Source: Candidatus Bathyarchaeia archaeon (lineage in GTDB: Archaea; Thermoproteota; Bathyarchaeia; Bathyarchaeales; Bathycorpusculaceae). From it: a stretch of 64,000 nucleotides of DNA. Below the pieces are notes generated by a model. That model worked only from the letters and a program-made list of their open reading frames with translations, made no database searches and was not told the origin of the DNA. Positions 1 through 64,000 of the stretch are shown here, in pieces. The DNA lies in NCBI GenBank assembly GCA_038882655.1, contig JAVZNT010000002.1, forward strand, positions 1-64,000, in the 5' to 3' direction. Both the position numbers and the translations under genes were made by a program. Numbering within the stretch: position 1 is the first letter of the stretch; each line of letters begins with the position of its first letter.

Positions 1-1284
1 GAAATTTCCCATAAGGCAGCTTTGGAGAACTGGAAGGCTCTCCGATTCCTAAAGGAAAGCATCACCATTCACGAGGTTTCTGACAGTGTATTAACGCCAA
101 GCGTAGAGGCAGAGGTGGTTGTTGACGCGCTTCTTGGGACAGGCACAAAGGGAAGGTTGAAGCCGCCAATACAACAACTTGTTGAAAAAATAAACATGTT
201 GAACGCTTTCAAGGTGGCTGTTGACGTGCCAACGGGCATAGACTCCGACACCGGAGAAGTTCTAGGAACAGCCGTGAAGGCGAATTTAACAATAACCTTT
301 TACAAGGCTAAGGCTGGCTTAGAAAAAGCCAAGGACTACGTTGGCGAACTGCTCGTTAAAGATATAGGCTTGCCAAAAGAGTTGGAAAACTATGCTGGAC
401 CGGGAGACGTCAGCCTCGTCCTAAAACCACGCCCTCCAGAATCCCACAAAGGCGATTTTGGCAGACTCCTCGTGGTAGGAGGAAGCGAAACCTTCTCCGG
501 AGCCCCAGCCCTGGTGGCTCTTGCCGCCCTTAGAACAGGCGTTGATTTGGCTTATGTCGCCGCGCCCTACAAAACAGCCCACGACATCGCCGCTCTCACA
601 CCAGACCTAATAACATTAAAACTTGATGGAGAACACTTGAATATGGACAACATTCCAGCCCTAAAAACATACGTGGAAAAAGTGGACGCCGTAGTCGTCG
701 GTCCCGGATTGGGACTTCACGCGGAAACAAAGGACGCTGTTAAAGCCCTGGTGGAGGTTGTTGAAGGTGCTGGCAAGCCCCTTTTATTGGATGCTGACGG
801 CTTAAAGGCTTTTGCAGAATTCAAGAGAAGGCTTAAAGTGCCAGCGGTGCTCACGCCTCATGCTGGAGAATACGTTATACTGACTGGAAAAGGGTTGCCG
901 GAAAACTTAAAGGAGAAAGCCTTAGAAGCACGGAAAATAGCCGCTGAACTTGGCGTTGTGCTGCTCCTTAAAGGCGCAGTGGACATCGTCGCAGATGAAA
1001 AACGCTTCAAACTTAATTTTACGGGTAATCCTGGCATGACGGTTGGCGGAACTGGAGATTTGCTTTCAGGTATTGTGGGTGCTTTCTTGGTGCAGGGCGC
1101 AGACCCTTTTGAGGCGGCTGTTGCCGGAGCCTTTGTGAATGGGGCTGCTGGAGACTTTGTTTTTGAGGAGAAGGGCTACCACATGGTGGCATCAGACCTG
1201 TTAGACTGGATTCCAAAAGTTTTGGACAACCCAATGAGCCACTTGAAGGTGCAAAGGACGGGTGCAACAGCAAAAACCAGTTAG
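1..1284 (+). CDS. nnr: Bifunctional NAD(P)H-hydrate epimerase/dehydratase (YjeF/Nnr), 5'-truncated by window edge
   Basis: VDALLGTG, VDVPTG (YjeF_N); SHKGDFG, VGPGLG, LTPHAGE, GGTGDLLSG (YjeF_C); frame open from base 1. Confidence 0.93.
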   Translation, partial: EISHKAALENWKALRFLKESITIHEVSDSVLTPSVEAEVVVDALLGTGTKGRLKPPIQQLVEKINMLNAFKVAVDVPTGIDSDTGEVLGTAVKANLTITFYKAKAGLEKAKDYVGELLVKDIGLPKELENYAGPGDVSLVLKPRPPESHKGDFGRLLVVGGSETFSGAPALVALAALRTGVDLAYVAAPYKTAHDIAALTPDLITLKLDGEHLNMDNIPALKTYVEKVDAVVVGPGLGLHAETKDAVKALVEVVEGAGKPLLLDADGLKAFAEFKRRLKVPAVLTPHAGEYVILTGKGLPENLKEKALEARKIAAELGVVLLLKGAVDIVADEKRFKLNFTGNPGMTVGGTGDLLSGIVGAFLVQGADPFEAAVAGAFVNGAAGDFVFEEKGYHMVASDLLDWIPKVLDNPMSHLKVQRTGATAKTS

Positions 1285-1789
1285 AATAGTCGTCTATCAT
1301 GCTGGGCAATGCGACCCAAAAAAGTGCACAGCCCTAAAACTTAAACGCCACGGACTAATCCAGCTGGTGCATCAAATCAAGCACTTGCCAAGAAAAGCTG
1401 TTGTTCTAAATCCATATTCGAAAAGGGCTTTTTCGCCAGCAGACAAGAAACGCGTAGCCAATTTTGGTTTGGCGGCTTTGGACTTCAGCTGGGAACACGC
1501 CGAAAAACCCTTACTAAAAAGCGTGCGTAGCACATCGCGCTGCCTACCATACCTAATAGCTGGCAATCCAGTCAACTTCGGCTGCCCAACAAAGCTCAGC
1601 ACGGCTGAAGCCCTAGCCGCAGCCCTCTACATAGCTGGATACCGCCAAGAAGCCTTTAGGCTTTTGTCCATATTCAAGTGGGGACACACTTTCATAGAAC
1701 TAAACAAGGAAAGGCTTGAAAATTACGCGAAAGCAAAAGACAGCGGCGAAATAGTGGAAATGCAAAAAAAGTGGATAAAAACCGCTTAG
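1262..1789 (+). CDS. tsr3: 16S rRNA aminocarboxypropyltransferase Tsr3 (DUF367)
   Basis: QCDPKKCTALKL, LDFSW, LPYLIAGNPVNFG, KLSTAEALAAAL, FKWGHTF. Confidence 0.92.
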   Translation: MQQQKPVRIVVYHAGQCDPKKCTALKLKRHGLIQLVHQIKHLPRKAVVLNPYSKRAFSPADKKRVANFGLAALDFSWEHAEKPLLKSVRSTSRCLPYLIAGNPVNFGCPTKLSTAEALAAALYIAGYRQEAFRLLSIFKWGHTFIELNKERLENYAKAKDSGEIVEMQKKWIKTA

Positions 1790-2910
1790 GCTTGGCTCTT
1801 CTCCATAGTTTCCGGGTTTTCCAAAAACTCCTTTACGGTGACGAGAAACCTTGCCGCCGGCGCGCCGTCAACAATCCTATGGTCAAAAACTAGGGTTAAA
1901 TAGCCAAATTTTCTAGGCTCAACATGCCCATCCTCAGTGATGAAGGGTTCTGTTTCTATAGCCCCGACAGCTAGAATCGCCGGGTCCGGCGGGTTGATTA
2001 TCGGCGTGAAATACTGTATTCCTAATGCTCCGAGATTCGTCACTGTGAAACTATGGGCTGATTGCTCTTCAAGGGTTATTTCGCCCCGTAAGCCCTTCTC
2101 CTGAAAATCGTTAATCCGCTGTGTTAACTCTTGAATGGAAAGCTTATCAGCGCCCCTTATAACTGGTGCCATCAAGCCTTTTGGCGTGTCCACAGCCACA
2201 GCAATATTAACCTCCTCATGGTAAACGAGCTCTCCGTCCTCCAGCGTCACGTTTAGGTTTTTGTGCTTTTGGAGGGCTAGGGCGACAGCCTTAACAGCAT
2301 AAGCCGTGAAAGAGTCGCCCATTTCCATTCTATGTTTGACAAGTTTGTCTGCGGCAAACTTTGTTGTTAGGGCAACGGGCAAAGCCTCATGAAAACCAGC
2401 ATCAAGCCTCCGGGCAATGGCTTTTCTAATTCCGGCAAAGGGCACTCTGCGCTCAACTGGTTTGGCTTCAGCCTCTGCCTCCGGAATGGCTATACCTCTT
2501 TCCCGTGCCGCAAGCAAAACATCCTCCTTAGTTATTCGCCCATCCGGACCAGTACCCCTAATCTCTTCTAGGGGCATGCCAAGCTGGGCTGCCAGCTTCT
2601 TGGCTAATGGAGAAGCCTTCACCTCAACGGGTGCCGGTTTCTCAGCCCTTTCAATAGTTGGCACTTTCTCTTCGCCTTCAATCTGGCATATTGGCTGACC
2701 AACCTTGACGACTTCGCCTGACTTGCACAAGATTTTTGTTATTCTTCCAGTGTAAGGGGAACGCACCTCAAATGTGGTTTTTTCGCCTTCAGCTATGGCT
2801 ATAACTTCGTCTACTTGAACCATGTCGCCTTCCTGTTTCAGCCACTCGGCAATTATGCCTTCGGTCATTACTGGGTCGACTCTTGGAAAGACAATGACCG
2901 GCATTAGCAC
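1786..2910 (-). CDS. 2-oxoacid/acetoin dehydrogenase E2, dihydrolipoamide acyltransferase
   Basis: Lipoyl domain (EGEKTTFEV), E3-binding ASPLAKK..GTGPDGRITKEDV, catalytic FDHRIVDG. Confidence 0.92.
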   Translation of the reverse strand: MLMPVIVFPRVDPVMTEGIIAEWLKQEGDMVQVDEVIAIAEGEKTTFEVRSPYTGRITKILCKSGEVVKVGQPICQIEGEEKVPTIERAEKPAPVEVKASPLAKKLAAQLGMPLEEIRGTGPDGRITKEDVLLAARERGIAIPEAEAEAKPVERRVPFAGIRKAIARRLDAGFHEALPVALTTKFAADKLVKHRMEMGDSFTAYAVKAVALALQKHKNLNVTLEDGELVYHEEVNIAVAVDTPKGLMAPVIRGADKLSIQELTQRINDFQEKGLRGEITLEEQSAHSFTVTNLGALGIQYFTPIINPPDPAILAVGAIETEPFITEDGHVEPRKFGYLTLVFDHRIVDGAPAARFLVTVKEFLENPETMEKSQA

Positions 2911-3881
2911 ACCAGCCTCCTCGCTGCCTCACATATCTTATCAGAATTAACCAAATACTGGTTTTCCAGCGGTTGGGCAAAGGGCACCGGTAGGTCCGGC
3001 GAATTAACCCGTACTGGCGGGGCATCCAAATAGTCAAAGGCTTCCTCTACAATGCGGCTTATTATCTCGGCTGAAATTCCCCCAGTTTTTGTGCTGTCAT
3101 CCGCCACCAGAAGCCTATTTGTCTTCTTAACGGAATTCGCCAAAGTTTTCACATCCATAGGGTTTAGCGTCATCAAATCTACAACCTCAGCGTCTATACC
3201 CTCAGCAGCAAGCCTATCAGCCGCGGCAAGAGCCTCCTTAACAGTTCTAGAAAAAGCCACAATAGTCAAGTCTGAACCCTTCCGCTTAACATCAGCTTGC
3301 CCAATAGGGATTAAGTATTCGTCCTCCGGCACTGGACCCTTCCAACTGTAAAGCACACCAGCCTCCACAAAAAGAACAGGGTCTTCGCCTCTTATAGCGG
3401 CTTTCAATAAACCCTTAGCGTCTCTAGGAGTGCCAGGAAGCACTGCCCTCAAACCCGGAACGTTAAGGAACCATGAAGCCAAAAACTGGCTGTGCTGGCA
3501 ACCATGAACCCTACCAAGGCTGTACTGCGTCCGAACAACCATTGGGAGGCTTACTTGCCCACCGCTCATAAACCTCATTTTTGCCGCATGAGTTACCAGC
3601 TGATCCATGGCTATGGTGATAAAATCCATATACATTATCTCTGCAACAGGCTTTAATCCAGCGAGTGCTGCTCCTATGGCTGCGCCAACTATGGCGGCTT
3701 CTGATATGGGCGTGTCTTTGACCCTTTCCGTTCCAAATTTTTCCAGCAGTCCCTTTGTAACTTTGTAGACACCTCCAAATACGCCTACGTCTTCACCGAA
3801 GACTATTACGCGGTCGTCGCGTTCCATTTCTTCCCGCAGTGCCTCGTTTAGGGCTTCGGCATAGCTTACCTCCCTAACCAT
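2904..3881 (-). CDS. 2-oxoacid/acetoin dehydrogenase E1 beta subunit
   Basis: FGEDVG..GGV, DTPISE, QHSQ; start moved to ATG 3881 (MVREVSYAE), overlapping the E1 alpha stop. Confidence 0.93.
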   Translation of the reverse strand: MVREVSYAEALNEALREEMERDDRVIVFGEDVGVFGGVYKVTKGLLEKFGTERVKDTPISEAAIVGAAIGAALAGLKPVAEIMYMDFITIAMDQLVTHAAKMRFMSGGQVSLPMVVRTQYSLGRVHGCQHSQFLASWFLNVPGLRAVLPGTPRDAKGLLKAAIRGEDPVLFVEAGVLYSWKGPVPEDEYLIPIGQADVKRKGSDLTIVAFSRTVKEALAAADRLAAEGIDAEVVDLMTLNPMDVKTLANSVKKTNRLLVADDSTKTGGISAEIISRIVEEAFDYLDAPPVRVNSPDLPVPFAQPLENQYLVNSDKICEAARRLVC

Positions 3882-4905
3882 GATAAGGCGCCTCCTCAGC
3901 GTAGACGCATTCCGAAAGCTCGCTGAAATCGAGATGTGGCGCTGCCTTCGCTTTCTCCACACAATCATCCAATGCCTTTTCTATTTCCATGTTTAATGCT
4001 TCAAACCGCTCCTCTGTTATGATGCCAAGCTGCATGAGATTGTTGGCAAATATTTCTATGGGGTCCTTTTTCATCCACTCTTGAACCTCATCTTTGGGGC
4101 GGTATTCAGCCTTGTCATAGACTCCGTGTCCTTTTTTCCGGTATGTTCTACACTCGATAAAGGCGGGACCGTTGCCGCCGCGGACATGGGTCACAGCGGC
4201 TTTTCCACACGTGTAAACGGCTAATACGTCGTTTCCATCCGCCAAATAGGCTTTTATTCCATAACTTGAGGCGCGGGCAGCTATGCTTTCTCCGGCGAAA
4301 GACTTCTTGTGGGGGACTGAAAAGGCGTAGAAATTATTTTCGCAAACGAACAAGACTGGAAGCTTCCAAACAGCCGCCAAGTTTAGGGCTTCGTGAAAGG
4401 CGCCCGTATTTACAGCGCCGTCGCCAAAAAAGACAGCCACAATCTGTTTTCGCTTTCGGTATTGTAGGGCTAATCCTATGCCTACGGCTATTGGTATGCC
4501 TCCGCCAACAATCGCCGAAGCAAGCAGTATATTATGCTCCGTGCTCATGGCAGAATGCATAGAACCGCCCAAACCCTTGCAAGTGCCAGTCCTTCTGCCG
4601 AACAATTCAGCCATCAAAGCTTCAAATGGGACGTTGCGGGCTATGGCGTGTCCATGTCCCCGGTAAGTGGAAATTATAAGGTCTTCGTTGTCCAAAGCCT
4701 TGACTATGCCAGCGGCGACAGCCTCTTGCCCCAAGTATAGGTGGCACGGACCAATCAGTTGACCTTCAAAGAATAGCTTTTCAACGCCCTCCTCAAATTT
4801 TCGCATTTCACACATCTTTCTTAACAGCCATAAAAAATCTTCACGTGACAAACCTAGGGTTAGATATTTTTCGGCGGGAACCTCACCGACGTGTTCCACG
4901 TTCAT
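3874..4905 (-). CDS. 2-oxoacid/acetoin dehydrogenase E1 alpha subunit (TPP-dependent)
   Basis: HLYLGQEA, YRGHGH, GGSMH, TPP motif GDGA..ENN, YRKKGH. Confidence 0.93.
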   Translation of the reverse strand: MNVEHVGEVPAEKYLTLGLSREDFLWLLRKMCEMRKFEEGVEKLFFEGQLIGPCHLYLGQEAVAAGIVKALDNEDLIISTYRGHGHAIARNVPFEALMAELFGRRTGTCKGLGGSMHSAMSTEHNILLASAIVGGGIPIAVGIGLALQYRKRKQIVAVFFGDGAVNTGAFHEALNLAAVWKLPVLFVCENNFYAFSVPHKKSFAGESIAARASSYGIKAYLADGNDVLAVYTCGKAAVTHVRGGNGPAFIECRTYRKKGHGVYDKAEYRPKDEVQEWMKKDPIEIFANNLMQLGIITEERFEALNMEIEKALDDCVEKAKAAPHLDFSELSECVYAEEAPYHG

Positions 4906-5001
4906 GATGGTGCGCCACCGTTCCAGAGTTTAAAGCCTCTATCATTTATAAAGGTTGGAGCATCTAAATTTTCAGCATCAAAGTTGGGGGGATATAGGCA
5001 T

Positions 5002-6177
5002 ATGCTTGAAAGAGAGCTCCTCATGATTCCAGGTCCAACAAACATTGCGCCTTCAGTTTTGCGCGCCATATGCAAGCCTCCAGTCTCCCACACAAGCCAA
5101 GAATTTGCCAATATGTTTAAGGAAGCCCTAAACAGTTTGAAGAGGGTTTTCATGACTGAAAGTGACGTTTTCGTGGTGGCTGGTTCTGGAACTCTAGCCC
5201 TAGAAATGGCGGTAGCAAACATTGTGGAGCCTGGCGACAAGGTGCTTAATGCTGTTTCAGGGTTTTTTGGGCAGTATTTCGTTGAAATGTGCAAGGTTTA
5301 TGGCGCGGCTTCTCGTGTTTTAGAGGTGCCATATGGCATGGCTGTAAAGCCGGAACAAGTCAAGGAGGCATTAGAGGAGGGTGGTTTTAAGGCCGTCACT
5401 GTTACTCATGTGGAAACTTCAACAGGGGTGGCGAACCCCATAAAAGAGATTGGCGAGGTGGTGCGAAAGTACAGCGACGCCTTCTACATCGTTGACACCG
5501 TCTGCTCGCTTGGCGGAATGGAGGTCCACGTAGACGAATGGGGCATAGACGTTTGCGTTTCGGGTTCACAGAAATGTGTAGGCGTTCCACCTGGATTGGC
5601 TTTTGTGGCTGTTAGCCAAAAAGCCTTAGAGTACTTGGAGAGACGCAAAACGCTGGTTGGCTCGTGGTACGGCAGCTTTAAGAATTGGCTTCCAGTTATG
5701 CGGGACCCGACGAAGTATTTTGCAACTCCGCCAGTGAACATGATTTACGCCTTACATGAAGCTTTGAAGCTTGTACTTGACGAGGGATTGGAAAACCGTT
5801 TTAGAAGGCATCATGTTTTGGCTGAAGCTTTTAGAGCCGCCATGAACGCTTTAAACCTTAAAATCGTGGCAGAAAAGGGATACGAGGCGGATACTGTTAC
5901 AGCCATTTACTATCCAGGGGGCATAGATGACAACCTGTTCAGAGGCGAAATGAAGAAGAGTGGAATTGTTGCGGCTTCAACCCTTGGACCGTTGAAGGGA
6001 AAGGGCTTCCGGGTTGGACACATGGGAAACGTGAACCAAAATGACATAGCCGCCGCAATATCCGCAATAGAAGCAACACTGAAGCGCTTCGGATACGATA
6101 TTAGTCTTGGGAGCGGAGTGAAAGCTGCTGAAGATAGAATCCTCTCAGCCCAAGGGCTGCAACCATGGAGTCTATAA
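5002..6177 (+). CDS. Class V aminotransferase (alanine-glyoxylate/serine-pyruvate family)
   Basis: LMIPGP, HVETSTGV, VDTVCSLGG, SGSQKC (PLP Lys), FRVGHMG; likely start ATG 5002. Confidence 0.9.
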   Translation: MLERELLMIPGPTNIAPSVLRAICKPPVSHTSQEFANMFKEALNSLKRVFMTESDVFVVAGSGTLALEMAVANIVEPGDKVLNAVSGFFGQYFVEMCKVYGAASRVLEVPYGMAVKPEQVKEALEEGGFKAVTVTHVETSTGVANPIKEIGEVVRKYSDAFYIVDTVCSLGGMEVHVDEWGIDVCVSGSQKCVGVPPGLAFVAVSQKALEYLERRKTLVGSWYGSFKNWLPVMRDPTKYFATPPVNMIYALHEALKLVLDEGLENRFRRHHVLAEAFRAAMNALNLKIVAEKGYEADTVTAIYYPGGIDDNLFRGEMKKSGIVAASTLGPLKGKGFRVGHMGNVNQNDIAAAISAIEATLKRFGYDISLGSGVKAAEDRILSAQGLQPWSL

Positions 6178-6788
6178 CAGACTTTTACCTCTTCTTGGCT
6201 TCTGTGGTTTTCATATCCCTTTCAGGAGTTATGATGCCGGGACCAGTATTCGCCGTAACAATAGCGAAGGGTTATAGAAGCAAAACCGCTGGCGTCTTAA
6301 TAGCTCTTGGACATGGAGTTGTGGAGTTCCCGCTAATCCTTCTCCTATATTTTGGGCTTTCATGGTTTTTCGCTTATGCTCTCGTGCAAAAGACTATAGG
6401 CTTTGTCGGCGGAGCTGTGATGATTTACATGGGTTTTCAGACCTTTAAAACGAGAAGAGAAGCCGTTGCAGAGACAAGCCATTCTGGGCATGCCTCCTTC
6501 ATTGCGGGTTTAGTTGCAACCAGCGCAAACCCATACTTCTTCTTTTGGTGGGCAACGGTTGGCGCAGCCCTCATTTTGACGGCCTCAACATTCGGCACTG
6601 TTGGATTGTTGGCTTTCGCCATTGTTCATTGGCTATGCGACCTAGCATGGGACACCTTCGTTTCCGTAACTGTTTTCAAGTCGAGGCGCTTCTGGAATGA
6701 AAGAGTTTTTACAATAGTCTTTCTTTTCTGCTTTGCAGTCCTCGTGGTTTTCGGTTTATGGTTTATCATTTCAGCTTTACTGCGGTAG
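6165..6788 (+). CDS. LysE-family amino-acid exporter
   Basis: SGVMMPGP, GHGVVE, NPYFFFWW; hydrophobic helices. Confidence 0.85.
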   Translation: MESITDFYLFLASVVFISLSGVMMPGPVFAVTIAKGYRSKTAGVLIALGHGVVEFPLILLLYFGLSWFFAYALVQKTIGFVGGAVMIYMGFQTFKTRREAVAETSHSGHASFIAGLVATSANPYFFFWWATVGAALILTASTFGTVGLLAFAIVHWLCDLAWDTFVSVTVFKSRRFWNERVFTIVFLFCFAVLVVFGLWFIISALLR

Positions 6789-8162
6789 GTTGCTCACCTT
6801 TTTGAGTCGATAACGCTCATAAATCAATTCGACGCGTTCTCCATCAACAATGAATTCTACTGGGATTTTGCCGCCAGCCTGTAGGGCGTAAAACCTTTTC
6901 ACACCGCCTTCAATATCTTCTGGGATTAATAGTATTATCATATCAGTGTATTTGTCGCAGATTTCTATTTGGAGAAGCCCGCCCTTAGGCACGACTTTGG
7001 CGTCCATAGTTCCTTTATAAGTCTGGTATAATCCGCTTAACAACTCGTAGGTTTTCTCGTATTTGATAAAGGGAAGCTCGTCGGGGTCTTTGTCCAGCAA
7101 TAGGGCTAGCGCATACAAACCCATCTGAGAAAGCGGGTAACCACTTCCATTAGCCAAAAGCGCCACTCCAACCCGTTTTTCGGGTATATAGCCCATGTAA
7201 GCAGTGTAAACAAGCACCGACCCGCCGTGTCCAACAAGCTTATAGCCAAAGAAGTTGGGGATTATGCTTAATCCATAGCCGTAAGATTCTCCGCCGAAAA
7301 CTTGAAGCGGCACCTTAACCCGTGGCTCTTCCATCTCTTTGATGGATTTTGAAGAAGCCAAAGTGTTTCCGTTATGTTTTCCTCTGTTGAGGTACATGAT
7401 TATATAGCGTGCCAAATCAATAACGTTGCTTATCAATCCGCCATCCGCATAAATCCCGTAAGGAAAAACAGACTTTTTAGGCTCTCCGTCTCGTGTGATA
7501 ATATACGGCGTTGCAACGTTAGCATCTGCCTCAACATCCTCCCTACGGAAGAAGCTTCTATCCGTCCCTAAGGGTTTAAAGATGTTCTCCCTAACGTACT
7601 TGTCATAACTCACACCAGAAACTTTCTCGATGATGTGGCCCAAAATCACATAGCCCTCATTCAGATAGAACCATCTTTCACCAGGCTTTGCCAAAACCCA
7701 CCGGTTCGCGTCCCGCATGAATGTGAAGAGGTCTTCCGCACTGGCGATGAGCACCCACTTGCCACCAGCTCCAGTCACATAACGGATTAAGCCTTCAGCA
7801 TAAGCCAGTGCTGGTATACCAGAAGCATGACAAAGCAGATGCCAAATTTTAACTGGTTTTTCACCTTTAGATTCCAAGTTTAGCGGAATATACTTCTTAA
7901 CAGGGTCGTCGAGGCTTAGCTTTCCCTTTTCCGCAAGCTGCATTATGGACAAAGCAGTAAAAGACTTCGTGACCGAGCCAACGCCGTACAAGGTTTCTGG
8001 TGTAGCCCTTAATCCATACTTCAAGTCGCGGAAGCCAAAACCTCTTGTATAGGCTAATTCACCTTTCTCAATTATCGCCAAGCTCAGCCCCGGAAGGCGG
8101 GTTTTTGAAATCTTTTCGAAGATGAATTCTTCCAGTGTGCCATAATCCATTTTGTTGGACAC
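6777..8162 (-). CDS. Beta-lactamase-family serine hydrolase (Pab87/CubicO-like peptidase)
   Basis: SVTK (SxxK), YLN (YxN), HGG, plus a C-terminal extension resembling the Pab87 octamerisation domain. Confidence 0.85.
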   Translation of the reverse strand: MSNKMDYGTLEEFIFEKISKTRLPGLSLAIIEKGELAYTRGFGFRDLKYGLRATPETLYGVGSVTKSFTALSIMQLAEKGKLSLDDPVKKYIPLNLESKGEKPVKIWHLLCHASGIPALAYAEGLIRYVTGAGGKWVLIASAEDLFTFMRDANRWVLAKPGERWFYLNEGYVILGHIIEKVSGVSYDKYVRENIFKPLGTDRSFFRREDVEADANVATPYIITRDGEPKKSVFPYGIYADGGLISNVIDLARYIIMYLNRGKHNGNTLASSKSIKEMEEPRVKVPLQVFGGESYGYGLSIIPNFFGYKLVGHGGSVLVYTAYMGYIPEKRVGVALLANGSGYPLSQMGLYALALLLDKDPDELPFIKYEKTYELLSGLYQTYKGTMDAKVVPKGGLLQIEICDKYTDMIILLIPEDIEGGVKRFYALQAGGKIPVEFIVDGERVELIYERYRLKKVSNLPQ

Positions 8163-8248
8163 TCCCTTTCGCCATTTCTTGTATGCCGGTGCTTGTTGAT
8201 AAGCTTAAACATTTAAAAGTGCAAGCCAGCCATGAAAATAATTGAGGG

Positions 8249-8818
8249 TTGATTATGCCGGGGAAAATTGAATACCAAATTGGGAAGGCGAAATTGTGCC
8301 TAGTTCAAGGAGACATAACAGAAATGGAAACAGACGCCATAGTCAACGCTGCAAACCCATCCCTAATGGGAGGTGGTGGAGTAGACGGAGCCATCCACAG
8401 AAAGGGCGGACCAAAAATCCTTGAAGAATGCAAGCGCATAAGGGCAACCGAATGGCCCGACGGGCTTCCAACAGGAAAAGCCGTAATTACCACAGGCGGA
8501 AACTTAAAGGCTAAATATGTCATTCACACTGTTGGACCGATTTGGCGGGGAGGAAAAAGCGGAGAGCCGGAACTTTTGGCGGAAGCCTACCACAACTCAT
8601 TGGTACTAGCCATTTCAAAAGGCTTAAAGACAATAGCTTTTCCGTCAATAAGTACGGGCGCCTACGGATACCCGATCCAAGAGGCTTGTAGAGTAGCCCT
8701 AAAAACAGTTAAAGAGTTCTTAGAGAAGGAGGACAAGTTGGAAAAAGTTGTGCTTGTCCTATATAGCAGACATGACTTTGAGGTTTATAGGGAAGCAGCA
8801 AAAGAAACCTTGCAATAG
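8249..8818 (+). CDS. Macrodomain protein (O-acetyl-ADP-ribose deacetylase / ADP-ribosylhydrolase)
   Basis: GDIT, IVNAAN..GGGGVDGAIH, HTVGP, FPSISTGAYGYP. Confidence 0.93.
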   Translation: MIMPGKIEYQIGKAKLCLVQGDITEMETDAIVNAANPSLMGGGGVDGAIHRKGGPKILEECKRIRATEWPDGLPTGKAVITTGGNLKAKYVIHTVGPIWRGGKSGEPELLAEAYHNSLVLAISKGLKTIAFPSISTGAYGYPIQEACRVALKTVKEFLEKEDKLEKVVLVLYSRHDFEVYREAAKETLQ

Positions 8819-8823
8819 CAGTG

Positions 8824-8976
8824 TTAATATCTGATGTAGACTTTGCCGCCCAGCTCTTCAACGCTAGCCTTAAGTGTTTCCAAAACCTGCCTCATTTTGC
8901 CATTAACAGTTTCCTGCCACCCTTTAGGGCCACTTGGAACTATAACTTCTATTATGCAGTAGTACTGTTCTCCCAA
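8824..8976 (-). CDS. Small hypothetical protein (50 aa, not in ORF track)
   Basis: TTG start 8976, MGEQYYCIIEVIVPSGPKGWQETVNGKMRQVLETLKASVEELGGKVYIRY*, purine-rich upstream, converges on the macrodomain gene. Confidence 0.5.
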   Translation of the reverse strand: MGEQYYCIIEVIVPSGPKGWQETVNGKMRQVLETLKASVEELGGKVYIRY

Positions 8977-9095
8977 ACTCTTCTATGCCTCGCGGTTCTT
9001 TGGATAGAAGATTTAGTGTTGGGAGACTTAAGTTGTGTGAATTTAGGATATGAATCATTAATATTTTAAAGTTGAATTCCAATAAACGTGATACT

Positions 9096-9689
9096 TTAGC
9101 CTAAATCAAGAACCAAGCTTGGAATAAGACCCATAAGCGACGGTTTCCGTATTTCACGCTTAACAAGAAGCGGGTCAATGTAGGCGACCAAAGTTTTTCC
9201 ATTGGCATCTTCTGGAAGTCTTCAAAACCTCTTCAAATCTTTTTCAGCAAGCCTTTTCCTCTCAGCCAAATCGAATTGGAGTGCAAGCTCTATGGATTTT
9301 ATGTAAAAGTCTGTTATGGCATAGTTCACAAGCCTAAGGTTAAATTTTAAGTCTTTGTCTCCAAGCCTTTCCCTTGTTTTGAGAACTGCGACCACTGCGC
9401 TTTCAAAGTCTTTTAGGCTTTCCTCCTTCAAAGTTATTAAGGGGCATACAAAGCTGGAAGCTTGAAAAAGTGAATCCAAAACTGGGTTCTCCACCATTTT
9501 TGGTATAGTTAAGAGTTTCTTCCAGCTCAAATCGAGCTTTAAAGTTTCAGAGACGCCAAGTTGCCTATACCTAAATTTTCTTTTAAGCCATTCAAGCTCT
9601 TTTTCCGGAGAAACCCCTTTTGAAAGGTAGATTATCCCTCTAAGGTTTTTCACGAAATATAGACGTTGATGCTCCGGGATTTCGTCCAC
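9096..9689 (-). pseudogene. Hypothetical protein interrupted by an in-frame TGA (9222-9224)
   Basis: ORF 9689-9222 ends DLKRF-TGA; the same frame continues RLPEDANGKTLVAYIDPLLVKREIRKPSLMGLIPSLVLDLG to TAA at 9096. Confidence 0.55.
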
Positions 9690-10007
9690 AATAAATCTTG
9701 CAGCTTTTTAAGGCTTAAGTTTTGCTGATGGCTTCGTTAACCATAGAAAAGCGCCTGCAAAAAGCATGCACCTCATTCATGATGAGAAGTCATGAACCTT
9801 GCGCGGCTGAGCACAAGCTTTTACGTAACGCTCTAACAAGCGACATGATTTCTAAAGGGCGGTTAAGAAGTTGATGTCTAAAAATACTAGTTGCCCCTTG
9901 AGAAAAGCTATAGAGAACATCTTTTGGCATGGTCAAGCATTTGAATAGCTTTTTCTATAAGCTTAGACCTATTAAAGGTTGAAAGCATTAAATGGACTTG
10001 AAAGGTT

Positions 10008-11231
10008 ATGGCGGAAAATGTCCGCGAGCTCTTAAAAGCTCATGAAGGATTGAGACGTGAGGTTTACCTAGACATTGAAAACTCAAGCATGGTTCCAAAC
10101 GAGGTCGTTGAGGCTATGCTCCCATACTTTAACCAACGCGCCTATGGTAATCCGACGCTTACCCACAAGCCTGGATGGGAAGCTTTCGAAGCTATAATGA
10201 AATCAGCCCAAGAAATAGCCGGCTTCATGGGTTGCAAAAACCTTGAAGAGGTTAATTTTACGCCGGGCGAAACAGAAGCTAACAACCTCGCCTTGCTAGG
10301 TGCAACTCTTCAGATGCGGAGGAAGGGTAAGAAAATTGTGATTTCTGAAGTTGAGCCGTTAAGCATTATGCACGTGGCTGAAATGCTCGCCAAATACGGT
10401 TTTACTGTAACAAAAATCCCAGTTGACGGTGAGGGCTTTATAAACCTCGAAAAATTGAAGGAAACCATTAACAGCGAAACTATTCTCGTAAGCCTCTCCG
10501 TTGTAAACCACGAAATAGGAACAATACAACCCATAAAAGAAGCCCAAGAAATCGTTAAGGACAAGAATCCAAACGCAATATTTCACACAGACGCCTCAGA
10601 CGCTTATGGAAAAATACCATTCAAAGTGCAAAACTTAGGCTTGGACATGGCAACAATAAGCAGCTACAAAATCCTGGGACCCCGCGGAATAGGCGCCCTC
10701 TACGTAAAGGAAGGCGTAAACATAGAAAGAATAATGGAGGGGCAGCTTGGCACACAAAAGCTTTGGCCAGGCGTCGAAAACACGCCACTAATAGTTGGCT
10801 TTGCAAAAGCCTCTGAGCTCGCCTTCCAAAACTTTGAAGACAACGTTCGACGCATGTGGAGACTGAGGGACAAGCTCATAAACGGAATCTTTGAGAAAGT
10901 AGCTGACGTGCGCCTAAACGGTCCAAAGAGCGAGAAAAGGGCGCCCGACAATGCCAACATAAGCTTCCTACGCTGTGAAGGCGAAGCCCTAACAATTGAG
11001 TTAAGCCTAAATGGCGTTTATGTTTCAAGCGGAAGCGCATGCACAAGACGCTTATTACAGCCAAGCCACGTCCTAACAGCCATAGGCAGAAAATTCGAGG
11101 AAGCCCATGGAAGCATACTCATGAAGGTTACCCGCTATCACACGGAAGAGGACATAGACTACGTTTTGGAAGTACTGCCAAAAGCCGTTGAGAGGCTTAG
11201 GGGGATAACTGGCACAACAGTGGTGGAATAA
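10008..11231 (+). CDS. IscS/NifS-fold protein with degenerate PLP/substrate site
   Basis: Class I desulfurase layout, VSSGSAC and K-x-x-GP kept; EPLS, DASD, WPGV, SILMK replace EHKAV, DATQ, RSGT, SIRFS. Confidence 0.85.
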   Translation: MAENVRELLKAHEGLRREVYLDIENSSMVPNEVVEAMLPYFNQRAYGNPTLTHKPGWEAFEAIMKSAQEIAGFMGCKNLEEVNFTPGETEANNLALLGATLQMRRKGKKIVISEVEPLSIMHVAEMLAKYGFTVTKIPVDGEGFINLEKLKETINSETILVSLSVVNHEIGTIQPIKEAQEIVKDKNPNAIFHTDASDAYGKIPFKVQNLGLDMATISSYKILGPRGIGALYVKEGVNIERIMEGQLGTQKLWPGVENTPLIVGFAKASELAFQNFEDNVRRMWRLRDKLINGIFEKVADVRLNGPKSEKRAPDNANISFLRCEGEALTIELSLNGVYVSSGSACTRRLLQPSHVLTAIGRKFEEAHGSILMKVTRYHTEEDIDYVLEVLPKAVERLRGITGTTVVE

Positions 11232-11232
11232 G

Positions 11233-11733
11233 ATGTCGCGCGTACCTCTGCCCTACAGCCAAAAAATCCTTGAACTTTTCAGAAACCCTAAAAACCTTGG
11301 AAGAATGGAAGACGCTACAGTTTCAGCCGTAGCTGGAAACCCCCAGTGTGGAGACATGATAACCTTTTATCTAAAAATAAACGAGCAGGACATAATTGAA
11401 AAGGCAACCTTTGAAAGCTATGGATGCGCCGCCAACATAGCCACATCCAGTATAGTAACAGAAAAAGTGAAGGGAATGAAACTTGAAGACGCATGGAAAA
11501 TTACATGGAAAGGCGTAGCGGAAGAAGTTGGCGGACTCCCAGCGGTAAAATTCCACTGTGGCATTCTAGCCGTCGGCGCTCTAAGACGCGCCATAAGAGC
11601 CTACTACAAAAACAAGCAGACAATGCCGGAATGGCTTCCAAAAGACCTAACCTTTGAGGAAAAACAAGCCCTAGAGGAGGAGGAACTGGCAAGAATCCTC
11701 GAGAAAAAGATGAAGATGGCGGAGGGAAAATAA
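11233..11733 (+). CDS. iscU: Fe-S scaffold IscU/NifU-N with charged C-terminal extension
   Basis: NPKNLG, GNPQCGD, YGCA, LPAVKFHC. Confidence 0.92.
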   Translation: MSRVPLPYSQKILELFRNPKNLGRMEDATVSAVAGNPQCGDMITFYLKINEQDIIEKATFESYGCAANIATSSIVTEKVKGMKLEDAWKITWKGVAEEVGGLPAVKFHCGILAVGALRRAIRAYYKNKQTMPEWLPKDLTFEEKQALEEEELARILEKKMKMAEGK

Positions 11734-12971
11734 TGTTCAACCCATACAAGATTAGGGAAGACTTCCCAATTTTAAAACGCAAAATAAACAATCACCCACT
11801 CATCTATTTTGATAACGCCGCCACATCCCAGAAACCAAAACAAGTGATAGAGGCCATAAAAGAGTACTATGAAATGCATAACGCCAACGTCCACAGAGCA
11901 GTGCACACCCTCTCGTTGGAGGCAACGGAGCTTTATGAAAGCGCCCACGAGGAAACAGCCAAATTCATAGGAGCGGAAAGCACCGAAGAAATAGTCTTCA
12001 CAAAAGGAACAACAGAGGCCATAAACACTGTCACTTACTCTTGGGGATTGCGAAACCTCAAACAAGGCGACGAGGTTCTAGTCACACTCATGGAACACCA
12101 CAGTAACATCGTGCCATGGGAAATCCTCTCAAAAATAAAGGACTTCAAAGTACGCTACATAGACGTCAACGAAGATGGAACCCTAAACAAACAAGCCCTT
12201 GAAGAAGCCCTTTCTCCAAAAGTAAAAATAGTCTGCATGGCACACGTCTCAAACGTCACTGGCGTGATAAATGATGTGCAGTATGCTGCAAAACTCGCCC
12301 ATGAAAACAACGCCCTAATCCTCATCGACGGCGCCCAATCTGTACCCCACATACCAATAAACGTGAAGGAAATAGACTGCGACTTCCTAGCCTTTTCTGG
12401 ACATAAAATGCTTGGACCTACGGGCATAGGCGTCCTATATGGCAGACGGGAAATCCTAGAAGAAATGGAGCCCTTCCATGGAGGGGGCGAAATGATACGT
12501 GAAGTCTCTTACAACCCAAAAACCAAAAGCTGCACAATAACATGGAATGAAACCCCATGGAAATTCGAGGCTGGAACACCAAATATATGCGGCGGAGTAG
12601 GCTTAATGGCAGCTGTAAAATACCTAAAAAATCTTGGAATGGAAAAGGTTAAAGCCCATGAATGCGCCCTAACCGAATACGCCATAAAACGCCTCCAAGA
12701 ATGCCAAAAAGTCAAGGTTTATGGACCAAAGGACGTGAAAGCCAAATGCGGCATAGTGCCTTTCAACCTTGAAGGTTTCGACTCCCACGACTTGGCTCTG
12801 CTCTTGGACACTTATGGCATAATGATAAGAAGCGGCTTCCACTGCGCCCAACCACTACATCAAAGATTCGGGCTAAAATCATCAGCAAGAGCAAGCTTCT
12901 ACATATACAACACCCGCGAAGAAATCGACAAGCTAGTGGAAGCCCTAAAGGAGATCGAACAATCCCTATGA
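11733..12971 (+). CDS. sufS: Cysteine desulfurase, SufS subfamily
   Basis: YFDNAATSQKP, EHHSNIVPW, DGAQ, SGHKMLGPTG, FEAGTP, RSGFHCAQP. Confidence 0.94.
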   Translation: MFNPYKIREDFPILKRKINNHPLIYFDNAATSQKPKQVIEAIKEYYEMHNANVHRAVHTLSLEATELYESAHEETAKFIGAESTEEIVFTKGTTEAINTVTYSWGLRNLKQGDEVLVTLMEHHSNIVPWEILSKIKDFKVRYIDVNEDGTLNKQALEEALSPKVKIVCMAHVSNVTGVINDVQYAAKLAHENNALILIDGAQSVPHIPINVKEIDCDFLAFSGHKMLGPTGIGVLYGRREILEEMEPFHGGGEMIREVSYNPKTKSCTITWNETPWKFEAGTPNICGGVGLMAAVKYLKNLGMEKVKAHECALTEYAIKRLQECQKVKVYGPKDVKAKCGIVPFNLEGFDSHDLALLLDTYGIMIRSGFHCAQPLHQRFGLKSSARASFYIYNTREEIDKLVEALKEIEQSL

Positions 12972-13240
12972 GCGCTGTCCCAAACGATTACATAGCAAGA
13001 ATCGAAGAGGCATGCGGAGAAGAAAAAGACTACATAATCCACTTCAAATATGACAAAAAAGAAGAGGCAATAACAAAAATACTGAAAAAAGCCGCATTAC
13101 AAAAAACCGTGGTAAAAATAATCTTCGACCTAACATACAAAGAAACCCAAATACGCTTATATGCGACTGGGAAAGCCATCTTCAAAAAAGTGAAAGATAA
13201 AGACCAGCTGAACCAAATCCTAACAGAATTACTCTCTTAA
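12968..13240 (+). CDS. Small hypothetical protein, translationally coupled to sufS
   Basis: ATGA overlap with sufS stop; single Cys (EEACG); IRLYATGKAIF. Confidence 0.7.
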   Translation: MSAVPNDYIARIEEACGEEKDYIIHFKYDKKEEAITKILKKAALQKTVVKIIFDLTYKETQIRLYATGKAIFKKVKDKDQLNQILTELLS

Positions 13241-13278
13241 ACCTTCAATTTCCACATTTTAAGTGGCAAAGTTTATAA

Positions 13279-13306
13279 GTATTACTTTTTAATTAAAAAG
13301 TAATAC
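13279..13306. promoter_or_regulatory. Perfect 28-bp palindrome, NikR-type operator, next to a TATA box
   Basis: GTATTACTTTTTAATTAAAAAGTAATAC (GTATTA-N16-TAATAC) directly after TTTATAA (13272-13278), 13 nt before the cbiM ATG. Confidence 0.8.
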
Positions 13307-13319
13307 CGAGGTCGATTAA

Positions 13320-13982
13320 ATGCATATACCAGACGGCTACATAAGCCCAGAAATCGCCGCCATGATGATTGCAATATCCATCATCTTCCTTGTTTTATCA
13401 TGGAAAAAGGCAAAAACAATATACCCGAAAGCATTAGCCCCATTGTTGGCAGTTTCAAGCGCCTTCGTCTTCGCAGCCCAGATGGTTAACTTCCCAATAA
13501 CATATGGAACAAGCGGACACTTGGTGGGCGGAACATTCCTCTCAGTGGTTTTAGGCCCTTATGCGGCAATCCTAAGCATGACAATAGTCCTACTAATGCA
13601 GGCGCTGTTCTTCGCAGACGGCGGAATAATGGCCCTAGGAGCAAACATTTTTAACATGGCGGTTATAGGCGGCTTAAGCTTCTTCATAGTTAAACTTATA
13701 GCTGGGAACTCAACCAGAGGCAAACGCTTTTTTATAGGCGTATTCACAGCTTCATGGCTATCAGTTGTTCTAGGGGCTTTGGCATGCGGCTTGCAAATAG
13801 GGTTTTCACCAGTCTTCACGGAAGCTGGTGGAATAACCGTAACAGTCCCAGCTATGCTTTTTTGGCATGTGCTAATAGGCATCGGCGAAGCATCAATAAC
13901 AACGACAGCCATAACACAACTGTACCGAGTGCAACCCGCAGTATTGAATGGTTTAGCTTTCCTAAAGAGGGAAGCCCTTTGA
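13320..13982 (+). CDS. cbiM: ECF Ni/Co transporter substrate component CbiM/NikM
   Basis: N-terminal MHIPDG, GTSGHLVGG, QALFFADGG. Confidence 0.93.
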   Translation: MHIPDGYISPEIAAMMIAISIIFLVLSWKKAKTIYPKALAPLLAVSSAFVFAAQMVNFPITYGTSGHLVGGTFLSVVLGPYAAILSMTIVLLMQALFFADGGIMALGANIFNMAVIGGLSFFIVKLIAGNSTRGKRFFIGVFTASWLSVVLGALACGLQIGFSPVFTEAGGITVTVPAMLFWHVLIGIGEASITTTAITQLYRVQPAVLNGLAFLKREAL

Positions 13983-14260
13983 AAGGCTACGTTGAAGCAT
14001 TAATCCTAATAGCTGTCGGGCTTGCAATCCTAATACCTTTCGCCTCATCCTACCCAGACGGCTTAGAAACGGTGGCTGAAACTCTTAAAGTGGAAGAGGC
14101 GAAACCATTCTGGGGTGGGTTGATGCCAGACTACACCCTACCAGCAATCGAAAACCCATACCTCTCGACATTGGCAGCGGGCTTCTTCGGACTAATCATA
14201 GTTTCGGCTACAGCATACGCCCTAGGCAATTTAATATCAAAAGAGGACGAAACAAAATAG
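13979..14260 (+). CDS. PDGLE-domain membrane protein (NikN-like)
   Basis: ASSYPDGLE, MPDY, two TM helices; TTG start overlaps the cbiM stop. Confidence 0.85.
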   Translation: MKGYVEALILIAVGLAILIPFASSYPDGLETVAETLKVEEAKPFWGGLMPDYTLPAIENPYLSTLAAGFFGLIIVSATAYALGNLISKEDETK

Positions 14261-14274
14261 GATAGACTGTTTAG

Positions 14275-14943
14275 CTATTCTCTGCTTGCAAGTATAACTA
14301 TGTAGTCTGCCGTGTCAGCACACATATCGGCAGCATGCTCAATAAACTCCACTAGGTCATCGAAAATAACCATTGAGCCGCTATCTATCTGCCCTCCATA
14401 TTTAACGAATAAGGCTTTAGTTTTAAGATATTCATCGTCGATTTTCCTTTCGATTTCCTCAACTTTTTTCGCCCCATTTACAGCCGCAGGAGAGTCTACA
14501 GCGATTTTCTCAATGCTGCCCCTCAAGGCTTGGGCACAATCCACGAGAAACAATGTGGTGTGGGCGGTGTGCTCCCAAAGCTCCTTCGGAATTTTAGCTC
14601 CTTCAAGCATCTTAATGCATCTCGCCGCATCTTTCACATGGTCAGCAAGGGTGTCAAGCCTCTTCACAAGGTGCATCAAATCTTCACGGTAATCTGCAAA
14701 AAGAGCCACACCCTTCGAAAGTTCCTTAAAAACCTCTGTTCTGAGACTGTCAACCTCCTTTTCAACTTTGAAAACGTTCTCTATGTGCTGCATGGCTTCT
14801 TTTCTATTGCCTTCAGCCATCTTCTGCATAGCATAATGCAGAAGCGTCACCGTGTCCAAAGCCTTTGTAATCTGCTCTTGTGCCAAGTCAAGGGCTTTTG
14901 TTCTCCTCCGTCTCTCAAACCATGCATAGCTTTTCTTTTCCAA
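14275..14943 (-). CDS. DUF47 / PhoU-like phosphate transport regulator
   Basis: EKEVDSLR, REDL..L..LDTLAD, EEIERKID, ADMCADTAD. Confidence 0.82.
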   Translation of the reverse strand: MEKKSYAWFERRRRTKALDLAQEQITKALDTVTLLHYAMQKMAEGNRKEAMQHIENVFKVEKEVDSLRTEVFKELSKGVALFADYREDLMHLVKRLDTLADHVKDAARCIKMLEGAKIPKELWEHTAHTTLFLVDCAQALRGSIEKIAVDSPAAVNGAKKVEEIERKIDDEYLKTKALFVKYGGQIDSGSMVIFDDLVEFIEHAADMCADTADYIVILASRE

Positions 14944-15014
14944 GTTAAACTCATCCCCTTAACAATAAGGTATTATGAAATGCTTAATAACGCTTTGCAA
15001 AACTTGTACTATCC

Positions 15015-15464
15015 TTATTCTGCTTCTGCAACCCAGTAAGCCTTCTCCTTGCCTTCTTTGGTGGTTACATACTCCTTTTTGAAAATTGGAGCTTCTTTCT
15101 TGTACCTTTCAACGGCTTTCCTTAAAACTGGAAAAACATCCTTTCTATGGGTGCCAGCAACTAAAACGTACACAAGGTCTTCGCCGACGTTAAACTCGCC
15201 GAGAAAATGGTGTATTTGGACGTCAATAATACCTCTTCTCCCCTTTAATTCTTGGCATACACTCGACAGCACTTCATCAGCTTTTTCCTCATAAGCCTCC
15301 ACCTCAAGCTTTTGAACCTTTTCGCCCTTCGATGTTTCTCCACGAACAACGCCCATGAAAATCGCTATAGCTCCAGCTTTCTGAAATTCGGCGCAGCCTT
15401 TCACTTCCCTAATCAAGTTTTCGAGGCTAAGGTCTCCTTTCCCATGTGTAAATTTGCGGGGCAT
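15015..15464 (-). CDS. moaE: Molybdopterin synthase catalytic subunit MoaE
   Basis: GAIAIFMGVVR, LEVEAY, HRKDVF, KKEAPIFKKE. Confidence 0.92.
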   Translation of the reverse strand: MPRKFTHGKGDLSLENLIREVKGCAEFQKAGAIAIFMGVVRGETSKGEKVQKLEVEAYEEKADEVLSSVCQELKGRRGIIDVQIHHFLGEFNVGEDLVYVLVAGTHRKDVFPVLRKAVERYKKEAPIFKKEYVTTKEGKEKAYWVAEAE

Positions 15465-15493
15465 AGTCCATCACACTCAGATAAGGCGTTGGA

Positions 15494-16519
15494 TTAAATG
15501 TATTTTCTCATATCTTCGGTCGCGGCTGACGGTACTGGTAAGTCCTTCATGGAGAGTAGGCCCGCTGGAGCCTTCAACACCTTTGGAATAGAGTTTATGA
15601 TTATTGCCACGGTGCCCGCGTCTCCATGGATGCACGGCTGAATTTTCTGTTTGATGGCTGGAACACCAGTGATTGTTATGGCATCGTACTCTTCTTTAGC
15701 TCCAATATATGCTTGAAAGTCTAGAGCGATAACTTCTTTGCCCTTCATGATACCTTTTGCCTTCTGCCTCAAACCTGCAACCTTTCCAGCCTCAACCCTT
15801 ATGAAGTCGCTTTTCACTGGTTCTTTGGCTATTACTGGTTCAACAGGCTCGGCCCTTATTTCATCAAGTTTCCATACCAAAGCATCTGCAATCATCGCAA
15901 TGGATTGTTCTAGTCCTACGTGCCCGGTTATCTCTCCCTTCTCGATTTTTTGTTGAAATTCCTCTGCTGTTAAGCCTGCCCCTATCTTTTTCTGGAATGG
16001 TAAACGTCTTGTTGCAGCGTTCATAACTCTGACAGCTTCGATTTTCTCTATTTTTTGGCAGGCAGCCGTCAGCGTTATTACAAGAGTATCCATTAGGAAG
16101 CCCGGATTTATTCCTGCGCCTAAAACTGTTGCGCCATGCTTTTTGGCTAGTTGGTCTAGTTCTTTTGCGAGTTTTGGCGTTGAATAGTGAGGATATGAGA
16201 GTTCTTCGCATGTTGATATCACTTTTGCGCCATGTTTAACAATAGAGGCTATCTGAGGATAGGTGTCTTTTAGATAGGATGAGGTTGCGTGAATGACAAT
16301 GTCCGGCTTTGCTTTTGAGAGTACGGCGTTAACATCGCTTGAAACTGTTACGCCTAATTCCTTGTTTAAGCCTAAAACTTCGCCTAAATTTTTGCCAACC
16401 TTATCCTTTGCAACATCAATTACGCCGACCACCTTTACGCCTCTTTTTTCAAGGAGAGATTTTACTATTAAACTTCCAACAGCGCCAACTCCATATAAAA
16501 CAACTCTAACATCTTTCAT
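15494..16519 (-). CDS. NAD(P)-dependent amine dehydrogenase, 2,4-diaminopentanoate dehydrogenase (Ord)/DapB-like
   Basis: YGVGAVG, ISTCEELSYP, GAGINPGFLMD, GHVGL, GDAGT. Confidence 0.75.
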   Translation of the reverse strand: MKDVRVVLYGVGAVGSLIVKSLLEKRGVKVVGVIDVAKDKVGKNLGEVLGLNKELGVTVSSDVNAVLSKAKPDIVIHATSSYLKDTYPQIASIVKHGAKVISTCEELSYPHYSTPKLAKELDQLAKKHGATVLGAGINPGFLMDTLVITLTAACQKIEKIEAVRVMNAATRRLPFQKKIGAGLTAEEFQQKIEKGEITGHVGLEQSIAMIADALVWKLDEIRAEPVEPVIAKEPVKSDFIRVEAGKVAGLRQKAKGIMKGKEVIALDFQAYIGAKEEYDAITITGVPAIKQKIQPCIHGDAGTVAIIINSIPKVLKAPAGLLSMKDLPVPSAATEDMRKYI

Positions 16520-16652
16520 AGTTGTGCTCCTCGCGGTTTATGGTTTATTTGGTGATGCGGTCTATAAAAGAGGTTTGGCTTATGATTTAAAGCTTTACAT
16601 TTGTAAAGTTTATATCTCTGAGCCTTCCCAATAATAGGAAGGCGGGCTAAGT

Positions 16653-18095
16653 TTGAGCACTGGAAAAACCATAACTTACAGAGAAGTCCTCGCCGAATAT
16701 TCAGATGCCGAGAAAATTAAGTTCTGCTTTGAATGCGGCATATGCACGGCAAGCTGCCCCATGGCAGAACTTCTAAAAGGGGAGTACAACCCGAGAAACA
16801 TTCTTGAAAAAATTTTTTTAAACATCAAAGAAGCTTTTGTTTCAGATGAGATTTGGCTCTGCGCTTGGTGTTATCGCTGCTATAGGCATTGTCCTCAAGC
16901 ATTAAAACCGCCAGAAATATTCCTCTACGCCCGAAAGTTCGCAATCAAAGCTGGATATAAACAAGCATTTGAAAACGCTATCCAAAAAATTGTTAAGGTA
17001 TCTCCCATCCCTCTAGTCACGATTCATGCCTGTTTCCATCCGGAGCGCGCAGGATTAGACTTAAGCAAGGTCATAAAAGAAGCCGAAAAACTGAGAAAGG
17101 AATTTTTAGAGGAGAAAAAAAGGGAAATTAAGGCAGAACCAGCAAAAAAGAAAGTTGCGGTTATAGGTTCTGGACCTGCAGGACTCACCGTTGCTCATGA
17201 TTTAACTTTGAAAAACTATGAAGTTACGATTTTTGAGGCTATGAAAGAGCCTGGTGGCATGTTAAGGAAGTGTTTGCCCGCCTATCGTCTTCCAAGGGAA
17301 CTTTTAGACATGGACATACAAGCATTGAAGGACCTCGATGTGGAAATAAAGACTGGTGTGACAGTTGGTAAAGATGTTGATTTTAACAGTTTACGGGGTC
17401 TAAGCTATGACGCCATTTTCGTTGGCGTTGGTGCCAATAAAGGGCAACACTTGAAAATTGAGGGCGCTGACTTAGAAGGGGTGGTGCATGCTCTAGACTT
17501 TCTCTGGATGTTTAACTCTGGAATAGCGCCGAATGTTAGGAATAAACGTGTTGCCATCATTGGCGGTGGAAATGTTGCAGTTGACTCCGCAAGAACCGCC
17601 CTCAAACACGGGGCTAAGGAGGCGATTATTTTTTATCGAAGGTCCAGGGAGGAGATGCCCGCAAACCCATGGGAAGTTAAGGAGGCAGAAAATGAGGACG
17701 CAAAAATTGAGTTTTTAGTCTCTCCGAAGAGAATTTTGGGTGAGGATAAAAGGGTTTTCGCTGTTGAGTTTGTTCGGATGAAGTTAGGCGAGTTAGATGA
17801 GACCGGAAGAAGAAAACCGATCCCCATTGAAGGTTCTGAATTTGTTAAAGAGGCGGACATGGTGGTTTTGGCGATAGGCGAAGTCCCAGATCTCCATTTT
17901 CTGCCTAAGGAAATTGAATTGAATGAGGGCGGAACAATTTGGGTTAACCCGTTAACTATGGAGACAACCCTTGAGGGTGTTTTCGCCGGGGGAGATGCTG
18001 TAACTGGTCCAGCCTCAATTATTGAGGCGATATGTGCTGGGAAAATTGCTGCCTATTCAATTGACTGTTATTTAAGATCCTCGGGTTTGAGGTGA
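16653..18095 (+). CDS. Fusion of an HdrC-like 2x[4Fe-4S] domain and a GltD/NfnB-like FAD/NAD(P) oxidoreductase
   Basis: CFECGICTASCP, WLCAWCYRCYRHCP; VIGSGPAG, IIGGGNVAVD, YRRSREEMPA, FAGGDAVTGP. Confidence 0.85.
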   Translation: MSTGKTITYREVLAEYSDAEKIKFCFECGICTASCPMAELLKGEYNPRNILEKIFLNIKEAFVSDEIWLCAWCYRCYRHCPQALKPPEIFLYARKFAIKAGYKQAFENAIQKIVKVSPIPLVTIHACFHPERAGLDLSKVIKEAEKLRKEFLEEKKREIKAEPAKKKVAVIGSGPAGLTVAHDLTLKNYEVTIFEAMKEPGGMLRKCLPAYRLPRELLDMDIQALKDLDVEIKTGVTVGKDVDFNSLRGLSYDAIFVGVGANKGQHLKIEGADLEGVVHALDFLWMFNSGIAPNVRNKRVAIIGGGNVAVDSARTALKHGAKEAIIFYRRSREEMPANPWEVKEAENEDAKIEFLVSPKRILGEDKRVFAVEFVRMKLGELDETGRRKPIPIEGSEFVKEADMVVLAIGEVPDLHFLPKEIELNEGGTIWVNPLTMETTLEGVFAGGDAVTGPASIIEAICAGKIAAYSIDCYLRSSGLR

Positions 18096-18102
18096 CTGAA
18101 AA

Positions 18103-20508
18103 ATGGCGAGAGAGGAAATACGCGTAGGGGTTTATGTTTGCCACTGCGGTTTGAATATTGCAGGGTCTGTTGACTGTAAAGAGGTTGCAGAATTTGCTTC
18201 AACGCTCCCTAATGTTGTTTTGGCAAGAGATTACCGTTATACATGCTCGGACCAAGGGCAAGAGCTAATTAAGAATGATATTAGGGAGTATAGGCTTAAC
18301 CGTGTGGTTGTTGCCTCGTGTTCTCCTCGCCTCCACGAGCCAACGTTTCGAAAAGTGTGTGAAGAGGCTGGGTTAAACAAGTACCTTTTTGAGATGGCTA
18401 ACATACGGGAGCAGTGCAGTTGGGTTCACCTACATGATAGGAAGGCAGCAACCCAAAAGGCTAAAGACCTTGTGAAGATGGCTGTGGCAAAAGCTGCCCT
18501 ATTAAAACCAGCCAGCGAAATTGAAGTGCCAATTATACGAAAAGCATTAGTTATTGGCGGCGGCGTTGCAGGAATTCAAGCAGCATTAGACCTTGCTGAC
18601 ACTGGTTATAAGGTTTATTTGGTGGAAAGGGAGCCGAGCATCGGCGGAATGATGGCGCGAATAGATAAGACTTTCCCAACAATGGACTGTTCCATATGCA
18701 TTCTTGCCCCAAAAATGTCCGACGTGGGGCATCATCCAAACATTGAACTATTAACCAACAGTGAAGTTATCGATGTAAAGGGGTATATCGGCAACTTCCG
18801 AGTAAAAGTTTTAAAAAAGCCGCGTTATGTGAAGGAAGACTGCTCAGCGTGCGGTGAATGCTCAAAAGTTTGTCCCATGACAGCGCCGAACGAGTTTGAT
18901 GCTGGATTAGCCCTAAGACACGCCATTTACACGCCGTTTGCACAAGCAGTTCCGTCAACCTACATAATTGACATGAACCTATGCCTAAACAAAGACGGCG
19001 TAATGGTATGCGACAAATGCGTTAAGGCTTGCGAAAGGCAAGCCGTAGACTTCACAATGAAACTTGAAACCGTAGAACTAGAAGTAGGCACGATTATAGT
19101 GGCAACAGGCGCAGACATTTTCGACCCTTCAAATCTGCCGCAATATGGTTACGGCAAGTATCTAAACGTCATCACATCCCTCGAGTTTGAGAGGCTAATT
19201 AATGCTGGAGGTCCTTCCGGTGGAAGACTAATTAGACCTAATGATATGAAAGTTCCAAAACGTGTGGCTTTCATACAATGTGTTGGCTCCCGCTCCAATA
19301 GGACTGGACGAACCTACTGCAGCAATGTTTGCTGCATGAACACCATAAAGGACGGCCTCCTCATCAAAGAACACTGGCCTGAAACTGAAATCTACGTCTT
19401 TTATGTTGATATTCGTGCATATGGAAAGGGCTTTGAAGACCTATACAAGAGGGCTAAAAAGGAAGGTGTAATATTCATCCGGGGGCTTCCAGCAGAAATA
19501 ATTGAGGATAAGAAAACTCGGAACCTTTGGCTTATAGGCGAAAACACGCTTTTGAAAGAGCCTTATAAAATGAACTTTGACATGGTTATTCTATCCGTTG
19601 GGCTGGAACCGCGAAAAGACAGCGAAGTGATACAGAGGCTTTTGACTCTTTCGAGGACACAGGACGGATTTTTCATGGAGGCCCACCCAAAACTTAGACC
19701 GGTGGACGCCGCCACGGGAGGCATATTTTTCGCTGGGTGCGCTGAAGCCCCAAAGGACATAAAGGACAGCGTAACACAAGCCAGCGCGGCTGCAGCCAGA
19801 GCCGGCATACTAATGGCTAAAGGCAAAGTTACGGTTGAGGCCATTACGCCAATTTTAGATGTGGAAAAATGTAAGGCTTGCGGGCTTTGCACAAAGGTTT
19901 GTCCCTACAATGCAATAACCCTCAACAAGGATCTTAAACGAGTTGAAATTGTTGAGGCTGCTTGTGGTGGATGCGGAACATGCGCTGCAGAATGTCCATC
20001 TGACGCATTAACTCAGAACCATTTCACTGATGAGCAAATAATGGCTCAAATTGACGCCGTTACGGAACATGATGCCGACAAGAAAATTGTCGCTTTTTGC
20101 TGCAACTGGTGCGCGTATGCGGGTGCAGATTTCGCCGGAGTAAGCAGAATGCAGTATCCGCCAAACGTTCGTATAATTAGGACCATGTGCTCTGGAAGAG
20201 TAGCCCCTAAATTCGTTGAAAGAGCCTTCGCAAGAGGCGCTGCCGCAGTTCTAGTAGCTGGCTGCCACCCTGGAGACTGCCACTACATCAATGCCAACTA
20301 TCATACACAAAGACGTGTGGAACGCTTATGGAAGAAGATGGAACAGAATGGGCTGAACAAAGAGAGGCTTCAGCTTTTATGGGCTTCAGCGGCTGAAGGG
20401 GAAAGATACGCTTCCAAGATTTATGAGATGCAAAAAATTGTGGAGAGCGTAACCCCAGAGGAAATAGAACATGCCAAAAAAGTTTTTTCAAAAGTTGGAG
20501 GAGCTTAA
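18103..20508 (+). CDS. hdrA: Heterodisulfide reductase A fused to an MvhD domain
   Basis: VYVCHCG, ASCSPRLHE, GGGVAGI, DKTFPTMDCSIC, QCVGSR, CSNVCC; C-terminal FCCNWCAY, MCSGR, GCHPGDCHY. Confidence 0.93.
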   Translation: MAREEIRVGVYVCHCGLNIAGSVDCKEVAEFASTLPNVVLARDYRYTCSDQGQELIKNDIREYRLNRVVVASCSPRLHEPTFRKVCEEAGLNKYLFEMANIREQCSWVHLHDRKAATQKAKDLVKMAVAKAALLKPASEIEVPIIRKALVIGGGVAGIQAALDLADTGYKVYLVEREPSIGGMMARIDKTFPTMDCSICILAPKMSDVGHHPNIELLTNSEVIDVKGYIGNFRVKVLKKPRYVKEDCSACGECSKVCPMTAPNEFDAGLALRHAIYTPFAQAVPSTYIIDMNLCLNKDGVMVCDKCVKACERQAVDFTMKLETVELEVGTIIVATGADIFDPSNLPQYGYGKYLNVITSLEFERLINAGGPSGGRLIRPNDMKVPKRVAFIQCVGSRSNRTGRTYCSNVCCMNTIKDGLLIKEHWPETEIYVFYVDIRAYGKGFEDLYKRAKKEGVIFIRGLPAEIIEDKKTRNLWLIGENTLLKEPYKMNFDMVILSVGLEPRKDSEVIQRLLTLSRTQDGFFMEAHPKLRPVDAATGGIFFAGCAEAPKDIKDSVTQASAAAARAGILMAKGKVTVEAITPILDVEKCKACGLCTKVCPYNAITLNKDLKRVEIVEAACGGCGTCAAECPSDALTQNHFTDEQIMAQIDAVTEHDADKKIVAFCCNWCAYAGADFAGVSRMQYPPNVRIIRTMCSGRVAPKFVERAFARGAAAVLVAGCHPGDCHYINANYHTQRRVERLWKKMEQNGLNKERLQLLWASAAEGERYASKIYEMQKIVESVTPEEIEHAKKVFSKVGGA

Positions 20509-20509
20509 A

Positions 20510-20788
20510 ATGCCGGAAAGGCTTTGGAGAACTCCACTAGATATTGATAAGGTTTCGAGGCTGAAAGCTGAAATTCACATATTGAAAGACCAGTGTAAGG
20601 GTTGTGGCTTCTGCATTCAATACTGTCCCAAAAAAGTTTTAGAAGAATCCAATGAAATTAATGCCAGAGGAGTTCATCCCCCAAGAGTTGTTGATGAAAA
20701 AAGCTGCATATTATGTAGCTTTTGTACGGCTGTTTGCCCAGACTTCGCAATCTTCGTTAAGGAGAAACAATGTAAGGATGGATGTTAG
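20510..20788 (+). CDS. 2x[4Fe-4S] ferredoxin, 2-oxoacid:ferredoxin oxidoreductase delta subunit
   Basis: CKGCGFCIQYCP, CILCSFCTAVCPDFAI; likely start ATG 20510. Confidence 0.9.
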   Translation: MPERLWRTPLDIDKVSRLKAEIHILKDQCKGCGFCIQYCPKKVLEESNEINARGVHPPRVVDEKSCILCSFCTAVCPDFAIFVKEKQCKDGC

Positions 20789-21943
20789 ATGGCTGGCGAA
20801 AAAACGGTTTTAACTGGCGTGCACTTTATGAGCGGCGACATAGCATGCGCAGAGGGCGCCATCGCGGCTGGATGCCGATTTTTCGCTGGATACCCCATAA
20901 CACCAGCAACTGAGATAGCCGAGCACATAGCAGCCCGAATGCCAAAAGTTGGCGGAATCTACATTCAAATGGAAGATGAAATAGCCTCTATAGCCGCCGT
21001 TATAGGCGCATCCTATGCGGGTTTGAAGGCTATGACGGCCACTTCTGGACCGGGCTTCAGCTTGATGCAGGAGAATATAGGCTTGGCTGCCATGACAGAA
21101 GCCCCATGCGTGATTGTTGACGTAATGCGGGGAGGCCCCAGCACTGGACAACCAACTCTTCCGGGACAACAGGATGTCATGCAAGCCAAATGGGGTTCCC
21201 ATGGCGATTATGAAATCATTGCGTTGGCGCCTTCATCTGTTCAGGAAATGTTTAACTTGACGATTGAGGCGTTTAACTTGGCTGAGACTTACCGTGTTCC
21301 AACATTGGTGATGGCTGACGAAGTTGTTGCCCACATGTGGGAAAGAGTTATGATTCCACCAGTTGAGGAGATAAAGGTAGTTAACCGCAAAAAGCCTAAC
21401 ACACCACCAGAAAAGTATGCGCCTTTCATGCCCGATGACGACTTGGTTCCACCCATGGCTTGTTTCGGCGAGGGTTTTCGTTTTCATGCAACAGGCTTAA
21501 CCCATGATGAGTATGGCCATCCACGCACGCAAAGCTCAGAGGCTCAAACGAGGCTTGTGCAGAGGCTCTGCGACAAAATAAGGAAAAACGCTGACAAAAT
21601 TATCCGCGTTGAAGAACAAATGCTGGACGACGCCGACATAGTGGTTTTTGCCTACGGAATAGTTGCAAGGGCAGCCCTAAGCGCTGTAAGAAAAGCAAGG
21701 CAACAAGGTATAAAAGCGGGGCTCCTCCGCCCAATCACCCTTTGGCCTTTCCCAGAAAAGCATGTGGCAAAGGCTGCTGAAAAAGCTAAAGCCATAATTG
21801 TTCCAGAAATGAATTGTGGGCAGATGGTTAGGGAAGTTGAAAGAGCCGCAAAAGGAAAGTCGGCTTTTCATTTACCAAAATTAGGTGAGGAGCCGCATAC
21901 GCCGATGGAAATTCTCGAGTTTATAAGGAGGCATGATAGATGA
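20789..21943 (+). CDS. korA: 2-oxoacid:ferredoxin oxidoreductase alpha subunit (KorA type)
   Basis: GYPITPATE, QMEDEIA, TATSGPG, RGGPSTG. Confidence 0.9.
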   Translation: MAGEKTVLTGVHFMSGDIACAEGAIAAGCRFFAGYPITPATEIAEHIAARMPKVGGIYIQMEDEIASIAAVIGASYAGLKAMTATSGPGFSLMQENIGLAAMTEAPCVIVDVMRGGPSTGQPTLPGQQDVMQAKWGSHGDYEIIALAPSSVQEMFNLTIEAFNLAETYRVPTLVMADEVVAHMWERVMIPPVEEIKVVNRKKPNTPPEKYAPFMPDDDLVPPMACFGEGFRFHATGLTHDEYGHPRTQSSEAQTRLVQRLCDKIRKNADKIIRVEEQMLDDADIVVFAYGIVARAALSAVRKARQQGIKAGLLRPITLWPFPEKHVAKAAEKAKAIIVPEMNCGQMVREVERAAKGKSAFHLPKLGEEPHTPMEILEFIRRHDR

Positions 21944-22779
21944 TAGAGGCTGTTGAGCAGCATCCCCTTTCAAAATATTTGAGAGCCGCCATGATGCCTC
22001 ACATATGGTGCTCCGGATGTGGAAATGGCATAATACTCAACGCTTTTGTGCATGCACTTGACGAGTTGCGGATAAACCTTGACAAGCTTGTAGTCGTTTC
22101 TGGAATAGGCTGCATTGGAAGGGCAGCTGGCTACACGAATGTTGATTCCTTTCACACAACTCATGGGCGCCCCATTGCCTTTGCAACTGGCGTTAAACTT
22201 GCAAACCCAGAGTTGGAAGTTGCTGTTATAAGCGGTGACGGTGACCTTTTTGCCATAGGGGGGAACCACTTCATCCACGCCGCAAGGAGAAACATTGGAA
22301 TTAAGGTGATATGCGCCAACAACTTCAACTACGGAATGACTGGCGGACAAGTTGGACCAACAACACCATTAGATGCTCTTACGACAACAACACCTTATGG
22401 GAATATAGAACATCCCTTCAACCTGGTTCATTTGGCAGCGGCGGCCGGCGCCACTTATGTGGCAAGATGGACAACACTTCACGTGCGAATGCTAACAATG
22501 TCCATAAAGAAACTTCTGCAAAGAAAAGGCTTCTCCTTTATAGAGGTTATATCGCCATGCCCAGAAATTTATGGACGCCGCAACAGAATGCGAACGGGGC
22601 TTGAAATGATGGAGTGGTTTAAGAAGGCAGCAGTTATCGCCAACTTCTCAGACCCGGCTAAGGCGGAAATAAACTCCGAAAGAATAGTTATCGGCGAATT
22701 TGTTGACATTCAGAAGCCAACCTATGATGAGCTGCTCCACAATAAAATGGCACAAATAGTGAAAGATTGTGGGGAGTAA
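21940..22779 (+). CDS. korB: 2-oxoacid:ferredoxin oxidoreductase beta subunit
   Basis: WCSGCG, SGIGC, HTTHGR, GDGD..GMTGGQ..PTT, SPC. Confidence 0.9.
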   Translation: MIEAVEQHPLSKYLRAAMMPHIWCSGCGNGIILNAFVHALDELRINLDKLVVVSGIGCIGRAAGYTNVDSFHTTHGRPIAFATGVKLANPELEVAVISGDGDLFAIGGNHFIHAARRNIGIKVICANNFNYGMTGGQVGPTTPLDALTTTTPYGNIEHPFNLVHLAAAAGATYVARWTTLHVRMLTMSIKKLLQRKGFSFIEVISPCPEIYGRRNRMRTGLEMMEWFKKAAVIANFSDPAKAEINSERIVIGEFVDIQKPTYDELLHNKMAQIVKDCGE

Positions 22780-22789
22780 GTGAGGCGTT

Positions 22790-23335
22790 ATGCGTGTTGA
22801 AATCAGATTTGCAGGTTTCGGCGGGCAGGGAATAATTAAATCGGGAATTATGGTGGCTACAGCTGCATGCATATACAGTGGAAAACACGCCGTGCAAACA
22901 CAGTCTTATGGACCGGAGTCGCGAGGAGGCGCATGCCGATCTGAAGTTGTGATAGCGGACGATGAAATTGACTTTCCAAAAGTCACAGAGCCAGACGTCT
23001 TGGTGGTGATGTCCCAGCACGCCTACAACGAGTATGCGGAAACTGTGAAAAAGGGAGGAACAATAATACTTGACCCGGATATGATTCCCAACGAGATGGA
23101 ACTTGAAGGTGTAAAAGTTTTCCGTGTTCCAGCCACGAGGATGGCTGAGGAGCTTGGAAGGAGGATTGTTGCAAACGTCGTTATGCTGGGGGCTTTTGCA
23201 GCAATAACTGGAATGGTGGACAAGGAAGCCCTAAAAGAGTCGATTAAGGCTAATGTTCCAAAGGGTACAGAGGAGCTAAACCTAAAAGCCTTTGAAATTG
23301 GCTATGAATACGGCAAAAAGGCTGTTGAAGGCTAA
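22790..23335 (+). CDS. korC: 2-oxoacid:ferredoxin oxidoreductase gamma subunit
   Basis: GFGGQG, SYGPESRGG, ANVVMLG, NLKAF. Confidence 0.9.
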   Translation: MRVEIRFAGFGGQGIIKSGIMVATAACIYSGKHAVQTQSYGPESRGGACRSEVVIADDEIDFPKVTEPDVLVVMSQHAYNEYAETVKKGGTIILDPDMIPNEMELEGVKVFRVPATRMAEELGRRIVANVVMLGAFAAITGMVDKEALKESIKANVPKGTEELNLKAFEIGYEYGKKAVEG

Positions 23336-23949
23336 CTTTGCTGCTCAACGCTCTGCAGTGGCACTTGTAATTGAGCCACTTGTGTCAGAAGCTTAGATTT
23401 TCTAATGCCAACGTGGCGAAGGGGAACAATTTTTCTTGCTTCGTTGTAAATGTCTGACGCTATTTTTCCTAGAACCATTTCTTGGACAAACTGGTCCATT
23501 GTTAGGGCGGTGCTTTTCTCCTCAACTATTTTCGCCATAATTTTACGTATGGCATGCTCTTGTGAAGTCTTTATCCTTGAAAGGGTAAAGGCGCAGACCG
23601 CCAATCTAAATCTGTAACCGTCTTTTGTTGAAACGTTAAAGATTCCATCAACCTTTGTTGTTCTCCGCCTCACAAGACTTCTAAGGTAGTCCCTTGAATA
23701 TTCATGTCCTTTAAACACGGTGCGGGCTGTTTTCTCATCTATCTGTATTATTTGGAAGTACAATTTTAAGTACTGGTGGGAAAAGTCTCCCGTAATATCG
23801 TAAAGTGTTGCCTCAATAACCCTTCCAATGATTTTTTCTTGTTCATCCGCTGGGATTGAGCCTAGCTCAACGTTTCCGAAGTATGATGGGGCAACTACCG
23901 TGTACCATGCCTTGCTACGCCACTTATCCCTTATCTTTTTAGTTGACAA
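23332..23949 (-). CDS. rps3ae: Ribosomal protein eS1 (S3Ae)
   Basis: DKWRSKAWY, TLYDITGD, RDYLRSLVRR. Confidence 0.95.
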   Translation of the reverse strand: MSTKKIRDKWRSKAWYTVVAPSYFGNVELGSIPADEQEKIIGRVIEATLYDITGDFSHQYLKLYFQIIQIDEKTARTVFKGHEYSRDYLRSLVRRRTTKVDGIFNVSTKDGYRFRLAVCAFTLSRIKTSQEHAIRKIMAKIVEEKSTALTMDQFVQEMVLGKIASDIYNEARKIVPLRHVGIRKSKLLTQVAQLQVPLQSVEQQS

Positions 23950-24004
23950 CGTTACCCTCCATTCTTAATAGCGGAGAAAAGTCACATTACGAGGGTATTA
24001 AGCT

Positions 24005-25294
24005 TTACCTTTTCGACTCTATCTTTTCCAAGCCACCCATATACTTTCTCAAAACCTCTGGGATGATTATTGAGCCGTCGGCTTGCTGATAGTTTTCCAG
24101 TATAGCCACAATGGTTCTTCCAGTTGCCAACGCTGTGGAGTTAAGCGTGTGTACAAAACCTTTCGGCGGTTCCCCCTCTTTTTCCCTATACCTAATGTTC
24201 AATCGCCTAGCTTGGTAATCCGTGCAGTTGCTGCATGAAATTATTTCTCTGTAGGCGTTTTGCGCTGGCATCCAGACCTCAATATCGTATTTTTTGGCGG
24301 CAACTGTTCCAATATCGCCGGTGCAGACGTTTACGACGCGGTATGGCAAGCCAAGCTTTTGAACAAGTTCCTCCGCATTTCTAATAAGCTCTTCATGGAA
24401 CTGCCAAGAGTCTTCTGGCTTGCAGAATATGAACTGCTCAACCTTGTTAAACTGGTGGGTGCGGAAAATCCCACGGGTGTCCTTGCCGTGGGCGCCCGCC
24501 TCTTTCCTAAAATTTGGGCTTATGCCGACAAATTTGATGGGTAAGTCTTCAGCCCTTAAAACCTCGTCCATAAACATTGCCGCCATTGGATGCTCTGAAG
24601 TCGCAATTAGGTATAGGTCTTCGTTTTCGATTTTGTAGAGGCTGTCTTCGAAGTCGCTGAGGGCGGTAACCCCCTCATAGGGTTTGCGTCTCATCAGGAA
24701 GGGGGGTTCTATTGGCGTGTAGCCCTTCTTAACCATCTCCTCCAACGCAAAATTTAACAATGCAATGTCGAGCAGGACGCCTTCCTTTTTAAGGTAAAAG
24801 AATCTTGCTCCGGCTATTTTTCCAGCCCTTTCAATGTCCATTATGTCTAGGCTTAGACCAAGCGTAATATGGTCTTTAACTGGAAAATTGAAGCGCGGTA
24901 TTTCTCCCCAAGTCCTCACGGTAACATTGTCATGCTCGTCTTTGCCTATTGGAACAGAATCATGTAAAAGGTTTGGAAGCCTCAGGAGGTAGTAGCGTGC
25001 TTTCTCCTCGTATTCGCCGACCAACCGTTCTAAATTTGCTATTTCCTTATCTATCTCCTTAGCCCTAGAAACCATTAGAGTGGCGTCTACGTCTCTCTTT
25101 TTCAAAGATGCAATTTCCATTGTTATACGGTTTCTCTCCCGCCGCAAGTCATTAAGTCTCGTCAAGTGCTGACGCCAAAGCTTATCGCATTCAATCAGCC
25201 CATCCACCATCCTTAAAAATTCAGGTTCGCATCTCCTCTTTAGGTTCTCTCTCACGAGCTCTGGTTTTTCTCGAATCAGCTTTATGTCCAGCAT
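24005..25294 (-). CDS. serS: Seryl-tRNA synthetase
   Basis: MLDIKLIR, YLIATSE, FRKEAG..GIFRTHQF, SCSNCTDYQARR. Confidence 0.96.
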   Translation of the reverse strand: MLDIKLIREKPELVRENLKRRCEPEFLRMVDGLIECDKLWRQHLTRLNDLRRERNRITMEIASLKKRDVDATLMVSRAKEIDKEIANLERLVGEYEEKARYYLLRLPNLLHDSVPIGKDEHDNVTVRTWGEIPRFNFPVKDHITLGLSLDIMDIERAGKIAGARFFYLKKEGVLLDIALLNFALEEMVKKGYTPIEPPFLMRRKPYEGVTALSDFEDSLYKIENEDLYLIATSEHPMAAMFMDEVLRAEDLPIKFVGISPNFRKEAGAHGKDTRGIFRTHQFNKVEQFIFCKPEDSWQFHEELIRNAEELVQKLGLPYRVVNVCTGDIGTVAAKKYDIEVWMPAQNAYREIISCSNCTDYQARRLNIRYREKEGEPPKGFVHTLNSTALATGRTIVAILENYQQADGSIIIPEVLRKYMGGLEKIESKR

Positions 25295-25305
25295 TTTGAA
25301 ACCAA

Positions 25306-25554
25306 CTATTCAAGTTTCCGCGCAGTTTTTAGAGTTTTCTCCGCCAATGATATGGCGAAAAGCAAATCATCAATTGTTGCAATGAAAGTTTGAAGCTTCC
25401 GCCTACATTTTATGCATGTAACAACGTTTTTGTCTTCCCTCGCCGTTTTAACGTATAAGCCACTCGGCACTTTAAAGTTGTCCGGCGAAACAGCTTTTGC
25501 AACCGCCTCGGCGCTTTTCATATCATCATAACTTATTATAATTTCAGCTTCCAA
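25306..25554 (-). CDS. pcc1: KEOPS subunit Pcc1
   Basis: AVSPDN motif, about 80 aa, conserved position after the DHH nuclease; likely TTG start 25554. Confidence 0.8.
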   Translation of the reverse strand: MEAEIIISYDDMKSAEAVAKAVSPDNFKVPSGLYVKTAREDKNVVTCIKCRRKLQTFIATIDDLLFAISLAEKTLKTARKLE

Positions 25555-26995
25555 TGTTCTCTCCAGCCAGCTGTTTCCCAACAAGTTCATTGACAAGTTT
25601 TATGAAAGTTTCCACGTTTTTCATTGGAACTTGGGCGCCAGCAGCAACGTTATGACCTCCACCCTTTCCCAAGCATTTTTGAGCCGCAACTTGCATAACT
25701 TCTCCAAGATTGATGCCTTTGTAGGTTACTGTGTCTATGGTTCTTGCTGAAACCTTTACGATCCCTTCTTCTTTGACGTCTGCGTAGGCAATGAGGGGTT
25801 TCTCGGGGTTCGGAAGGCTCGTTGTAAGAATTGAAGAGATTGCTCCAACAATTTTGTCGTCTATAAAATCTTCGCCGTAAACAACGTAAATGTTTTTCAT
25901 CTCCCTTATCCTTTCGGGCTTCTCCATAATCCAGCCCAAATACCTATTAATTGTACGCCTATACTCTTCAAGGACTTTGCTGGCCTCTTCTAGGGCTGGT
26001 CCTCTATCACCCATGCAGACTGCTACTCCAACGCTAGGTTTGTCCATGCGGCCAACAGCGTTAAGCAAGACAGCGAACTCCCTTCCATCTCTAAGTGATG
26101 TCCAAGGCTCTTCTTTGTTAAGGATGTAAACATGCCCTATGAGATTTGATACTTCATAATGCAGTCCCTTTGAGAGTAGATATTCTGCCAGTGCCGAGCA
26201 GAGCCTTCTCTTTTCATCTTCTGAAAGGTCTCTTAAAGCCCGCCATTTATCGCCGTATTTTGGCTTTATGTCTATGCTCGCCAGAAATGCCAAGCTTTTG
26301 TCTTCTTCTCCGCTTATGCCGGGAATGAAGGGGTTTGTTGTGGACGCCAAAGTTTTGTGGATTGGACGGGTTTCCCTACCGAAAAATATTAAGTCCTTTT
26401 CAACCGTTAGCAGCCCTTGGCTTTTTGCGTCTTCAACGATTTTCTCGTTGAGCCCTCCGAGCATTCGCTGGTCATACTTGTCTTGTAAGTCCCCAAGTGC
26501 TCCAACGACAGCTATCGGAGCCGAATCGATGTTTACTTTGTCAATTGCCCTAGCCGTGAGATATGTTACACCGGCGCTGCTGATGTCTCGTGCTCCATCG
26601 ATACCGAACAAGTGGGGGTTGACACATAGAAAATCATTGCGTAACTCTTCGCCGAGCTGATGGTGGTCTAAAACAACAACTTTTATGCTTTGGGTTTTCT
26701 GCCTCAGCAAGTTTGCATAGTCGCTTCCAAGATCTGTGAAAATAACCATTTGAGGCTTTTCTTGCAGTATTTCAGCCACCAGTCTTTCGTCAACCCACTG
26801 TGTTATCCTAATGCGGAATCTCGCGTCAAGCCTGTAAAGGGCTTTTCCAATTACGCCAGCAGCGGCGACGCCATCAGCATCCAAATGCGAAAAGACATGA
26901 ATAAAACCATCTTCTTTAACCACTTCCAAAATGGTTTTGGCGGCATCTGAAACGCTGTCGAAGAATTTTGCGACTTGTTTCTCGTCCAATCCCAT
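25544..26995 (-). CDS. RecJ/Cdc45-like DHH phosphoesterase (GAN orthologue)
   Basis: SHLDADG, DLGS, DHH, GALGD, GGGHNVAAG; rps15-DHH-pcc1-rps3ae synteny typical of GAN. Confidence 0.88.
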   Translation of the reverse strand: MGLDEKQVAKFFDSVSDAAKTILEVVKEDGFIHVFSHLDADGVAAAGVIGKALYRLDARFRIRITQWVDERLVAEILQEKPQMVIFTDLGSDYANLLRQKTQSIKVVVLDHHQLGEELRNDFLCVNPHLFGIDGARDISSAGVTYLTARAIDKVNIDSAPIAVVGALGDLQDKYDQRMLGGLNEKIVEDAKSQGLLTVEKDLIFFGRETRPIHKTLASTTNPFIPGISGEEDKSLAFLASIDIKPKYGDKWRALRDLSEDEKRRLCSALAEYLLSKGLHYEVSNLIGHVYILNKEEPWTSLRDGREFAVLLNAVGRMDKPSVGVAVCMGDRGPALEEASKVLEEYRRTINRYLGWIMEKPERIREMKNIYVVYGEDFIDDKIVGAISSILTTSLPNPEKPLIAYADVKEEGIVKVSARTIDTVTYKGINLGEVMQVAAQKCLGKGGGHNVAAGAQVPMKNVETFIKLVNELVGKQLAGENIGS

Positions 26996-27065
26996 TTTCC
27001 ATCACGATTTGATACGTGGTCAAGAATTTAAGAGCAAATAGGCTGATGGGGTAAGAGGCTTAAGT

Positions 27066-27506
27066 CTAGGCTATTGATGCTATTTTCGGCTCGTACTTCC
27101 AGTTGGGAGGCAAAACACCCTCTTGTTTATAATATCTTGCAAGTTTGTGAATTTCCGCCTCCACAAGCTGCAAAGCTCTCTTGTTATGAAGGTCTTTCCT
27201 ATGTTTTTCAAGATGGGCTGAAAGCCTAGCAGCCTTCTTGAGCAGATTCCCAAGGTCTTCAGGTATTGGAGGTGCAAGCTCAGCCTCCTTAAGGATTTGC
27301 GTTATGGTCTTGCCAGTTAATGGCTTAACTAGAGGGATGGCATACTGATCCCTTAATATTGTTCCTATTTGGCTTGGAGGATGTCCCTCCTTTGCCAACT
27401 TAATGACGAGGGCTTCCACTTCTTCTGGTTGGTATTTGCACCAGCTTGGAGGGCGTTTGCTAACAGGTCTCGTCGAATGGGATTTGCCCTTTTCCTGTTT
27501 CGGCAT
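27066..27506 (-). CDS. rps15: Ribosomal protein uS15
   Basis: GKSHSTRP, IGTILRDQ, IPEDL, RYYK. Confidence 0.96.
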   Translation of the reverse strand: MPKQEKGKSHSTRPVSKRPPSWCKYQPEEVEALVIKLAKEGHPPSQIGTILRDQYAIPLVKPLTGKTITQILKEAELAPPIPEDLGNLLKKAARLSAHLEKHRKDLHNKRALQLVEAEIHKLARYYKQEGVLPPNWKYEPKIASIA

Positions 27507-27613
27507 GCCACTATCCCTTTTAGTTCTGTAAAAGCGAGGTTAGACGAATATTTAAGACCTTCGATTCACTCTTCTACTTAAATTTACTGTGAAAAGCGAC
27601 TTAAACTATTCGC

Positions 27614-28204
27614 CTAGACCTTTAGGCTTTTATACCATTTAGCAAATTTTCGAAAGGCTCTTGCCCTATGGGAATACTTGTTCTTTTCACCGATGCTCAT
27701 TTCAGCGAAGGTTTTTTGACTGTTTAATGGCTTAAAAATCGGGTCAAAACCGAAGCCGTGGTGGCTTTCCCTTTGCGGTTCTCTGGTTATCTCACCTACA
27801 ACTTCTCCCTTAAAGCATATTGGAGCATCCAGTTCTCTGGAGAAAAACGCCACTACAGACTGAAACTTTGCTTTTCTGTTTCTGCTTTTCTTCATAAGCT
27901 TCAGCAAGCCTTCATTGCCTATGGTCTTGTAAACATAGGAGGAGTAGGGTCCTGGAAAGCCGTTTAAGGCTTTAACAAAGAGACCGGCATCCTCAACTAT
28001 TAGGGGGAGACCGCACTGTTTGAAGGCGTGAGTGGCGCTTATTTTTGCGATTTCTTCAAGGTTTTCGCTTTGAATCTCGAGAGTTTTGACTCTTATCATG
28101 CCAACGGCTATTTTGTAGCGGCTTAAGACCTTGCGGGCTTCGTTAAACTTGTTAATGTTGTTCGTTGCAAAGAATATGAGTTTACCCTTCAATTGAAAGC
28201 TCAT
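27614..28204 (-). CDS. rdgB: XTP/dITP diphosphatase (RdgB/HAM1)
   Basis: ATNNINK, VEDAGL..LNGFPGPYS, FGFDPIF, KNKYSHR. Confidence 0.93.
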   Translation of the reverse strand: MSFQLKGKLIFFATNNINKFNEARKVLSRYKIAVGMIRVKTLEIQSENLEEIAKISATHAFKQCGLPLIVEDAGLFVKALNGFPGPYSSYVYKTIGNEGLLKLMKKSRNRKAKFQSVVAFFSRELDAPICFKGEVVGEITREPQRESHHGFGFDPIFKPLNSQKTFAEMSIGEKNKYSHRARAFRKFAKWYKSLKV

Positions 28205-28210
28205 AGCCGT

Positions 28211-28609
28211 TCACTTTTTTCTAGCCCCTTCGGCGGATACGCTAAAGTATTTTTCCCAATTGAGCTGCACAATCTCTAAAATGTTTCCATCAGGGTCTGT
28301 GAAAGTGGCTTGTTTTCCACCCCAAGGTTCTTCATGCAACTCTTTGACAAACTTCACATTCTTGCTTTTTAGTTTGTTGTAAAATTTTTCAATGTCATCC
28401 ACCAAAAATTCTACAGACGGTGAAGTTGGAGCCACATGTTCTTCTTTCCTAAGTTTTGGAATCAGCCCTATCTCGACTCCGCCGCACTCGAAACCAACAT
28501 AGTTTGAATACTCATACTTTTTTTCTAAGCCGAGGATTTCCTCATAAAATTGTGCTGCTTTCTCCAAGTCTGAAACGTAAAATGTTATGCACCAAACGGT
28601 TTTAATCGT
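28211..28609 (-). CDS. VOC/glyoxalase-family protein, probable non-canonical start
   Basis: ITFYVSDLEKAAQFYEEILG, EPWGG, FTDPDGN; frame extends upstream of the TTG at 28567 to ACG 28609 behind GAGGTGA. Confidence 0.85.
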   Translation of the reverse strand, partial: TIKTVWCITFYVSDLEKAAQFYEEILGLEKKYEYSNYVGFECGGVEIGLIPKLRKEEHVAPTSPSVEFLVDDIEKFYNKLKSKNVKFVKELHEEPWGGKQATFTDPDGNILEIVQLNWEKYFSVSAEGARKK

Positions 28610-28611
28610 GT

Positions 28612-29274
28612 TTATTCACCTCTTCTTTCAGCTATGTAGCGTCCTCTCCTCTCTATTTCCCTTATTTTATCTAAAACGTTTTTCACCTCGCCAGACCCTA
28701 GAACGCCTGCGTAGCCCTCAATTATGGCGCTGAAACATTTTTCGGCAAACTGGAAATGGGTGCTTTGTAATGCTCTTTTCATAAGGTGTAAATCAACACC
28801 TCTTGCCTCAAGCTCCCACGTTTTTTCGCCAAGCCCAAAATCTACAAAGAAGATTTTCCCTTCAGGAGTTTGAATCATGTTTGAGGTTGTTAAGTCACCG
28901 TGAATTATCCCACTTTTGTGCAGTTTGCCAATCAATTCGCCTATTTTACGGCACAACATCTGCCTCGTGCTTTCAGAAATTTTGGTTAACAGCTGTTTTA
29001 CCTGCTCCCCTTTAATAAACTCCATTATAATTGTGGCATTTTTTGCATCAACTAGATAAATTGTTGGTGTAGGCACACCAGCCTTTTTTGCTTCATGCAT
29101 TAGCTGCGGCTCATGAATTGTTCTATAGGCTCTTATTTGCTCATCTAGGGCTGAAACCCTATACTTTTTTGGCAGGCGCCTCTTCATTATCACTTTTTTG
29201 CCGTGCCAATCCGCAAGGTATAGGCATGCTTCCGCTCCTTTCTTAATGAGCCTCGGCTGGCTTATGTCATCCAA
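28612..29274 (-). CDS. bud32: KEOPS kinase/ATPase Bud32
   Basis: KKGAEA, IIHGDLTTSN, DFGL, VDLHLM. Confidence 0.94.
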   Translation of the reverse strand: MDDISQPRLIKKGAEACLYLADWHGKKVIMKRRLPKKYRVSALDEQIRAYRTIHEPQLMHEAKKAGVPTPTIYLVDAKNATIIMEFIKGEQVKQLLTKISESTRQMLCRKIGELIGKLHKSGIIHGDLTTSNMIQTPEGKIFFVDFGLGEKTWELEARGVDLHLMKRALQSTHFQFAEKCFSAIIEGYAGVLGSGEVKNVLDKIREIERRGRYIAERRGE

Positions 29275-30278
29275 GGAATTTCAACCTCTTCAAGTCGCCA
29301 CCTCAGCTTTACAAAGCTTTCATGAATTGGCGTGGCAACGCCGTGGGTGAAAGCTAAGACGCCAGTCCAAGCTATCATGGCGCCGTTGTCTATTGCAAAT
29401 TGACTTGGCACAACACAGAATTTGGCATCATGCCCCTCGGCTATCGCTCTAACCATTTCCTGAAGCCTTTTGTTGGCAGCTACACCACCCGTTAACAAAA
29501 CCTCCTTCTTTCCTGTGTGGGCTAGGGCTCTTTCTGTAACTTCTGTTACCATGGAGAAGGCTGTTTCTTGGAGACTATAGCATAAGTCCTCAAGCCTTTC
29601 GCCCTTCTTCAGCAAGTTAACTGCCACCGTAAGCAAACCGCTGAAGGACATGTCCATGCCCTTCACGGTGTATGGCAGTGGAATAAACCTCCGCCCGTCC
29701 CCCGCGAGTTTTTCCACAACAGCCCCGAAGGGCTTGCCCGGTTTTTGCCTTAATCCCGCTTCTCTTGCAAACACGTCTAGGCAGTTTCCAAGGGCTATGT
29801 CTAATGTTTCGCCGAAAACTCGGTAGCGCCCAGAGTCAAAAGCCGCCACTATGGTGTTTCCGCCAGAAACATAAAGCGTGACGGGGTCAACAGCACCCGT
29901 TTTTAGTTTACCCACTTCAATATGCGCCACACAATGGTTGACGCCAACTAATGGGATACTTAAATAAGAGGCTAGGGCTCTTGCAACCGTAGCACCAGTC
30001 CTAAGGCATGGACCTAACCCCGGACCTTGTGAGAAGGCTATAACCGTTAAGTCTTTAGGTTTTATTCCAGCCTTTTGAAACGCGTCTTCAAGGACCTTGT
30101 TTGCAACTTCAGCGTGGTGTCGCGCGGCTTCCCTTGGGTGTATTCCGCCTTCTGGAGGCATGTAGGCGCTTATTACATTCGCCAAAATTTCCCCGTTAAA
30201 GGTGGCTATTCCAACGCTGAAGTCGTCTGCTGTGCTTTCAAAGCCTAGACAGTAACCTTCTCTTGTTTTTGCAAGCAC
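29262..30278 (-). CDS. kae1: tRNA N6-threonylcarbamoyltransferase Kae1
   Basis: GGIHPREAARHH, GPGLGPCL, VNHCVAHIE, YVSGGNT, DNGAMIA. Confidence 0.96.
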   Translation of the reverse strand: MLAKTREGYCLGFESTADDFSVGIATFNGEILANVISAYMPPEGGIHPREAARHHAEVANKVLEDAFQKAGIKPKDLTVIAFSQGPGLGPCLRTGATVARALASYLSIPLVGVNHCVAHIEVGKLKTGAVDPVTLYVSGGNTIVAAFDSGRYRVFGETLDIALGNCLDVFAREAGLRQKPGKPFGAVVEKLAGDGRRFIPLPYTVKGMDMSFSGLLTVAVNLLKKGERLEDLCYSLQETAFSMVTEVTERALAHTGKKEVLLTGGVAANKRLQEMVRAIAEGHDAKFCVVPSQFAIDNGAMIAWTGVLAFTHGVATPIHESFVKLRWRLEEVEIPWMT

Positions 30279-30366
30279 TGTTAGCGCCCCTTTTCCACCT
30301 AAATTATTTTATCTCTGGACACACATAATTTATTTGAGAACACCTATATATCTGCGTGAGAGGGAG

Positions 30367-30744
30367 ATGCCAAAACATAACGATTTGGAGCAAAAGGCTC
30401 TTCAAATAATAATGAGTTCTGGAAATGAGGGTCTGCCTCAGTCTGAACTATGGAGAAAACTTGGAGCCAGCAGCAGGGAAGGCTCAAGAATAGCCTTAAA
30501 ACTTGAAAGTAAGAGTTTAATACGCCGCGAAAGGGAGCTCCGCAATGGAAGATGGACGTATAGGCTTTATCCAAAGAGGCTTCCAGCATCAATAGACTCA
30601 ATAGCCGACTGCCCATGCATGATGTGTCCAGACGCATCAAGATGTGGATCCACGGGCGCAATAACGCCGCAAGGCTGTGAAAAACTGACGGATTGGCTTT
30701 TACGCCTAAGCGAAGGCGAGTACAAAATATTAGGTGACAGCTAA
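30367..30744 (+). CDS. Winged-helix protein with C-terminal Cys cluster (TFE-beta / RPC34-like)
   Basis: GLPQSELWRKL..SREGSR wHTH; PCMMC-x5-C-x10-C..LTDW four-Cys motif like crenarchaeal TFE-beta; likely ATG 30367. Confidence 0.72.
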   Translation: MPKHNDLEQKALQIIMSSGNEGLPQSELWRKLGASSREGSRIALKLESKSLIRRERELRNGRWTYRLYPKRLPASIDSIADCPCMMCPDASRCGSTGAITPQGCEKLTDWLLRLSEGEYKILGDS

Positions 30745-30746
30745 TT

Positions 30747-31355
30747 TTGCCTAAAGCATGGATACAAGAACGCAAAAGAGACTACTATTATAGAAAAGCA
30801 AAAGAAGAGAAATACCGTTCAAGGGCAGCCTACAAGCTTTCCCAAGCCGTAGAAAAGTACCACTTCATCAAGGATGGCGATGTTGTTGTCGACCTGGGCG
30901 CCGCCCCAGGCGGATGGACACAAGCCGCAAGAAAAATTGTTGGGACAAAAGGCTTTGTTTTGGGAGCAGACATAAAACCAATTGAACCGTTTCCGGAGAG
31001 AAACATTAGAACCATAATATGTGACATAACAGAACACGACGCCACGAAACAAATTTTGGAGATGTTGCCTAGAAAAGCAGACGCCGTTATTTCGGATGTT
31101 TCGCCAAGCATTTCTGGAGTATGGGAGCTTGACCATGCTCGCCAAATAGACCTTGCACAAAAGGCACTTGAAATAGCCTTAGAAACCTTAAAGCCTAACG
31201 GAAACTTTTTTGTAAAAATTTTCCAAGGGGACATGCTAAACGACTTCATAAGCATGGTTAAACAACACTTCAAGGATGTAAAAATAATAAAGCCTAAGGC
31301 AAGCAGAGCAAAAAGCTCTGAAATTTTCATTTTAGGAATTGGCTTGAAGGGCTGA
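30747..31355 (+). CDS. rlmE: 23S rRNA 2'-O-methyltransferase RlmE/FtsJ
   Basis: YRSRAAYKL, DLGAAPGGW, KIFQG, KPKASR..SSE. Confidence 0.94.
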   Translation: MPKAWIQERKRDYYYRKAKEEKYRSRAAYKLSQAVEKYHFIKDGDVVVDLGAAPGGWTQAARKIVGTKGFVLGADIKPIEPFPERNIRTIICDITEHDATKQILEMLPRKADAVISDVSPSISGVWELDHARQIDLAQKALEIALETLKPNGNFFVKIFQGDMLNDFISMVKQHFKDVKIIKPKASRAKSSEIFILGIGLKG

Positions 31356-31398
31356 TGAACGGTAGAGCTAAATCCACTTAGAACCCATTTCATAAGAG

Positions 31399-32103
31399 GT
31401 GAAATGTTTGAACATCATTGCTGCCGACTCCTCGGCTGCCATTTTAAATGAAAAATTTGAACCCATACATATTGTGGCTACTGCGGCCGTCTTGGTTAAG
31501 CCGCCTTACAGAGAGCCAAGCGAGTGTCTGGCTGAGGCGGTCTTTGCAGATGCTGAAGATAGCCACGAAGTTATAGTGCGGGAGGCAGAACTATGCAAAC
31601 AGCTAGTCGCAAAAGTAGGGGCCGACGTGGTGCATCTTGACATATCGCTAGGAGCCATCTCTCTCGAGCAGCTTTCACCCATACAGTTTTCAAACTTGAA
31701 AATTTCCAGTAAGGCGAAAAGCAACTTAATAAAAATTCTTCCAAGGCTTAGAAAAATCGCGGGTGAAATTACACAAAAATATGGTGTTGAGACCTTGGCA
31801 ATAGGGAAGGACAGCATCCCTGTAAGAGTAGCGGAACTCACCGCCGGAGCCCACGCCATAATATACGCATCTGAAAAAGCTGTAAAGGAAAAAAGTACAG
31901 TAATGCTTGGTTTACCGCTAAAGTGCCAACCAAGGTTTATTGAAAACAAAGTTTATGTTAATTCATTGATGGCTGCTGAACATGATGTAAAAGGATACGC
32001 AATCGACAACAGAGAAGCCCTAAAAAAGGTTAATATCATAGAGATTTTAAATCCAGTTGCAAGGGGATTTCGAACACTAAAGATAACACCGGAAAGGATT
32101 TAG
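31399..32103 (+). CDS. Conserved archaeal protein (DUF4152-like)
   Basis: IIAADS.AAIL, VVHLD, AIGKDSIPVRVAE, NPVARGF. Confidence 0.7.
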   Translation: MKCLNIIAADSSAAILNEKFEPIHIVATAAVLVKPPYREPSECLAEAVFADAEDSHEVIVREAELCKQLVAKVGADVVHLDISLGAISLEQLSPIQFSNLKISSKAKSNLIKILPRLRKIAGEITQKYGVETLAIGKDSIPVRVAELTAGAHAIIYASEKAVKEKSTVMLGLPLKCQPRFIENKVYVNSLMAAEHDVKGYAIDNREALKKVNIIEILNPVARGFRTLKITPERI

Positions 32104-32104
32104 A

Positions 32105-32779
32105 ATGGCAAGCAAAGTTAGAGATAGCCAACAAATACCAGTCAGCGAAGCTTTACTAGCTGTGATTGCAAGTCTTTTGCTTTCACTTTTTCTGGCCGGA
32201 TTAATTGCTAGTTTAAATTACGGCATCGCAATGGTTGTTGCAGAACTGCTTCTCGCGGCTGTTCCCCTCGGATACATGCTTTCAAAGAAAATAGACATTA
32301 AAAAATACATTAGGCTTGAACTTAACCCCCGAAATATTTTATTAGGCGTAGCTGTCGGCTTTATTCTTGTATATTTCGATTTCCTCATAGTGATCGCATT
32401 AACCTCATTATTTGGCCCAAGCAAAGTTGTTGAAGAAAGCAACAGACGAATAGCTGAAATGACCAGCTCCGTTGATGGACTAATTTTTGTTGCCGCTACC
32501 TTAATTTCGGCGGGGATATGTGAAGAGTTCACTTTTAGGGGCTTTTTGCAAACTGCTATGAGTGGTAAGTATCCGTCATGGATAGCTTTAGTCGCATCTG
32601 CCTTTGCGTTCGGCCTTCTTCTTCACTTTGACCCGCAAGGAGTCTACATAATTGCCGCGTTTCTCATAGGACTCGCAGTAGGTCTTGTCTATCAGTGGCT
32701 ACGTTCTTACACCATCTGCGCAATTGCCCATGCAACACTGAACCTCATAATTCTAGCATTATCGCTTCTCCAACGATAA
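32105..32779 (+). CDS. CPBP (CAAX/Abi) intramembrane metalloprotease
   Basis: EEFTFRG, FGLLLH, HATLN. Confidence 0.88.
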   Translation: MASKVRDSQQIPVSEALLAVIASLLLSLFLAGLIASLNYGIAMVVAELLLAAVPLGYMLSKKIDIKKYIRLELNPRNILLGVAVGFILVYFDFLIVIALTSLFGPSKVVEESNRRIAEMTSSVDGLIFVAATLISAGICEEFTFRGFLQTAMSGKYPSWIALVASAFAFGLLLHFDPQGVYIIAAFLIGLAVGLVYQWLRSYTICAIAHATLNLIILALSLLQR

Positions 32780-33646
32780 ATTTCCAGTTCGTATTTTCTT
32801 GGCTTCAAGGCTTACATCTAACGCTTTTGGGCTGTCAGTTATTTCCCCTAGGCTTACAATGTCTACTCCAGTTGACGCATACGCAACAACATTTTCGGCG
32901 GTTATTCCTCCGCTTGCCTCTAACAAAACTTTTTCTAAAAAGCCAGCTTTTTTCAATTTTTCAACAGCCCTTTTTATTTGATTTGGCGAAAAATTATCAA
33001 GCATTATTATATCCGCTCTGGCTTCCGCCGCTGCTAAAGCCTCCTCGATGTTTGACACTTCAACTTCAACCTTCTTGCTGAAGGAGGCCTTTTCCTTGGC
33101 GGTTTTAACAGCCTTTTCAACGCCTCCGGCGATTTTAATGTGATTGTCTTTTATCAGAATCATGTCGTCCAAATGAAGCCTATGAGTGTCGCCTCCGCCA
33201 AGCAAAACTGCCTTCTTATCAAAGTACAGCAGTCCGGGTGCGGTTTTTCGCGTACACGCAACTATGGTTTTGTATCCCGCCTTCCTAATTTTCTTAACGA
33301 TTTTTCGTGTGGTTGTAGCTATGCCACTCATTCTGGAAACAATGTTTAGAAGTGTTCTCTCCACAGCCAATATTGCTCTGGCATCGCCATAAATTTTCAT
33401 CAACACCTGCTTTGGCTTTATTTCTTCTCCGTCTTTAACTAGAACCTCAAATTTTAAGCCTAGACTTTCAAGGAGAACTTTAGCTTCTTCGATTCCAGCA
33501 GCTACGCCGTCCTCTTTCGCGATTATTGCGGCTTCTGCGTTGCATCCTTCCGGAACTGTAAGGGCTGAAGTTACATCGCCTTGACCGACATCCTCAGCTA
33601 GCATTTGCTTGAGTTTTTTCTCCAAAATTTTTCTCGGCAAGAACAT
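32759..33646 (-). CDS. nadC: Nicotinate-nucleotide diphosphorylase (quinolinate PRTase)
   Basis: EDVGQGDVT, CTRKTAPG, HRLHLDD..IKDNH, MLDN, EASGG; likely ATG 33646. Confidence 0.95.
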   Translation of the reverse strand: MFLPRKILEKKLKQMLAEDVGQGDVTSALTVPEGCNAEAAIIAKEDGVAAGIEEAKVLLESLGLKFEVLVKDGEEIKPKQVLMKIYGDARAILAVERTLLNIVSRMSGIATTTRKIVKKIRKAGYKTIVACTRKTAPGLLYFDKKAVLLGGGDTHRLHLDDMILIKDNHIKIAGGVEKAVKTAKEKASFSKKVEVEVSNIEEALAAAEARADIIMLDNFSPNQIKRAVEKLKKAGFLEKVLLEASGGITAENVVAYASTGVDIVSLGEITDSPKALDVSLEAKKIRTGNLSLEKR

Positions 33647-33696
33647 ATTTCCAACTTTACATTTGAAACTTAAAAAGCATTTACCCCTCAAGCCAT

Positions 33697-34875
33697 CTAA
33701 CTTTTGTTTGCCATTTCAGTTATCACGTTGACAGCATTTTCCAATCCATCATATTTCAAAAATTCAGCTTGCGTTTGCCCAAGTTTTTCCACGTTATTCG
33801 CCGTGAGGGTTTGCTCAACTGTTTTGAGTAGTTTGTTTAGGCTCAAATTTTCTTGTTGGATAACTTTTGCAACGCCGAGTTTCTTGGCTTGGACAGCGTT
33901 GTTTATTTGTTCCGTATGGTTTGGCGTGGGCACCAGAATCATGGGTTTGCCATAACACATGCACTGAGTTATTGTGCCATGCCCGGCTCGACTTATAACC
34001 AGGTCACAAGCCTTTAAGTATTCGAAACGATTTGGAATCCACTTATAAATTGTCAGGTTACCATAGCGTATAGGATTAGTATCCGCGTTTGGATAACCCA
34101 TCGACAAAACAATTTCATAATCCTTTGGAAACCTCATCAGGATTTTCCTTAAAATTCCAATAAAAAACGCCTTCTCCTTTACACTGCCGCTGATGGGCAC
34201 AAAAATGACAGGCTTATTTTGAGGCATATTCAACATTTTTCGGATTCCCTTTTTATCTGGCAATTTCTCCGGGTGAACCGGCAAAATGGGTCCTATAAGA
34301 TGGACTCGCTTCTGATAAACCTTTGGAATGTTCAAGTTGCCAGCACAAACCGTGTATGGTTGGGGGAAATCCGGTATCAAAACCATGTCTCCAGTCGTCC
34401 AGACTTTTCCAATAAGTGTTAAAGTAACGGAGTCCGCAAATCTAGCCAACCTTAGAAAGCGTTTTTTCCGAGGAATTATTGGTTGGAACTGGTTTAGAAT
34501 ACAGATTCTAGGCTTTCTTAGGATTCTTGCGGCTAACAGAGTGGAAGCACGGGAATCCGAAACCACAACATCAGGGTTAAAACTTTCAATCGCGTACAAT
34601 TCGGCATTAACCTGTCTCATAAAGGTGAAAGACGCAAGAAATGGACCAGGGTTAACGGCTGTTTGCTTAAAATCTATTGTTCCGTCAGGTCTTACTTGGA
34701 AGCCTATTGGTGGTGCCTTAAACAAAGGGAAGTTTTCCCGCTGAATGTATGGAATTCCTTCGCGATATGTTGAAAACATCACGCTGGCATTTTTCTCTAA
34801 AAATCTCTTGGCGATTGGAACGCACCTCCCAACATGTCCTAGCCCTATTCCACATGGGGCAAAGTAAATTCGCAT
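33697..34875 (-). CDS. GT-B glycosyltransferase (GT28/MurG-like)
   Basis: GIGLGHVGR, ISRAGHGT, HTEQINNA; likely ATG 34875. Confidence 0.85.
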   Translation of the reverse strand: MRIYFAPCGIGLGHVGRCVPIAKRFLEKNASVMFSTYREGIPYIQRENFPLFKAPPIGFQVRPDGTIDFKQTAVNPGPFLASFTFMRQVNAELYAIESFNPDVVVSDSRASTLLAARILRKPRICILNQFQPIIPRKKRFLRLARFADSVTLTLIGKVWTTGDMVLIPDFPQPYTVCAGNLNIPKVYQKRVHLIGPILPVHPEKLPDKKGIRKMLNMPQNKPVIFVPISGSVKEKAFFIGILRKILMRFPKDYEIVLSMGYPNADTNPIRYGNLTIYKWIPNRFEYLKACDLVISRAGHGTITQCMCYGKPMILVPTPNHTEQINNAVQAKKLGVAKVIQQENLSLNKLLKTVEQTLTANNVEKLGQTQAEFLKYDGLENAVNVITEMANKS

Positions 34876-35024
34876 AGCTACTTCCCTAGAAACTTTGAGG
34901 TTTGCAAGGCTTGTGTGCTGCAAAGAGACATGCTCAACGTATCTTTTTTGGAAGCATCTTTTTAAAAAGTTTTGCAGCGGTTTAAAAGTGTTATAAAGCT
35001 GTAATAAAAAGATAGGGAGATGGT

Positions 35025-35594
35025 TTATTTCCTGGTTTTCGAAGGTTGTTGGACAATTTTCTTATGATAAATTTTAGCAGCGACACAAAGGGCAGCGGCT
35101 ATCAAGGCAAGCCAGAAAACCCATGTGAAACCAGCTGTGATTGGCGCTATTATTTCTATAGCACCTAAATTCAAAGTGGTTGTGGAGGTTCCGTTTATTG
35201 GTATATTTATTTTCAGCATTGCTTGCACAGCGTATGAAACCCCGATTATGAAGACTGAGAAAATTATTACCGTGATTAATGGTTTTTTGTAAGCAAATCC
35301 CAACAAATGCTTGGAGTAGTTTTTCTCTGGAAGAACAGAGTAAACTATTATCGCAATCGCGCTGGCGATGAAAGATAATTGACATGAAAGGTTTATGAAG
35401 AATATAAGTGGGATTCCCATTGATGAACCCAAAATGGTAGAACTGAAACTTAGGGGTGAAATACCAGCATACCCCAAATCTTCGCCGATCGAGAGTTGCC
35501 ACCATGGAGAGGCATAAATTAAAGCGAGAGCCACAAGAGTTAATGTAGCTATTCCTCCGGCCAATCCGAACCAGTTTATTTTTTTAAGGTTCAC
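35025..35594 (-). CDS. Hypothetical membrane protein (4 TM)
   Basis: Hydrophobic segments, basic C-terminal tail, SD-like GGAGAGAGG upstream. Confidence 0.7.
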   Translation of the reverse strand: MNLKKINWFGLAGGIATLTLVALALIYASPWWQLSIGEDLGYAGISPLSFSSTILGSSMGIPLIFFINLSCQLSFIASAIAIIVYSVLPEKNYSKHLLGFAYKKPLITVIIFSVFIIGVSYAVQAMLKINIPINGTSTTTLNLGAIEIIAPITAGFTWVFWLALIAAALCVAAKIYHKKIVQQPSKTRK

Positions 35595-35609
35595 GCATCT
35601 CCTCTCCTT

Positions 35610-36122
35610 TTAAGGAATAGTTGCCGGAATGGGGATTGCTTCGACCGCGATGCTTTGCTTATAATGTATTTCAACACCTTGCATGGTAAGTCTTATGTCA
35701 CGCAGTTCGATACTTACATTAGTCTCCCCTGGATGATTGTTTATAAAGTGTGACAGTGCTTCATTGTTGAAGTTTAAGATCAGCGTGATTTTTGAGATGG
35801 ATTTTGGTGATATACTAACAGCACTTTTTTCACGGGCAGTTCCTAGACGAAAATTATGTTCGGTACAGTAAATGTCTCCGTCGATTGAGTTGATTTCCAA
35901 ATGAACGTCGTATGGGTTTTTGAAATTAAATTGCAGCGCAATTTTGCCATCTGTGATGCTATAATTCAAATACTCGATTTCAGGCGTACCTTCTATGAAG
36001 TAGCTAAAGTTTTCGGGAATTATTAAAGCCAGCAAGTTATCACTGTGTAAAAGCAGCGCTCCACCAATTGGACCAACAAAAAGTATAATTGAAATTGCAA
36101 AAAGAATCCATTTGATTGGCAT
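35610..36122 (-). CDS. Membrane-anchored LEA_2/WHy-like protein
   Basis: N-terminal TM; FNFKNPYDVHLEI WHy-like motif; likely ATG 36122. Confidence 0.6.
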   Translation of the reverse strand: MPIKWILFAISIILFVGPIGGALLLHSDNLLALIIPENFSYFIEGTPEIEYLNYSITDGKIALQFNFKNPYDVHLEINSIDGDIYCTEHNFRLGTAREKSAVSISPKSISKITLILNFNNEALSHFINNHPGETNVSIELRDIRLTMQGVEIHYKQSIAVEAIPIPATIP

Positions 36123-36233
36123 CCTTCTCTCCTCCTTGAGGCTTATTTGTTCAACAATCTTACGTATATTATTTTTGATTTCTAATGGACGATGGTTTGA
36201 CACGGGCGTGTACCCTAAAATGCGCAAAGTGTT

Positions 36234-36875
36234 TTAGGGCTTTTCTCCCTTCCTCATGTCTATTATGCGAACACTTCCATTTGGGCTGTCTTCTTGTGCA
36301 ATTATGCAGCTAAACTTGTAGACTTTAGTACCCTTCATTAGCCAACAATCTGGCGGTAACCCGGCCTTTAAACAACATTGGCACAGGAACTCTTCTTCAT
36401 TCCAGTCCCATTCCACAGGCACTCGCGGCAGAAGAAGCCCTTTGTAAATTCCCCTTTCAACAATTAGCCCGTCCACACCAACCTTGATTTTTGATGGATA
36501 CTCGTTTGGCTTTTCAACTTCAACAAGTTGTGGAGGGGTTAATACACTTATCTCAAAAACAACTTTGTCTAATTCGCTTAGGGAGAGGGGATAAAATCTT
36601 GGGTCTTGGGTTGCTGAGCTTATGGCAGATTCTATAACTGCTTGTGCCAGCGGTGTTGTCGGATAAGGAAGCCCAATGCATCCTCGCAGTTCCCTTTCTT
36701 CCCCTTCAATGCTGTTTATTGTTACGAACACGCCACATGATAGCATCAATTTTTCCGGTATGTCTTCTGGGACGCGTATGCGCTTTTTCGTTTTTAGGTA
36801 TTCCTCTACAGCGTTGCGGGCAAGTCTAACGAGAGTTTTACCCTCTTCTAGGCTTAAGTCGAAAGACAAGTGCAT
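36234..36875 (-). CDS. AMMECR1-family protein (TIGR00296)
   Basis: GVFVT, LRGCIG, DPRF, EISVL, GLLLP, KAGL. Confidence 0.93.
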   Translation of the reverse strand: MHLSFDLSLEEGKTLVRLARNAVEEYLKTKKRIRVPEDIPEKLMLSCGVFVTINSIEGEERELRGCIGLPYPTTPLAQAVIESAISSATQDPRFYPLSLSELDKVVFEISVLTPPQLVEVEKPNEYPSKIKVGVDGLIVERGIYKGLLLPRVPVEWDWNEEEFLCQCCLKAGLPPDCWLMKGTKVYKFSCIIAQEDSPNGSVRIIDMRKGEKP

Positions 36876-36906
36876 TTATCCCCGAGTTTTGATGGGTTGG
36901 TTCTGC

Positions 36907-37527
36907 TTAGAATTTTATTGATTCCTCGCGGGTTCCATCCTTTGTTATGAATAGGAAGTCTATGCCGTCGCCGCTCATTATATCTCTGCTTATGGCGGAT
37001 TTTATCGCCCTTATGACGAGCTCCCTGCCTTCCTCCATGCTTAAGCCTTCCCTATAACTTTCCTCGAGGACGCCCATGGCAATTTCTGTGCCAGAACCCA
37101 CAACGGCGAACTTGTCGGGTATAACTGAGCCTAAAACGTCTAACACATAAAGTGAGGCTCCTTCTTTATCTATTCCGCCAACAATTGTCTGGGTTATGAG
37201 TGGCGCCAGCCTATTGGCAAAGAGCAAGTTTGACATAAGTTTGGCGGCTGACTTGACAGATATCGGTCTTCCAACATCCATGTTATACAGATTTGCATAA
37301 GCTTCAACTTCACGTACTAGAATCTGCATGTCTGAAACCAGCCCGGCGCACGCGGCGCCAATATGGTCTGTTATTTTGAAGACCTTTTTTCCGCCTCTGC
37401 TTACGACTAGGTATCCATATGAGACTCGTTTTTCAGAGGCGAGGATGACGCTGTCTTTGCACACTATGCCCACGGTTGTTGCTCCTGGAATCCATAAGTA
37501 TTGGGGCATTTGCCCTTCCTTTTCCAC
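36907..37527 (-). CDS. psmB: Proteasome beta subunit (Thr1 position is Ala)
   Basis: PGATTVGI, ASEKR, AGLVSD, GSG, RDIMSGDG; start GTG 37527 or ATG 37509. Confidence 0.9.
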   Translation of the reverse strand: MEKEGQMPQYLWIPGATTVGIVCKDSVILASEKRVSYGYLVVSRGGKKVFKITDHIGAACAGLVSDMQILVREVEAYANLYNMDVGRPISVKSAAKLMSNLLFANRLAPLITQTIVGGIDKEGASLYVLDVLGSVIPDKFAVVGSGTEIAMGVLEESYREGLSMEEGRELVIRAIKSAISRDIMSGDGIDFLFITKDGTREESIKF

Positions 37528-37643
37528 GCTGTTTTCACCTTTCCACGTGATATGCGAGCACAACCTATTAAACTTAATGTCTCCCAAACTCTGCAAAGCT
37601 AAATAGCCACCAGTACCATAGCAGTACTGAGAAGGGGGAGAAA

Positions 37644-38246
37644 ATGATAAACTTGTACGCAAAGCTCCACGACGATGTATGGTTTGGCGTGGCATGTAAC
37701 TACAAAAGTATTTTCGCCACTGCATTTGCGCCAAACCAAGGAATGGTTTTCCGTAGTTTGTTAAGGAGCATCCCGTTTAATGTTCCCTTTCAATGTTCTA
37801 AAGAAGGCATGTTTCTAGCCGATCAAGTGGTTTCCACACTAAGAGACATTTACAATGGAAAAGCCGCGCACAACAAGTTTTCCTTAAACATGGAATCTTT
37901 GTCCAAATATATGCAAAAGGTTCTAAGAGCTACTGCCCATATTCCAGTTGGCTACGTGACTTCTTATGGATTAATTGCGAAGGTTGCTGGCGGAAGCCCA
38001 AGGGCTGTTGGACGGGCTATGGCTTTAAACCCATTTCCGCTGCTAATTCCATGCCATAGAGTTGTGGCTTCAGACCTTTCTCTAGGCGGGTATGGCGGAG
38101 GCTTAAAGGTTAAGCTGGAGATATTGAGACGCGAAAAGAGGGGGCACAGCGAGGGGCGAGAAATACCTGTAGACAGGGGAATACTGAAGATTTTCCCGGT
38201 TGAGCTTGTCCTAGAAAAGGTTTTGAAGAAAGCGATAAAGGTTTAA
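37644..38246 (+). CDS. ogt: Methylated-DNA-protein-cysteine methyltransferase
   Basis: IPVGYVTSYG, RAVG, NP..IPCHRV, GGYGGG. Confidence 0.92.
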   Translation: MINLYAKLHDDVWFGVACNYKSIFATAFAPNQGMVFRSLLRSIPFNVPFQCSKEGMFLADQVVSTLRDIYNGKAAHNKFSLNMESLSKYMQKVLRATAHIPVGYVTSYGLIAKVAGGSPRAVGRAMALNPFPLLIPCHRVVASDLSLGGYGGGLKVKLEILRREKRGHSEGREIPVDRGILKIFPVELVLEKVLKKAIKV

Positions 38247-38295
38247 ACGTAAATAATAAAAGCCTAATGACCGAATCTAGTGAAAGAGTGGTTTC

Positions 38296-38820
38296 ATGGT
38301 TAGGCGTGGTCTTTTTGTTGGAAGGTTTCAGCCCTTTCATAAGGGGCACCTTAACGTCGTGAAAGACATCTTGAAAGAGGTTGACGAACTTGTCTTAGTC
38401 GTTGGCAGTGCACAGTACAGCCACCGCATTGACAACCCATTCACAACTGGTGAAAGACTTGTAATGATTCGAAAAGCTCTGAAAGAGGCTGGAATAGATT
38501 TGGGTCGAATATGGATTGTGCCTGTTCCAGACGTCCACATCCACATGGTTTGGGTTTCAGCTGTTGAAGGTTATACGCCAGGCTTTGATGTTGTTTACTC
38601 CAATGAACCCTTAACACGGAGGCTCTTCATAGAAGCCGGCTACGAGGTTAAATCAATACGCTTCCATAAGCGGAAAATCTACTCCGCCACCGAGATAAGA
38701 GAAAGGATACTAAAAGACGGAAACTGGGAGGAACTTGTCCCAAAAAACGTTGCTGAATTTATAAAAGAGATTGGCGGCGTCGAGAGGCTTAAAGACCTAA
38801 CTAAAAGCGATAAAGTATAA
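38296..38820 (+). CDS. nadM: Nicotinamide-mononucleotide adenylyltransferase
   Basis: GRFQPFHKGH, GSAQ, NPFT.GER, SATEIR. Confidence 0.94.
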   Translation: MVRRGLFVGRFQPFHKGHLNVVKDILKEVDELVLVVGSAQYSHRIDNPFTTGERLVMIRKALKEAGIDLGRIWIVPVPDVHIHMVWVSAVEGYTPGFDVVYSNEPLTRRLFIEAGYEVKSIRFHKRKIYSATEIRERILKDGNWEELVPKNVAEFIKEIGGVERLKDLTKSDKV

Positions 38821-39592
38821 CTTTGTCCCCAGCTTTAGCTTTAAACGTTTCAGCAGCGTTTCCTTGATTTACTGATATCTCGAGAAAGTCGTGGCTACCT
38901 ATTATTGCCAGCGGCTTTTTGGCTGATACTTCGGCGTAAGCCTTGCAAAGCTTCAGCCTATACGTGGTCTTTCCAATCTTTATGTTTAAGCTTTCTCTTG
39001 TTCTAAGCGATTCCAACTCCCTTGTTGTGAAGTTTGTGATGATGTTACCGAAGTTGTCCACGTGGATGATTTCGCCAACCAGCGTGGAACCTTTCCTAAA
39101 GATTTTTGCGAATTGCGGTTTCACAATCTCGTGGATTTCTGGTCCAAACTCTGATGGTGAAACTCCTTTTGATAGATAGGCGGCTGCCGGAGCGAAAATG
39201 TCTCTTCCATGAAAGGTTGTTGAAACCTTTGGAAGCATGTATTTGGGATTTGTTATTTCATAAATGTGCCTTATGCCTTGTTTTTCTGCCGCCAAGGCTA
39301 AGACGCCGTTGTCTGGTCCTATGAAAAAGCTGATTTCTGTCTCTATTAAGATTGGTTTGCGTTTTGTTCCAACGCCTGGATCTATGACGGCTATGTGTAT
39401 TGTGCCTTTTGGAAAGTATGGTGCGGCACTTGCCAAAACGTATGCGCCCATTCTTATGTTGAACTTTTCTATTTGGTGGCTTATGTCAACTACTTCCACA
39501 GAGGGGTTTATGCCTAAAATGACTGCCTTAATCTCTGCTACATAGGGGTCTGCGAGCCCAAAATCTGTTGTCAATGTTATTAGCGGAACCAT
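38801..39592 (-). CDS. SAM hydroxide adenosyltransferase (DUF62, fluorinase/chlorinase family)
   Basis: LTTDFG, VIDPGVGT, GPDNG, TFHGRD, DNFGN. Confidence 0.92.
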   Translation of the reverse strand: MVPLITLTTDFGLADPYVAEIKAVILGINPSVEVVDISHQIEKFNIRMGAYVLASAAPYFPKGTIHIAVIDPGVGTKRKPILIETEISFFIGPDNGVLALAAEKQGIRHIYEITNPKYMLPKVSTTFHGRDIFAPAAAYLSKGVSPSEFGPEIHEIVKPQFAKIFRKGSTLVGEIIHVDNFGNIITNFTTRELESLRTRESLNIKIGKTTYRLKLCKAYAEVSAKKPLAIIGSHDFLEISVNQGNAAETFKAKAGDKVILYRF

Positions 39593-39724
39593 GGCTATAT
39601 CACAGTATTTAGCCTCGTTGGTTAAATTTTGCGATATTGTGCAATTTATTTATATGCAAGTTGCAAGCCAGCATTTTTCAAAAGTTGTCAGTTGTGAGGA
39701 GCGCACTTGCGAAGCTTCGAACAT

Positions 39725-40465
39725 ATGAAAAAGCGAAGATTTATGGTGATGGACGCACGAGGTTTAGCTTTAGTTATTAGTTTTTCAGCATTATACGCAG
39801 TTTTCTGCATATTTCCAATATTCCAGATTATTGGTTTGCCCAGCAAAGCCATAACAGCGGCGGCTGTCATGGCGCCGGTCATCGGTATGATTCTCGGACC
39901 CTACCTTGGAGCCTTCTCAACAATGGTTGGCGGAGCAATTGGGTTGTTAACGGGATTCTTCTCTCACATGAGCTTTGTTGCAGGTGTCGCCACTGCCCTT
40001 TGCGCTGGCTTCCTCTACACTGGTAGGCGGGATTTATGCGCCTTAACCTATTTCTCGCTTCTATTACTTTTCGGCTTCTGCCCCTTTGTTGGGCCAGTAT
40101 GGCTTTACCCACCACTAATGTGGTTTCAGATTTTAGGCCTAACGGTTCTAATTTCTCCATTACAATCTTTGGCTTTAAGAAATATGAAGAATGCAAAGAG
40201 CAATGGTATGCGCATTTTTGGCTTTTTCGTAACGTTTTTCGTCTCTACGTTAGCCGGGCAAATTGCTGGTTCATTTATGTTTGAGTTGACCTTCTGGCCG
40301 TTATTCACAGCGAATGTTAACGCTATAGGAGCATACTGGCAAATTATCACTTTTCTTTACCCAATTGAAAGGGTAGTCATAGCGTTAACTTCGACTTTCA
40401 TCGGCGCTGGACTGCATAAAGCCTTAAAACTGGAAAGCACTGGACAAAACCTCTTTAACGTTTAA
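39725..40465 (+). CDS. Membrane protein, ECF S-component-like
   Basis: About 7 TM, APVIGMILGPYLG and AxxxA-type patterns, ER near the C-terminus; start uncertain (39707-39749). Confidence 0.6.
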   Translation: MKKRRFMVMDARGLALVISFSALYAVFCIFPIFQIIGLPSKAITAAAVMAPVIGMILGPYLGAFSTMVGGAIGLLTGFFSHMSFVAGVATALCAGFLYTGRRDLCALTYFSLLLLFGFCPFVGPVWLYPPLMWFQILGLTVLISPLQSLALRNMKNAKSNGMRIFGFFVTFFVSTLAGQIAGSFMFELTFWPLFTANVNAIGAYWQIITFLYPIERVVIALTSTFIGAGLHKALKLESTGQNLFNV

Positions 40466-41224
40466 TTTTGGCTTGAAGCTGCTTATGAAAATGCACTGTT
40501 CGGGAAGCAGAGCCATATCCCTAGGACCATAAACTCCATCGTCAAATTTGACGGGTGCTCCTTTAATTAAAACTGCTGGAATTTTTTCCGAAGTTTCGCC
40601 CATCAAAAGGTGGGCTGCCGACGCCAAGTCGTCTGCCACCGCATGTAACGTGATAGCCAACTTTTTCCCAAAAATGTCCTTTTCACTTCTGCAGTCCTTT
40701 ACCGGTTTTAAGCCAGCAACTGCCAATGCTAAACCAGTTGTGCCAAGCCTTAATGGTCTTAAACCGCTGTCAACAATTATGACTGCAACGTTTTTCCCGG
40801 TTCTGTGCATTATCTCTTCCCTAATGTTTTTTGCCCATTTCTCCGGGTTTTTCGGCCACAAAACAACAGCATCTTGCGGGGCGTTTTTGTTGTCTATCCC
40901 AGCATTAGGCGTCAAAACACCATTTTTTAATGTCAATACAGCCTTTTTTACCCCGCCAAAGATTTCTTCCGCCTCTTGCATGATCAGTTCAGCAAGCTCT
41001 GGCGGTATGGCAAATTTGCTAGCAAGTTTTTCAGCCTCTTTAGACGGTTTGATTTCTTTTAGCTTCACGATGCGGCCTTCTGCATAGGCTGTGATTTTGG
41101 ACGCCAACGCTAAAATGTCACCATCATCAAATGTCAGTTCATGTTTCTCCATTGCCTTTAAAATGGTGTCAACTATGTTGTCTCCTTGTTTTATAATATC
41201 AGTTTCTATTGGAAAAAGTTTCAA
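40424..41224 (-). CDS. cofE: Coenzyme F420-0:L-glutamate ligase family (CofE)
   Basis: ASKI..AEG, NAGIDNKN, IVDS..RPLRLG, DIFG, ADDLASAA..MGE. Confidence 0.87.
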   Translation of the reverse strand: MKLFPIETDIIKQGDNIVDTILKAMEKHELTFDDGDILALASKITAYAEGRIVKLKEIKPSKEAEKLASKFAIPPELAELIMQEAEEIFGGVKKAVLTLKNGVLTPNAGIDNKNAPQDAVVLWPKNPEKWAKNIREEIMHRTGKNVAVIIVDSGLRPLRLGTTGLALAVAGLKPVKDCRSEKDIFGKKLAITLHAVADDLASAAHLLMGETSEKIPAVLIKGAPVKFDDGVYGPRDMALLPEQCIFISSFKPKLNVKEVLSSAFQF

Positions 41225-41229
41225 GGGCT

Positions 41230-41514
41230 TTATCCTCCGTGGGAAACTGGGATGAAAACCACCTCATCCCCGTCCTTCAGAACAGTTTCCAAACCTTTCA
41301 AGACACTGATTTCGCGGCCATTCACAATTATTAAGGTGTTTGGTCTCGGGTCACCCAATTCTGGGTCAATTAAGGCTCTTTCCATTTTTGGGAATTCCTC
41401 AATAACCCGCTTTAATGCTTCCTTGAGTTGCGCGCCTTCCTTTAGTTCTATTGTTACTTTGCTCTTGTTGGTTATGTTGCGGAAATTGCCAACAAACCTA
41501 AAGTTTACCTTCAT
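41230..41514 (-). CDS. MoaD/ThiS/SAMP ubiquitin-like sulfur carrier
   Basis: Beta-grasp pattern, VNG, LKDGDEV, C-terminal PVSHGG. Confidence 0.9.
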   Translation of the reverse strand: MKVNFRFVGNFRNITNKSKVTIELKEGAQLKEALKRVIEEFPKMERALIDPELGDPRPNTLIIVNGREISVLKGLETVLKDGDEVVFIPVSHGG

Positions 41515-41538
41515 CTTTCGCGTCCTTCTTTAAATGGT

Positions 41539-42915
41539 TTATAGTACTATGATGACTGAAACGTCGTTAACATTTGTGCCCGTTGGACCTGTCAAAATTA
41601 GGTCGCCCAATTGGGAAAAGAAGCTATAAGAGTTGTTGTCTGTTAAGAAATTCTCAGCCCTAAGCCCTAAGGCTTCTGCTCTGGCTATGGTTTTTCCGTC
41701 GGCTATTGCTCCTGCTGCGTCTGTTGGTCCATCCACTCCATCCGTGCTTAATGAGGCTATAACGACGCCTTCCAAGCCCCTAATTTTCAATGCAGCTGCT
41801 AAGGCTATTTCTTGGTTTCTTCCACCCTTGCCTTTTCCAGTGACCGTGACTGTTGTTTCGCCTCCAGCCACTATGCCCGCCGGTTTTTTAACGGGGTTGC
41901 CAGAGGCGGAAATTTCACGGGCTAGCGAAGCCAGCACTGTTCCGATATGCCTTGCCTCGCCTTCTAGAAGCGATGTTAACAAGAGCGAGTTCAATCCTTC
42001 AGATTTTAGGATTTCACATGCTGCTAAGCTTGCAGCTCTATTGTTCCCAATAATGACGTTGAAAACCCTTTCGAAGGCTTCGTCATCTGCCTTTGGTGTT
42101 TCTGGAATAAGCCTCTTCTCCCCATCTGTCAAGACTTTCTTTATTGATATTGGAGCTCTATCCCACAAGCGATATTTCTTCAAGACTTTTATGGCGTCGC
42201 TAAAGGTTGTTGAATCTGGAACTGTTGGTCCGGAAGCAATAAAATCTAGCGGGTCGCCTAAAACATCTGATAGGATAAGGTTTAGGATTGTTGCGGGATA
42301 AGCCTTCTTTGCAAGCCATCCGCCCTTAAACTCTGAAATGTGTTTCCTAACAGTGTTTATCTCGTTTATTGTGGCGCCGCACTTTAGCAAGTCCTCTGTT
42401 ATTTGCCTCTTGTCAGCCATCGTTATCTCGCCTCTTGGCATCGGCATTAGGCTGGAGCCTCCGCCTGAAATTAAGCATATAATCAAGTCTTCTTCGCTGG
42501 CTTTTTCGGCTATTTCAAGCATTTTTCTTGTTCCTTCAACTCCGGATTCGTCGGGGATTGGGTGGCTTGCCCTATGAAGCCTAATTATGCTTGTTTTATG
42601 CTTGCTTTCTTTTGGAATGTTGACGAGTCCGCTTGTGATTTTGTCGCCTAAAATCTCTTCTAGAGCTTCAACCATTGAACCGCTTGCCTTTCCCCCGCCT
42701 ATTACGTATACATTCTTGAACTTTTTAAGGTTAAAAGCGTGTCCATCCACGTGGAGAATTGAGCCTTTAAGCCTAAGTTTTGATTTAATTATCGATTTTG
42801 GGTCTACAGCTTTTATGGCGGCTTCAAGGCTTTTTATGGCTAATTCTCTAGCTATTTTATCAAGGTGCGTTTCACTGTTCTGAATTAATTGTTCTAAATT
42901 CTTAATAATTGTCAT
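41539..42915 (-). CDS. Glycerate 2-kinase (MOFRL family)
   Basis: GGGKAS, SHPIPD, LISGGGSSL, GGETTV, GGRNQE, TDGVDG, TGTNVND. Confidence 0.93.
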   Translation of the reverse strand: MTIIKNLEQLIQNSETHLDKIARELAIKSLEAAIKAVDPKSIIKSKLRLKGSILHVDGHAFNLKKFKNVYVIGGGKASGSMVEALEEILGDKITSGLVNIPKESKHKTSIIRLHRASHPIPDESGVEGTRKMLEIAEKASEEDLIICLISGGGSSLMPMPRGEITMADKRQITEDLLKCGATINEINTVRKHISEFKGGWLAKKAYPATILNLILSDVLGDPLDFIASGPTVPDSTTFSDAIKVLKKYRLWDRAPISIKKVLTDGEKRLIPETPKADDEAFERVFNVIIGNNRAASLAACEILKSEGLNSLLLTSLLEGEARHIGTVLASLAREISASGNPVKKPAGIVAGGETTVTVTGKGKGGRNQEIALAAALKIRGLEGVVIASLSTDGVDGPTDAAGAIADGKTIARAEALGLRAENFLTDNNSYSFFSQLGDLILTGPTGTNVNDVSVIIVL

Positions 42916-43007
42916 TTTGAGGCACCGTCGTGGCTTTTAAAGTTGGGAAATCGTAAATGTAATAAGCTGAGTGTTAATAAAGTGTTTTGCACCGCACGGT
43001 GAACATT

Positions 43008-44015
43008 ATGGCAAAGCCTAAGGTCTACGTAACCCGCGAGCTTCCAGAAAGAGGCATGAAAATAATAAAGGAGCGCTTTGACGCTGAAGTCTGGCCTGAA
43101 TATGGTCCGCCGCCAAAAGCGGAAATAATAAGGAGAGCAAGAAATGTTGACGCCTTAGCCACGCTCTTGTCAGATAAGATTGACGCTGAAGTTTTTGACG
43201 CTGCACCTAAACTGAAAATTGTTGCTCAGATGGCTGTAGGCTTTGACAACATAGACGTTGCCGAAGCCACGAAAAGAGGCATATACGTGACAAACACTCC
43301 TGGCGTTTTAACCGAGACCACAGCGGATTTTGCTTGGGCTTTGTTGATGGCCATTGCGAGGCGTGTTGTTGAGGCGGATAAGTATGTGCGCACAGGACAG
43401 TGGAAGGTCAGCTGGCACCCGAGCATGCTTCTAGGTAGAGACATTTACGGCGCAACGTTGGGCATCGTGGGAGCGGGCAGAATAGGAATGGCTGTTGTGC
43501 GAAGGGCAAAGGGCTTCAGCATGAAAATCCTCTATTATGATGTTGTTCCAATGCCACCAGAAATAGAGAAGGAACTCGGCGCAAAACGTGTGGACTTGGA
43601 CACGCTTTTAAAAGAATCCGACTTTGTCAGCATTCATGTGCCTTTAATGAAGGAAACATACCACCTAATCAATGAAGAAAGGTTTAAACTGATGAAGAAG
43701 ACGGCTTACCTAATCAACAATTCCAGAGGACCAGTTGTGGATGAAAAAGCCCTTTACAAGGCGTTGAAGGAAGGGTGGATTGCAGGCGCAGCCCTAGACG
43801 TTTTTGAGCAAGAACCTACGCCAGTGGACAATCCTCTCCTTAAGCTTGACAACGTCGTTGTAGCACCCCACATTTCAAGTGCCAGCTATGAAACCCGCTC
43901 AAGGATGGCTGAGATGGTCGCGGAAAATTTAGTTGCCTTCTTTGAGGGAAGAACTCCACCGAACCTCGTTAACCCTGATGTCGTCAAGGTGCGCCCACTA
44001 TCCAAGCTCTTCTAA
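43008..44015 (+). CDS. gyaR: Glyoxylate/hydroxypyruvate reductase
   Basis: AVGFDNID, NTPGVL, GAGRIG, NSRG, DVFEQEP, PHISSA; likely ATG 43008. Confidence 0.9.
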   Translation: MAKPKVYVTRELPERGMKIIKERFDAEVWPEYGPPPKAEIIRRARNVDALATLLSDKIDAEVFDAAPKLKIVAQMAVGFDNIDVAEATKRGIYVTNTPGVLTETTADFAWALLMAIARRVVEADKYVRTGQWKVSWHPSMLLGRDIYGATLGIVGAGRIGMAVVRRAKGFSMKILYYDVVPMPPEIEKELGAKRVDLDTLLKESDFVSIHVPLMKETYHLINEERFKLMKKTAYLINNSRGPVVDEKALYKALKEGWIAGAALDVFEQEPTPVDNPLLKLDNVVVAPHISSASYETRSRMAEMVAENLVAFFEGRTPPNLVNPDVVKVRPLSKLF

Positions 44016-44104
44016 CATGCCTTTTTAATCCCTTTTAACTGTAATGGTTAAATACTCTGTTAATGTTACTTTCAATCTCCATCTTTCGGATGTTGGTGTT
44101 GCTG

Positions 44105-45283
44105 ATGGTTTCCATATTTGCAGATAGAATGGCATCTCTTGGAACTGAAACGGCTTTTGAAGTGCTTGCCCGTGCAAAGGCTCTTGAAAGGCAAGGCAAA
44201 AATATAATCCACCTAGAAATAGGCGAACCTGATTTTGATACGCCCAAAAACATTAAGGAGGCTGCTGTGAAGGCTCTCTATGACGGCTACACCCACTATG
44301 TGCCAGCGGCTGGCATCCCCGAACTGCGGGAAGCCATAGCCGAGTACATTTCAAAAACTAGGAAAATCCCAGTAAACCCAGAAGAAGTTGTTGTTACGCC
44401 CGGAGCCAAGCCAATAATGTTTTTCGCCATATTGGCATGTGTGGAGCGTGGCGAGGAAGTCTTATATCCGAATCCAGGTTTTCCAATCTACGAGTCCATG
44501 GTAAATTTTGTTGGAGCCAAACCTGTGCCCATTCCGCTCAAGGAGGAGAACGATTTCAGACTGGACCACGAGTATGTTAAGGCTAAGATAACCAAAAAGA
44601 CTAAAATGATTATTTTGAACTCGCCTGAAAACCCAACAGGCGGCGTTTTGACAAGGGAGGATTTGAAGGTTATAGCCGACTGCATAGCCAACAGAAACGA
44701 TGTTATAGTACTTTCAGACGAGATTTACAGCAGAATAATCTATGAAGGAACCCACGAAAGTATTGCCTCGCTCCCGGGAATGCGGGAGAAAACCATAATA
44801 TTGGATGGCTTTTCGAAGACCTACGCCATGACTGGCTGGAGACTTGGCTATGGAGTTATGCGGAAAGACCTAGCTGAAAAAATCACGCAGTTAATGATTA
44901 ATTCGAACTCTTGCACCTGTGCCTTCGTCCAAATGGCCGGAGTTGAAGCCCTAAAGGGTCCGCAAGATTCCGTTGACAAAATGGTTGCAGAGTTTAGAAA
45001 ACGAAGAGAAGTCATAGTTTCTGGCTTGAACAACATTAAAGGCATAACTTGCAAGAAGCCTAAAGGTGCCTTCTACGTCTTCCCAAACATAAAAGGCATT
45101 GGAAAGAAATCCAAAGAGTTTTCAGATTACTTGCTCGATGAGGTTGGTGTGGCTGTTCTGCCGGGCACTTCTTTTGGGAAGTATGGTGAGGGGTATCTGC
45201 GCATATCCTTTGCGAATTCTGTTGAGAACATTAAGAAAGCTTTAGACCGTATAAGCAAGGCTGTTGAAAAGCTGAAAAGTTAG
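44105..45283 (+). CDS. Class I/II PLP aminotransferase (aspartate/aromatic type)
   Basis: IGEPDF, NSPENPTG, SDEIY, FSKTYAMTGWRLG, GAFYVF; likely ATG 44105. Confidence 0.92.
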   Translation: MVSIFADRMASLGTETAFEVLARAKALERQGKNIIHLEIGEPDFDTPKNIKEAAVKALYDGYTHYVPAAGIPELREAIAEYISKTRKIPVNPEEVVVTPGAKPIMFFAILACVERGEEVLYPNPGFPIYESMVNFVGAKPVPIPLKEENDFRLDHEYVKAKITKKTKMIILNSPENPTGGVLTREDLKVIADCIANRNDVIVLSDEIYSRIIYEGTHESIASLPGMREKTIILDGFSKTYAMTGWRLGYGVMRKDLAEKITQLMINSNSCTCAFVQMAGVEALKGPQDSVDKMVAEFRKRREVIVSGLNNIKGITCKKPKGAFYVFPNIKGIGKKSKEFSDYLLDEVGVAVLPGTSFGKYGEGYLRISFANSVENIKKALDRISKAVEKLKS

Positions 45284-45298
45284 ATGGCTTTTTAGCCT

Positions 45299-45679
45299 TT
45301 AATCTTCCACTTTTTCTCCTATCATTGTTTCAACGATTTCTGAGGCTAGCTGTATTAGGCTGTCTGCCTGCTTTACGGCTTTTTCCTCGTTAACCTCTTC
45401 AAGCTGTGCCATTTGCTGCATCATTCCCTCGATTTCCACCAAGCATCTTAAAACTGGGTCGTTTCCAAACTGCATTTTTTCAACAGCCTCTCTTACGACG
45501 TTTTCTATGAAGGCTGGTTCTCCTAGGCTGTAGTATATGGCGTTTCTAGCCTTTCTTATGGCTTCTAGGATTAGGCTTGGAGCCATGTAGGGCATTTTCC
45601 TAGCGGCTTCTAGTTCTGCTTTTGCCTCGCGCAAGTATCTCAAAGCCCACCCGCGCCTATACTGGTCCATCATAGCCAA
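45299..45679 (-). CDS. Hypothetical helical protein, HEPN-like N-terminus
   Basis: LRYLREAKAELEAA..AIRKARNA resembles HEPN helices; no clear RxxxxH. Confidence 0.5.
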   Translation of the reverse strand: MAMMDQYRRGWALRYLREAKAELEAARKMPYMAPSLILEAIRKARNAIYYSLGEPAFIENVVREAVEKMQFGNDPVLRCLVEIEGMMQQMAQLEEVNEEKAVKQADSLIQLASEIVETMIGEKVED

Positions 45680-45725
45680 CCGCCTCGTCTGCCCTTTTCT
45701 AGAAATGGAAGGCAGTCTAATAAAG

Positions 45726-45950
45726 TTACTCGCCTTCTTCTTGACTTTCGTTGGACGCTGATGTTTCCATGCCGGAATAAATGTGGGTTATGTACCCCGC
45801 AATCTGGTTTCGCACTCGCGTCGTTGCTCCCTGCAAAAGCATGGTTACAACACGTTTATTCTCTTCAAAGTTGCTGGAAAACTTGTTGGGAAAACGCCTA
45901 ATAAGTTCCTTGGCTATGCGTTTAATGTATTCTGTGCGAACTTTTCCCAA
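45726..45950 (-). CDS. rps17e: Ribosomal protein eS17
   Basis: MGKVRT, FEENK, RNQIAGYIT. Confidence 0.95.
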   Translation of the reverse strand: MGKVRTEYIKRIAKELIRRFPNKFSSNFEENKRVVTMLLQGATTRVRNQIAGYITHIYSGMETSASNESQEEGE

Positions 45951-46041
45951 CCTTCATTGTCCCCCAAGCATCCCTCATTTATACTGTTCCACACCGCTGG
46001 TTTAAAGTGAACATTCATAAACGAAAAGGCTAAATTTAAAT

Positions 46042-46848
46042 TTACGTGTCGCCACCCCTCGAATTTAACCTCACCCCGAAAAACTCCTCAAAATTCATCG
46101 CTATCTGGTCTGCGGCTTCCTCAACACTCACCCTTTTAATTTCAGCTATCGCGCCCACAACTGTTGGAATAAAAGCTGGAGTCGTCATTTTCCCATTGAA
46201 GGGGGCTTTAAAGTAGCGCACTGGTCCATCAGTTTCTGTTAAAAGATTTGTTAATGGCGCTTTTTTGACGACTTCACGTATGCCGTTTGAGTAGGCTGTT
46301 GGTGGTCCTTCGCTGATGTAGTATCCCCTTTCAATGGCTTTTGGTAGTACGCCTATAGGGTTGCTAAACCAGTGCAGAAGAACCCTCTTCGTATTGTAGG
46401 ATGGAAGTATATCCACTATATGCGCGGTTGTTCCACGAGAATGCACTATTACTGGGAGGTTTAGTTTTTCAGCTAGATGCAGCATTTCATCAAAAACCAT
46501 CAGCTGCTTTTCCCATATTTTCTCGTACTTATAGTCTAAGCCAACCTCGCCTATGGCTATTAAGGCCTTATTCTCTTTCTGTTTCGCTATGAGCTCAGTT
46601 GTTTGTTGCAGCTCCTCTTCGGTTAATGTGTTTACGTTCCATGGGTGGATTCCCAAGGCAGCATAAACCATCCCCTTATAGTGTTCGGCAAGCTCGAGGC
46701 TTTTCACGCTTGTATCTAAATTCATGGAATTAGAAACCAACGCTGTCAAGTTAGAGTTTCTTGCGTCAAAAATGATTTCTTCAACTTTCTCGGCGTATTC
46801 CTCGTCTGATAAATGTATATGGGCATCGACAAACTTTAGGGGCTTCAT
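46042..46848 (-). CDS. tatD: TatD-family hydrolase
   Basis: DAHIH, GIHP, IGEVGLD, VHSR, LHWF, ETDGP. Confidence 0.93.
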   Translation of the reverse strand: MKPLKFVDAHIHLSDEEYAEKVEEIIFDARNSNLTALVSNSMNLDTSVKSLELAEHYKGMVYAALGIHPWNVNTLTEEELQQTTELIAKQKENKALIAIGEVGLDYKYEKIWEKQLMVFDEMLHLAEKLNLPVIVHSRGTTAHIVDILPSYNTKRVLLHWFSNPIGVLPKAIERGYYISEGPPTAYSNGIREVVKKAPLTNLLTETDGPVRYFKAPFNGKMTTPAFIPTVVGAIAEIKRVSVEEAADQIAMNFEEFFGVRLNSRGGDT

Positions 46849-47009
46849 AGCGTATTCACTTTAAGCATAAAACTACAAGCCTAGGCATTTTTATAATTTC
46901 CTCTCTTAAATAAAGAAAGTTCGGCTTTAATGCCCAATTTTGGAAGATAAGATGCAATAAACGTTAAATATTGCTTTAAATAGAGAAAGAGGCTACAGGA
47001 GGAGTCTTT

Positions 47010-47231
47010 ATGGCAGATTTAGAGTTGGCAATTGCTCCCATGCACAGATTGTGTAAGAAGGCTGGAGCTGACCGCGTAAGTGAGGCAGCCGCTAGAGAGC
47101 TTGCAAAAGCCCTAGAAGAAATAGGAATAAAAATAGCCAAGGAAGCACTAGACTTTGCAATGCACACAGGAAGAAAGACTATAAAGGCTGAAGACATTGA
47201 GATTGCCGCCAGAAAAGTTATGGGCAGATAA
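47010..47231 (+). CDS. Archaeal histone (HMf-like)
   Basis: LAIAPMHRL.KKAGADRVS..A..HTGRKTIKAEDI histone fold. Confidence 0.95.
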   Translation: MADLELAIAPMHRLCKKAGADRVSEAAARELAKALEEIGIKIAKEALDFAMHTGRKTIKAEDIEIAARKVMGR

Positions 47232-47237
47232 CACTAC

Positions 47238-47259
47238 TTCTCCCTCTTTTCTTCTTTTT
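47238..47259 (+). terminator. Pyrimidine/oligo-T tract, archaeal-type terminator of the histone gene
   Basis: TTCTCCCTCTTTTCTTCTTTTT just after the histone stop. Confidence 0.55.
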
Positions 47260-47342
47260 GAATAGTTACGGCTAGCAATGTATATAAGAAGCAAACTGGA
47301 ATCTATCCCATAGCCTAAAACCGTTTAGGGAGATGTCGGTTA

Positions 47343-47669
47343 ATGGGTGGGAAAAAGAAACTCAGCTTGAAACAGATGGAACGCATGCAGACGCGTAAGG
47401 ATGAAGAGGAAAGAAAGAAGAAGGAAAAGGATAAAGAAAAGGCGGCTAGAGAGAAAAAGCTGGCTGGTGTATTTGTACCAGACGTCAAAGGCGAAAAGAT
47501 TCTCGATGAATTGAGGAAGATGCGGGCTTTAACGCCCTATGCTGTGGCAACTCGCTTCAACATTAGGATAAGCACAGCTAAAGATTTTCTTGAACAGCTT
47601 GAAGAAGACGGCTTGGTTCAGCTGGTTTCCGGAAACCATAACATTAAGATATATAAGGCTGTAGACTAG
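47343..47669 (+). CDS. rps25e: Ribosomal protein eS25
   Basis: MGGKKK, basic N-terminus, LTPYAVATRFNIRISTAK..L. Confidence 0.9.
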   Translation: MGGKKKLSLKQMERMQTRKDEEERKKKEKDKEKAAREKKLAGVFVPDVKGEKILDELRKMRALTPYAVATRFNIRISTAKDFLEQLEEDGLVQLVSGNHNIKIYKAVD

Positions 47670-47719
47670 CCGCTCCCTTTAATAACACTGTGTACCTAAA
47701 TTTTTACGGTTGAAGTCGT

Positions 47720-48196
47720 TTGAGTTATCCAAAAAGAGTGTACACCACCAATGAAGTCAAGGAAGCAGAAAAACTTGTCAGAAAAGGCTATCGGCACCGC
47801 TTAACAGTTAAAGGAAGCCCAGATTTTAAACAGAAAGTTAGAGCCGCATTGAAACTCGTTAAAACGGCAGGGTACTATGACTTTTTGAGGTCATATATCA
47901 AAAGTATAACCGAAATCGACGGTTTTACACAGCTGCGGGAGTCTGAAGCTTCTATTTGGGCAAATAAGTATGCAGTGGCAAATCCCGTTGATGCTGCAAG
48001 CCTTTTTGTGCAGAAGGTACACCACATGAAGGAGTATCTTGAAGGAAAAATGTATTATGGCGGAGAAGCCGAAAGACGTTCTGTAGAAAAACGCATAGAG
48101 TTCCTTGAAACATTAAAGAAGAGAACCCGCAAGAGGAACATTAAAGAAGAATGTGAAAGGCTTTTAAAAAGCTGGAGCGAAAGCGTGTTCCTATAA
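47720..48196 (+). CDS. Hypothetical protein
   Basis: 158-aa ORF filling the gap between rps25e and the next gene; no recognised motif. Confidence 0.7.
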   Translation: MSYPKRVYTTNEVKEAEKLVRKGYRHRLTVKGSPDFKQKVRAALKLVKTAGYYDFLRSYIKSITEIDGFTQLRESEASIWANKYAVANPVDAASLFVQKVHHMKEYLEGKMYYGGEAERRSVEKRIEFLETLKKRTRKRNIKEECERLLKSWSESVFL

Positions 48197-48574
48197 CTTT
48201 TCAACTTTAATGGTTGTTCCGCTCTTCACTTTACTGAAAAGCTCAAGATTTTTGGTAACTTTACCTAAAACGTTGACTGGGCTGTAGGGTTGAGATTCCC
48301 CGTAGAATATGCATAGGGCGCTTCCCATAGGCCAGAAGGCTATTGTACCCTTTTCTACGGTGGCTTTTGCTTTTTCCTCCCCCATTTTCACTGGAATTTC
48401 AAAGTAGACTTCTTCTTTCCATATGGCTGCCCTTCCCTCAAAGGGCAGTTTTCGGACGATCATGTCCACTGTTCTTGGGGCTAGGTGGCGGATAAGCTCT
48501 CCTTCGGCTTCACCCAAACCTTCAATGATGAATTTTATTTTTACCCGTGAGATTTCGTCCTCTTCACTTCCCAT
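48191..48574 (-). CDS. Cyclophilin-like fold protein (DUF369/TM1367-like)
   Basis: APRTV, LPF, EVYFEIPV, GTIAFWP.GSALCIFYG, SPVNVLG. Confidence 0.85.
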   Translation of the reverse strand: MGSEEDEISRVKIKFIIEGLGEAEGELIRHLAPRTVDMIVRKLPFEGRAAIWKEEVYFEIPVKMGEEKAKATVEKGTIAFWPMGSALCIFYGESQPYSPVNVLGKVTKNLELFSKVKSGTTIKVEKL

Positions 48575-49901
48575 GTTTATACACTTTCCCGAGAAAATCT
48601 TCTAAAATTTGTTCTAGAGACAATGGTCCCAGAACTTTGAGTTCGTATTTTACCCTCACCGTTGGCTTGTTAATTTCCATGACTCTTCGCAGGTCTACGG
48701 GTGTTCCGATAACCACAACGTCACATGGCGTTCTGGTAATTGTTTCATTAAGCTCCTCAATCTGTTTTTCTCCGTAACCTAGGGCGGGTAAAACTGCTCC
48801 AAGATGAGGATACCCTTCATAAGCCTCTTTTATTGAACCTACAGCGTAGGGTCTTGGGTCGGCTATTTCGCTGGCTCCAAGCTGCTTTGCCATGATTGTT
48901 GCTGCACCGTAGGGCATGTTTCCATGAGTCAATGTTGGTCCATCTTCAATTACAAGCGCACGCTTGCCCTTAATCAGTTCTGGCTTGTCAGCTGTTATTG
49001 GCGACGATGCCTCAAGTATAATAGCGTTCGGATTAACCTTCTTTATATTCTCCTTAACAAAATTAACGTTTTTAGGGTCTGCCGTGTCAACCTTGTTTAT
49101 TATCACAACATTTGCCAATCTAAGGTTTGCCTCTCCGGGGTGATACGTTATTTCATGCCCCGCCCTATGAGGGTCCGCCACAACTATGTGGAGATTTGGC
49201 TTGTAGAAGGGTATGTCATTGTTCCCTCCATCCCAAACGATGATATCTGCCTCTTCTTCTGCTTCCCTTAAAATCTCCGTATAGTCAACTCCAGCGTACA
49301 CGACTACTCCATTGTCTATATGAGGCTCGTATTCCTCTCTTTCCTCAATTGTGCACTCATATCGGTCAAGGTCCTCATATGAAGCAAAGCGTTGGCAAAT
49401 CTGCTTGCGCAGGTCACCATAGGGCATTGGATGTCTAACAACCACAACGTTTAAGCCCTTACCCTTCAAGATTTTAGCCACTTGCCGCGACGTCTGACTT
49501 TTTCCAGAACCAGTTCTCACAGCGCCCACGGAAATTACTGGAACCTTAGCCTTAAGCATCGTAGTCTTAGGTCCCATAAGTCTGAAGTCTGCGCCGCTTG
49601 CCAGCGCTATCGACGCCTTGTGCATGACGTATTCGTGGGAGACATCGCTGTAGGCGAAAACCACTTGGTCAACGTCAAAGTCCTTTATCAGCCTTGCAAG
49701 TTCCTCTTCGGGATAAATTGGTATACCATTCGGGTAATTTTTTCCAGCCAGTTCTGGCGGATATATTCTTCCCTCTATGCCTGGAATTTGGGTGGCTGTG
49801 AAAGCCACAACTTCATAAGCATCGTTATCTCTGAAATAGACGTTAAAATTGTGAAAGTCTCTCCCAGCTGCGCCCATTATAATAACTTTTGTCTTTGTCA
49901 T
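48564..49901 (-). CDS. COG2403 P-loop protein (cPGS-like); probable arginine synthetase ArcE
   Basis: MGAAGRDFHNFN, ATQIP, RTGSGKSQ, RHPMPYG, EEREEYEPH, WDGGNND, EDGPTLTHG. Confidence 0.75.
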   Translation of the reverse strand: MTKTKVIIMGAAGRDFHNFNVYFRDNDAYEVVAFTATQIPGIEGRIYPPELAGKNYPNGIPIYPEEELARLIKDFDVDQVVFAYSDVSHEYVMHKASIALASGADFRLMGPKTTMLKAKVPVISVGAVRTGSGKSQTSRQVAKILKGKGLNVVVVRHPMPYGDLRKQICQRFASYEDLDRYECTIEEREEYEPHIDNGVVVYAGVDYTEILREAEEEADIIVWDGGNNDIPFYKPNLHIVVADPHRAGHEITYHPGEANLRLANVVIINKVDTADPKNVNFVKENIKKVNPNAIILEASSPITADKPELIKGKRALVIEDGPTLTHGNMPYGAATIMAKQLGASEIADPRPYAVGSIKEAYEGYPHLGAVLPALGYGEKQIEELNETITRTPCDVVVIGTPVDLRRVMEINKPTVRVKYELKVLGPLSLEQILEDFLGKVYKHGK

Positions 49902-49980
49902 AAGGCGGGTGCCCCCGCAAAACCACCAAATTCGGTGAAGGCACTATACTACACGGCATAAATATAAAAACCTAGCTGTC

Positions 49981-51096
49981 TCAACCCCGCCTAACCAGAC
50001 AAGAAAAAGCCTCACCTATAAATTCTATTTGCTTTGCTGTGACACCCGGATGAACTGGCAAGGAAAGCACCTGCTCTGAGGCTTTCTCCGTTTCTGGAAG
50101 CTTCATTCTTCCAAATTTACGGTAGTAGGGCATTAGGTGGATGGGCCACGGATAGTAGACTTCTGCGCCTATGCCCTCTTTCCTTAACTTTTCAACAATG
50201 GTGTCTCGCTTTGCTCTGTCCGCGTCTTTAACTCTTACTGTGTAGAGGTACCAGCTGTTTCTGCAGCCTTTAGGCTCGCATGGCAGCTGAAGATTTTTAA
50301 CGCCACAAAGTTTTGCTGTGAGCCTCTCGGCGTTTTCCCTTCGCTTAGCTAGAAAATTGGGCAGTTTTTTAAGCTGTGTGATGCCTATTGCCGCTTCGAT
50401 TTCCGGCATGCGGTAATTGTGTCCTAAAAGGATGGACTTGTACTTTTCTTTCTCGCCGTGGCTTCTTATAAATCTCAAGGTTTCGGCAACTTCATCATCG
50501 TTTGTAGTTATCATGCCGCCTTCACCTGTTGTCATGTTTTTGCTTGCATAGAAACTCCAACATGCAATGTCCGCATAAGCGCCCACTGGTTTGCCCTTGT
50601 AAGTTGCGCCGTGGGCTTGGGCTGCATCCTCAATAACCTTCAACCCGTGTTTGTCGGCTATTTCCCTTAATGGTTTTAGGTCTGCTGGTGAACCATAGAG
50701 GTCTACAGCAATCACTGCCTTAGTCTTCTTTGTCAGTGACTTTTCAATGGCTTCTGGCGAGATGTTGTAGGTTTCCGGGTCTATGTCTACAAAAACTGGT
50801 TTCGCCCCAGCCATCACAACGGTTTCAGCTGTTGCCACAAAAGTGAAGCTTGGCAAAATCACCTCGTCGCCCCGTTTTATGCCAGCCCCAACAAGAGTCA
50901 TGTGCAAGGCTGCTGTTCCGCTGTTTACGGCTATGGCATGTTTTGCCTCAACAAATCTTGCAAACTCCTCTTCAAACTGTTTAACCATTGGTCCGGCACC
51001 AAGGGCATGAGTTAGGATGCCGCTTTTCAAAACCCTTATAACAGCCTCAACTTCTTCCTCGCTTATTTGCGGAGCGTTTATTGGAATCATCAACAA
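49981..51096 (-). CDS. DegT/DnrJ/EryC1/StrS nucleotide-sugar aminotransferase
   Basis: NSGTAAL, FTFVAT, EDAAQAHG, SFYASKNMTTGEGG, GHNYR. Confidence 0.93.
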   Translation of the reverse strand: MLMIPINAPQISEEEVEAVIRVLKSGILTHALGAGPMVKQFEEEFARFVEAKHAIAVNSGTAALHMTLVGAGIKRGDEVILPSFTFVATAETVVMAGAKPVFVDIDPETYNISPEAIEKSLTKKTKAVIAVDLYGSPADLKPLREIADKHGLKVIEDAAQAHGATYKGKPVGAYADIACWSFYASKNMTTGEGGMITTNDDEVAETLRFIRSHGEKEKYKSILLGHNYRMPEIEAAIGITQLKKLPNFLAKRRENAERLTAKLCGVKNLQLPCEPKGCRNSWYLYTVRVKDADRAKRDTIVEKLRKEGIGAEVYYPWPIHLMPYYRKFGRMKLPETEKASEQVLSLPVHPGVTAKQIEFIGEAFSCLVRRG

Positions 51097-51293
51097 GCCT
51101 CTGTTACCATCTAGTTCCTAAAAATATAAAAGTAATGCAGTTTTGGTAACGCATAAACAGCAAACGGAGTTTTCCATAATTAATCAGTGACTAACAAAGA
51201 CATAGATAATAATGAAGCTTTTATGTTTTTACTGGAGATTGGTGTGAAGTATTCTAAAGGTTACCTTTTTATTTAAGTTATTTTGAATATTTC

Positions 51294-53960
51294 TTGGAGA
51301 AGGGGGTCTTGTTAAAGTTAAAATTGAATCGATTGTTTGCTCTGATTCTAATCTGCTTATTCATTTTGCCTATGTCAACTGTAAGTGTTTTAGATGTCCC
51401 GAGGAATTTGTCTAACACTACAGAGGCTATTATTATTTCGGAAGGCCATTCTATTGGTGTTCCATTTTATTATCAGGTGAAAACCTACTATTGTGGCCCA
51501 GCTGCTTTGCAAATGGTTTTTGACTATTTTGGTGAGAATATTTCCCAGTTTGAGATTGCAGATGTTGCGCGCACAGTGCCTTACGTGACTTATACTGATG
51601 AACTTAGGAGAGCGGCTCATTTTAGCAACATGAGCACTTCTATGGGAAGCGAAATGCCAGAAAACATAACCGGATACACTGCCAGAAAGTTAGGATACGT
51701 TGCTTTTGAAATGTTCGGTATAACGCTGGATGAGTTAAAGGCCCTCATTGATTGGGATTTTCCCGTAATCTTGCTCATGAGGTGGGTTCCAGGGGAACCA
51801 TATGGCCACTATAGAGTTGCTGTGGGCTATAATGCGACGCATATTTTCTTGCATGACCCATGGAATAATGTCCTTTGGGGCGGAGACTACGGCGGTCCGA
51901 ACTTGCCTATGAATTACACCTTCTTTAACGAAATGTGGAACTATTCTGGTCGCTGGGGGTTATTTGTTTCTCCATGGAATGTTAAAATTGAAACGCCAAG
52001 CAACGTTTACGTTGGCCAAACCTTTACGGTTACGGTAACTGTTTCCTATGTTTGTCCTCCTCAAACTCCCATTTACATTTATGACACCTCTTCATGTAAC
52101 GCGACAATAACCTTGCCGGAAGGATTAGTCCTCGCTGATAGTGAATCATTAACTAAAAACTTGGGAGAAATTTACGCTGGCGGTAGGGCTCAAACTTCTT
52201 GGATGGTGAGGGCTGAGCGTCTAGGAAACTATTCGATATCAGTTGAGGCGGAAGGGAAAATTACTGGATTTGTTGGAGGGAAGGCTGATGTTGGCCCAAG
52301 CTACCAATATGAAGATAGGATTGGCGGATACGGCTCAAGCTTTGTAAATGCAGAAGTTGCCTCGCACATATACATCGACTCAATCAAGCCAACTGAAGGT
52401 ACTCCGGGAACAGAAGCCTTCATTTTCGGAGGGGGAGCTACTCCGAATGGAACAGTTGTTGCTCTTCTTAGTGGACCAGAAAACGTAACAGTTATAGTTA
52501 ACATGACTTTAGGATGGACGGTAGCAGACACCGACGGGTTCTGGTCCATACCCTTCATCGTGCCTGATGCGCCCCCAGGAGAATACAAAATTTTTGTTCT
52601 CGATAACTCCACCCAAACAGGCGATGAAACTAAATTTTACGTGCTGCCGCCAACTCCAACCCAAATAAAGATAGAGAGTATTAAACCAGTTGAAGGATAT
52701 CCCAATACTCTGGTTTTCATTGCCGGGCACGGAGCGACCCAAAAGGGCGAAGTGAAAATCTACTTTGACAATTTAAATGTTGCAAACATAATAGCATACG
52801 ACGATGGAGGTTGGTCAACAATCTTCACCGTTCCGAATGTTAGCCCTGGAAACTACACAATTTTAGCATTAGACGTTGCATCAAGCACCTCCGATACTGT
52901 GACGTTTAGAGTGCTGGAAATCATTCAACGAAACGTTGGAGTCAAAGAAGGCGACTGGGCAAAATATAACATAACCTATTATTACTCAACAAATGATCCC
53001 GCAGTGCCAATTTCTCCACCTCCCATCTTCGCTGATATAGATTATTTATTAATAAGAATCATTTCAGTTGTGGGAACCAACGTCACCTATGAGTCTGTTA
53101 TGCACTATAAGAATGGCACTGAACAGAGGAGCACTTCGTGGCTAGATATAACTACAGGCTTAACTTACTATGGAATTACGATGCCCTATGGACCAATTAT
53201 TGCGGCAAACCTTACAGTAGGCGATCAAGTGTATCTCAATGCTTACGCCCCAACAATAAATTCAACAACTATAGCGTTCTACGCAGGTTTGCAAAGGGAG
53301 GTCAATTCTCTCCTATTAAAACCCGAAATCACCATTCCAGGCTATTATTATAAAAATGTTGTGGATTTTGAAATCCACTGGGACAGGATAAGCGGCATAT
53401 TATGCGAACAAAGAGTGAACGCCAGCTACATAAACATTGAAAAAGGTTACGAGACCAGCATGTTTCTCCAAGTAGTTATAACAGAAACAAACATTTGGGC
53501 CAAACCAAGCATTATCAACGTGAAGGTAGGCTTCTGCCCGCACACGTTATGTTTGAAGAGTAGAGGCAGATGGGTAATTTGTATTGTTAGGCTTCCTGAG
53601 GGCTATACCGTGAAAGATGTTGATACGTCAACATTAATGCTAAACGGCACTATCAAGGGCGAAGTCATCAATAAAGCTGAAGGAAGTCGCTATTTAATAG
53701 TTAAATTTGACAGAAAGGCCATCATTGGACTCATTTCTAGGGAGATCGTTTGTGATAAGAAGTTTAGAGAAGCATCGCTAACAATAACTGGCGAATTCAA
53801 AGATGGAACAACATTTTCTGGTACAGCCAACATAAGAATAGTCATGCCGCCAAACAAACACGCCAAAGCTAAAGAATACATCACTTGCCCGCACTTCAAA
53901 AGATTGTACTTAATTTTCTACGGTGTTCCCAATTACTGCAAAATTGATAGCAAAGAATAA
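51294..53960 (+). CDS. Secreted/surface C39-like cysteine peptidase with Ig/IPT-like domains
   Basis: Signal peptide; Q..YYCGPAAL, GHYRVAVGY, HDPW triad; many NxS/T sequons. Confidence 0.8.
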   Translation: MEKGVLLKLKLNRLFALILICLFILPMSTVSVLDVPRNLSNTTEAIIISEGHSIGVPFYYQVKTYYCGPAALQMVFDYFGENISQFEIADVARTVPYVTYTDELRRAAHFSNMSTSMGSEMPENITGYTARKLGYVAFEMFGITLDELKALIDWDFPVILLMRWVPGEPYGHYRVAVGYNATHIFLHDPWNNVLWGGDYGGPNLPMNYTFFNEMWNYSGRWGLFVSPWNVKIETPSNVYVGQTFTVTVTVSYVCPPQTPIYIYDTSSCNATITLPEGLVLADSESLTKNLGEIYAGGRAQTSWMVRAERLGNYSISVEAEGKITGFVGGKADVGPSYQYEDRIGGYGSSFVNAEVASHIYIDSIKPTEGTPGTEAFIFGGGATPNGTVVALLSGPENVTVIVNMTLGWTVADTDGFWSIPFIVPDAPPGEYKIFVLDNSTQTGDETKFYVLPPTPTQIKIESIKPVEGYPNTLVFIAGHGATQKGEVKIYFDNLNVANIIAYDDGGWSTIFTVPNVSPGNYTILALDVASSTSDTVTFRVLEIIQRNVGVKEGDWAKYNITYYYSTNDPAVPISPPPIFADIDYLLIRIISVVGTNVTYESVMHYKNGTEQRSTSWLDITTGLTYYGITMPYGPIIAANLTVGDQVYLNAYAPTINSTTIAFYAGLQREVNSLLLKPEITIPGYYYKNVVDFEIHWDRISGILCEQRVNASYINIEKGYETSMFLQVVITETNIWAKPSIINVKVGFCPHTLCLKSRGRWVICIVRLPEGYTVKDVDTSTLMLNGTIKGEVINKAEGSRYLIVKFDRKAIIGLISREIVCDKKFREASLTITGEFKDGTTFSGTANIRIVMPPNKHAKAKEYITCPHFKRLYLIFYGVPNYCKIDSKE
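52365..52915 (+). repeat. Tandem duplicated IPT/TIG-like domain within the C39 protein
   Basis: IDSIKPTEG.PGT..GGATPNG..WSIPFIVPD.PPGEYKI versus IESIKPVEG.PNT..HGATQKG..WSTIFTVPNVSPGNYTI; boundaries approximate. Confidence 0.7.
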
Positions 53961-53980
53961 GCATTCAATGGCTTTAAGAG

Positions 53981-54613
53981 TTAATGATTGTTCATGTTTT
54001 TAATTCTGTTTATGAACTCCTCCCTCTCCTTTTCCACTTCTGCTATCCTCTGTTTTAGGAATTCGAGTTCTTCAGAGATTTCTTCAAGCCAGCCTTTTAT
54101 GGCTTTTCTGCTCTCTTCAGTTGTCATTTCTGCGAGGTATTGTGAAACGTCTTGTGGTTTGCGTCTTTCTAGGGTGGCTAGTGGATAGTTAATTTTTGGT
54201 GGTTTTAGGAAGGGAAAAAAGTGTCTTGTGGTTCTTGGTTCCATAAGCTTCCCGCTTAAAGCTGTAGCAACCACGTTTTCGGCTGTTATTGACGGGGTTG
54301 AGTTTCCGATGTATCGGTGTATGCGTCTTCTGCCAATGCGAACTTGTGGATTTTGGAAAATGTTAACTTGTAGAACTGGTATTTGCGTGTAGCCCAAGTT
54401 TTTTAGGGCAAGCCACCGGTGCATTCCGTCAAGTATGACATTTGTCTTTTCATCGGTAACTATTGGGTATTTTAGAACGCCATCCTTTAGAATCTCCTTT
54501 TTCAACATCTCCAAATATAGAGGAGAACCTTTCTCGTGGGGCTTTAAGACGTCAATTGGCAAAAGCTCGATTTTAAACTCTTTTATCTTTTCAGCTTGAG
54601 TTGTGGTTGTCAA
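53981..54613 (-). CDS. ParB/sulfiredoxin-fold protein, SerK/SbnI-like putative serine kinase
   Basis: LKPHE, YPIV, ILDGMHRW.AL..LG, RTTRH; no HTH; C-terminal coiled coil; 21 nt downstream of trpB2. Confidence 0.7.
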   Translation of the reverse strand: MTTTTQAEKIKEFKIELLPIDVLKPHEKGSPLYLEMLKKEILKDGVLKYPIVTDEKTNVILDGMHRWLALKNLGYTQIPVLQVNIFQNPQVRIGRRRIHRYIGNSTPSITAENVVATALSGKLMEPRTTRHFFPFLKPPKINYPLATLERRKPQDVSQYLAEMTTEESRKAIKGWLEEISEELEFLKQRIAEVEKEREEFINRIKNMNNH

Positions 54614-54634
54614 CTATCACCCGCTCTTTAAAGG

Positions 54635-55996
54635 TTATTTAACAATTGTTGGAACCTCGATTTTTTCCGGCTCGTAATCCACGAGTTTTCCGGCCAAGAA
54701 CTGTTCGTAGGCACCCAAATCCAATAGTCCGTGTCCACTGTAGTTCATGGCTATAACCTTTTTCTCACTCGTCTTTCGGCAACGCAGAGCCTCGTCTATT
54801 ACAAATTTTAGGCTGTGGGCAGTTTCTGGTGCTATTATCAAGCCCTCTGCTTGAGCTAGTATATGGGCTGCTTGGAAGACTTCTGTTTGGTGGTAGGCAA
54901 TTGAATGCATGTACCCTTTCTGGATTAGGTAGGATATTGAAGGCGCCATTCCATGGTACCTTAAGCCTCCGGCGTGGATTGGCGGACAAGCATAGCCGTG
55001 TCCTATTGTTAGCATTTTGAGCAGTGGCGTTAATTGGGCTGTGTCTCCAAAGTCGTATGTATAGACACCTTTTGTTGTGTGGGGAACAGCTTTAGACTCG
55101 CAAGCCACAAACTCCGTTTCAGCCTTGCCCTTAAGCTTATCCATCATGAACGGATAGCAGAAACCAGCATAATTAGAGCCTCCGCCTATGCACCCGCAGA
55201 CAACGTCTGGGTACTCTCCAATAATCTCAAACTGTTTTTTTGCTTCCAAGCCTATGATGGTCTGATGCAACAGCACATGGTTTAGAACCGAGCCTAAAGA
55301 ATACCTTGTATCCTCATGTGCAATTGTATCCTCAAGCGCCTCGCTTATGGCAATGCCCAAAGTTCCAGGATGATTTGGGTTCTCCTTCAAGAGTTTTCTG
55401 CCAAAGTTTGTCTGATCGCTTGGCGAAGGAAACATTTCAGCCCCATATAACTGTGCTATAGTTCTTCTGCCTGGCTTCTGCTGGTAGCTGACGCGGACCA
55501 TGTATATGCGGCACTTTAAACCGAAGATTGTGCATGCGAAAGCTAGAGCTGTGCCCCACTGTCCAGCACCAGTCTCTGTCACAAGTCTTTTTATGCCTTG
55601 TTCCTTGTTGTAGTATGCTTGGGCTATGGCAGTGTTCGTCTTGTGGCTTCCAGTAGGGCTGAAATTCTCGCATTTAAAGTAGATTTTCGCCGGTGTTTTG
55701 AGAAACCTTTCAAGCCTCCTAGCTCTATAAAGCGGCGTTGGACGGGGCAGTCGCAAATAGGCGTCTAAAACCTCCTCTGGAATTTTTATGAAACGTTCTG
55801 TGGAAACCTCCTGCCTAATCAGTTCTTTTGCAAATATTCTTTCCAAGAGTTTTGGGTCTATTGGCGTTAGGGTTGTAGGGTCTAATGGTGGCGGAAGCGG
55901 CTCTGGCAAATCTGCTTGAATGTTGTACCATGCTGTGGGTATTTCATCAGCGCTCAGCATCGTGAAGTACTCGCCTTTTTGAACTTTAAGGCTCAT
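54635..55996 (-). CDS. trpB2: Tryptophan synthase beta chain 2 (TrpB2)
   Basis: WYNIQADLP, RPTPLYRA, GSHKTNTA, TETGAGQWG, GGGSN, HAGGLRYHG, SGHGLLD. Confidence 0.96.
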   Translation of the reverse strand: MSLKVQKGEYFTMLSADEIPTAWYNIQADLPEPLPPPLDPTTLTPIDPKLLERIFAKELIRQEVSTERFIKIPEEVLDAYLRLPRPTPLYRARRLERFLKTPAKIYFKCENFSPTGSHKTNTAIAQAYYNKEQGIKRLVTETGAGQWGTALAFACTIFGLKCRIYMVRVSYQQKPGRRTIAQLYGAEMFPSPSDQTNFGRKLLKENPNHPGTLGIAISEALEDTIAHEDTRYSLGSVLNHVLLHQTIIGLEAKKQFEIIGEYPDVVCGCIGGGSNYAGFCYPFMMDKLKGKAETEFVACESKAVPHTTKGVYTYDFGDTAQLTPLLKMLTIGHGYACPPIHAGGLRYHGMAPSISYLIQKGYMHSIAYHQTEVFQAAHILAQAEGLIIAPETAHSLKFVIDEALRCRKTSEKKVIAMNYSGHGLLDLGAYEQFLAGKLVDYEPEKIEVPTIVK

Positions 55997-56009
55997 TTTA
56001 CATCTCCTC

Positions 56010-56082
56010 AGTACATTTTAGTACATGTGGGCATATAATAAAACAGTGAACATATTTATACTTTATTGCACAAAAAAGTACA
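56010..56082. promoter_or_regulatory. TRP-box array (TrpY-type operator) in the divergent trpB2/trpY promoter
   Basis: AGTACA-N4-AGTACA (56010-56025); TGAACA-N4-TATACT-N4-TGCACA-N4-AGTACA (56047-56082); TRP box consensus TGTACA. Confidence 0.8.
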
Positions 56083-56098
56083 TTAGGCAGACGGAAAC

Positions 56099-56602
56099 AT
56101 GTGGAACACGATAAAAAAGCATTTTGAAAATTATCCGGAACGCCTAAAAGTAGCCAGAATCCTCGTAGAAAATGGGTTGAGCGTGAAAAATGGAAAGATA
56201 TATCTTAATGAGATAGAGATTCCACCAACCCGCATAGCAAGAGTGGCGAGTGTAGATAGAAGAACAGTAAACGAGACAATAAACACTATAAGGGCAAACC
56301 GCGAGCTACGCCTAATATTCGAAGGTTTAAGGTCTGCTGGGCATTCCTTAAAGGAAATAGCAAAACACTTGGAGCTCGGTGTGGTGGAAATAACTCCGGT
56401 AGACGCCAGAATACCCGGCATATTAGCAAATTCAGCCATGATACTTGCAAAAAGTGGCTTGAGTATAAGGCAGGCTATTGTTGATGATCCGGAGCTTTCT
56501 CCAGAGCCGAAGCTGACACTTATTGTGGAGAAGAAAGTTCCAGGTGAGCTTATCCCAGAATTCTTAAAGGTTAAGGGCGTTGCCAAAGTCTCTGTCTACT
56601 AG
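56099..56602 (+). CDS. trpY: TrpY-like tryptophan-responsive repressor (HTH + ACT, COG2150)
   Basis: MW..I...F...P, IARVASVDRRTV HTH, PGILA, SIRQAIVDDPEL ACT; divergent from trpB2 across TRP boxes. Confidence 0.82.
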   Translation: MWNTIKKHFENYPERLKVARILVENGLSVKNGKIYLNEIEIPPTRIARVASVDRRTVNETINTIRANRELRLIFEGLRSAGHSLKEIAKHLELGVVEITPVDARIPGILANSAMILAKSGLSIRQAIVDDPELSPEPKLTLIVEKKVPGELIPEFLKVKGVAKVSVY

Positions 56603-58388
56603 ACATGAGGGTTTTCAAAGGCTGTTATAATCCACTTTTCTCCACGCTTTTCAATATGCACAGTTACTGTGTGGTCCTCCTGAGTCGCCATCAACTTGTT
56701 CCATTGAGCAGTTGGAAGGTCTTTTGGAGTGGCTTCCACCCACTCGTATGTCGCGTTATCCAGGCGGAGAACAATGTGGGTTGTTCCATCCTCCACATAC
56801 TCGTATTTGCCCTTAACTTTTGCGCTAACCTCTATTTCGGTTATTATGCCGAAAAGTTTTAGAAATTCCTGCCGAGTGGCGCGTACAAGCTGTTCGCTTG
56901 TCATGCCCTCCTCATGCATTTTTATGGCTATTTTGCTTGTTTCCTCCGCATCGACTATGGCAAAACCAGCAAGATAGATGGTTTCCTCCTTTCCACTTAT
57001 GGCTTCCCGCCAGTAAATGGGCACATACCATGCAAGTCTGTAGTTGTCAGGGGATATTTGCACCGGATATAGGAGCGGCATTTCAGCGTCATACATGCCA
57101 GCTGCGGGTTTTGGAAGCCTTCCTTCAACGAGGTCTTCGGCTGTCATGCCTGAGATGTAGTTGGCTTGCTTGAAATCGTAGAAGAATATGCTGTTTCTTG
57201 TGGCTTTGAAAACGCCTGAAAGGGTTCGTCTATTGCCAATAGGGTTCACGCAGATTAAGGCTACGACATCACCTGTTTCTGGGTCTACGATGTAGCGTGT
57301 GTCCTCTGTCATCTCGAAGCGTTCTCGGCTGGGTGGGATAAACCACAGGAAGCCTCCAGCCCAATAATCAAAGCCTGTGCCCCTTTTGAAGTTCCCCATC
57401 TCGTTTATCATTTCTTCAAGCCAGTTCTCATCGTAAACTTGCGTAACCCAGTCTGGGATTTGAAGGAGCGACTCCGCTTGAGGGTAAAGGCTGCCCTCTT
57501 CATCATAAATTAATGGGGTCTCATAACGCCTGATAAGGTCGAAGCCAACATAATAGCGGGTTACGACATACGCTGTTTCGTTTGTTTCGAGATTCCATGT
57601 CACGTAGGCTACACCGTAACGATTTGAAATGTCGTTCATATAAGAGCGGAAGTGAACGTTATGGTCAAACCATAAAGATTCGCCAACCGCAAATTTCCTC
57701 TGCAAAATTTTAGGAGGCGCCAACGGATCTGTGGCGTCTATTACGACAAAGCCCTTCACATAGTTTTCAGCTATAACGTTTGTTGAACCTATAACCGCAA
57801 CCCAGACCAGTTTGCCTTCCGGAGTTTTTGTAATGTGGCATCCTAAAACTTGAGTGTTGCTTCCAAACTCCGACATGTGACGTCGGGCTACTGAAATGGC
57901 AAGCTCCTCAGTGACAAGGCGCACCATGTTGTCCGGAATTTCCCTATCAAAGGGCAGTCCAGAACTCATATGGATAAAGTTGTTAAAGTATGCGGCGTTA
58001 GCCACCCTTTGAACCTGCCAAAAAACAATCATTGAGGATGCTGCAAGCAAGTAAACGAGAAACAAATGCCTAAAAGCCTCGCCCTAGCCTTCAATGAAAT
58101 CTTCCACGGCAAACGCCTATAATGATAATAATAGTTCTTCTCAGCTTCTTCTGGACCAATCGGCTTTATGGAAAAGGCTGACTCCGCAAAGGCGACAAAC
58201 AACCTAAGGAAAACAAGAAGATACACAAATACACTTAATGGAGGCTGGGAAAACTGGATTATAAAGAATAGAAACAAGCCTAATAGAAGCGAAATTATCC
58301 GTCTAGACTTTCTCCAGCTGTCTCTCTGTGGAGGTATTGGAATATACCAAACCACCGCCCAAATTAAAAGGAATATGAATAGGTTCAC
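56599..58388 (-). pseudogene. Membrane-anchored hypothetical protein split by a 1-nt frameshift near 58065
   Basis: ORF 58388-58029 (TM helices) and ORF 58065-56599 join as ..LLGI|LFLVYLL.. if one T is restored in GGCATTTGTTT. Confidence 0.65.
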
Positions 58389-58546
58389 AGCCTACACCAA
58401 CCTAATTGGTGTATGTGTCTGCTTGAAAGGTTTTGCTATCTTTTGCCCATACGTTCTAAAAGTTCATATTCGCGGCAAAACTCTTAATACCCCATTAAAA
58501 GCCCTAAATGCCAAAGGGGCATTAAACTATTTTGACGGGTGCTAAA

Positions 58547-59683
58547 ATGGAATGTGAAAAGGAAACAAGGACTTTTTTGCAGGGAAGCGAAGCGTGTGTA
58601 GAGGCTGCGCTAACTGCTGGATGCAGATTTTTTGCTGGCTATCCCATTTCGCCAGCTAATGAGATTGCCGAGCACATGGCAGCGCGTCTTCCAAAGGTTG
58701 GCGGCATATTCCTACAAATGGAGGATGAGCTAGCCTCAATAGGGGCTGTTGTCGGCGCAAGCTGGTGTGGTGTTAAGGCAATGACGGCTACTTCTGGACC
58801 GGGCTTCAGCTTAATGCAAGAAACCATAGGCTGGGCTTTCATGACTGAAACGCCATGCGTCATCGTTGACGTTCAGAGGGTTGGACCCGGTACTGGTCAA
58901 GCGACCAAGTGTGCGCAGGGCGATGTTATGCAGGCGCGGTGGGGAACCCATGGCGATTACATGGCTGTTTCGCTTTGCCCCAACTCCGTCCAAGAAGTTT
59001 TTGAACTTAGTATTAGGGCGTTCAACCTTGCAGAAAAATATCGCACACCAGTCACTTTGCTAACAGATGAGACTACAGTGCATCTTAGAGAGCATTTAGT
59101 TATACCACCCTTGGAAAACATAGAGATAGTTAACCGCAAAAAGCCAAAGGCTGGAGAGCAAGTCTTCTTCGGCTTGGAGGATGTCGCACCCATGCCATCC
59201 ATAGAGGAAGGGTTCAATGTAGCTGTTACTGGCTCAACCCACGACGAACGGGGGGTTAGATTTACTGCTGACCCAGTTGTGCATAGGCGGGTGATAGAGG
59301 CGATTAACAACAAGATAAGGAAAAACGTGGATGATATTGTGGAAGTGGAGAGCTACAACATTGAAGACTGCAAGGTGGGCATGGTGGCTTACGGCATTAC
59401 CTCACGCGCAATCTATGAGGCTGTCGAAGAAGCAGAAAAAAGAGGTGTAAAAGTTGGCTATGTCCGCCTAAAAACCCTTTGGCCCTTCCCGGAAAAGCCG
59501 GTGCAGAGGCTTGCGGAAAACGCTGAAAAAATAATTGTGCCGGAAATGAATTTGGGGCAAATAGTCAACGAGATTAAAAGGGTTGCTGGCTGCACAGAGG
59601 TCGTTCCGCTCAACAAGATAGGCGGCGGCGAACTAATCACTCCAGAAGAGATTTTAGAAAAGATTTTGAAGGAGGCGCAATGA
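58547..59683 (+). CDS. 2-oxoacid:ferredoxin oxidoreductase alpha subunit (second copy)
   Basis: GYPISPANE, QMEDEL, TATSGPG, RVGPGTG; start 58532 or 58547. Confidence 0.9.
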   Translation: MECEKETRTFLQGSEACVEAALTAGCRFFAGYPISPANEIAEHMAARLPKVGGIFLQMEDELASIGAVVGASWCGVKAMTATSGPGFSLMQETIGWAFMTETPCVIVDVQRVGPGTGQATKCAQGDVMQARWGTHGDYMAVSLCPNSVQEVFELSIRAFNLAEKYRTPVTLLTDETTVHLREHLVIPPLENIEIVNRKKPKAGEQVFFGLEDVAPMPSIEEGFNVAVTGSTHDERGVRFTADPVVHRRVIEAINNKIRKNVDDIVEVESYNIEDCKVGMVAYGITSRAIYEAVEEAEKRGVKVGYVRLKTLWPFPEKPVQRLAENAEKIIVPEMNLGQIVNEIKRVAGCTEVVPLNKIGGGELITPEEILEKILKEAQ

Positions 59684-59686
59684 AAG

Positions 59687-60517
59687 ATGGGTGAAAGGAC
59701 ATTCTCGCCTACTAACTACTTGAGACCGGGGTTACGTTTTCCCTTCTGCCCAGGCTGTGGGTTATACACCTTAAGCGACGCCTTTCTAAGAGCCGTTTTT
59801 GAGCTTGGCTACGACGATTTCAGAAAGTTCTGTTTCGTCAGCGGGATTGGCTGCTCTTCATGGATACCTTCGCCATATTATTTGGCGGATTCCATCCACA
59901 CTTTGCATGGGAGAAGCATACCAGTGGCCACAAGCATAAAACTTCTGCGGCCAGAACTTAATGTAGTTGTTTTTGGCGGAGACGGCGACATTGTCGGGAT
60001 TGGTATGGGCCACTTCATACATGCTGCAAGAAGAAACACCGACATTCTCGTTATAATGGGCAACAACATGATTTATGGAATGACCGGCGGCCAAGTAGCC
60101 CCTACAACGCCTTTAAAGACGAGGACAACCACGACACCTTATGGAAGCTTTGAGCACCCATTGGATGCCGCTAGAATTGCGGTTGCGGCTGGAGCCAATT
60201 ATGCGGCAAGGTGGACAACCGCCCACTCCAAAGAGCTTAAAGAATGCTTTAAAAAAGCACTCCGAATGGACGGTTTCAGATTTATCGAAGTTGTCACCCA
60301 ATGCCCAACAGCCTATGGCAGAAGGGCTGGATTCAAGGACATCGGGGAAATGCTGAAGTGGTTTAAAGAGAACGCTGTTCCTGCGGCAGAGGCAGAAAAA
60401 ATGGGCGAAGAAGAGCTTGAAGGTAAAATTGTTGTCGGCGAGTTCATCCATAGAAGAAGGCTGACCCTTGTTGAAAGTGTTTATGCGGTTTTAAAGGAGA
60501 CGCAGCAAGATGCCTAA
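59687..60517 (+). CDS. 2-oxoacid:ferredoxin oxidoreductase beta subunit (second copy)
   Basis: FCPGCG, SGIGCS, HTLHGR, GDGD, GMTGGQ, QCPT. Confidence 0.9.
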   Translation: MGERTFSPTNYLRPGLRFPFCPGCGLYTLSDAFLRAVFELGYDDFRKFCFVSGIGCSSWIPSPYYLADSIHTLHGRSIPVATSIKLLRPELNVVVFGGDGDIVGIGMGHFIHAARRNTDILVIMGNNMIYGMTGGQVAPTTPLKTRTTTTPYGSFEHPLDAARIAVAAGANYAARWTTAHSKELKECFKKALRMDGFRFIEVVTQCPTAYGRRAGFKDIGEMLKWFKENAVPAAEAEKMGEEELEGKIVVGEFIHRRRLTLVESVYAVLKETQQDA

Positions 60518-61037
60518 AAGAATTGAAGTTATAATTGGTGGGCATGGCGGTCAAGGTGTTGTTTTAGCTGGGCAAATTTTGGGGAAGGCAGCCGCCTTTG
60601 AAGGGAAGAATGTTGTGCAAACACAAAGTTATGGTGCAGAAGCCCGTGGAAGCCTAGCCAAAAGCGAGGTAATAATATCAGAAAGCCGAATAGGCTTTCC
60701 AGCGGTCCGAAGATGCGATGTGCTTGTAGCTATGAATCAAGAGTCCCTTGAAAAGTACTGGCCCCTCTTGAAGGATGATGGCACATTAATAGTTGACAGC
60801 AGCGTTGAAAAATTCCCGGAAGTGAAAGCCAAAACCTTCAAAGTGCCAGCCGTTGAAACAGCCAGAAAAACTTTTGGAGAAAACCTATTCGCAAACATGG
60901 TTATCCTCGGGGCACTGGTGAAAATAACACAAGTTGTCAGCGTGGAATCCATGGAGATGAGCATAAGGGAAAGTGTTTCAGAGAAAACTTTAGAGACGAA
61001 TTTAAACGCTTTTAAGAAAGGCTTGCAGCTCGTCTAG
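60510..61037 (+). CDS. 2-oxoacid:ferredoxin oxidoreductase gamma subunit (second copy)
   Basis: GHGGQG, SYGAEARG, ANMVILG. Confidence 0.9.
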   Translation: MPKRIEVIIGGHGGQGVVLAGQILGKAAAFEGKNVVQTQSYGAEARGSLAKSEVIISESRIGFPAVRRCDVLVAMNQESLEKYWPLLKDDGTLIVDSSVEKFPEVKAKTFKVPAVETARKTFGENLFANMVILGALVKITQVVSVESMEMSIRESVSEKTLETNLNAFKKGLQLV

Positions 61038-61119
61038 TGCCATTGGAGAGTTTGCCAAACCTTCAAACAAGTTTTATATGCCTTCAGCCGTTTAGGTTAG
61101 GTTTAAAAGGTGAAATGTC

Positions 61120-62337
61120 ATGGTAGATTTCAGCTTCACCGAAGAGCAGGAACTTTTCCGCAAAGCAGTCCGCGAATGGTGCCGAAAAGAGCTTACACTG
61201 GAAAAGGTTAGAGAAATGGATAGCAAAGGGGAAATCCCAAGGGAAATTATCAAGGGATTGGCTGATTTAGGATTACTGCTTATGACCGTGCCGGAGGAGC
61301 ATGGCGGGGCAGGCGCCGACTGGGTTACGGCTTGCATTGCGGCTGAAGAGTTGGGCTATGCGGACATCAGCATTGCAGTGCCGGTGCTCTTTTTAGTTGA
61401 GGGTTCATGGGGCTTTGTAACCGACAAGTACTGCACTGAGCAAGTTCGAGAAGAAGTGATAAGGAAGGCTGCTAGGGGCGAAGCCTTCATTGGCATAGCC
61501 TCAACAGAAGCGGGCGGAGGCTCAGATGTTGCAGCCATAAAGTCAACAGGCACAAAGGAAGAAGCCCATTGGATTTTAAATGGAGAGAAAACCTACATAA
61601 GCGGGACAGAAGAAGCAAAAAAATTTGGTGGGGGACACTTTACACTGGTTAGGACAGCGCCGCCGCCTCCAGGAGCATCCCACCGGGGCATAACAGCCTT
61701 CTACTTGCCAATAAATGCGCCGGGCGTGGAAGTTGGCAAACGCTTTGAGGAAATGGGGCGCATGGCAATTTCAACTGGAAGCATAGTTATGGACAATGTT
61801 AGGCTTTCAGACGCCTACCGCTTAGGCGAAGAGGGAAGAGGCTTCTACTTAACCATGGAAGGCTTCGACAATGCAAGGCTGCTGATAGGCGCCACCTGTT
61901 TGGGGGCTGCCCAAAAAGCCTTAGAACTTGGAATTGATTATATTAAAGAGCGACAAGCCTTTGGAAACCCCATTGGAAAGTATGAGGGCATCCAGTTTGA
62001 CTTGGCGGACATGTGGGCTGAGCTTGAGGCTTTAAGGTCTCTTGTTTACCGAACAGCATGGATGAACGATGAAAAATATAAGCAGAGACGCTTCACACCA
62101 CTAGAAGTCACAAAGTACGTTTCAGCGGTTAAGCTGAGGGTTCCACCCTTCGCCTTCAAAGTTTTTGAGCACGTGCTCTTATGGATGGGGGCTTGGGGCT
62201 ACACAAAAGAATGCCCGCTAGAAATGGGACTACGGGGCATAATGTCCTACTACATCGGAGCTGAAGGCGCCATGAACATCCAACGAATCATCATAGCCAG
62301 AGAACTGCTGGGCAGAGACTACATACCATACAAATAA
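61120..62337 (+). CDS. Acyl-CoA dehydrogenase
   Basis: FTEEQ, TEAGGGSD, NGEKTYIS, RQAFG, GAEGAMNIQR. Confidence 0.92.
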   Translation: MVDFSFTEEQELFRKAVREWCRKELTLEKVREMDSKGEIPREIIKGLADLGLLLMTVPEEHGGAGADWVTACIAAEELGYADISIAVPVLFLVEGSWGFVTDKYCTEQVREEVIRKAARGEAFIGIASTEAGGGSDVAAIKSTGTKEEAHWILNGEKTYISGTEEAKKFGGGHFTLVRTAPPPPGASHRGITAFYLPINAPGVEVGKRFEEMGRMAISTGSIVMDNVRLSDAYRLGEEGRGFYLTMEGFDNARLLIGATCLGAAQKALELGIDYIKERQAFGNPIGKYEGIQFDLADMWAELEALRSLVYRTAWMNDEKYKQRRFTPLEVTKYVSAVKLRVPPFAFKVFEHVLLWMGAWGYTKECPLEMGLRGIMSYYIGAEGAMNIQRIIIARELLGRDYIPYK

Positions 62338-62373
62338 CCCTTCTTTTCTATATCATATGTTGGGCTGCCTTTA

Positions 62374-63483
62374 ATGAGCTATCAAATAAGGTGCGCTGTT
62401 TGTAAGCGAGAATCTCTAAGCCTAATAGACTATGAATGCCAAGAATGCGGAAGCCCGCTAGATGTGAAGCTTAACATAACCTTCAACATAGGAGACATCC
62501 AAACAGGTGTTCGTGGCGTTTGGCGTTACGCAAAATTCTTCCCCTATGTGAAGGCATCGGAAATTGTGACACTTGGCGAGGGCTGGACACCGCTGGTAAA
62601 GTTTTCAGAAAACCTCTACTTTAAGCTTGAAAACCTAAACCCAACAGGCTCCTTCAAGGATAGGGGCTCAACAGTTCTAATATCAGCTGTTCATAAGCAG
62701 ATTAAGGCTTGCGGAGGCTATATTGCTGAGAACTCGTCTGGTAACGCTGGAGCTTCGATAGCGGCTTATGCTGCTCGCGCCGGGTTAAAAGCCAAGATAT
62801 ATGTGCCGGAAAATGTTTCTGGACCAAAATTCAACCAGATAATGTTTTACGGCGCAGAAGCCGTGAAAGTGGCTGATTCTAGAAGTCGTGTGGCCGATGA
62901 AGCAAAAAAGCCGGAAGCTGAAAAGTTTTATGTTGGGCACATTTTGCATCCCCTCTTCCGCGATGGAATAAGAAGCCTAGCCTACGAAATAGCCGAACAA
63001 CTGGAGTGGAAGCCTCCGGAAAGGGTTTACCTTCCAGTTTCGGCTGGAACGCTGCTTTTAGGCGTTATAAACGGTTTTAGGCATTTGAAAGAGGCTGGCG
63101 TAATCAAGGACGTGCCGAAAATTGTGGCTTGCCAGACGAGGCAAGTCTCGCCCTTATACCACCGTTTTAAAGGCTTGCACTACCAGCCTCCAGAAAGGAT
63201 AAATTCGATTGCAGATGCGCTGGTAAGCACAAACCCGCCACTTTTAGAGCTTATGGTTAAAAGTTTAAGGGAGGTTGACGGCGACGCCATACTGGTTGAA
63301 GAAGAGGAAATAATCCGATCCTTCAAAGAACTGGCTAAGATGGGATTTTATGTGGAGCCAAGCTCAGCAGTGGCTTACGCAGCCTACCAAAAGCAACTAT
63401 GGAAAGAGGCAGCGGTGCGAAAAGAGAAAACAGTAATAATCTTGACTGGAACAGGACTGAAAACAACATTGGCGAACCTTTAA
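62374..63483 (+). CDS. Threonine synthase-like PLP enzyme
   Basis: N-terminal CxxC..CxxC, LGEGWTP, NPTGSFKDRG, SSGNAG, VEPSSA, LTGTGLK. Confidence 0.85.
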   Translation: MSYQIRCAVCKRESLSLIDYECQECGSPLDVKLNITFNIGDIQTGVRGVWRYAKFFPYVKASEIVTLGEGWTPLVKFSENLYFKLENLNPTGSFKDRGSTVLISAVHKQIKACGGYIAENSSGNAGASIAAYAARAGLKAKIYVPENVSGPKFNQIMFYGAEAVKVADSRSRVADEAKKPEAEKFYVGHILHPLFRDGIRSLAYEIAEQLEWKPPERVYLPVSAGTLLLGVINGFRHLKEAGVIKDVPKIVACQTRQVSPLYHRFKGLHYQPPERINSIADALVSTNPPLLELMVKSLREVDGDAILVEEEEIIRSFKELAKMGFYVEPSSAVAYAAYQKQLWKEAAVRKEKTVIILTGTGLKTTLANL

Positions 63484-63840
63484 GTCCTCACGTTGATGGA
63501 AATTTGACCCACAACCCAATTTTGGTTTAATAACGCAAATCAAATGATTCCATCGCAAAACTCGCCAGAGCCTAACGAGTCTCCGTAGGGAGCGCTTCTC
63601 ATTGCTGAAACTACTGCCTTTGCGGCAATAACCATAACCAACTATTATTTTAAAGTACAAAAGAAAATTCGCTGAGATGCCGAGCGTCTTTTCTGTTTTT
63701 ATGAAATTGGACTTTGAATGTTTCTAATATGAAATTTGGTAAACGAAGCTATTTCGAAACGTGTTTAGTTAGGCGTTGTTAAGGAAAAATTTATATTGTA
63801 ATGCTGTTTCTCATTGTGACGCATTAGGGGGTTGTTTGGT

Positions 63841-64000
63841 TTGTCATCGCCCGCATCAGCCGGAGTCCCAGTTCTAATATTAAAGGAAGGCTCAAGCCGC
63901 TCAAGGGGTAGGGAAGCCCAACACACAAACATTATGGCTGCCCGCATAATAGCCGAAACCGTGAAAAGCTCCCTTGGGCCAAAGGGTATGGACAAGATGC
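63841..64000 (+). CDS. ths: Thermosome (group II chaperonin) subunit, 3'-truncated by window edge
   Basis: TTG 63841: [53 protein letters not shown]; missing from the ORF track. Confidence 0.93.

Follow-up and report, generated by a model that had tools for sequence, protein, structure and literature searches.

A Bathyarchaeial operon combining an HdrA-MvhD flavoprotein, an NAD(P)-binding iron-sulfur flavoprotein and a putative 2-oxoacid:ferredoxin oxidoreductase

Introduction

In a hot-spring Bathyarchaeon, six plus-strand genes are packed at 16653-23335 of the 64,000-nucleotide stretch of DNA analysed here (the window). By their sequences, they form a tight operon predicted to encode an HdrA-MvhD flavoprotein (HdrA2), an NAD(P)-binding iron-sulfur flavoprotein (g1) and a 2-oxoacid:ferredoxin oxidoreductase (Kor). 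The locus raises the question of where an HdrA of this kind could send its electrons, or obtain them, when its neighbours are not the usual ones. The gene content points to a possible link of pyridine nucleotides with very low-potential carbon chemistry.

Layout of the operon

The first-pass annotation described six co-directional genes with gaps of at most 10 nt, and both the open reading frames and the junction sequences bear this out (Table 1). Spacing ranges from -4 to +10 nt, and Shine-Dalgarno-like motifs are present at the junctions, such as GAGGTGA 8-14 nt ahead of the hdrA2 ATG, overlapping the g1 stop codon, and GGAGG upstream of the korD ATG at 20510. An alternative, longer korD frame from 20471 would overlap hdrA2 by 38 nt. 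At the distal end, the 3' end of korC overlaps by 4 nt a convergent gene for ribosomal protein S3Ae (23332-23949, minus strand). A Pfam scan of the six genes revealed no CCG (HdrB) or hydrogenase domain, and the operon contains neither an NfnS/NfnA (PyrK-like) partner gene nor a module for a third substrate.

Table 1. Genes of the operon, a candidate promoter element and the domains of g1
Feature	Position	Strand	Remarks
Candidate archaeal TATA box TTTATAT	16609..16615	+	about 40 nt 5' of the g1 start codon; spotted by eye
g1	16653-18095	+	TTG start, 480 aa; 7-nt gap to hdrA2
hdrA2	18103-20508	+	801 aa; 1-nt gap to korD, given ATG 20510
korD	20510-20788	+	92 aa; 0-nt gap to korA
korA	20789-21943	+	alpha subunit, 2-oxoacid:ferredoxin oxidoreductase; overlaps korB by 4 nt
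korB	21940-22779	+	beta (TPP-binding) subunit; 10-nt gap to korC
korC	22790-23335	+	gamma subunit; last gene
g1 HdrC-type 2x[4Fe-4S] domain	residues 18-102		C25/28/31/35 and C70/73/76/80
g1 tail of GltD-family N-domain	residues 104-160		P118, P120, C127
g1 motif in the FAD domain	residues 172-177		GSGPAG
g1 motifs in the NAD(P)H domain	residues 304-309, 328-331		GGGNVA, YRRS

Domains of the encoded proteins

Domains of g1 were assigned from Pfam and NCBIfam matches and its conserved residues were read from a 24-sequence alignment. Residues 18-114 match solved HdrC (8rvv_C, E 1.6e-17), with 32-37% identity of g1 to the host genome's own HdrC, and residues 160-476 match FAD/NADPH modules of the NfnL/GltD type (9n5u_A, E 1.3e-86); no match of an NfnL N-domain to the g1 N-domain was found at E<=1 in a PDB sequence search. 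Both modules of the "HdrC-GltD fusion" proposed in the first-pass annotation are thus present, but the idea of an add-on fusion did not hold, as g1 has the whole NfnL architecture. Homologues of 477-480 aa span 100% of it, and its AF2 model (pLDDT 91.7) superposes on NfnL 5jca_L with Z 34 and an rmsd of 3.0 A over 393 residues (42% identity). Since g1 is no longer than is usual for NfnL/GltD proteins and its model fits onto the whole of NfnL, the HdrC-type domain replaces the di-cluster domain of the family, whose C..PCE..C motif is retained only as C127. With such an ordinary architecture, the HdrC-like sequence need not imply an HdrC-like docking site.

HdrA2 residues 4-653 match solved HdrA (5odc_A, E 1.4e-259) and residues 659-788 match the [2Fe-2S] domain protein MvhD (5odc_D, E 4.5e-44), and the fusion scores 1283.5 bits with NCBIfam HdrA2 model NF040770 (cut-off 1100). 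It has the FAD site, an inserted ferredoxin domain (C247/250/253/257 and C294/303/306/310) and a C-terminal ferredoxin domain, its cysteines being invariant in a 12-sequence alignment.

Judged by profile models, Kor is a 2-oxoacid enzyme whose alpha and gamma subunits pass generic models only, the 2-oxoglutarate-specific ones not being passed. KorA (POR_N and PFOR_II) reaches 590.6 with NF006412 (cut-off 411) and fails the 2-oxoglutarate-specific NF007206 (408 vs 579), KorB (TPP_enzyme_C) does not pass NF007207 (268.5 vs 364), and KorC (POR domain) scores 248 with NF006323 (cut-off 235). The korD-like product is a 2x[4Fe-4S] ferredoxin with Fer4 domains (OGOR_delta, 65.9 bits vs a cut-off of 125). 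This ferredoxin stays with hdrA2 even where korABC is missing or has its own delta subunit: at locus L122 the copy beside hdrA2 is 73% identical, against 37% for the Kor delta that belongs to this locus, and at L128 a 51% identical copy sits between hdrA2 and cdhC.

Conservation of g1 with HdrA2

A search for g1 in G000 and 150 sampled Bathyarchaeia genomes at E<=1e-100 gave matches in 17 other genomes, from which 15 regions were fetched and searched by tblastn with the six operon proteins. A g1 orthologue is present in 12 of them (L118-L129), full-length in 11 and without its first ~70 residues in L122; the other three regions hold different GltD-family proteins. At all 12 loci an HdrA2 orthologue (66-84% identity) adjoins g1, in three different arrangements. 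The reciprocal HdrA2 search found 13 genomes at 66% identity or more, the next match being at 58% or less, and 12 of these 13 are the g1 genomes. In a tree, g1-linked HdrA2 proteins group in a single clade (support 100/100) that takes up 12 of the 22 rows. No selected neighbour at the 12 loci had an HdrB-type (CCG) match in a Pfam scan. Upstream, relatives carry divergent genes for 5-oxoprolinase and a DAP-dehydrogenase-like gene.

Joint conservation holds for g1 and HdrA2, but not for Kor, which follows HdrA2 at five of the 12 loci and partly at a sixth (L122), and is absent from six. The loci devoid of Kor either have a polyferredoxin, accompanied at one of them by a neighbouring AOR gene, or are part of a CODH/ACS cluster. 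On this gene distribution, g1 and HdrA2 are the conserved core and KorABC is a later addition. Kor is linked to HdrA-MvhD in all three lineages, namely the window's clade, L133 and L134.

In the thirteenth genome (G015), locus L133 reads korD-korA-korB-korC-hdrC-hdrB-hdrA2, with abutting or overlapping genes and a confirmed CCG domain, and three of seven fetched loci of a paralogue clade (L135, L136, L139) read pfd-hdrC-hdrB-hdrA. In both, HdrC and HdrB fill the exact place of g1, directly upstream of hdrA2.

Natural fusions also occur: of 39 loci from bacteria or ANME-1 with a g1 homologue that retains its N-domain, 28 have pieces of HdrA on either side of the g1-like module, and five loci were verified to be one uninterrupted reading frame. 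The module enters HdrA within its inserted ferredoxin domain, at a point between residues equivalent to about 290 and 294 of HdrA2, which argues for docking at the ferredoxin branch rather than at the HdrC site. The earlier idea of an HdrC-type domain that hands electrons to a pyridine-nucleotide site, and not to HdrB, is consistent with the exchange of g1 for HdrC and HdrB; the placement of the module in the fusions, on the other hand, makes the wiring less certain.

HdrB and hydrogenase genes elsewhere in the genome

The absence of HdrB and hydrogenase noted at first is true of the operon but not of the genome. Elsewhere it contains four CCG (HdrB-type) genes and two mvhGA pairs, every one of them neighboured by an hdrA or tfrA of its own; F420-related genes are present too. 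None of the four CCG genes is an orphan in this 84% complete genome. Given these genes, a distant HdrB could still be the partner of HdrA2. In Methanosarcina acetivorans, hdrA2 is presumably unlinked from hdrC2B2, so a distant HdrBC partner is conceivable here too.

A proposed electron path and its alternatives

The likeliest reading, to which we give about even chances, is that the six genes encode one soluble redox complex, with a conserved core of g1, HdrA2 and the small ferredoxin, to which Kor is attached in the window's lineage. Low-potential electrons would move between the clusters of Kor and KorD on one side and the ferredoxin-type clusters of HdrA2 on the other, and from the HdrA2 flavin electrons would pass to the HdrC-type di-cluster domain of g1, its FAD and finally NAD(P)+, or in the reverse direction. 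Thus g1 would be a functional stand-in for the HdrC and HdrB of HdrA2B2C2, with NAD(P)(H), be it NADP or NAD, replacing the heterodisulfide. The net reaction would be 2-oxoacid (probably 2-oxoglutarate) + CoA + NAD(P)+ <-> acyl-CoA + CO2 + NAD(P)H, possibly coupled at the HdrA2 flavin or the MvhD domain to a third, mid-potential partner (F420/hydrogenase) by bifurcation or confurcation. If only ferredoxin-to-NAD(P)+ transfer occurred, g1 alone would seem to be enough, and the HdrA2 flavin would have no explained role without a third substrate; no module for one is encoded nearby at any of the 12 g1 loci.

A rather unlikely alternative is that g1 serves as an NAD(P)H input. Electrons would enter HdrA2 as in Flx-Hdr or in fused type III HdrA/HdrL and be bifurcated at its flavin, the low-potential one passing through KorD to Kor for reductive carboxylation of succinyl-CoA to 2-oxoglutarate, and the high-potential one to an acceptor encoded elsewhere (such as an HdrBC or a thiol:fumarate reductase-like TfrAB). 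This agrees with the position of the g1-like module in the ferredoxin domain of the fusions and with proposals for kor/tfr with flxABCD-hdrABC in sulfur-oxidising symbionts (PMC6315080) and for NADH as the donor of type III HdrA (PMC12054007). The genome has TfrAB-like genes and two sucC-like genes, and neither citrate synthase nor isocitrate dehydrogenase was found in it at 84% completeness, which makes a reductive route to 2-oxoglutarate plausible. The potentials are -320 mV for NAD(P)H, +30 mV for fumarate and about -520 mV for 2-oxoglutarate synthesis, so NAD(P)H can pay for both. However, a high-potential acceptor is absent in or next to all 12 g1-HdrA2 loci, g1 occupies the hdrC-hdrB place of the sister operons, that is, the acceptor side, and the TfrAB-like genes lie on another contig beside pyruvate carboxylase genes, with no hdrA2 link seen.

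The lack of a third-substrate module in the operon would suit a plain, non-bifurcating 2-oxoacid:NAD(P)+ oxidoreductase, analogous to 2-oxoacid oxidoreductases that have a flavoprotein subunit of their own for NAD(P) reduction, in which HdrA2 is a mere iron-sulfur/flavin wire between KorD and g1. So would the weak NCBIfam similarity of KorA/KorB/KorC to PadG/PadI/PadE of NADH-dependent phenylglyoxylate dehydrogenase, the NfnL-like module of NfnABC, described as a non-bifurcating NADP(H) site widely shuffled among enzymes (PMC12018979), and the relatives' divergent genes, which fit glutamate catabolism. We nevertheless hold it improbable: roughly 200 mV would be wasted, a strictly conserved complete HdrA (FAD site, all cluster motifs and MvhD, at 66-84% identity) would be left unexplained, and g1-HdrA2 also occurs apart from Kor, with polyferredoxin (and AOR at one locus) or CODH/ACS. 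That last fact, the absence of Kor from six of the 12 loci, would rather suggest separate enzymes sharing a promoter, g1-HdrA2 being a free-standing ferredoxin/NAD(P)/F420 balancer and KorDABC an ordinary oxidoreductase using soluble ferredoxin. The genome's other Kor-type enzyme, at 58532-61037 of the window, has no hdr genes around it, which also favours this view. It seems the most improbable reading of all, because the hdrA2-korD gap is only 1 nt, a korD-type ferredoxin follows hdrA2 even without korABC (L122, L128), and Kor recurs in HdrA-MvhD operons of three separate HdrA lineages.

Comparison with known systems

HdrL, type III HdrA and the kor/flx-hdr cluster are already in print, and we found no published description of the split archaeal form, with g1 and HdrA2 separate. 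Judging from passages of four papers (PMC12054007, PMC9012536, PMC2702500, PMC5947623), the type III HdrA/HdrL/HdrA-NfnB fusions contain the same two modules and lack biochemical characterisation, NAD(P)H is proposed as a substrate, and in S. fumaroxidans HdrAL clusters with pyruvate:ferredoxin oxidoreductase (Sfum_0012-0018). Over g1 residues ~16-480, with both cluster motifs, the part inserted in them shares 36-44% identity with g1. In the fusions the module lies inside HdrA, within one polypeptide, whereas in the window g1 has a gene of its own, next to a complete HdrA-MvhD; the fusions usually sit with a second HdrA and a separate MvhD, often with HdrBC.

The large subunit of NfnSL/NfnAB (5jca_L, 4ylf_B) shares with g1 the whole-chain fold, two [4Fe-4S] clusters, FAD and the NADPH site, but the first 100 residues of g1 are HdrC-type by sequence, and its partner is HdrA2, with no NfnS/NfnA gene. 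HdrA2B2C2 of M. acetivorans similarly has an HdrA-MvhD fusion, an HdrC-type di-cluster relay and a ferredoxin partner; ferredoxin and F420 both interact with HdrA2 there, the role of HdrC2 being limited to relaying electrons to HdrB2 (PMC5296606). The window differs in having no HdrB, in the covalent joining of the HdrC-type domain to an NfnL-type FAD/NAD(P)H module and in the presence of a 2-oxoacid:ferredoxin oxidoreductase, and heterodisulfide chemistry is not expected there.

Tubeworm symbionts and Thioflavicoccus mobilis likewise combine KorABCD in one cluster with a bifurcating module of the Hdr type and a module for pyridine nucleotides; in them, kor/tfr genes are interspersed with flxABCD-hdrABC and direct electron delivery to 2-oxoglutarate oxidoreductase was proposed (PMC6315080). 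That cluster is bacterial, uses FlxABCD as the NADH module and includes HdrB, HdrC and Tfr, whereas the archaeal window has one NfnL-type subunit and no HdrB. Finally, in the methanogen Mvh/Fdh-Hdr-Fmd(Fwd) supercomplexes (7bkb, 8rvu, 9sw6), HdrA is connected through a (poly)ferredoxin to a very low-potential CO2 enzyme, the donor being H2 or formate and the acceptors heterodisulfide and formylmethanofuran dehydrogenase; by analogy, Kor, AOR and CODH/ACS might be the corresponding partners of g1-HdrA2.

Layout and surroundings of the operon

The first-pass annotation had described six co-directional genes with gaps of 10 nt or less, and both the ORF table and the junction sequences bear this out. 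Six plus-strand ORFs occupy the operon, with gaps of 7 nt between g1 and hdrA2, 1 nt between hdrA2 and korD (ATG at 20510, GGAGG upstream), 0 nt between korD and korA and 10 nt between korB and korC, while korA and korB overlap by 4 nt. GAGGTGA, a motif overlapping the g1 stop codon, lies 8-14 nt before the hdrA2 ATG; GTGAGG is found 5' of korC, and a candidate TTTATAT motif, picked out by eye only, lies about 40 nt 5' of g1. The genome amounts to 1.02 Mb in 27 contigs, is estimated to be about 84% complete, and carries the window on contig C2. A row of NifS-like, NifU/IscU-like and SufS-like genes, an iron-sulfur cluster assembly set, precedes this cluster-rich operon by about 4 kb. A tRNA scan found no tRNA genes in the window.

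Two runs labelled as metatranscriptomic WGS, both from one hot-spring study and probably of DNA, hold near-identical short contigs across the operon, and one such contig, again probably DNA, covers the g1/hdrA2 junction with zero differences. An RNA-Seq run and a run of raw RNA reads, from this study or a neighbouring one, gave no operon contigs, from which neither transcription nor silence follows.

Coordinates of the operon, its surroundings and the compared loci (positions without a prefix are those of the window)
Feature	Location	Strand	Remarks
Operon g1-hdrA2-korD-korA-korB-korC	16653-23335	+	
g1	16653-18095	+	480 aa
hdrA2	18103-20508	+	801 aa
Junction-covering contig	17885-18175		g1/hdrA2 junction
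2,4-Diaminopentanoate-dehydrogenase-like gene	15494-16519	-	divergent from g1; NF040740 347 bits vs cut-off 400
Ribosomal S3Ae gene			convergent neighbour of operon
Iron-sulfur assembly set	10008-12971		
Second Kor-type oxidoreductase	58532-61037		
Acyl-CoA dehydrogenase-like gene	61120-62337		after second Kor
CofE-family F420-ligase match	40559-41209	-	
CofE-family F420-ligase match	C1:83314-83964		
CofE-family F420-ligase match	C1:101969-102619		
CofE-family F420-ligase match	C10:18663-19154		
FrhB-like gene	C4:8664-9104		
C22 cluster	C22:6-9639 (L015)		partial GltD-containing ORF, MvhD-HTH, 1010-aa double HdrA, mvhD, hdrC, hdrB, mvhG, mvhA, hycI
C11 first cluster			mvhG, mvhA, hdrA-mvhD (859 aa), hdrC, hdrB
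C11 second cluster			hdrA-mvhD (792 aa) facing hdrCB fusion, TrxR-like gene, polyferredoxin-MvhD
C23 cluster	C23:275-5750 (L016)		tfrA and tfrB-like genes by pyruvate carboxylase genes
L122 g1 match	G123:C1:1475000-1494000, 8709-9938		from residue 71 on
L126 gene group	G043:C38, 4495-7521		
L128 gene group	G081:C1:1362000-1381000, 7143-14161		
Dehydrogenase/5-oxoprolinase regions	L118:10873-14428; L120:104-2595; L123:10718-14206; L119:5103-7570		LamB_YcsF, CT_C_D, CT_A_B domains

g1 resembles NfnL throughout, with an HdrC-type beginning

The closest homologues of g1 are named Candidatus Bathyarchaeia, and Pfam places Fer4_8/Fer4_17 at residues 23-84 and Pyr_redox_2 at 166-461. When residues 1-160 alone were searched against the sequences of solved structures, only HdrC chains were matched (8rvv_C, 1.6e-17; 5odc_C, 7.4e-17), and no NfnL, GltD or DPD chain appeared at E ≤ 1; this N-domain is 32-37% identical to both HdrC proteins of its own genome. 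The possibility that an ordinary NfnL N-domain had been mislabelled as HdrC was rejected, since the isolated domain matches HdrC chains only. Residues 160-476 match NfnL-type modules (9n5u_A, 1.3e-86; also 5jca_L and 4ylf_B). Two CX2CX2CX3CP motifs (C25/28/31/35-P36 and C70/73/76/80-P81) are invariant or nearly so in 24 aligned sequences; they are followed by P118, P120 and C127, the last being the sole cysteine left of the GltD-type C..PCE..C motif, which is intact in two ordinary relatives in the alignment. GSGPAG and GGGNVA motifs are also present, and a conserved YRRS motif after the second Rossmann strand suggests NADPH, an assignment that we take over from the GltD family.

The AF2 model of g1 (pLDDT 91.7, pTM 0.91) superposes on NfnL 5jca_L over 393 residues (Z 34, rmsd 3.0 A, model 9-476 on chain 2-472), and likewise on NfnB 4ylf_B (Z 32.4), GltD 2vdc_G (Z 31.4) and DPD. 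Together with the motifs, it gives the three-domain layout of NfnL/NfnB/GltD, with a helical di-cluster domain, an FAD domain and an NAD(P)H Rossmann domain. Curated models of neither family are passed: HdrC models score 73.2 vs 160 bits (TIGR03290) and 60.5 vs 350 (NF041779), and NfnL/GltD-family models 331.6 vs 516 (PRK12771) and 286.4 vs 471.75 (TIGR01316), the latter two matching only from residue ~75 on. Of the best 150 matches among the 1.84 billion representatives searched, most start at g1 residue ~104-106, in proteins of 400-1500 aa and many different architectures.

The earlier description of g1 as an HdrC-GltD fusion thus holds at the level of sequence, but not in the sense of an add-on, since the whole model superposes on NfnL; the N-domain is HdrC-type in sequence, yet its fold and position are those of NfnL. 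Unlike HdrC proper, a separate protein of ~185 aa that pairs with HdrB, the domain lies within the 480-aa g1 with no HdrB adjacent. We read g1 as an NfnL-family flavoprotein in which the first half of the di-cluster domain is HdrC-type, and the model places this domain where the clusters of the family link FAD to a partner.

A different identity, the small subunit of glutamate synthase, was considered because Kor would supply 2-oxoglutarate; it was set aside, as the partner of g1 at all 12 related loci is HdrA2 and not GltB.

HdrA2 and the Kor subunits

HdrA2 exceeds the curated NCBIfam cut-off (NF040770, 1283.5 vs 1100 bits; residues 7-789 on profile 1-777). Residues 4-653 align to solved HdrA 5odc_A 2-649 (E 1.4e-259) and residues 659-788 to MvhD 5odc_D 5-134 (E 4.5e-44), and one chain thus holds first a complete HdrA, with its FAD domain and both ferredoxin domains (the inserted and the C-terminal one), and then MvhD. 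An FlpD match (Pfam) and invariant cysteines (alignment) are present, and the ferredoxin insert is uninterrupted. In KorDABC all four subunit types of the oxidoreductase were found (POR_N/PFOR_II, TPP_enzyme_C, POR and two Fer4). Alpha and gamma exceed the cut-offs of generic NCBIfam models for 2-oxoacid:acceptor oxidoreductases; all scores with 2-oxoglutarate-specific models stay below the cut-offs (alpha 408 vs 579, beta 268.5 vs 364, delta 65.9 vs 125).

The second Kor-type oxidoreductase of the window is 55/47/40% identical to operon KorA/B/C and has no recognisable delta subunit; the 125-aa ORF preceding it has no family match, and an acyl-CoA dehydrogenase-like gene follows. The whole genome contains five POR_N matches.

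The g1-HdrA2 pair is conserved, its partners vary

The window's genome (G000) and 150 sampled Bathyarchaeia genomes were searched, and g1 was matched at E ≤ 1e-100 in 17 other genomes. Fifteen regions were fetched, which leaves out the matches in genomes G064 and G105 and the second or third matches in G124 and G110 (frames of 702-1265 aa). A g1 orthologue is present in 12 of the 15 (loci L118-L129), each time adjoined by an HdrA2 of 66-84% identity; the remaining three hold other GltD-family proteins. In nine loci g1 precedes hdrA2, in L129 it follows hdrA2, and in L126 and L127 the two genes diverge (with hdrA2 running off the contig in L127). ORF starts in fetched loci are the longest possible. 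At L122 the longest ORF of the truncated g1 match is 366 aa; loss of its first cluster motif, a frameshift or an assembly error may explain this.

What follows HdrA2 differs between loci. It is korD-korABC in four (L118, L120, L121, L123) and korD-korA-korB up to the contig end in L119; in L122 a korD copy (73% identical) comes first, and then a second, convergent korDABC with a delta subunit of its own that shares only 37% identity. A 96-aa ferredoxin, 51% identical to KorD, takes this place in L128, within a cdhA-like/cdhB...cdhC cluster, four loci (L124-L127) have a polyferredoxin of 316-327 aa, and L129 has no korD, korABC, such ferredoxin or polyferredoxin. Beside the divergent hdrA2/g1 pair of L126 lie polyferredoxin and aldehyde:ferredoxin oxidoreductase (AOR) genes; the L128 group runs prismane/CdhA-like gene, cdhB, g1, hdrA2, ferredoxin gene, cdhC, which is a CODH/ACS cluster. 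The assumption that the genes of the operon are conserved together therefore survives for g1 and HdrA2 (12/12 loci) but not for Kor; other loci have a polyferredoxin or a CODH/ACS context instead.

In the reciprocal search HdrA2 was matched in 58/151 genomes at E ≤ 1e-250, with a gap in identity between 13 genomes at 66-84% and the next at 58% or less. Of these 13, 12 coincide with the g1 genomes; the other one, G015, carries korD-korA-korB-korC-hdrC-hdrB-hdrA2 as abutting or overlapping genes, with the CCG (HdrB-type) domain confirmed. The gene position of hdrC-hdrB is thus the one held by g1. Seven loci were fetched from the paralogue group of 51-58% identity, and they show polyferredoxin-hdrC-hdrB-hdrA (L135, L136, L139), polyferredoxin-hdrA (L137, L138, L140) or korABC-polyferredoxin-hdrA (L134). 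In a maximum-likelihood tree of 22 HdrA-MvhD sequences the 12 g1-linked ones form one clade (100/100), the seven paralogues another (100/100), and G015 HdrA2 stands outside both. With midpoint rooting, where the two outgroup paralogues come from the same genome and have long branches, polyferredoxin-linked loci branch first within the g1 clade and Kor-linked loci form a derived group.

Judging by this tree, the g1-HdrA2 pair appears to have arisen once and to have been inherited together. Because of this one origin the 12 loci are kin and not independent cases, and the adjacency has been kept across a wide range of families. Kor appears to be a later recruit, which, by sequence, joined HdrA-MvhD operons independently in three lineages.

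Possible partners of HdrA2: HdrB elsewhere in the genome, or g1

Pfam detects no CCG domain in the operon, nor among the scanned neighbours at related loci. The first-pass annotation had called the operon free of HdrB and hydrogenase, which is right for the operon but does not extend to the genome, where eight CCG domain matches in four genes and two [NiFe] large-subunit genes were found. It is thus possible that HdrA2 is partnered by an HdrB encoded elsewhere. On the other hand, in the Pfam-scanned neighbourhoods each HdrB-type gene has an hdrA or tfrA neighbour of its own, and the window's HdrA2 is the only HdrA of the genome without an HdrB-type neighbour.

The TfrB-like protein of C23 (523 aa) combines 2Fe-2S, 4Fe-4S and two CCG domains, and its gene and that of a TfrA-like fumarate reductase flavoprotein are divergent from biotin carboxylase/biotin-carrier genes of pyruvate carboxylase type. 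At the start of C22, the partial ORF shares 59% identity with g1 residues 316-480 in its N-part, after which comes a ferredoxin domain; by sequence it probably represents the C-terminal end of a type III (GltD-inserted) HdrA.

Fused relatives point to joint function. Species-representative genomes contain at least 80 related loci, and the matches listed are mostly bacterial. In 39 of the 80 listed, the match to g1 begins at residue 30 or before, and HdrA-like segments lie within 3 kb in 30/39 of these vs 8/41 of those without the N-domain match. In 28 of the 39 listed, the g1-like part sits between HdrA residues ~6/145-290 upstream and ~290-303 onward downstream. Five loci checked are single open frames of 842-1484 aa in which the modules join at HdrA2 residues 290 and 294, within the ferredoxin domain that is inserted in HdrA. 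Hosts among the matches listed are mostly Desulfobacterota, with some Chloroflexota and one Methanophagales (ANME-1) MAG. Such forms are described, in the available text of the respective papers, as HdrL of Desulfobacterium autotrophicum, a g1-like/HdrA fusion (PMC2702500), HdrA-NfnB of ANME-1 (PMC9012536) and type III HdrA (PMC12054007). We regard the fusions as Rosetta-stone evidence that g1-like and HdrA modules work together. They also put the g1-like module on the ferredoxin branch of HdrA, which conflicts with docking at the HdrC site.

Electron flow and its direction

The best-supported model, because of homology and the swap between hdrC-hdrB and g1, is a chain in which electrons would pass from Kor via KorD to the HdrA2 clusters and FAD, then to the g1 clusters, the g1 FAD and NAD(P)+, or in the opposite direction; a third carrier may act at HdrA2. 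2-Oxoglutarate synthase operates near -520 mV, and the potential of fumarate is +30 mV. Published values are -380 mV for F420 and -320 mV for NADH (PMC5296606), and about -420 mV or lower for ferredoxin (PMC5861303). On these potentials, conversion of reduced ferredoxin plus NAD(P)H into 2 F420H2 or 2 H2 would be feasible, as would that of H2 into NAD(P)H plus low-potential electrons, while NAD(P)H alone would be unable to reverse Kor unless a high-potential acceptor were present. F420 is probably made or used, because four CofE-family F420-ligase matches and one FrhB-like gene were observed in this 1 Mb genome.

The evidence on direction is mixed. On one hand, citrate synthase and isocitrate dehydrogenase were not found in the 84%-complete genome, and pyruvate carboxylase, a Tfr-like fumarate reductase and two sucC-like genes were; these count toward 2-oxoglutarate synthesis. 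On the other hand, two glutamate dehydrogenase genes and an ADP-forming acyl-CoA synthetase count toward oxidation. So do the regions upstream of the pair, where L118, L120 and L123 have a divergent diaminopentanoate-dehydrogenase-like gene, then pxpA, pxpB and pxpC, and L119 has pxpABC; the window retains only the dehydrogenase-like gene, with no pxpABC beside it. We take pxpABC to encode 5-oxoprolinase, which yields glutamate, and these neighbours may tie the operon to glutamate metabolism and, by context, hint at the substrate of Kor.

Possible meaning and comparison with known systems

HdrA complexes are the best-understood flavin-based bifurcating enzymes, and to our knowledge all those characterised so far have HdrB and a disulfide at their end. 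In the monophyletic and widely conserved HdrA2 lineage described here, an NAD(P)-binding flavoprotein instead occupies the HdrC/HdrB position of sister operons, a natural experiment on whether HdrA can use a pyridine nucleotide as second substrate. We tentatively put forward, while considering it rather unlikely, that g1, HdrA2 and a ferredoxin form a flavin-based bifurcating or confurcating complex of a new class, which does without HdrB and balances three pools. One would be NAD(P)(H), reached via the HdrC-type relay; another a mid-potential carrier (F420 or hydrogenase) bound by HdrA2 or its MvhD domain; the third very low-potential clusters, passing electrons directly, without free ferredoxin, to an attached CO2- or acid-activating enzyme, here Kor and in other Bathyarchaeia AOR or CODH/ACS. 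Such a class would have arisen when an NfnL-type module replaced hdrB in situ, in an hdrC-hdrB-hdrA2 operon. Electrons near -500 mV are what all the variable partners deal with, whether Kor, CODH/ACS or a polyferredoxin (with AOR or on its own), and the module may therefore serve quite generally to connect low-potential carbon chemistry with the NAD(P) pool. Sediments and hot springs harbour abundant Bathyarchaeia, and what their many Hdr genes do in organisms without methanogenesis is acknowledged as an open question in PMC7886697.

In print, as far as the accessible text extends, a Flx-Hdr/kor cluster has been proposed (PMC6315080), an HdrAL/POR cluster is known from S. fumaroxidans (PMC5947623), and no description was found, in the open-access literature searched, of the split form seen in Bathyarchaeia, with an HdrC-type/NfnL subunit beside HdrA2 and Kor. 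Added here are the distinction of a conserved core from variable partners, the HdrA2 tree, the hdrC-hdrB variant of G015, the mapping of insertion sites in fused forms and the whole NfnL architecture of g1. In HdrA2B2C2, according to PMC5296606, F420 and ferredoxin are the interaction partners of the flavoprotein HdrA2, the role of HdrC2 is limited to passing electrons on to HdrB2, and the activities are ferredoxin:heterodisulfide oxidoreductase and F420H2-dependent bifurcation. Its catalytic partner is HdrB, with two CCG domains, whereas the window operon has none. The NfnSL transhydrogenase has a partner gene for NfnS/NfnA, a PyrK-like [2Fe-2S] flavoprotein, which the operon lacks. FlxABCD-HdrABC joins Flx to HdrBC, while Pfam and NCBIfam show no HdrB and no separate HdrC in the operon, and g1 as its only NAD(P)-type module. 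Finally, type III HdrA and HdrL carry the module within the HdrA polypeptide, whereas in the window g1 and hdrA2 are separate ORFs, divided by a stop codon and the short intergenic gap.

Follow-up and report, generated by a model that had tools for sequence, protein, structure and literature searches.

A candidate indole-salvage operon in Bathyarchaeia: trpB2 followed by a ParB-fold putative serine kinase gene and divergent from trpY

Why does a gene that resembles a chromosome partition gene stand directly behind trpB2? We analysed this question in a window of 64,000 nucleotides from a member of the Bathyarchaeia that belongs to a group of uncultured archaea of hot springs and sediments, apparently unable to make tryptophan de novo. 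O-phospho-L-serine dependence or preference, as well as indole salvage, has been reported for TrpB2 enzymes (PMC11917138, citing Busch 2014, in the part of that paper available). The source of this O-phosphoserine and the reason for its reported use have stayed open. In the literature searched, neither a dedicated O-phosphoserine source for TrpB2 nor a coupling of trpB2 to a serine kinase was described. A reading made from the sequence alone had inferred that the ParB-like gene supplies O-phosphoserine to TrpB2. We give a probability of roughly 60% to the locus being a tryptophan-repressed indole-salvage operon that leads from serine through O-phosphoserine to tryptophan; the substrate and the phosphate donor are inferred, and there are no biochemical or expression data.

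Locus and control region

The gene for a stand-alone TrpB-like PLP enzyme of 453 aa, trpB2, occupies 54635-55996 on the minus strand, with its TAA stop codon at 54637-54635. It is followed on the same strand by a 21-nt spacer (54634-54614) and by an open reading frame with a TTG start (53981-54613), which encodes a protein of 210 aa, a putative free L-serine kinase of the ParB/Srx fold. We refer to this protein by the working name mini-SerK; it is not a SerK orthologue. The spacer holds an SD-like GGGTGA at 54622-54617, 3 nt before the TTG. All that the sequence-only reading stated about the sequence itself was confirmed. No terminator-like sites were found in 53700-56700, and promoter-like sites were not in excess within the same interval. 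No parA adjoins mini-SerK.

On the plus strand, divergent from trpB2, lies trpY (56099-56602, 167 aa). It had been described as trpY-like, and its product is identified as a TrpY-family transcription regulator by NF053754 (TrpY_fam), on which it scores 195 bits (cut-off 180); residues 2-164 span the profile from position 1 to position 163, its full length. The two genes share a divergent control region of 102 nt (55997-56098, no strand assigned). TrpY binds TGTACA 'TRP boxes' and regulates trpB2 in Methanothermobacter. The region analysed here has a near-invariant core at 56048-56083, which in the direction of trpB2 reads ATGTACtTTTTTGTGCAATAAAGTATAAATATGTTC and holds the TATA-like GTATAAATA, flanked by TGTAC/TGTGCA boxes. 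Two more GTACA boxes (56011-56015 and 56021-56025) immediately precede trpB2, and the trpY side has one (56078-56082). An exact copy of the 12-mer AAAGTATAAATA occurs in 67 of 68 other trpY-trpB2 intergenic regions, a (T/C)GTAC or GTAC(A/T) box is present on the trpY side in 65/67, and at least one GTAC is present on the trpB2 side in 48/67. The Methanothermobacter system is alike in having a full-length regulator of the same family and a divergent promoter with TGTAC(A)-type boxes round a TATA element. It differs in that TrpY here is predicted, without binding data, to control only the trpB2/kinase pair, in genomes without a trp biosynthesis operon.

The trpB2 product scored 695 bits on NF009057 (cut-off 366) and 682 bits on TIGR01415 (cut-off 519), and only 159 bits versus 392 on the canonical trpB model TIGR00263, which makes it distinct from TrpB1. 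Of the solved structures, 6hul_B is the nearest with 513 bits, followed by 4qys_B and 6hte_B with about 468 bits each, a range of 469-513 bits for these solved TrpB2 proteins. Their chains bear the deposited names 'Tryptophan synthase beta chain 1' or 'beta chain 2', and we take all three entries to be Sulfolobus solfataricus TrpB2. Unlike the TrpB2 enzymes of the literature searched, the enzyme here comes with a putative kinase of its own, in a genome without detected TrpA, TrpB1, TrpC or TrpD.

Sequence and predicted fold of mini-SerK

The motifs PHE (E27), LDGMHR (D62) and RTTRH that had been named for the ParB-fold protein are all present in the translation, as LKPHEKGS (H26, E27), ILDGMHRW (D62 to R66) and PRTTRHFFPF (R127-H131). 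The N-domain spans residues from about 12 to 90 and contains H26-E27 and D62-G-M-H-R66. A helix and a strand with P126-R-T-T-R-H131 make up residues 110-148, and a long conserved helix occupies residues 165-208. The motif residues of E27, DGMHR and PRTTRH are invariant across 31 orthologues of 62-100% identity. Catalytic roles are ascribed to the DGxHR and TTRH motifs of SerK, in part by inference.

In order to place the protein, we compared profile, sequence and fold matches. The best NCBIfam match was SerK (NF053625, E 4.3e-14, 52.2 bits in two stretches, cut-off 380) and the second was SbnI (NF033589, E 1.2e-8, 34.6 bits, cut-off 350), the latter over N-domain residues 14-85 only. Neither the SerK equivalog cut-off nor the SbnI cut-off was reached, and true SerKs of five Thermoproteota genomes scored 408-458 bits on NF053625. 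The partition models matched more weakly, parB_part (TIGR00180) with E 1.6e-3 and 18.2 bits (cut-off 58.45) and Pfam ParB_N (PF02195) with 22 bits (cut-off 26.3). Among PDB sequences only SbnI, SerK and 1vk1 matched below E 1e-6 (best about 1e-7; SbnI N-domain E 6.6e-8), with Noc at E 0.27. For the AF2 model (pLDDT 85.2), the top nine Foldseek matches were SerK, 1vk1 and SbnI with E values of 4e-8 to 3e-6, compared to 4.7e-4 for the best ParB. The best Z values of VIA-align were 17.0 for 1vk1, 16.1 for SerK and 14.2 for SbnI, with the whole kinase set at 17.0-11.3, whereas Noc, Srx and ParB did not exceed 7.1; the ParB, Noc and KorB structures align over the N-domain only. By sequence and modelled fold, mini-SerK is thus grouped with SerK and SbnI and not with CTP-binding ParB. 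Both the profile E values (4.3e-14 versus 1.6e-3) and the Z values bear out the alliance that had been proposed. No HTH family was matched in the Pfam and NCBIfam profiles, in agreement with the earlier claim that the protein lacks one. The protein does not qualify as a canonical ParB partition protein, as the match stays under the TIGR00180 and PF02195 cut-offs, no HTH family was matched, and Z to ParB structures is 7.1 or less.

SerK of Thermococcus kodakarensis (TK0378, ADP-dependent; PDB 5x0b-5x0k) and the P. furiosus homologue 1vk1 belong to the same fold class (Z 12.5-17.0 over 126-138 residues, 26-29% identity), share the H-E, DGxHRW and P-(K/R)-T-T-R-H-x-x-P-F motifs, and SerK, like mini-SerK, was first annotated as ParB. 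SbnI, which uses ATP, compares with mini-SerK at Z 11.3-14.2; it is bacterial, about 254 aa long, and has its own C-terminal domain and, by its NCBIfam name, a regulatory role. ParB, Spo0J and Noc, the CTP-dependent clamps, have the ParB/Srx N-fold in common with mini-SerK (Z 6.5-7.1 over 82-88 residues). Compared to them, mini-SerK has no HTH, no ParB-type C-terminal dimerisation domain and no ParA neighbour, and it carries the kinase-type DGxHR and Glu. In canonical ParB, an arginine-rich patch (GERR) takes the position of the SerK DGHHRW.

The likeness to SerK is partial. On the SerK profile, residues 11-88 correspond to SerK 14-95 and residues 110-148 to SerK 204-241, and only 126-140 residues align with SerK, 1vk1 or SbnI, with the N-domain and the TTRH strand present and the middle of the C-domain absent. 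E27 is aligned with SerK E30, the residue mutated in the deposited SerK-phosphoserine complexes according to the PDB entry titles, DGMHRW with DGHHRW, and PRTTRHFFPF with PKTTRHVLPF. By both profile and fold alignment, SerK residues 96-203 (about 100 residues, in the C-terminal half) have no counterpart in mini-SerK, which is 210 aa long compared to 242 for SerK and has an added C-terminal helix of 45 residues. Its invariant residues W175, E178, E181, E182, F185, L186, E192, V193 and E196 are of surface type, and in the fold comparison neither SerK nor SbnI has an equivalent of this helix. If SerK 96-203 hold serine-binding residues, substrate recognition by mini-SerK must differ. Outside the orthologue group, the closest relatives that match over the full length (30-39% identity) carry fusions to sugar-1-phosphate/cytidylyl-type nucleotidyltransferases, to an AsnB-like domain or to an MTA nucleosidase, and the module family probably phosphorylates several different substrates. 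Because of these fusions to nucleotidyltransferase-type domains, serine as the substrate of mini-SerK rests on gene context.

Gene linkage and host pathways

In 20 of 20 orthologue-bearing relatives, trpB2 lies directly upstream of mini-SerK, and the same holds for 75/75 orthologue loci from 72 MAGs (GTDB species genomes). The arrangement goes far beyond what chance would give. The two counts are not independent, because the sets share members and come from related genomes. The gene trpY is divergent in 68 of the 75 GTDB loci, the remaining seven ending at contig edges; it is 74-99% identical and divergent wherever the contig extends far enough. The flanking genes are not conserved (p488 in 6/20 relatives and C39 in 1/20). 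The spacer between trpB2 and mini-SerK was estimated by tblastn extrapolation as -11 to +31 nt in 69/75 loci, with -152, 81, 93, 115, 121 and 241 for the other six. Identity is lower for the mini-SerK gene (51-86%) than for trpB2 (77-96% in 70 loci), which marks mini-SerK as the faster-evolving of the two; it is nonetheless retained throughout. The neighbourhood survey therefore upholds the proposed linkage to trpB2 and trpY, and together with the grouping of the protein it supports, on computable grounds, the inference that the ParB-like gene serves TrpB2 with O-phosphoserine; the enzyme activities remain inferred. TrpB2 is widespread, with 224 of the 301 Thermoproteota genomes sampled above cut-off. 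Among the matches listed for this phylum sample, the adjacency was seen in Bathyarchaeia only. A TrpB2 above 677 bits, like the one here, occurs without a mini-SerK orthologue in 22/61 relatives, and TrpB2 is thus not strictly dependent on mini-SerK. In one of these 22, which is of the same genus (G001), mini-SerK is simply absent downstream of trpB2.

The prediction that automatic annotation would call the gene a partition protein was borne out: in public records the orthologues are named 'ParB N-terminal domain-containing protein', 'hypothetical protein' or, in one case, 'ParB-like chromosome segregation protein Spo0J'. This survey covered at least 120 orthologue clusters among the matches listed, out of 615 proteins at E <= 0.001.

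A different arrangement was found in two genomes (G201 and G034), in which a non-orthologous short SerK-like gene of 142 or 152 aa lies between trpY and trpB2. Its product is 36-39% identical and carries GHE, DGHHR and PPKSTWH. In the genome analysed here, a SerK-like module, a paralogue of mini-SerK, is also fused to a CysK/CysM-like PLP enzyme, and this fusion is widespread in Bathyarchaeia. The fusion parallels SerK feeding O-phosphoserine to the fold-type II PLP enzyme CysK in Thermococcus (Makino 2016, in the portion available) and, as far as the available sources go, SbnI feeding SbnA. The latter pair, from staphyloferrin B synthesis in Staphylococcus, follows the same operon logic of a ParB-fold serine kinase beside an O-phosphoserine-using PLP enzyme. 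SbnA is a CysK-like synthase for a siderophore precursor, whereas the partner of mini-SerK is TrpB2; likewise, unlike SerK, mini-SerK stands in an operon with trpB2 under TrpY and is not linked to cys or ser genes. By analogy, the fusion, which would link the same two functions as the mini-SerK/trpB2 pair, supports the salvage reading, as does the second gene arrangement of G201 and G034.

TrpA, TrpB1, TrpC (IGPS) and TrpD were not found over cut-off in any of five genomes, of which the one analysed here is 84% complete and the four others 94-98%. These absences fit salvage rather than de novo synthesis. Three further genomes (G002, G009 and G025) have both the module and TrpA. SerB, which was searched across the genus, SerC (TIGR01364) and SepRS were also not found over cut-off, and the gene resembling SerA encodes a glyoxylate reductase (537 bits versus 455) and adjoins a glycerate 2-kinase and an aminotransferase. 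The absences of SerA, SerB and SerC depend on single models and on MAGs. There is no other evident source of O-phosphoserine.

Proposed operation, alternatives and meaning

The observed part of the salvage reading consists of the gene assignments, the class of fold, the conserved motifs, the operon layout, the conserved linkage and the missing de novo genes given above. Repression by TrpY in response to tryptophan, the direction of the reaction, the nucleotide (ADP, ATP or CTP) and the O-phosphoserine preference of this TrpB2 are inferred. When tryptophan is plentiful, TrpY would repress its own gene and the trpB2/mini-SerK operon from the shared 102-nt region. When tryptophan is scarce, mini-SerK and TrpB2 would be made together. 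The former would phosphorylate free L-serine to O-phospho-L-serine, with Glu27 as the proposed catalytic base and with the DGMHR and P-R-T-T-R-H motifs proposed to hold nucleotide and substrate. TrpB2 would then condense O-phosphoserine with indole to L-tryptophan and phosphate. As TrpA, TrpB1, TrpC and TrpD were undetected, the cell would obtain its indole from its surroundings. Mini-SerK probably supplies phosphoserine to TrpB2, a statement in which both the serine kinase activity and the preference of TrpB2 are inferred.

Unlikely, but deserving of weight, is that mini-SerK is a SerK-type small-molecule kinase for a substrate other than L-serine (L-threonine, homoserine or another hydroxy compound), or that it is a regulator or TrpA-like activating partner of TrpB2 acting via its acidic C-terminal helix, so that the link to TrpB2 reflects other chemistry or control. 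The fusion partners of the 30-39% full-cover relatives and the loss of SerK 96-203 would agree with another substrate. However, among the characterised members of the fold class, only serine kinases carry these motifs. As far as the available sources state, TrpB2 takes as its co-substrate exactly what a serine kinase produces, and the paralogue fused to a CysK/CysM-like enzyme is a pointer to this product as well. The invariant residues of the C-terminal helix are of the kind expected for protein-protein contact, and this helix is without a counterpart in SerK or SbnI; the short SerK-like genes of the second arrangement, on the other hand, do without the helix and keep the three catalytic motifs.

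We regard it as highly improbable that mini-SerK works in reverse, from O-phosphoserine and ADP to serine, or as a general kinase of serine assimilation with no dedicated supply to trpB2. No SerB was over cut-off in the genus, GapMind 2026 proposes that SbnI-like DUF1015 kinases can replace SerB (PMC13759103, as far as its available text goes), and Tk-SerK serves serine assimilation too (Makino 2016, same portion). Yet no SerA or SerC was detected to make O-phosphoserine, mini-SerK lies with trpB2 under a TrpY-type control region (75/75 loci with trpB2) and not with serine genes, and there is another kinase paralogue for the Cys branch. The DUF1015 'SerBK' proteins are another remote SbnI-like family, for which serine/phosphoserine interconversion was proposed from gene neighbourhood (PMC13759103); this different, bacterial family is linked to serA/serC as a proposed SerB replacement, with no tie to tryptophan in the part of that paper available. 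The least probable explanation, for which we see very little room, is a non-enzymatic ParB-type protein, in line with the automatic annotation: a switch that depends on CTP, a partition protein that binds DNA, or a transcription factor that acts on the operon in the manner of SbnI. It could draw on the weak ParB_N and parB_part matches, on the NCBIfam name of SbnI as a bifunctional transcriptional regulator and O-phospho-L-serine synthase, and on an archaeal 'SerK-like' protein reported to bind CTP and not ATP (PMC12704722, from the accessible part), a report that weighs against the salvage reading too. It is countered by the lack of any matched HTH or other DNA-binding family, by the N-domain-only matches to ParB, Noc and KorB (Z <= 7.1 versus 11-17 for the kinases), by DGMHRW where SerK has DGHHRW, by the catalytic Glu that is invariant in 31 orthologues, and by the absence of an adjacent parA at a locus where TrpY is already a regulator.

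A wider proposal, which we hold tentatively at slightly short of even odds, is that Bathyarchaeia use a minimal serine-kinase module of about 140 residues as a dedicated 'serine activator' on each O-phosphoserine-dependent PLP beta-replacement enzyme, in the CysM-like fusion for Cys and in the TrpY-controlled trpB2 operon for Trp. The pairing with TrpB2 would have arisen in two separate arrangements, and tryptophan auxotrophs would live on community indole by a two-enzyme route from serine through O-phosphoserine to tryptophan. Serine phosphorylation would then replace O-acetylation as the general activation, and the puzzling O-phosphoserine preference of TrpB2 would gain a physiological rationale.

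If the salvage reading is true, mini-SerK would be the smallest ParB-fold serine kinase known. The ParB N-terminal, 'hypothetical protein' and Spo0J names on at least 120 orthologue clusters would be corrected. The compact kinase and TrpB2 pair from a thermophile could also interest makers of tryptophan analogues. Abundant uncultured Bathyarchaeia would probably depend on external indole or tryptophan, a need that matters for cross-feeding in sediments and hot springs and for bringing these archaea into culture.

The trpB2 locus and its ParB-fold gene

The module lies in a MAG of 1.02 Mb (27 contigs, 84% complete), and the close relatives of its proteins are all labelled Candidatus Bathyarchaeia or Bathyarchaeota. 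The regulator gene (56099-56602, + strand) is an open reading frame of 167 aa with a full-length match to the TrpY family (195 bits, cut-off 180). The 453-aa protein of trpB2, a stand-alone TrpB-like gene (54635-55996, - strand), scores 695 bits with NF009057 against a cut-off of 366, and only 159 bits with the canonical TrpB model against a cut-off of 392. Directly after trpB2 comes the TTG-started gene of mini-SerK (53981-54613, - strand), a 210-aa ParB/Srx-fold protein. The sequence-only reading had described a trpY-like gene divergent from trpB2, a 21-nt gap with GGGTGA behind trpB2, and the motifs PHE (E27), LDGMHR (D62) and RTTRH (H131). The divergent gene is the TrpY-family match just described, the 21 nt separate the trpB2 stop codon from the TTG with GGGTGA 3 nt ahead of the start, and the motifs are present in the 210-aa translation. 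No terminator-like site was found between or after trpB2 and the mini-SerK gene. Of four sequencing runs, two that are probably DNA gave only short pieces of contig, some of them divergent; nothing matched in the two RNA runs among the four, which has no bearing on transcription or co-transcription. The flanking genes encode a protein of 888 aa that is rich in N-x-S/T sites and begins with a C39-like peptidase domain (51294-53960, + strand) and a 488-aa protein without Pfam or NCBIfam matches (56599-58065, - strand); neither has a consistent linkage to the module.

We compared mini-SerK with SerK of Thermococcus and SbnI of Staphylococcus, which are ParB-fold free serine kinases, and with ParB-type proteins. 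The NCBIfam E-values were 4.3e-14 for SerK, 1.2e-8 for SbnI, 1.6e-3 for parB_part and 0.03 for Noc, and Pfam ParB_N reached 22 bits, below its gathering score of 26.3. A sequence search of all PDB entries returned only SbnI, SerK and Pyrococcus 1vk1 (E 7e-8 to 1e-6), with Noc next at E 0.27. When a profile built from 31 mini-SerK orthologues was aligned to SerK, residues 11-88 corresponded to SerK 14-95 (PHE to PHE30, DGMHRW to DGHHRW) and residues 110-148 to SerK 204-241 (PRsTRHffPF to PKTTRHVLPF), and SerK 96-203 had no counterpart. The AlphaFold2 model from the 31-orthologue alignment is confident (mean pLDDT 85.2, pTM 0.78) and has three parts: an N-domain of ParB/Srx type, a short element of helix and strand on which TTRH lies, and one long helix (165-208). 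SerK, 1vk1 and SbnI accounted for all nine top Foldseek matches in PDB (E 4e-8 to 3e-6), and ParB-type structures came no closer than E 4.7e-4. VIA-align Z values were 17.0 for 1vk1, 16.1-12.5 for SerK and 14.2-11.3 for SbnI; those of Noc, sulfiredoxin, ParB, KorB and PadC did not exceed 7.1, with the N-domain alone matched. Invariant among the 31 orthologues (62-100% identity) are H26, E27, D62-W67, T129-R130-H131, F132, F133 and F135, together with W175, E178, E181, E182, F185, L186, E192, V193 and E196 of the C-terminal helix. E27 takes the position of SerK E30, which is mutated in the deposited product complexes according to their PDB entry titles.

The closer affinity to the kinases than to ParB, which the earlier reading had implied, was borne out by NCBIfam, PDB, Foldseek and VIA-align comparisons alike. 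Because sequence matches, fold matches and kept motif residues are at hand, mini-SerK is placed, on its sequence and predicted model, in the SerK/SbnI branch of the ParB fold with the catalytic hallmarks kept, and the cut-off, fold and motif tests settle family membership. It is not an orthologue of SerK or SbnI, because it misses both equivalog cut-offs (52 vs 380 bits and 35 vs 350 bits, respectively); it is a truncated version that carries an added helix. We consider it highly probable that mini-SerK is a SerK-type small-molecule kinase, its activity being inferred. Serine as its substrate is inferred from context, and the absent SerK segment may be important for serine binding. Full-length relatives including the helix (30-39% identity in a 50%-identity representative library) are often fused to other enzymes, with partners of nucleotidyltransferase (sugar-1-phosphate type), cytidylyltransferase/NMNAT-like, asparagine-synthase-like and MTA/SAH-nucleosidase kinds (P0125, P0128, P0131, P0135 and P0220). 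Across the module family the substrates phosphorylated are probably varied, and the fusions hint at a broader group of small ParB-fold kinases that is still uncharacterised. As to the donor nucleotide, SbnI uses ATP. The donor of Tk-SerK is given as ADP in Makino 2016, and a CTP-binding 'SerK-like' protein reported in PMC12704722 (whose Dataset S4 names the protein) may bear on the question. The conserved acidic C-terminal helix suggests a protein contact, for which there are no binding data; a predicted complex of TrpB2 and mini-SerK (score 0.00, mark 0.32), obtained without controls, is neither for nor against binding.

Conservation of the linkage and of its control region

The relatives comprised 61 genomes with the genome under study counted. 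A mini-SerK orthologue, at 59% identity or above, occurs in 21 of the 61, again with the genome under study counted. In about 12.6 kb around the orthologue in each of the 20 other relatives, we found trpY divergent from trpB2 and then the mini-SerK gene in every case (20/20); the outer neighbours vary, the 488-aa gene being present in 6/20 and the C39-like gene in 1/20. A pattern scan with one genome per GTDB species returned 80 loci, 75 of which (from 72 MAGs) hold a mini-SerK of 51-86% identity and are labelled Bathyarchae* or 'uncultured archaeon', save one contig labelled Acidiferrales. In all 75, trpB2 lies directly upstream on the same strand. Divergent trpY is seen in 68 of them; in the other seven the contig runs out inside trpB2 or shortly before it. 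The remaining five of the 80 (Thermofilaceae, Thermoprotei and Thermoplasmata, 35-49% identity over parts) are without a nearby trpB2 or trpY. The spacer between trpB2 and the kinase gene was estimated at -11 to +31 nt in 69/75 loci. Since the two samples overlap and the genomes are related, these counts are not independent events. The linkage is found in several families of the order; the kinase falls to 51% identity and trpB2 keeps 77-96% in 70 loci; in five loci a divergent type of trpB2 (48-57% identity) stands beside the mini-SerK gene. The neighbourhoods of the mini-SerK orthologues bear out the linkage on which the sequence-only reading depended. The Acidiferrales label belongs to a MAG named 'Candidatus Acidiferrales bacterium', whose locus L107 (contig DASPPK010000009.1) has the full trpY/trpB2/kinase module; the contig is probably mis-binned Bathyarchaeia, with genes 79-82% identical to archaeal ones.

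In a sample of 301 genomes of the phylum, SerK-like matches occurred in 147 genomes and TrpB2 in 224. Compared by eye among the matches listed, which left out 12 SerK and 129 TrpB2 matches, the two were adjacent only in the genome under study, G025 and G041 (orthologue type) and G201 (short type). Against a functional tie, 22 of the 61 relatives hold a TrpB2 of this high-scoring type but no mini-SerK orthologue. One genome of the same genus, G001, keeps trpY and trpB2 with the kinase's place empty; in this TrpA-bearing genome (locus L135, G001:C1:66000-77000) trpB2 is 95% identical and about 215 nt separate it from the next gene. In G333, from a remote family within the phylum, trpB2 (63% identity; locus L136, G333:C4:8000-11905) again has a divergent trpY-like neighbour (33%), which makes the pairing of trpY with trpB2 both older and more widespread than the addition of the kinase. 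A 983-aa open frame around the G333 TrpB2, considered as a fusion, was dismissed as an ORF-calling artefact over the antisense trpY-like gene.

The 102-nt region between trpY and trpB2 has a core that is nearly constant across the order and reads, towards trpB2, ATGTACnTTTTTGTGCAATAAAGTATAAATATGTTC. Of 68 other loci, 67 match its 12-mer AAAGTATAAATA exactly, and the 68th has AAAGCTTAAATA instead. A TGTAC-type box stands on the trpY side in 65/67 loci, and in 48/67 the stretch from the TATA-like element to trpB2 holds one or two more GTAC boxes. In Methanothermobacter, TrpY is a tryptophan-responsive repressor that binds TGTACA boxes. The region looks like a shared archaeal promoter with flanking operator boxes, in the absence of binding data.

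Tryptophan and serine pathways in module-bearing genomes

We searched for pathway enzymes in the genome under study and in four module-bearing relatives that are 94-98% complete (G004, G013, G021 and G030). TrpA, canonical TrpB, IGPS (TrpC) and TrpD were not found over cut-off in any of the five; in each of these searches the 14 control genomes were all recovered, with 13 or 14 above the cut-off. Because these enzymes are not over cut-off, the organisms appear to lack de novo tryptophan synthesis. That they keep a regulator responding to tryptophan and an enzyme that condenses indole fits salvage. A second TrpB2-type match is present in all but G030, which has one. In the genome under study this paralogue (C2:96056-97354, L051:6056-7354, outside the window) has 432 aa, scores 583 bits with NF009057 and is 52% identical; its neighbours are flap endonuclease-1 and protein-L-isoaspartate methyltransferase (PIMT) genes, with no trpY or SerK-like gene. 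TrpA is over cut-off in 20 of the 61 relatives and in 3 of the 21 module-bearing genomes. This pattern is suggestive (Fisher p 0.043 for mini-SerK against TrpA), and carries little weight with genomes that are kin.

SerB, SerC (TIGR01364) and SepRS were not found over cut-off, each by a single model and in MAGs, and within those limits a biosynthetic source of O-phosphoserine is not evident. The sole SerA-like gene, about 10 kb off in the window, was considered as a link to the phosphoserine pathway and rejected as a glyoxylate reductase (537 vs 455 bits). It forms a cluster (41539-45283) of glycerate 2-kinase-like (- strand), glyoxylate reductase (+ strand) and aspartate/class-I aminotransferase-like (+ strand) genes; four relatives have it too, at 8-25 kb from their trpB2 modules. 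This cluster may be a non-phosphorylated serine/glycerate route.

Related gene arrangements and the proposed function

Outside the window, the genome under study encodes a 574-aa protein (C1:58353-60077, L052:6353-8077) in which SerK-like and PLP-enzyme parts are fused. Its N-terminal ~270 residues form two tandem modules of ~140 residues, only the first of which keeps HE, DGEHR and PKTTCH, and residues 287-560 are a CysK/CysM-like PLP enzyme (TIGR01136, 192 bits, below cut-off), of the same PLP fold type as TrpB2. The ParB_N+PALP fusion is found in well over 100 protein clusters from Bathyarchaeia, with public names of 'pyridoxal-phosphate dependent enzyme' or 'cysteine synthase/O-phosphoserine sulfhydrylase/cystathionine beta-synthase' only; in some relatives a ThiS-like domain replaces the kinase part. 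The protein probably joins a serine kinase to an O-phosphoserine sulfhydrylase, and such a fusion is what would be expected if the module makes O-phosphoserine for that enzyme. It resembles SbnI/SbnA and SerK/CysK of Thermococcus (Makino 2016), in which the kinase supplies the PLP enzyme. A literature search brought up no relevant paper on the kinase-CysK fusion, and PMC12704722 does not mention a PLP fusion in its main text. The N-terminal ~75 residues of the Aeropyrum pernix O-phosphoserine sulfhydrylase (3vsc_B, 1wkv_B) weakly match the mini-SerK model (Z 5.1-5.4 over 71-74 residues), a similarity that may have arisen by chance or may be what is left of a kinase-type module on a further O-phosphoserine enzyme.

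A second arrangement occurs in the relatives G201 and G034, where a short SerK-like gene (142 or 152 aa; L133:5293-5721 and L134:5464-5922, respectively) lies between trpY, which is divergent from it, and trpB2, which follows it. The short protein has just 36-39% identity to mini-SerK and is closer to the kinase module of the 574-aa fusion; it lacks the C-terminal helix and keeps GHE, DGHHR and PPKSTWH, and the accompanying trpB2 is divergent (57-59% identity). Among the comparative arguments that the genes are functionally tied, the strongest is that a non-orthologous member of the module family has the same two partners in another gene order.

The sequence-only reading had proposed a route from serine through O-phosphoserine to tryptophan, and its interpretation is supported as far as computation can go. 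We put at roughly 0.6 the probability that mini-SerK makes O-phosphoserine for the adjacent TrpB2 in a tryptophan-repressed indole-salvage operon, the substrate being inferred. Use of O-phosphoserine by TrpB2 is reported in PMC11917138, citing Busch 2014. A ParB-fold serine kinase feeding O-phosphoserine to a PLP beta-replacement enzyme is a logic already known from SbnI/SbnA and SerK/CysK, and in SbnI/SbnA the PLP partner adjoins the kinase as TrpB2 adjoins mini-SerK. What appear to be new are TrpB2 as the partner, with a TrpY-type control region, the miniature kinase architecture, and a clade-wide module in Bathyarchaeia without a trp operon. No paper tying a serine kinase to TrpB2 was found in a full-text literature search that did not extend to subscription journals and supplements, and the main texts of two recent surveys discussing SerK-like proteins mention neither tryptophan nor TrpB. 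With this module, the reason for the O-phosphoserine preference of TrpB2 enzymes can be tested directly.
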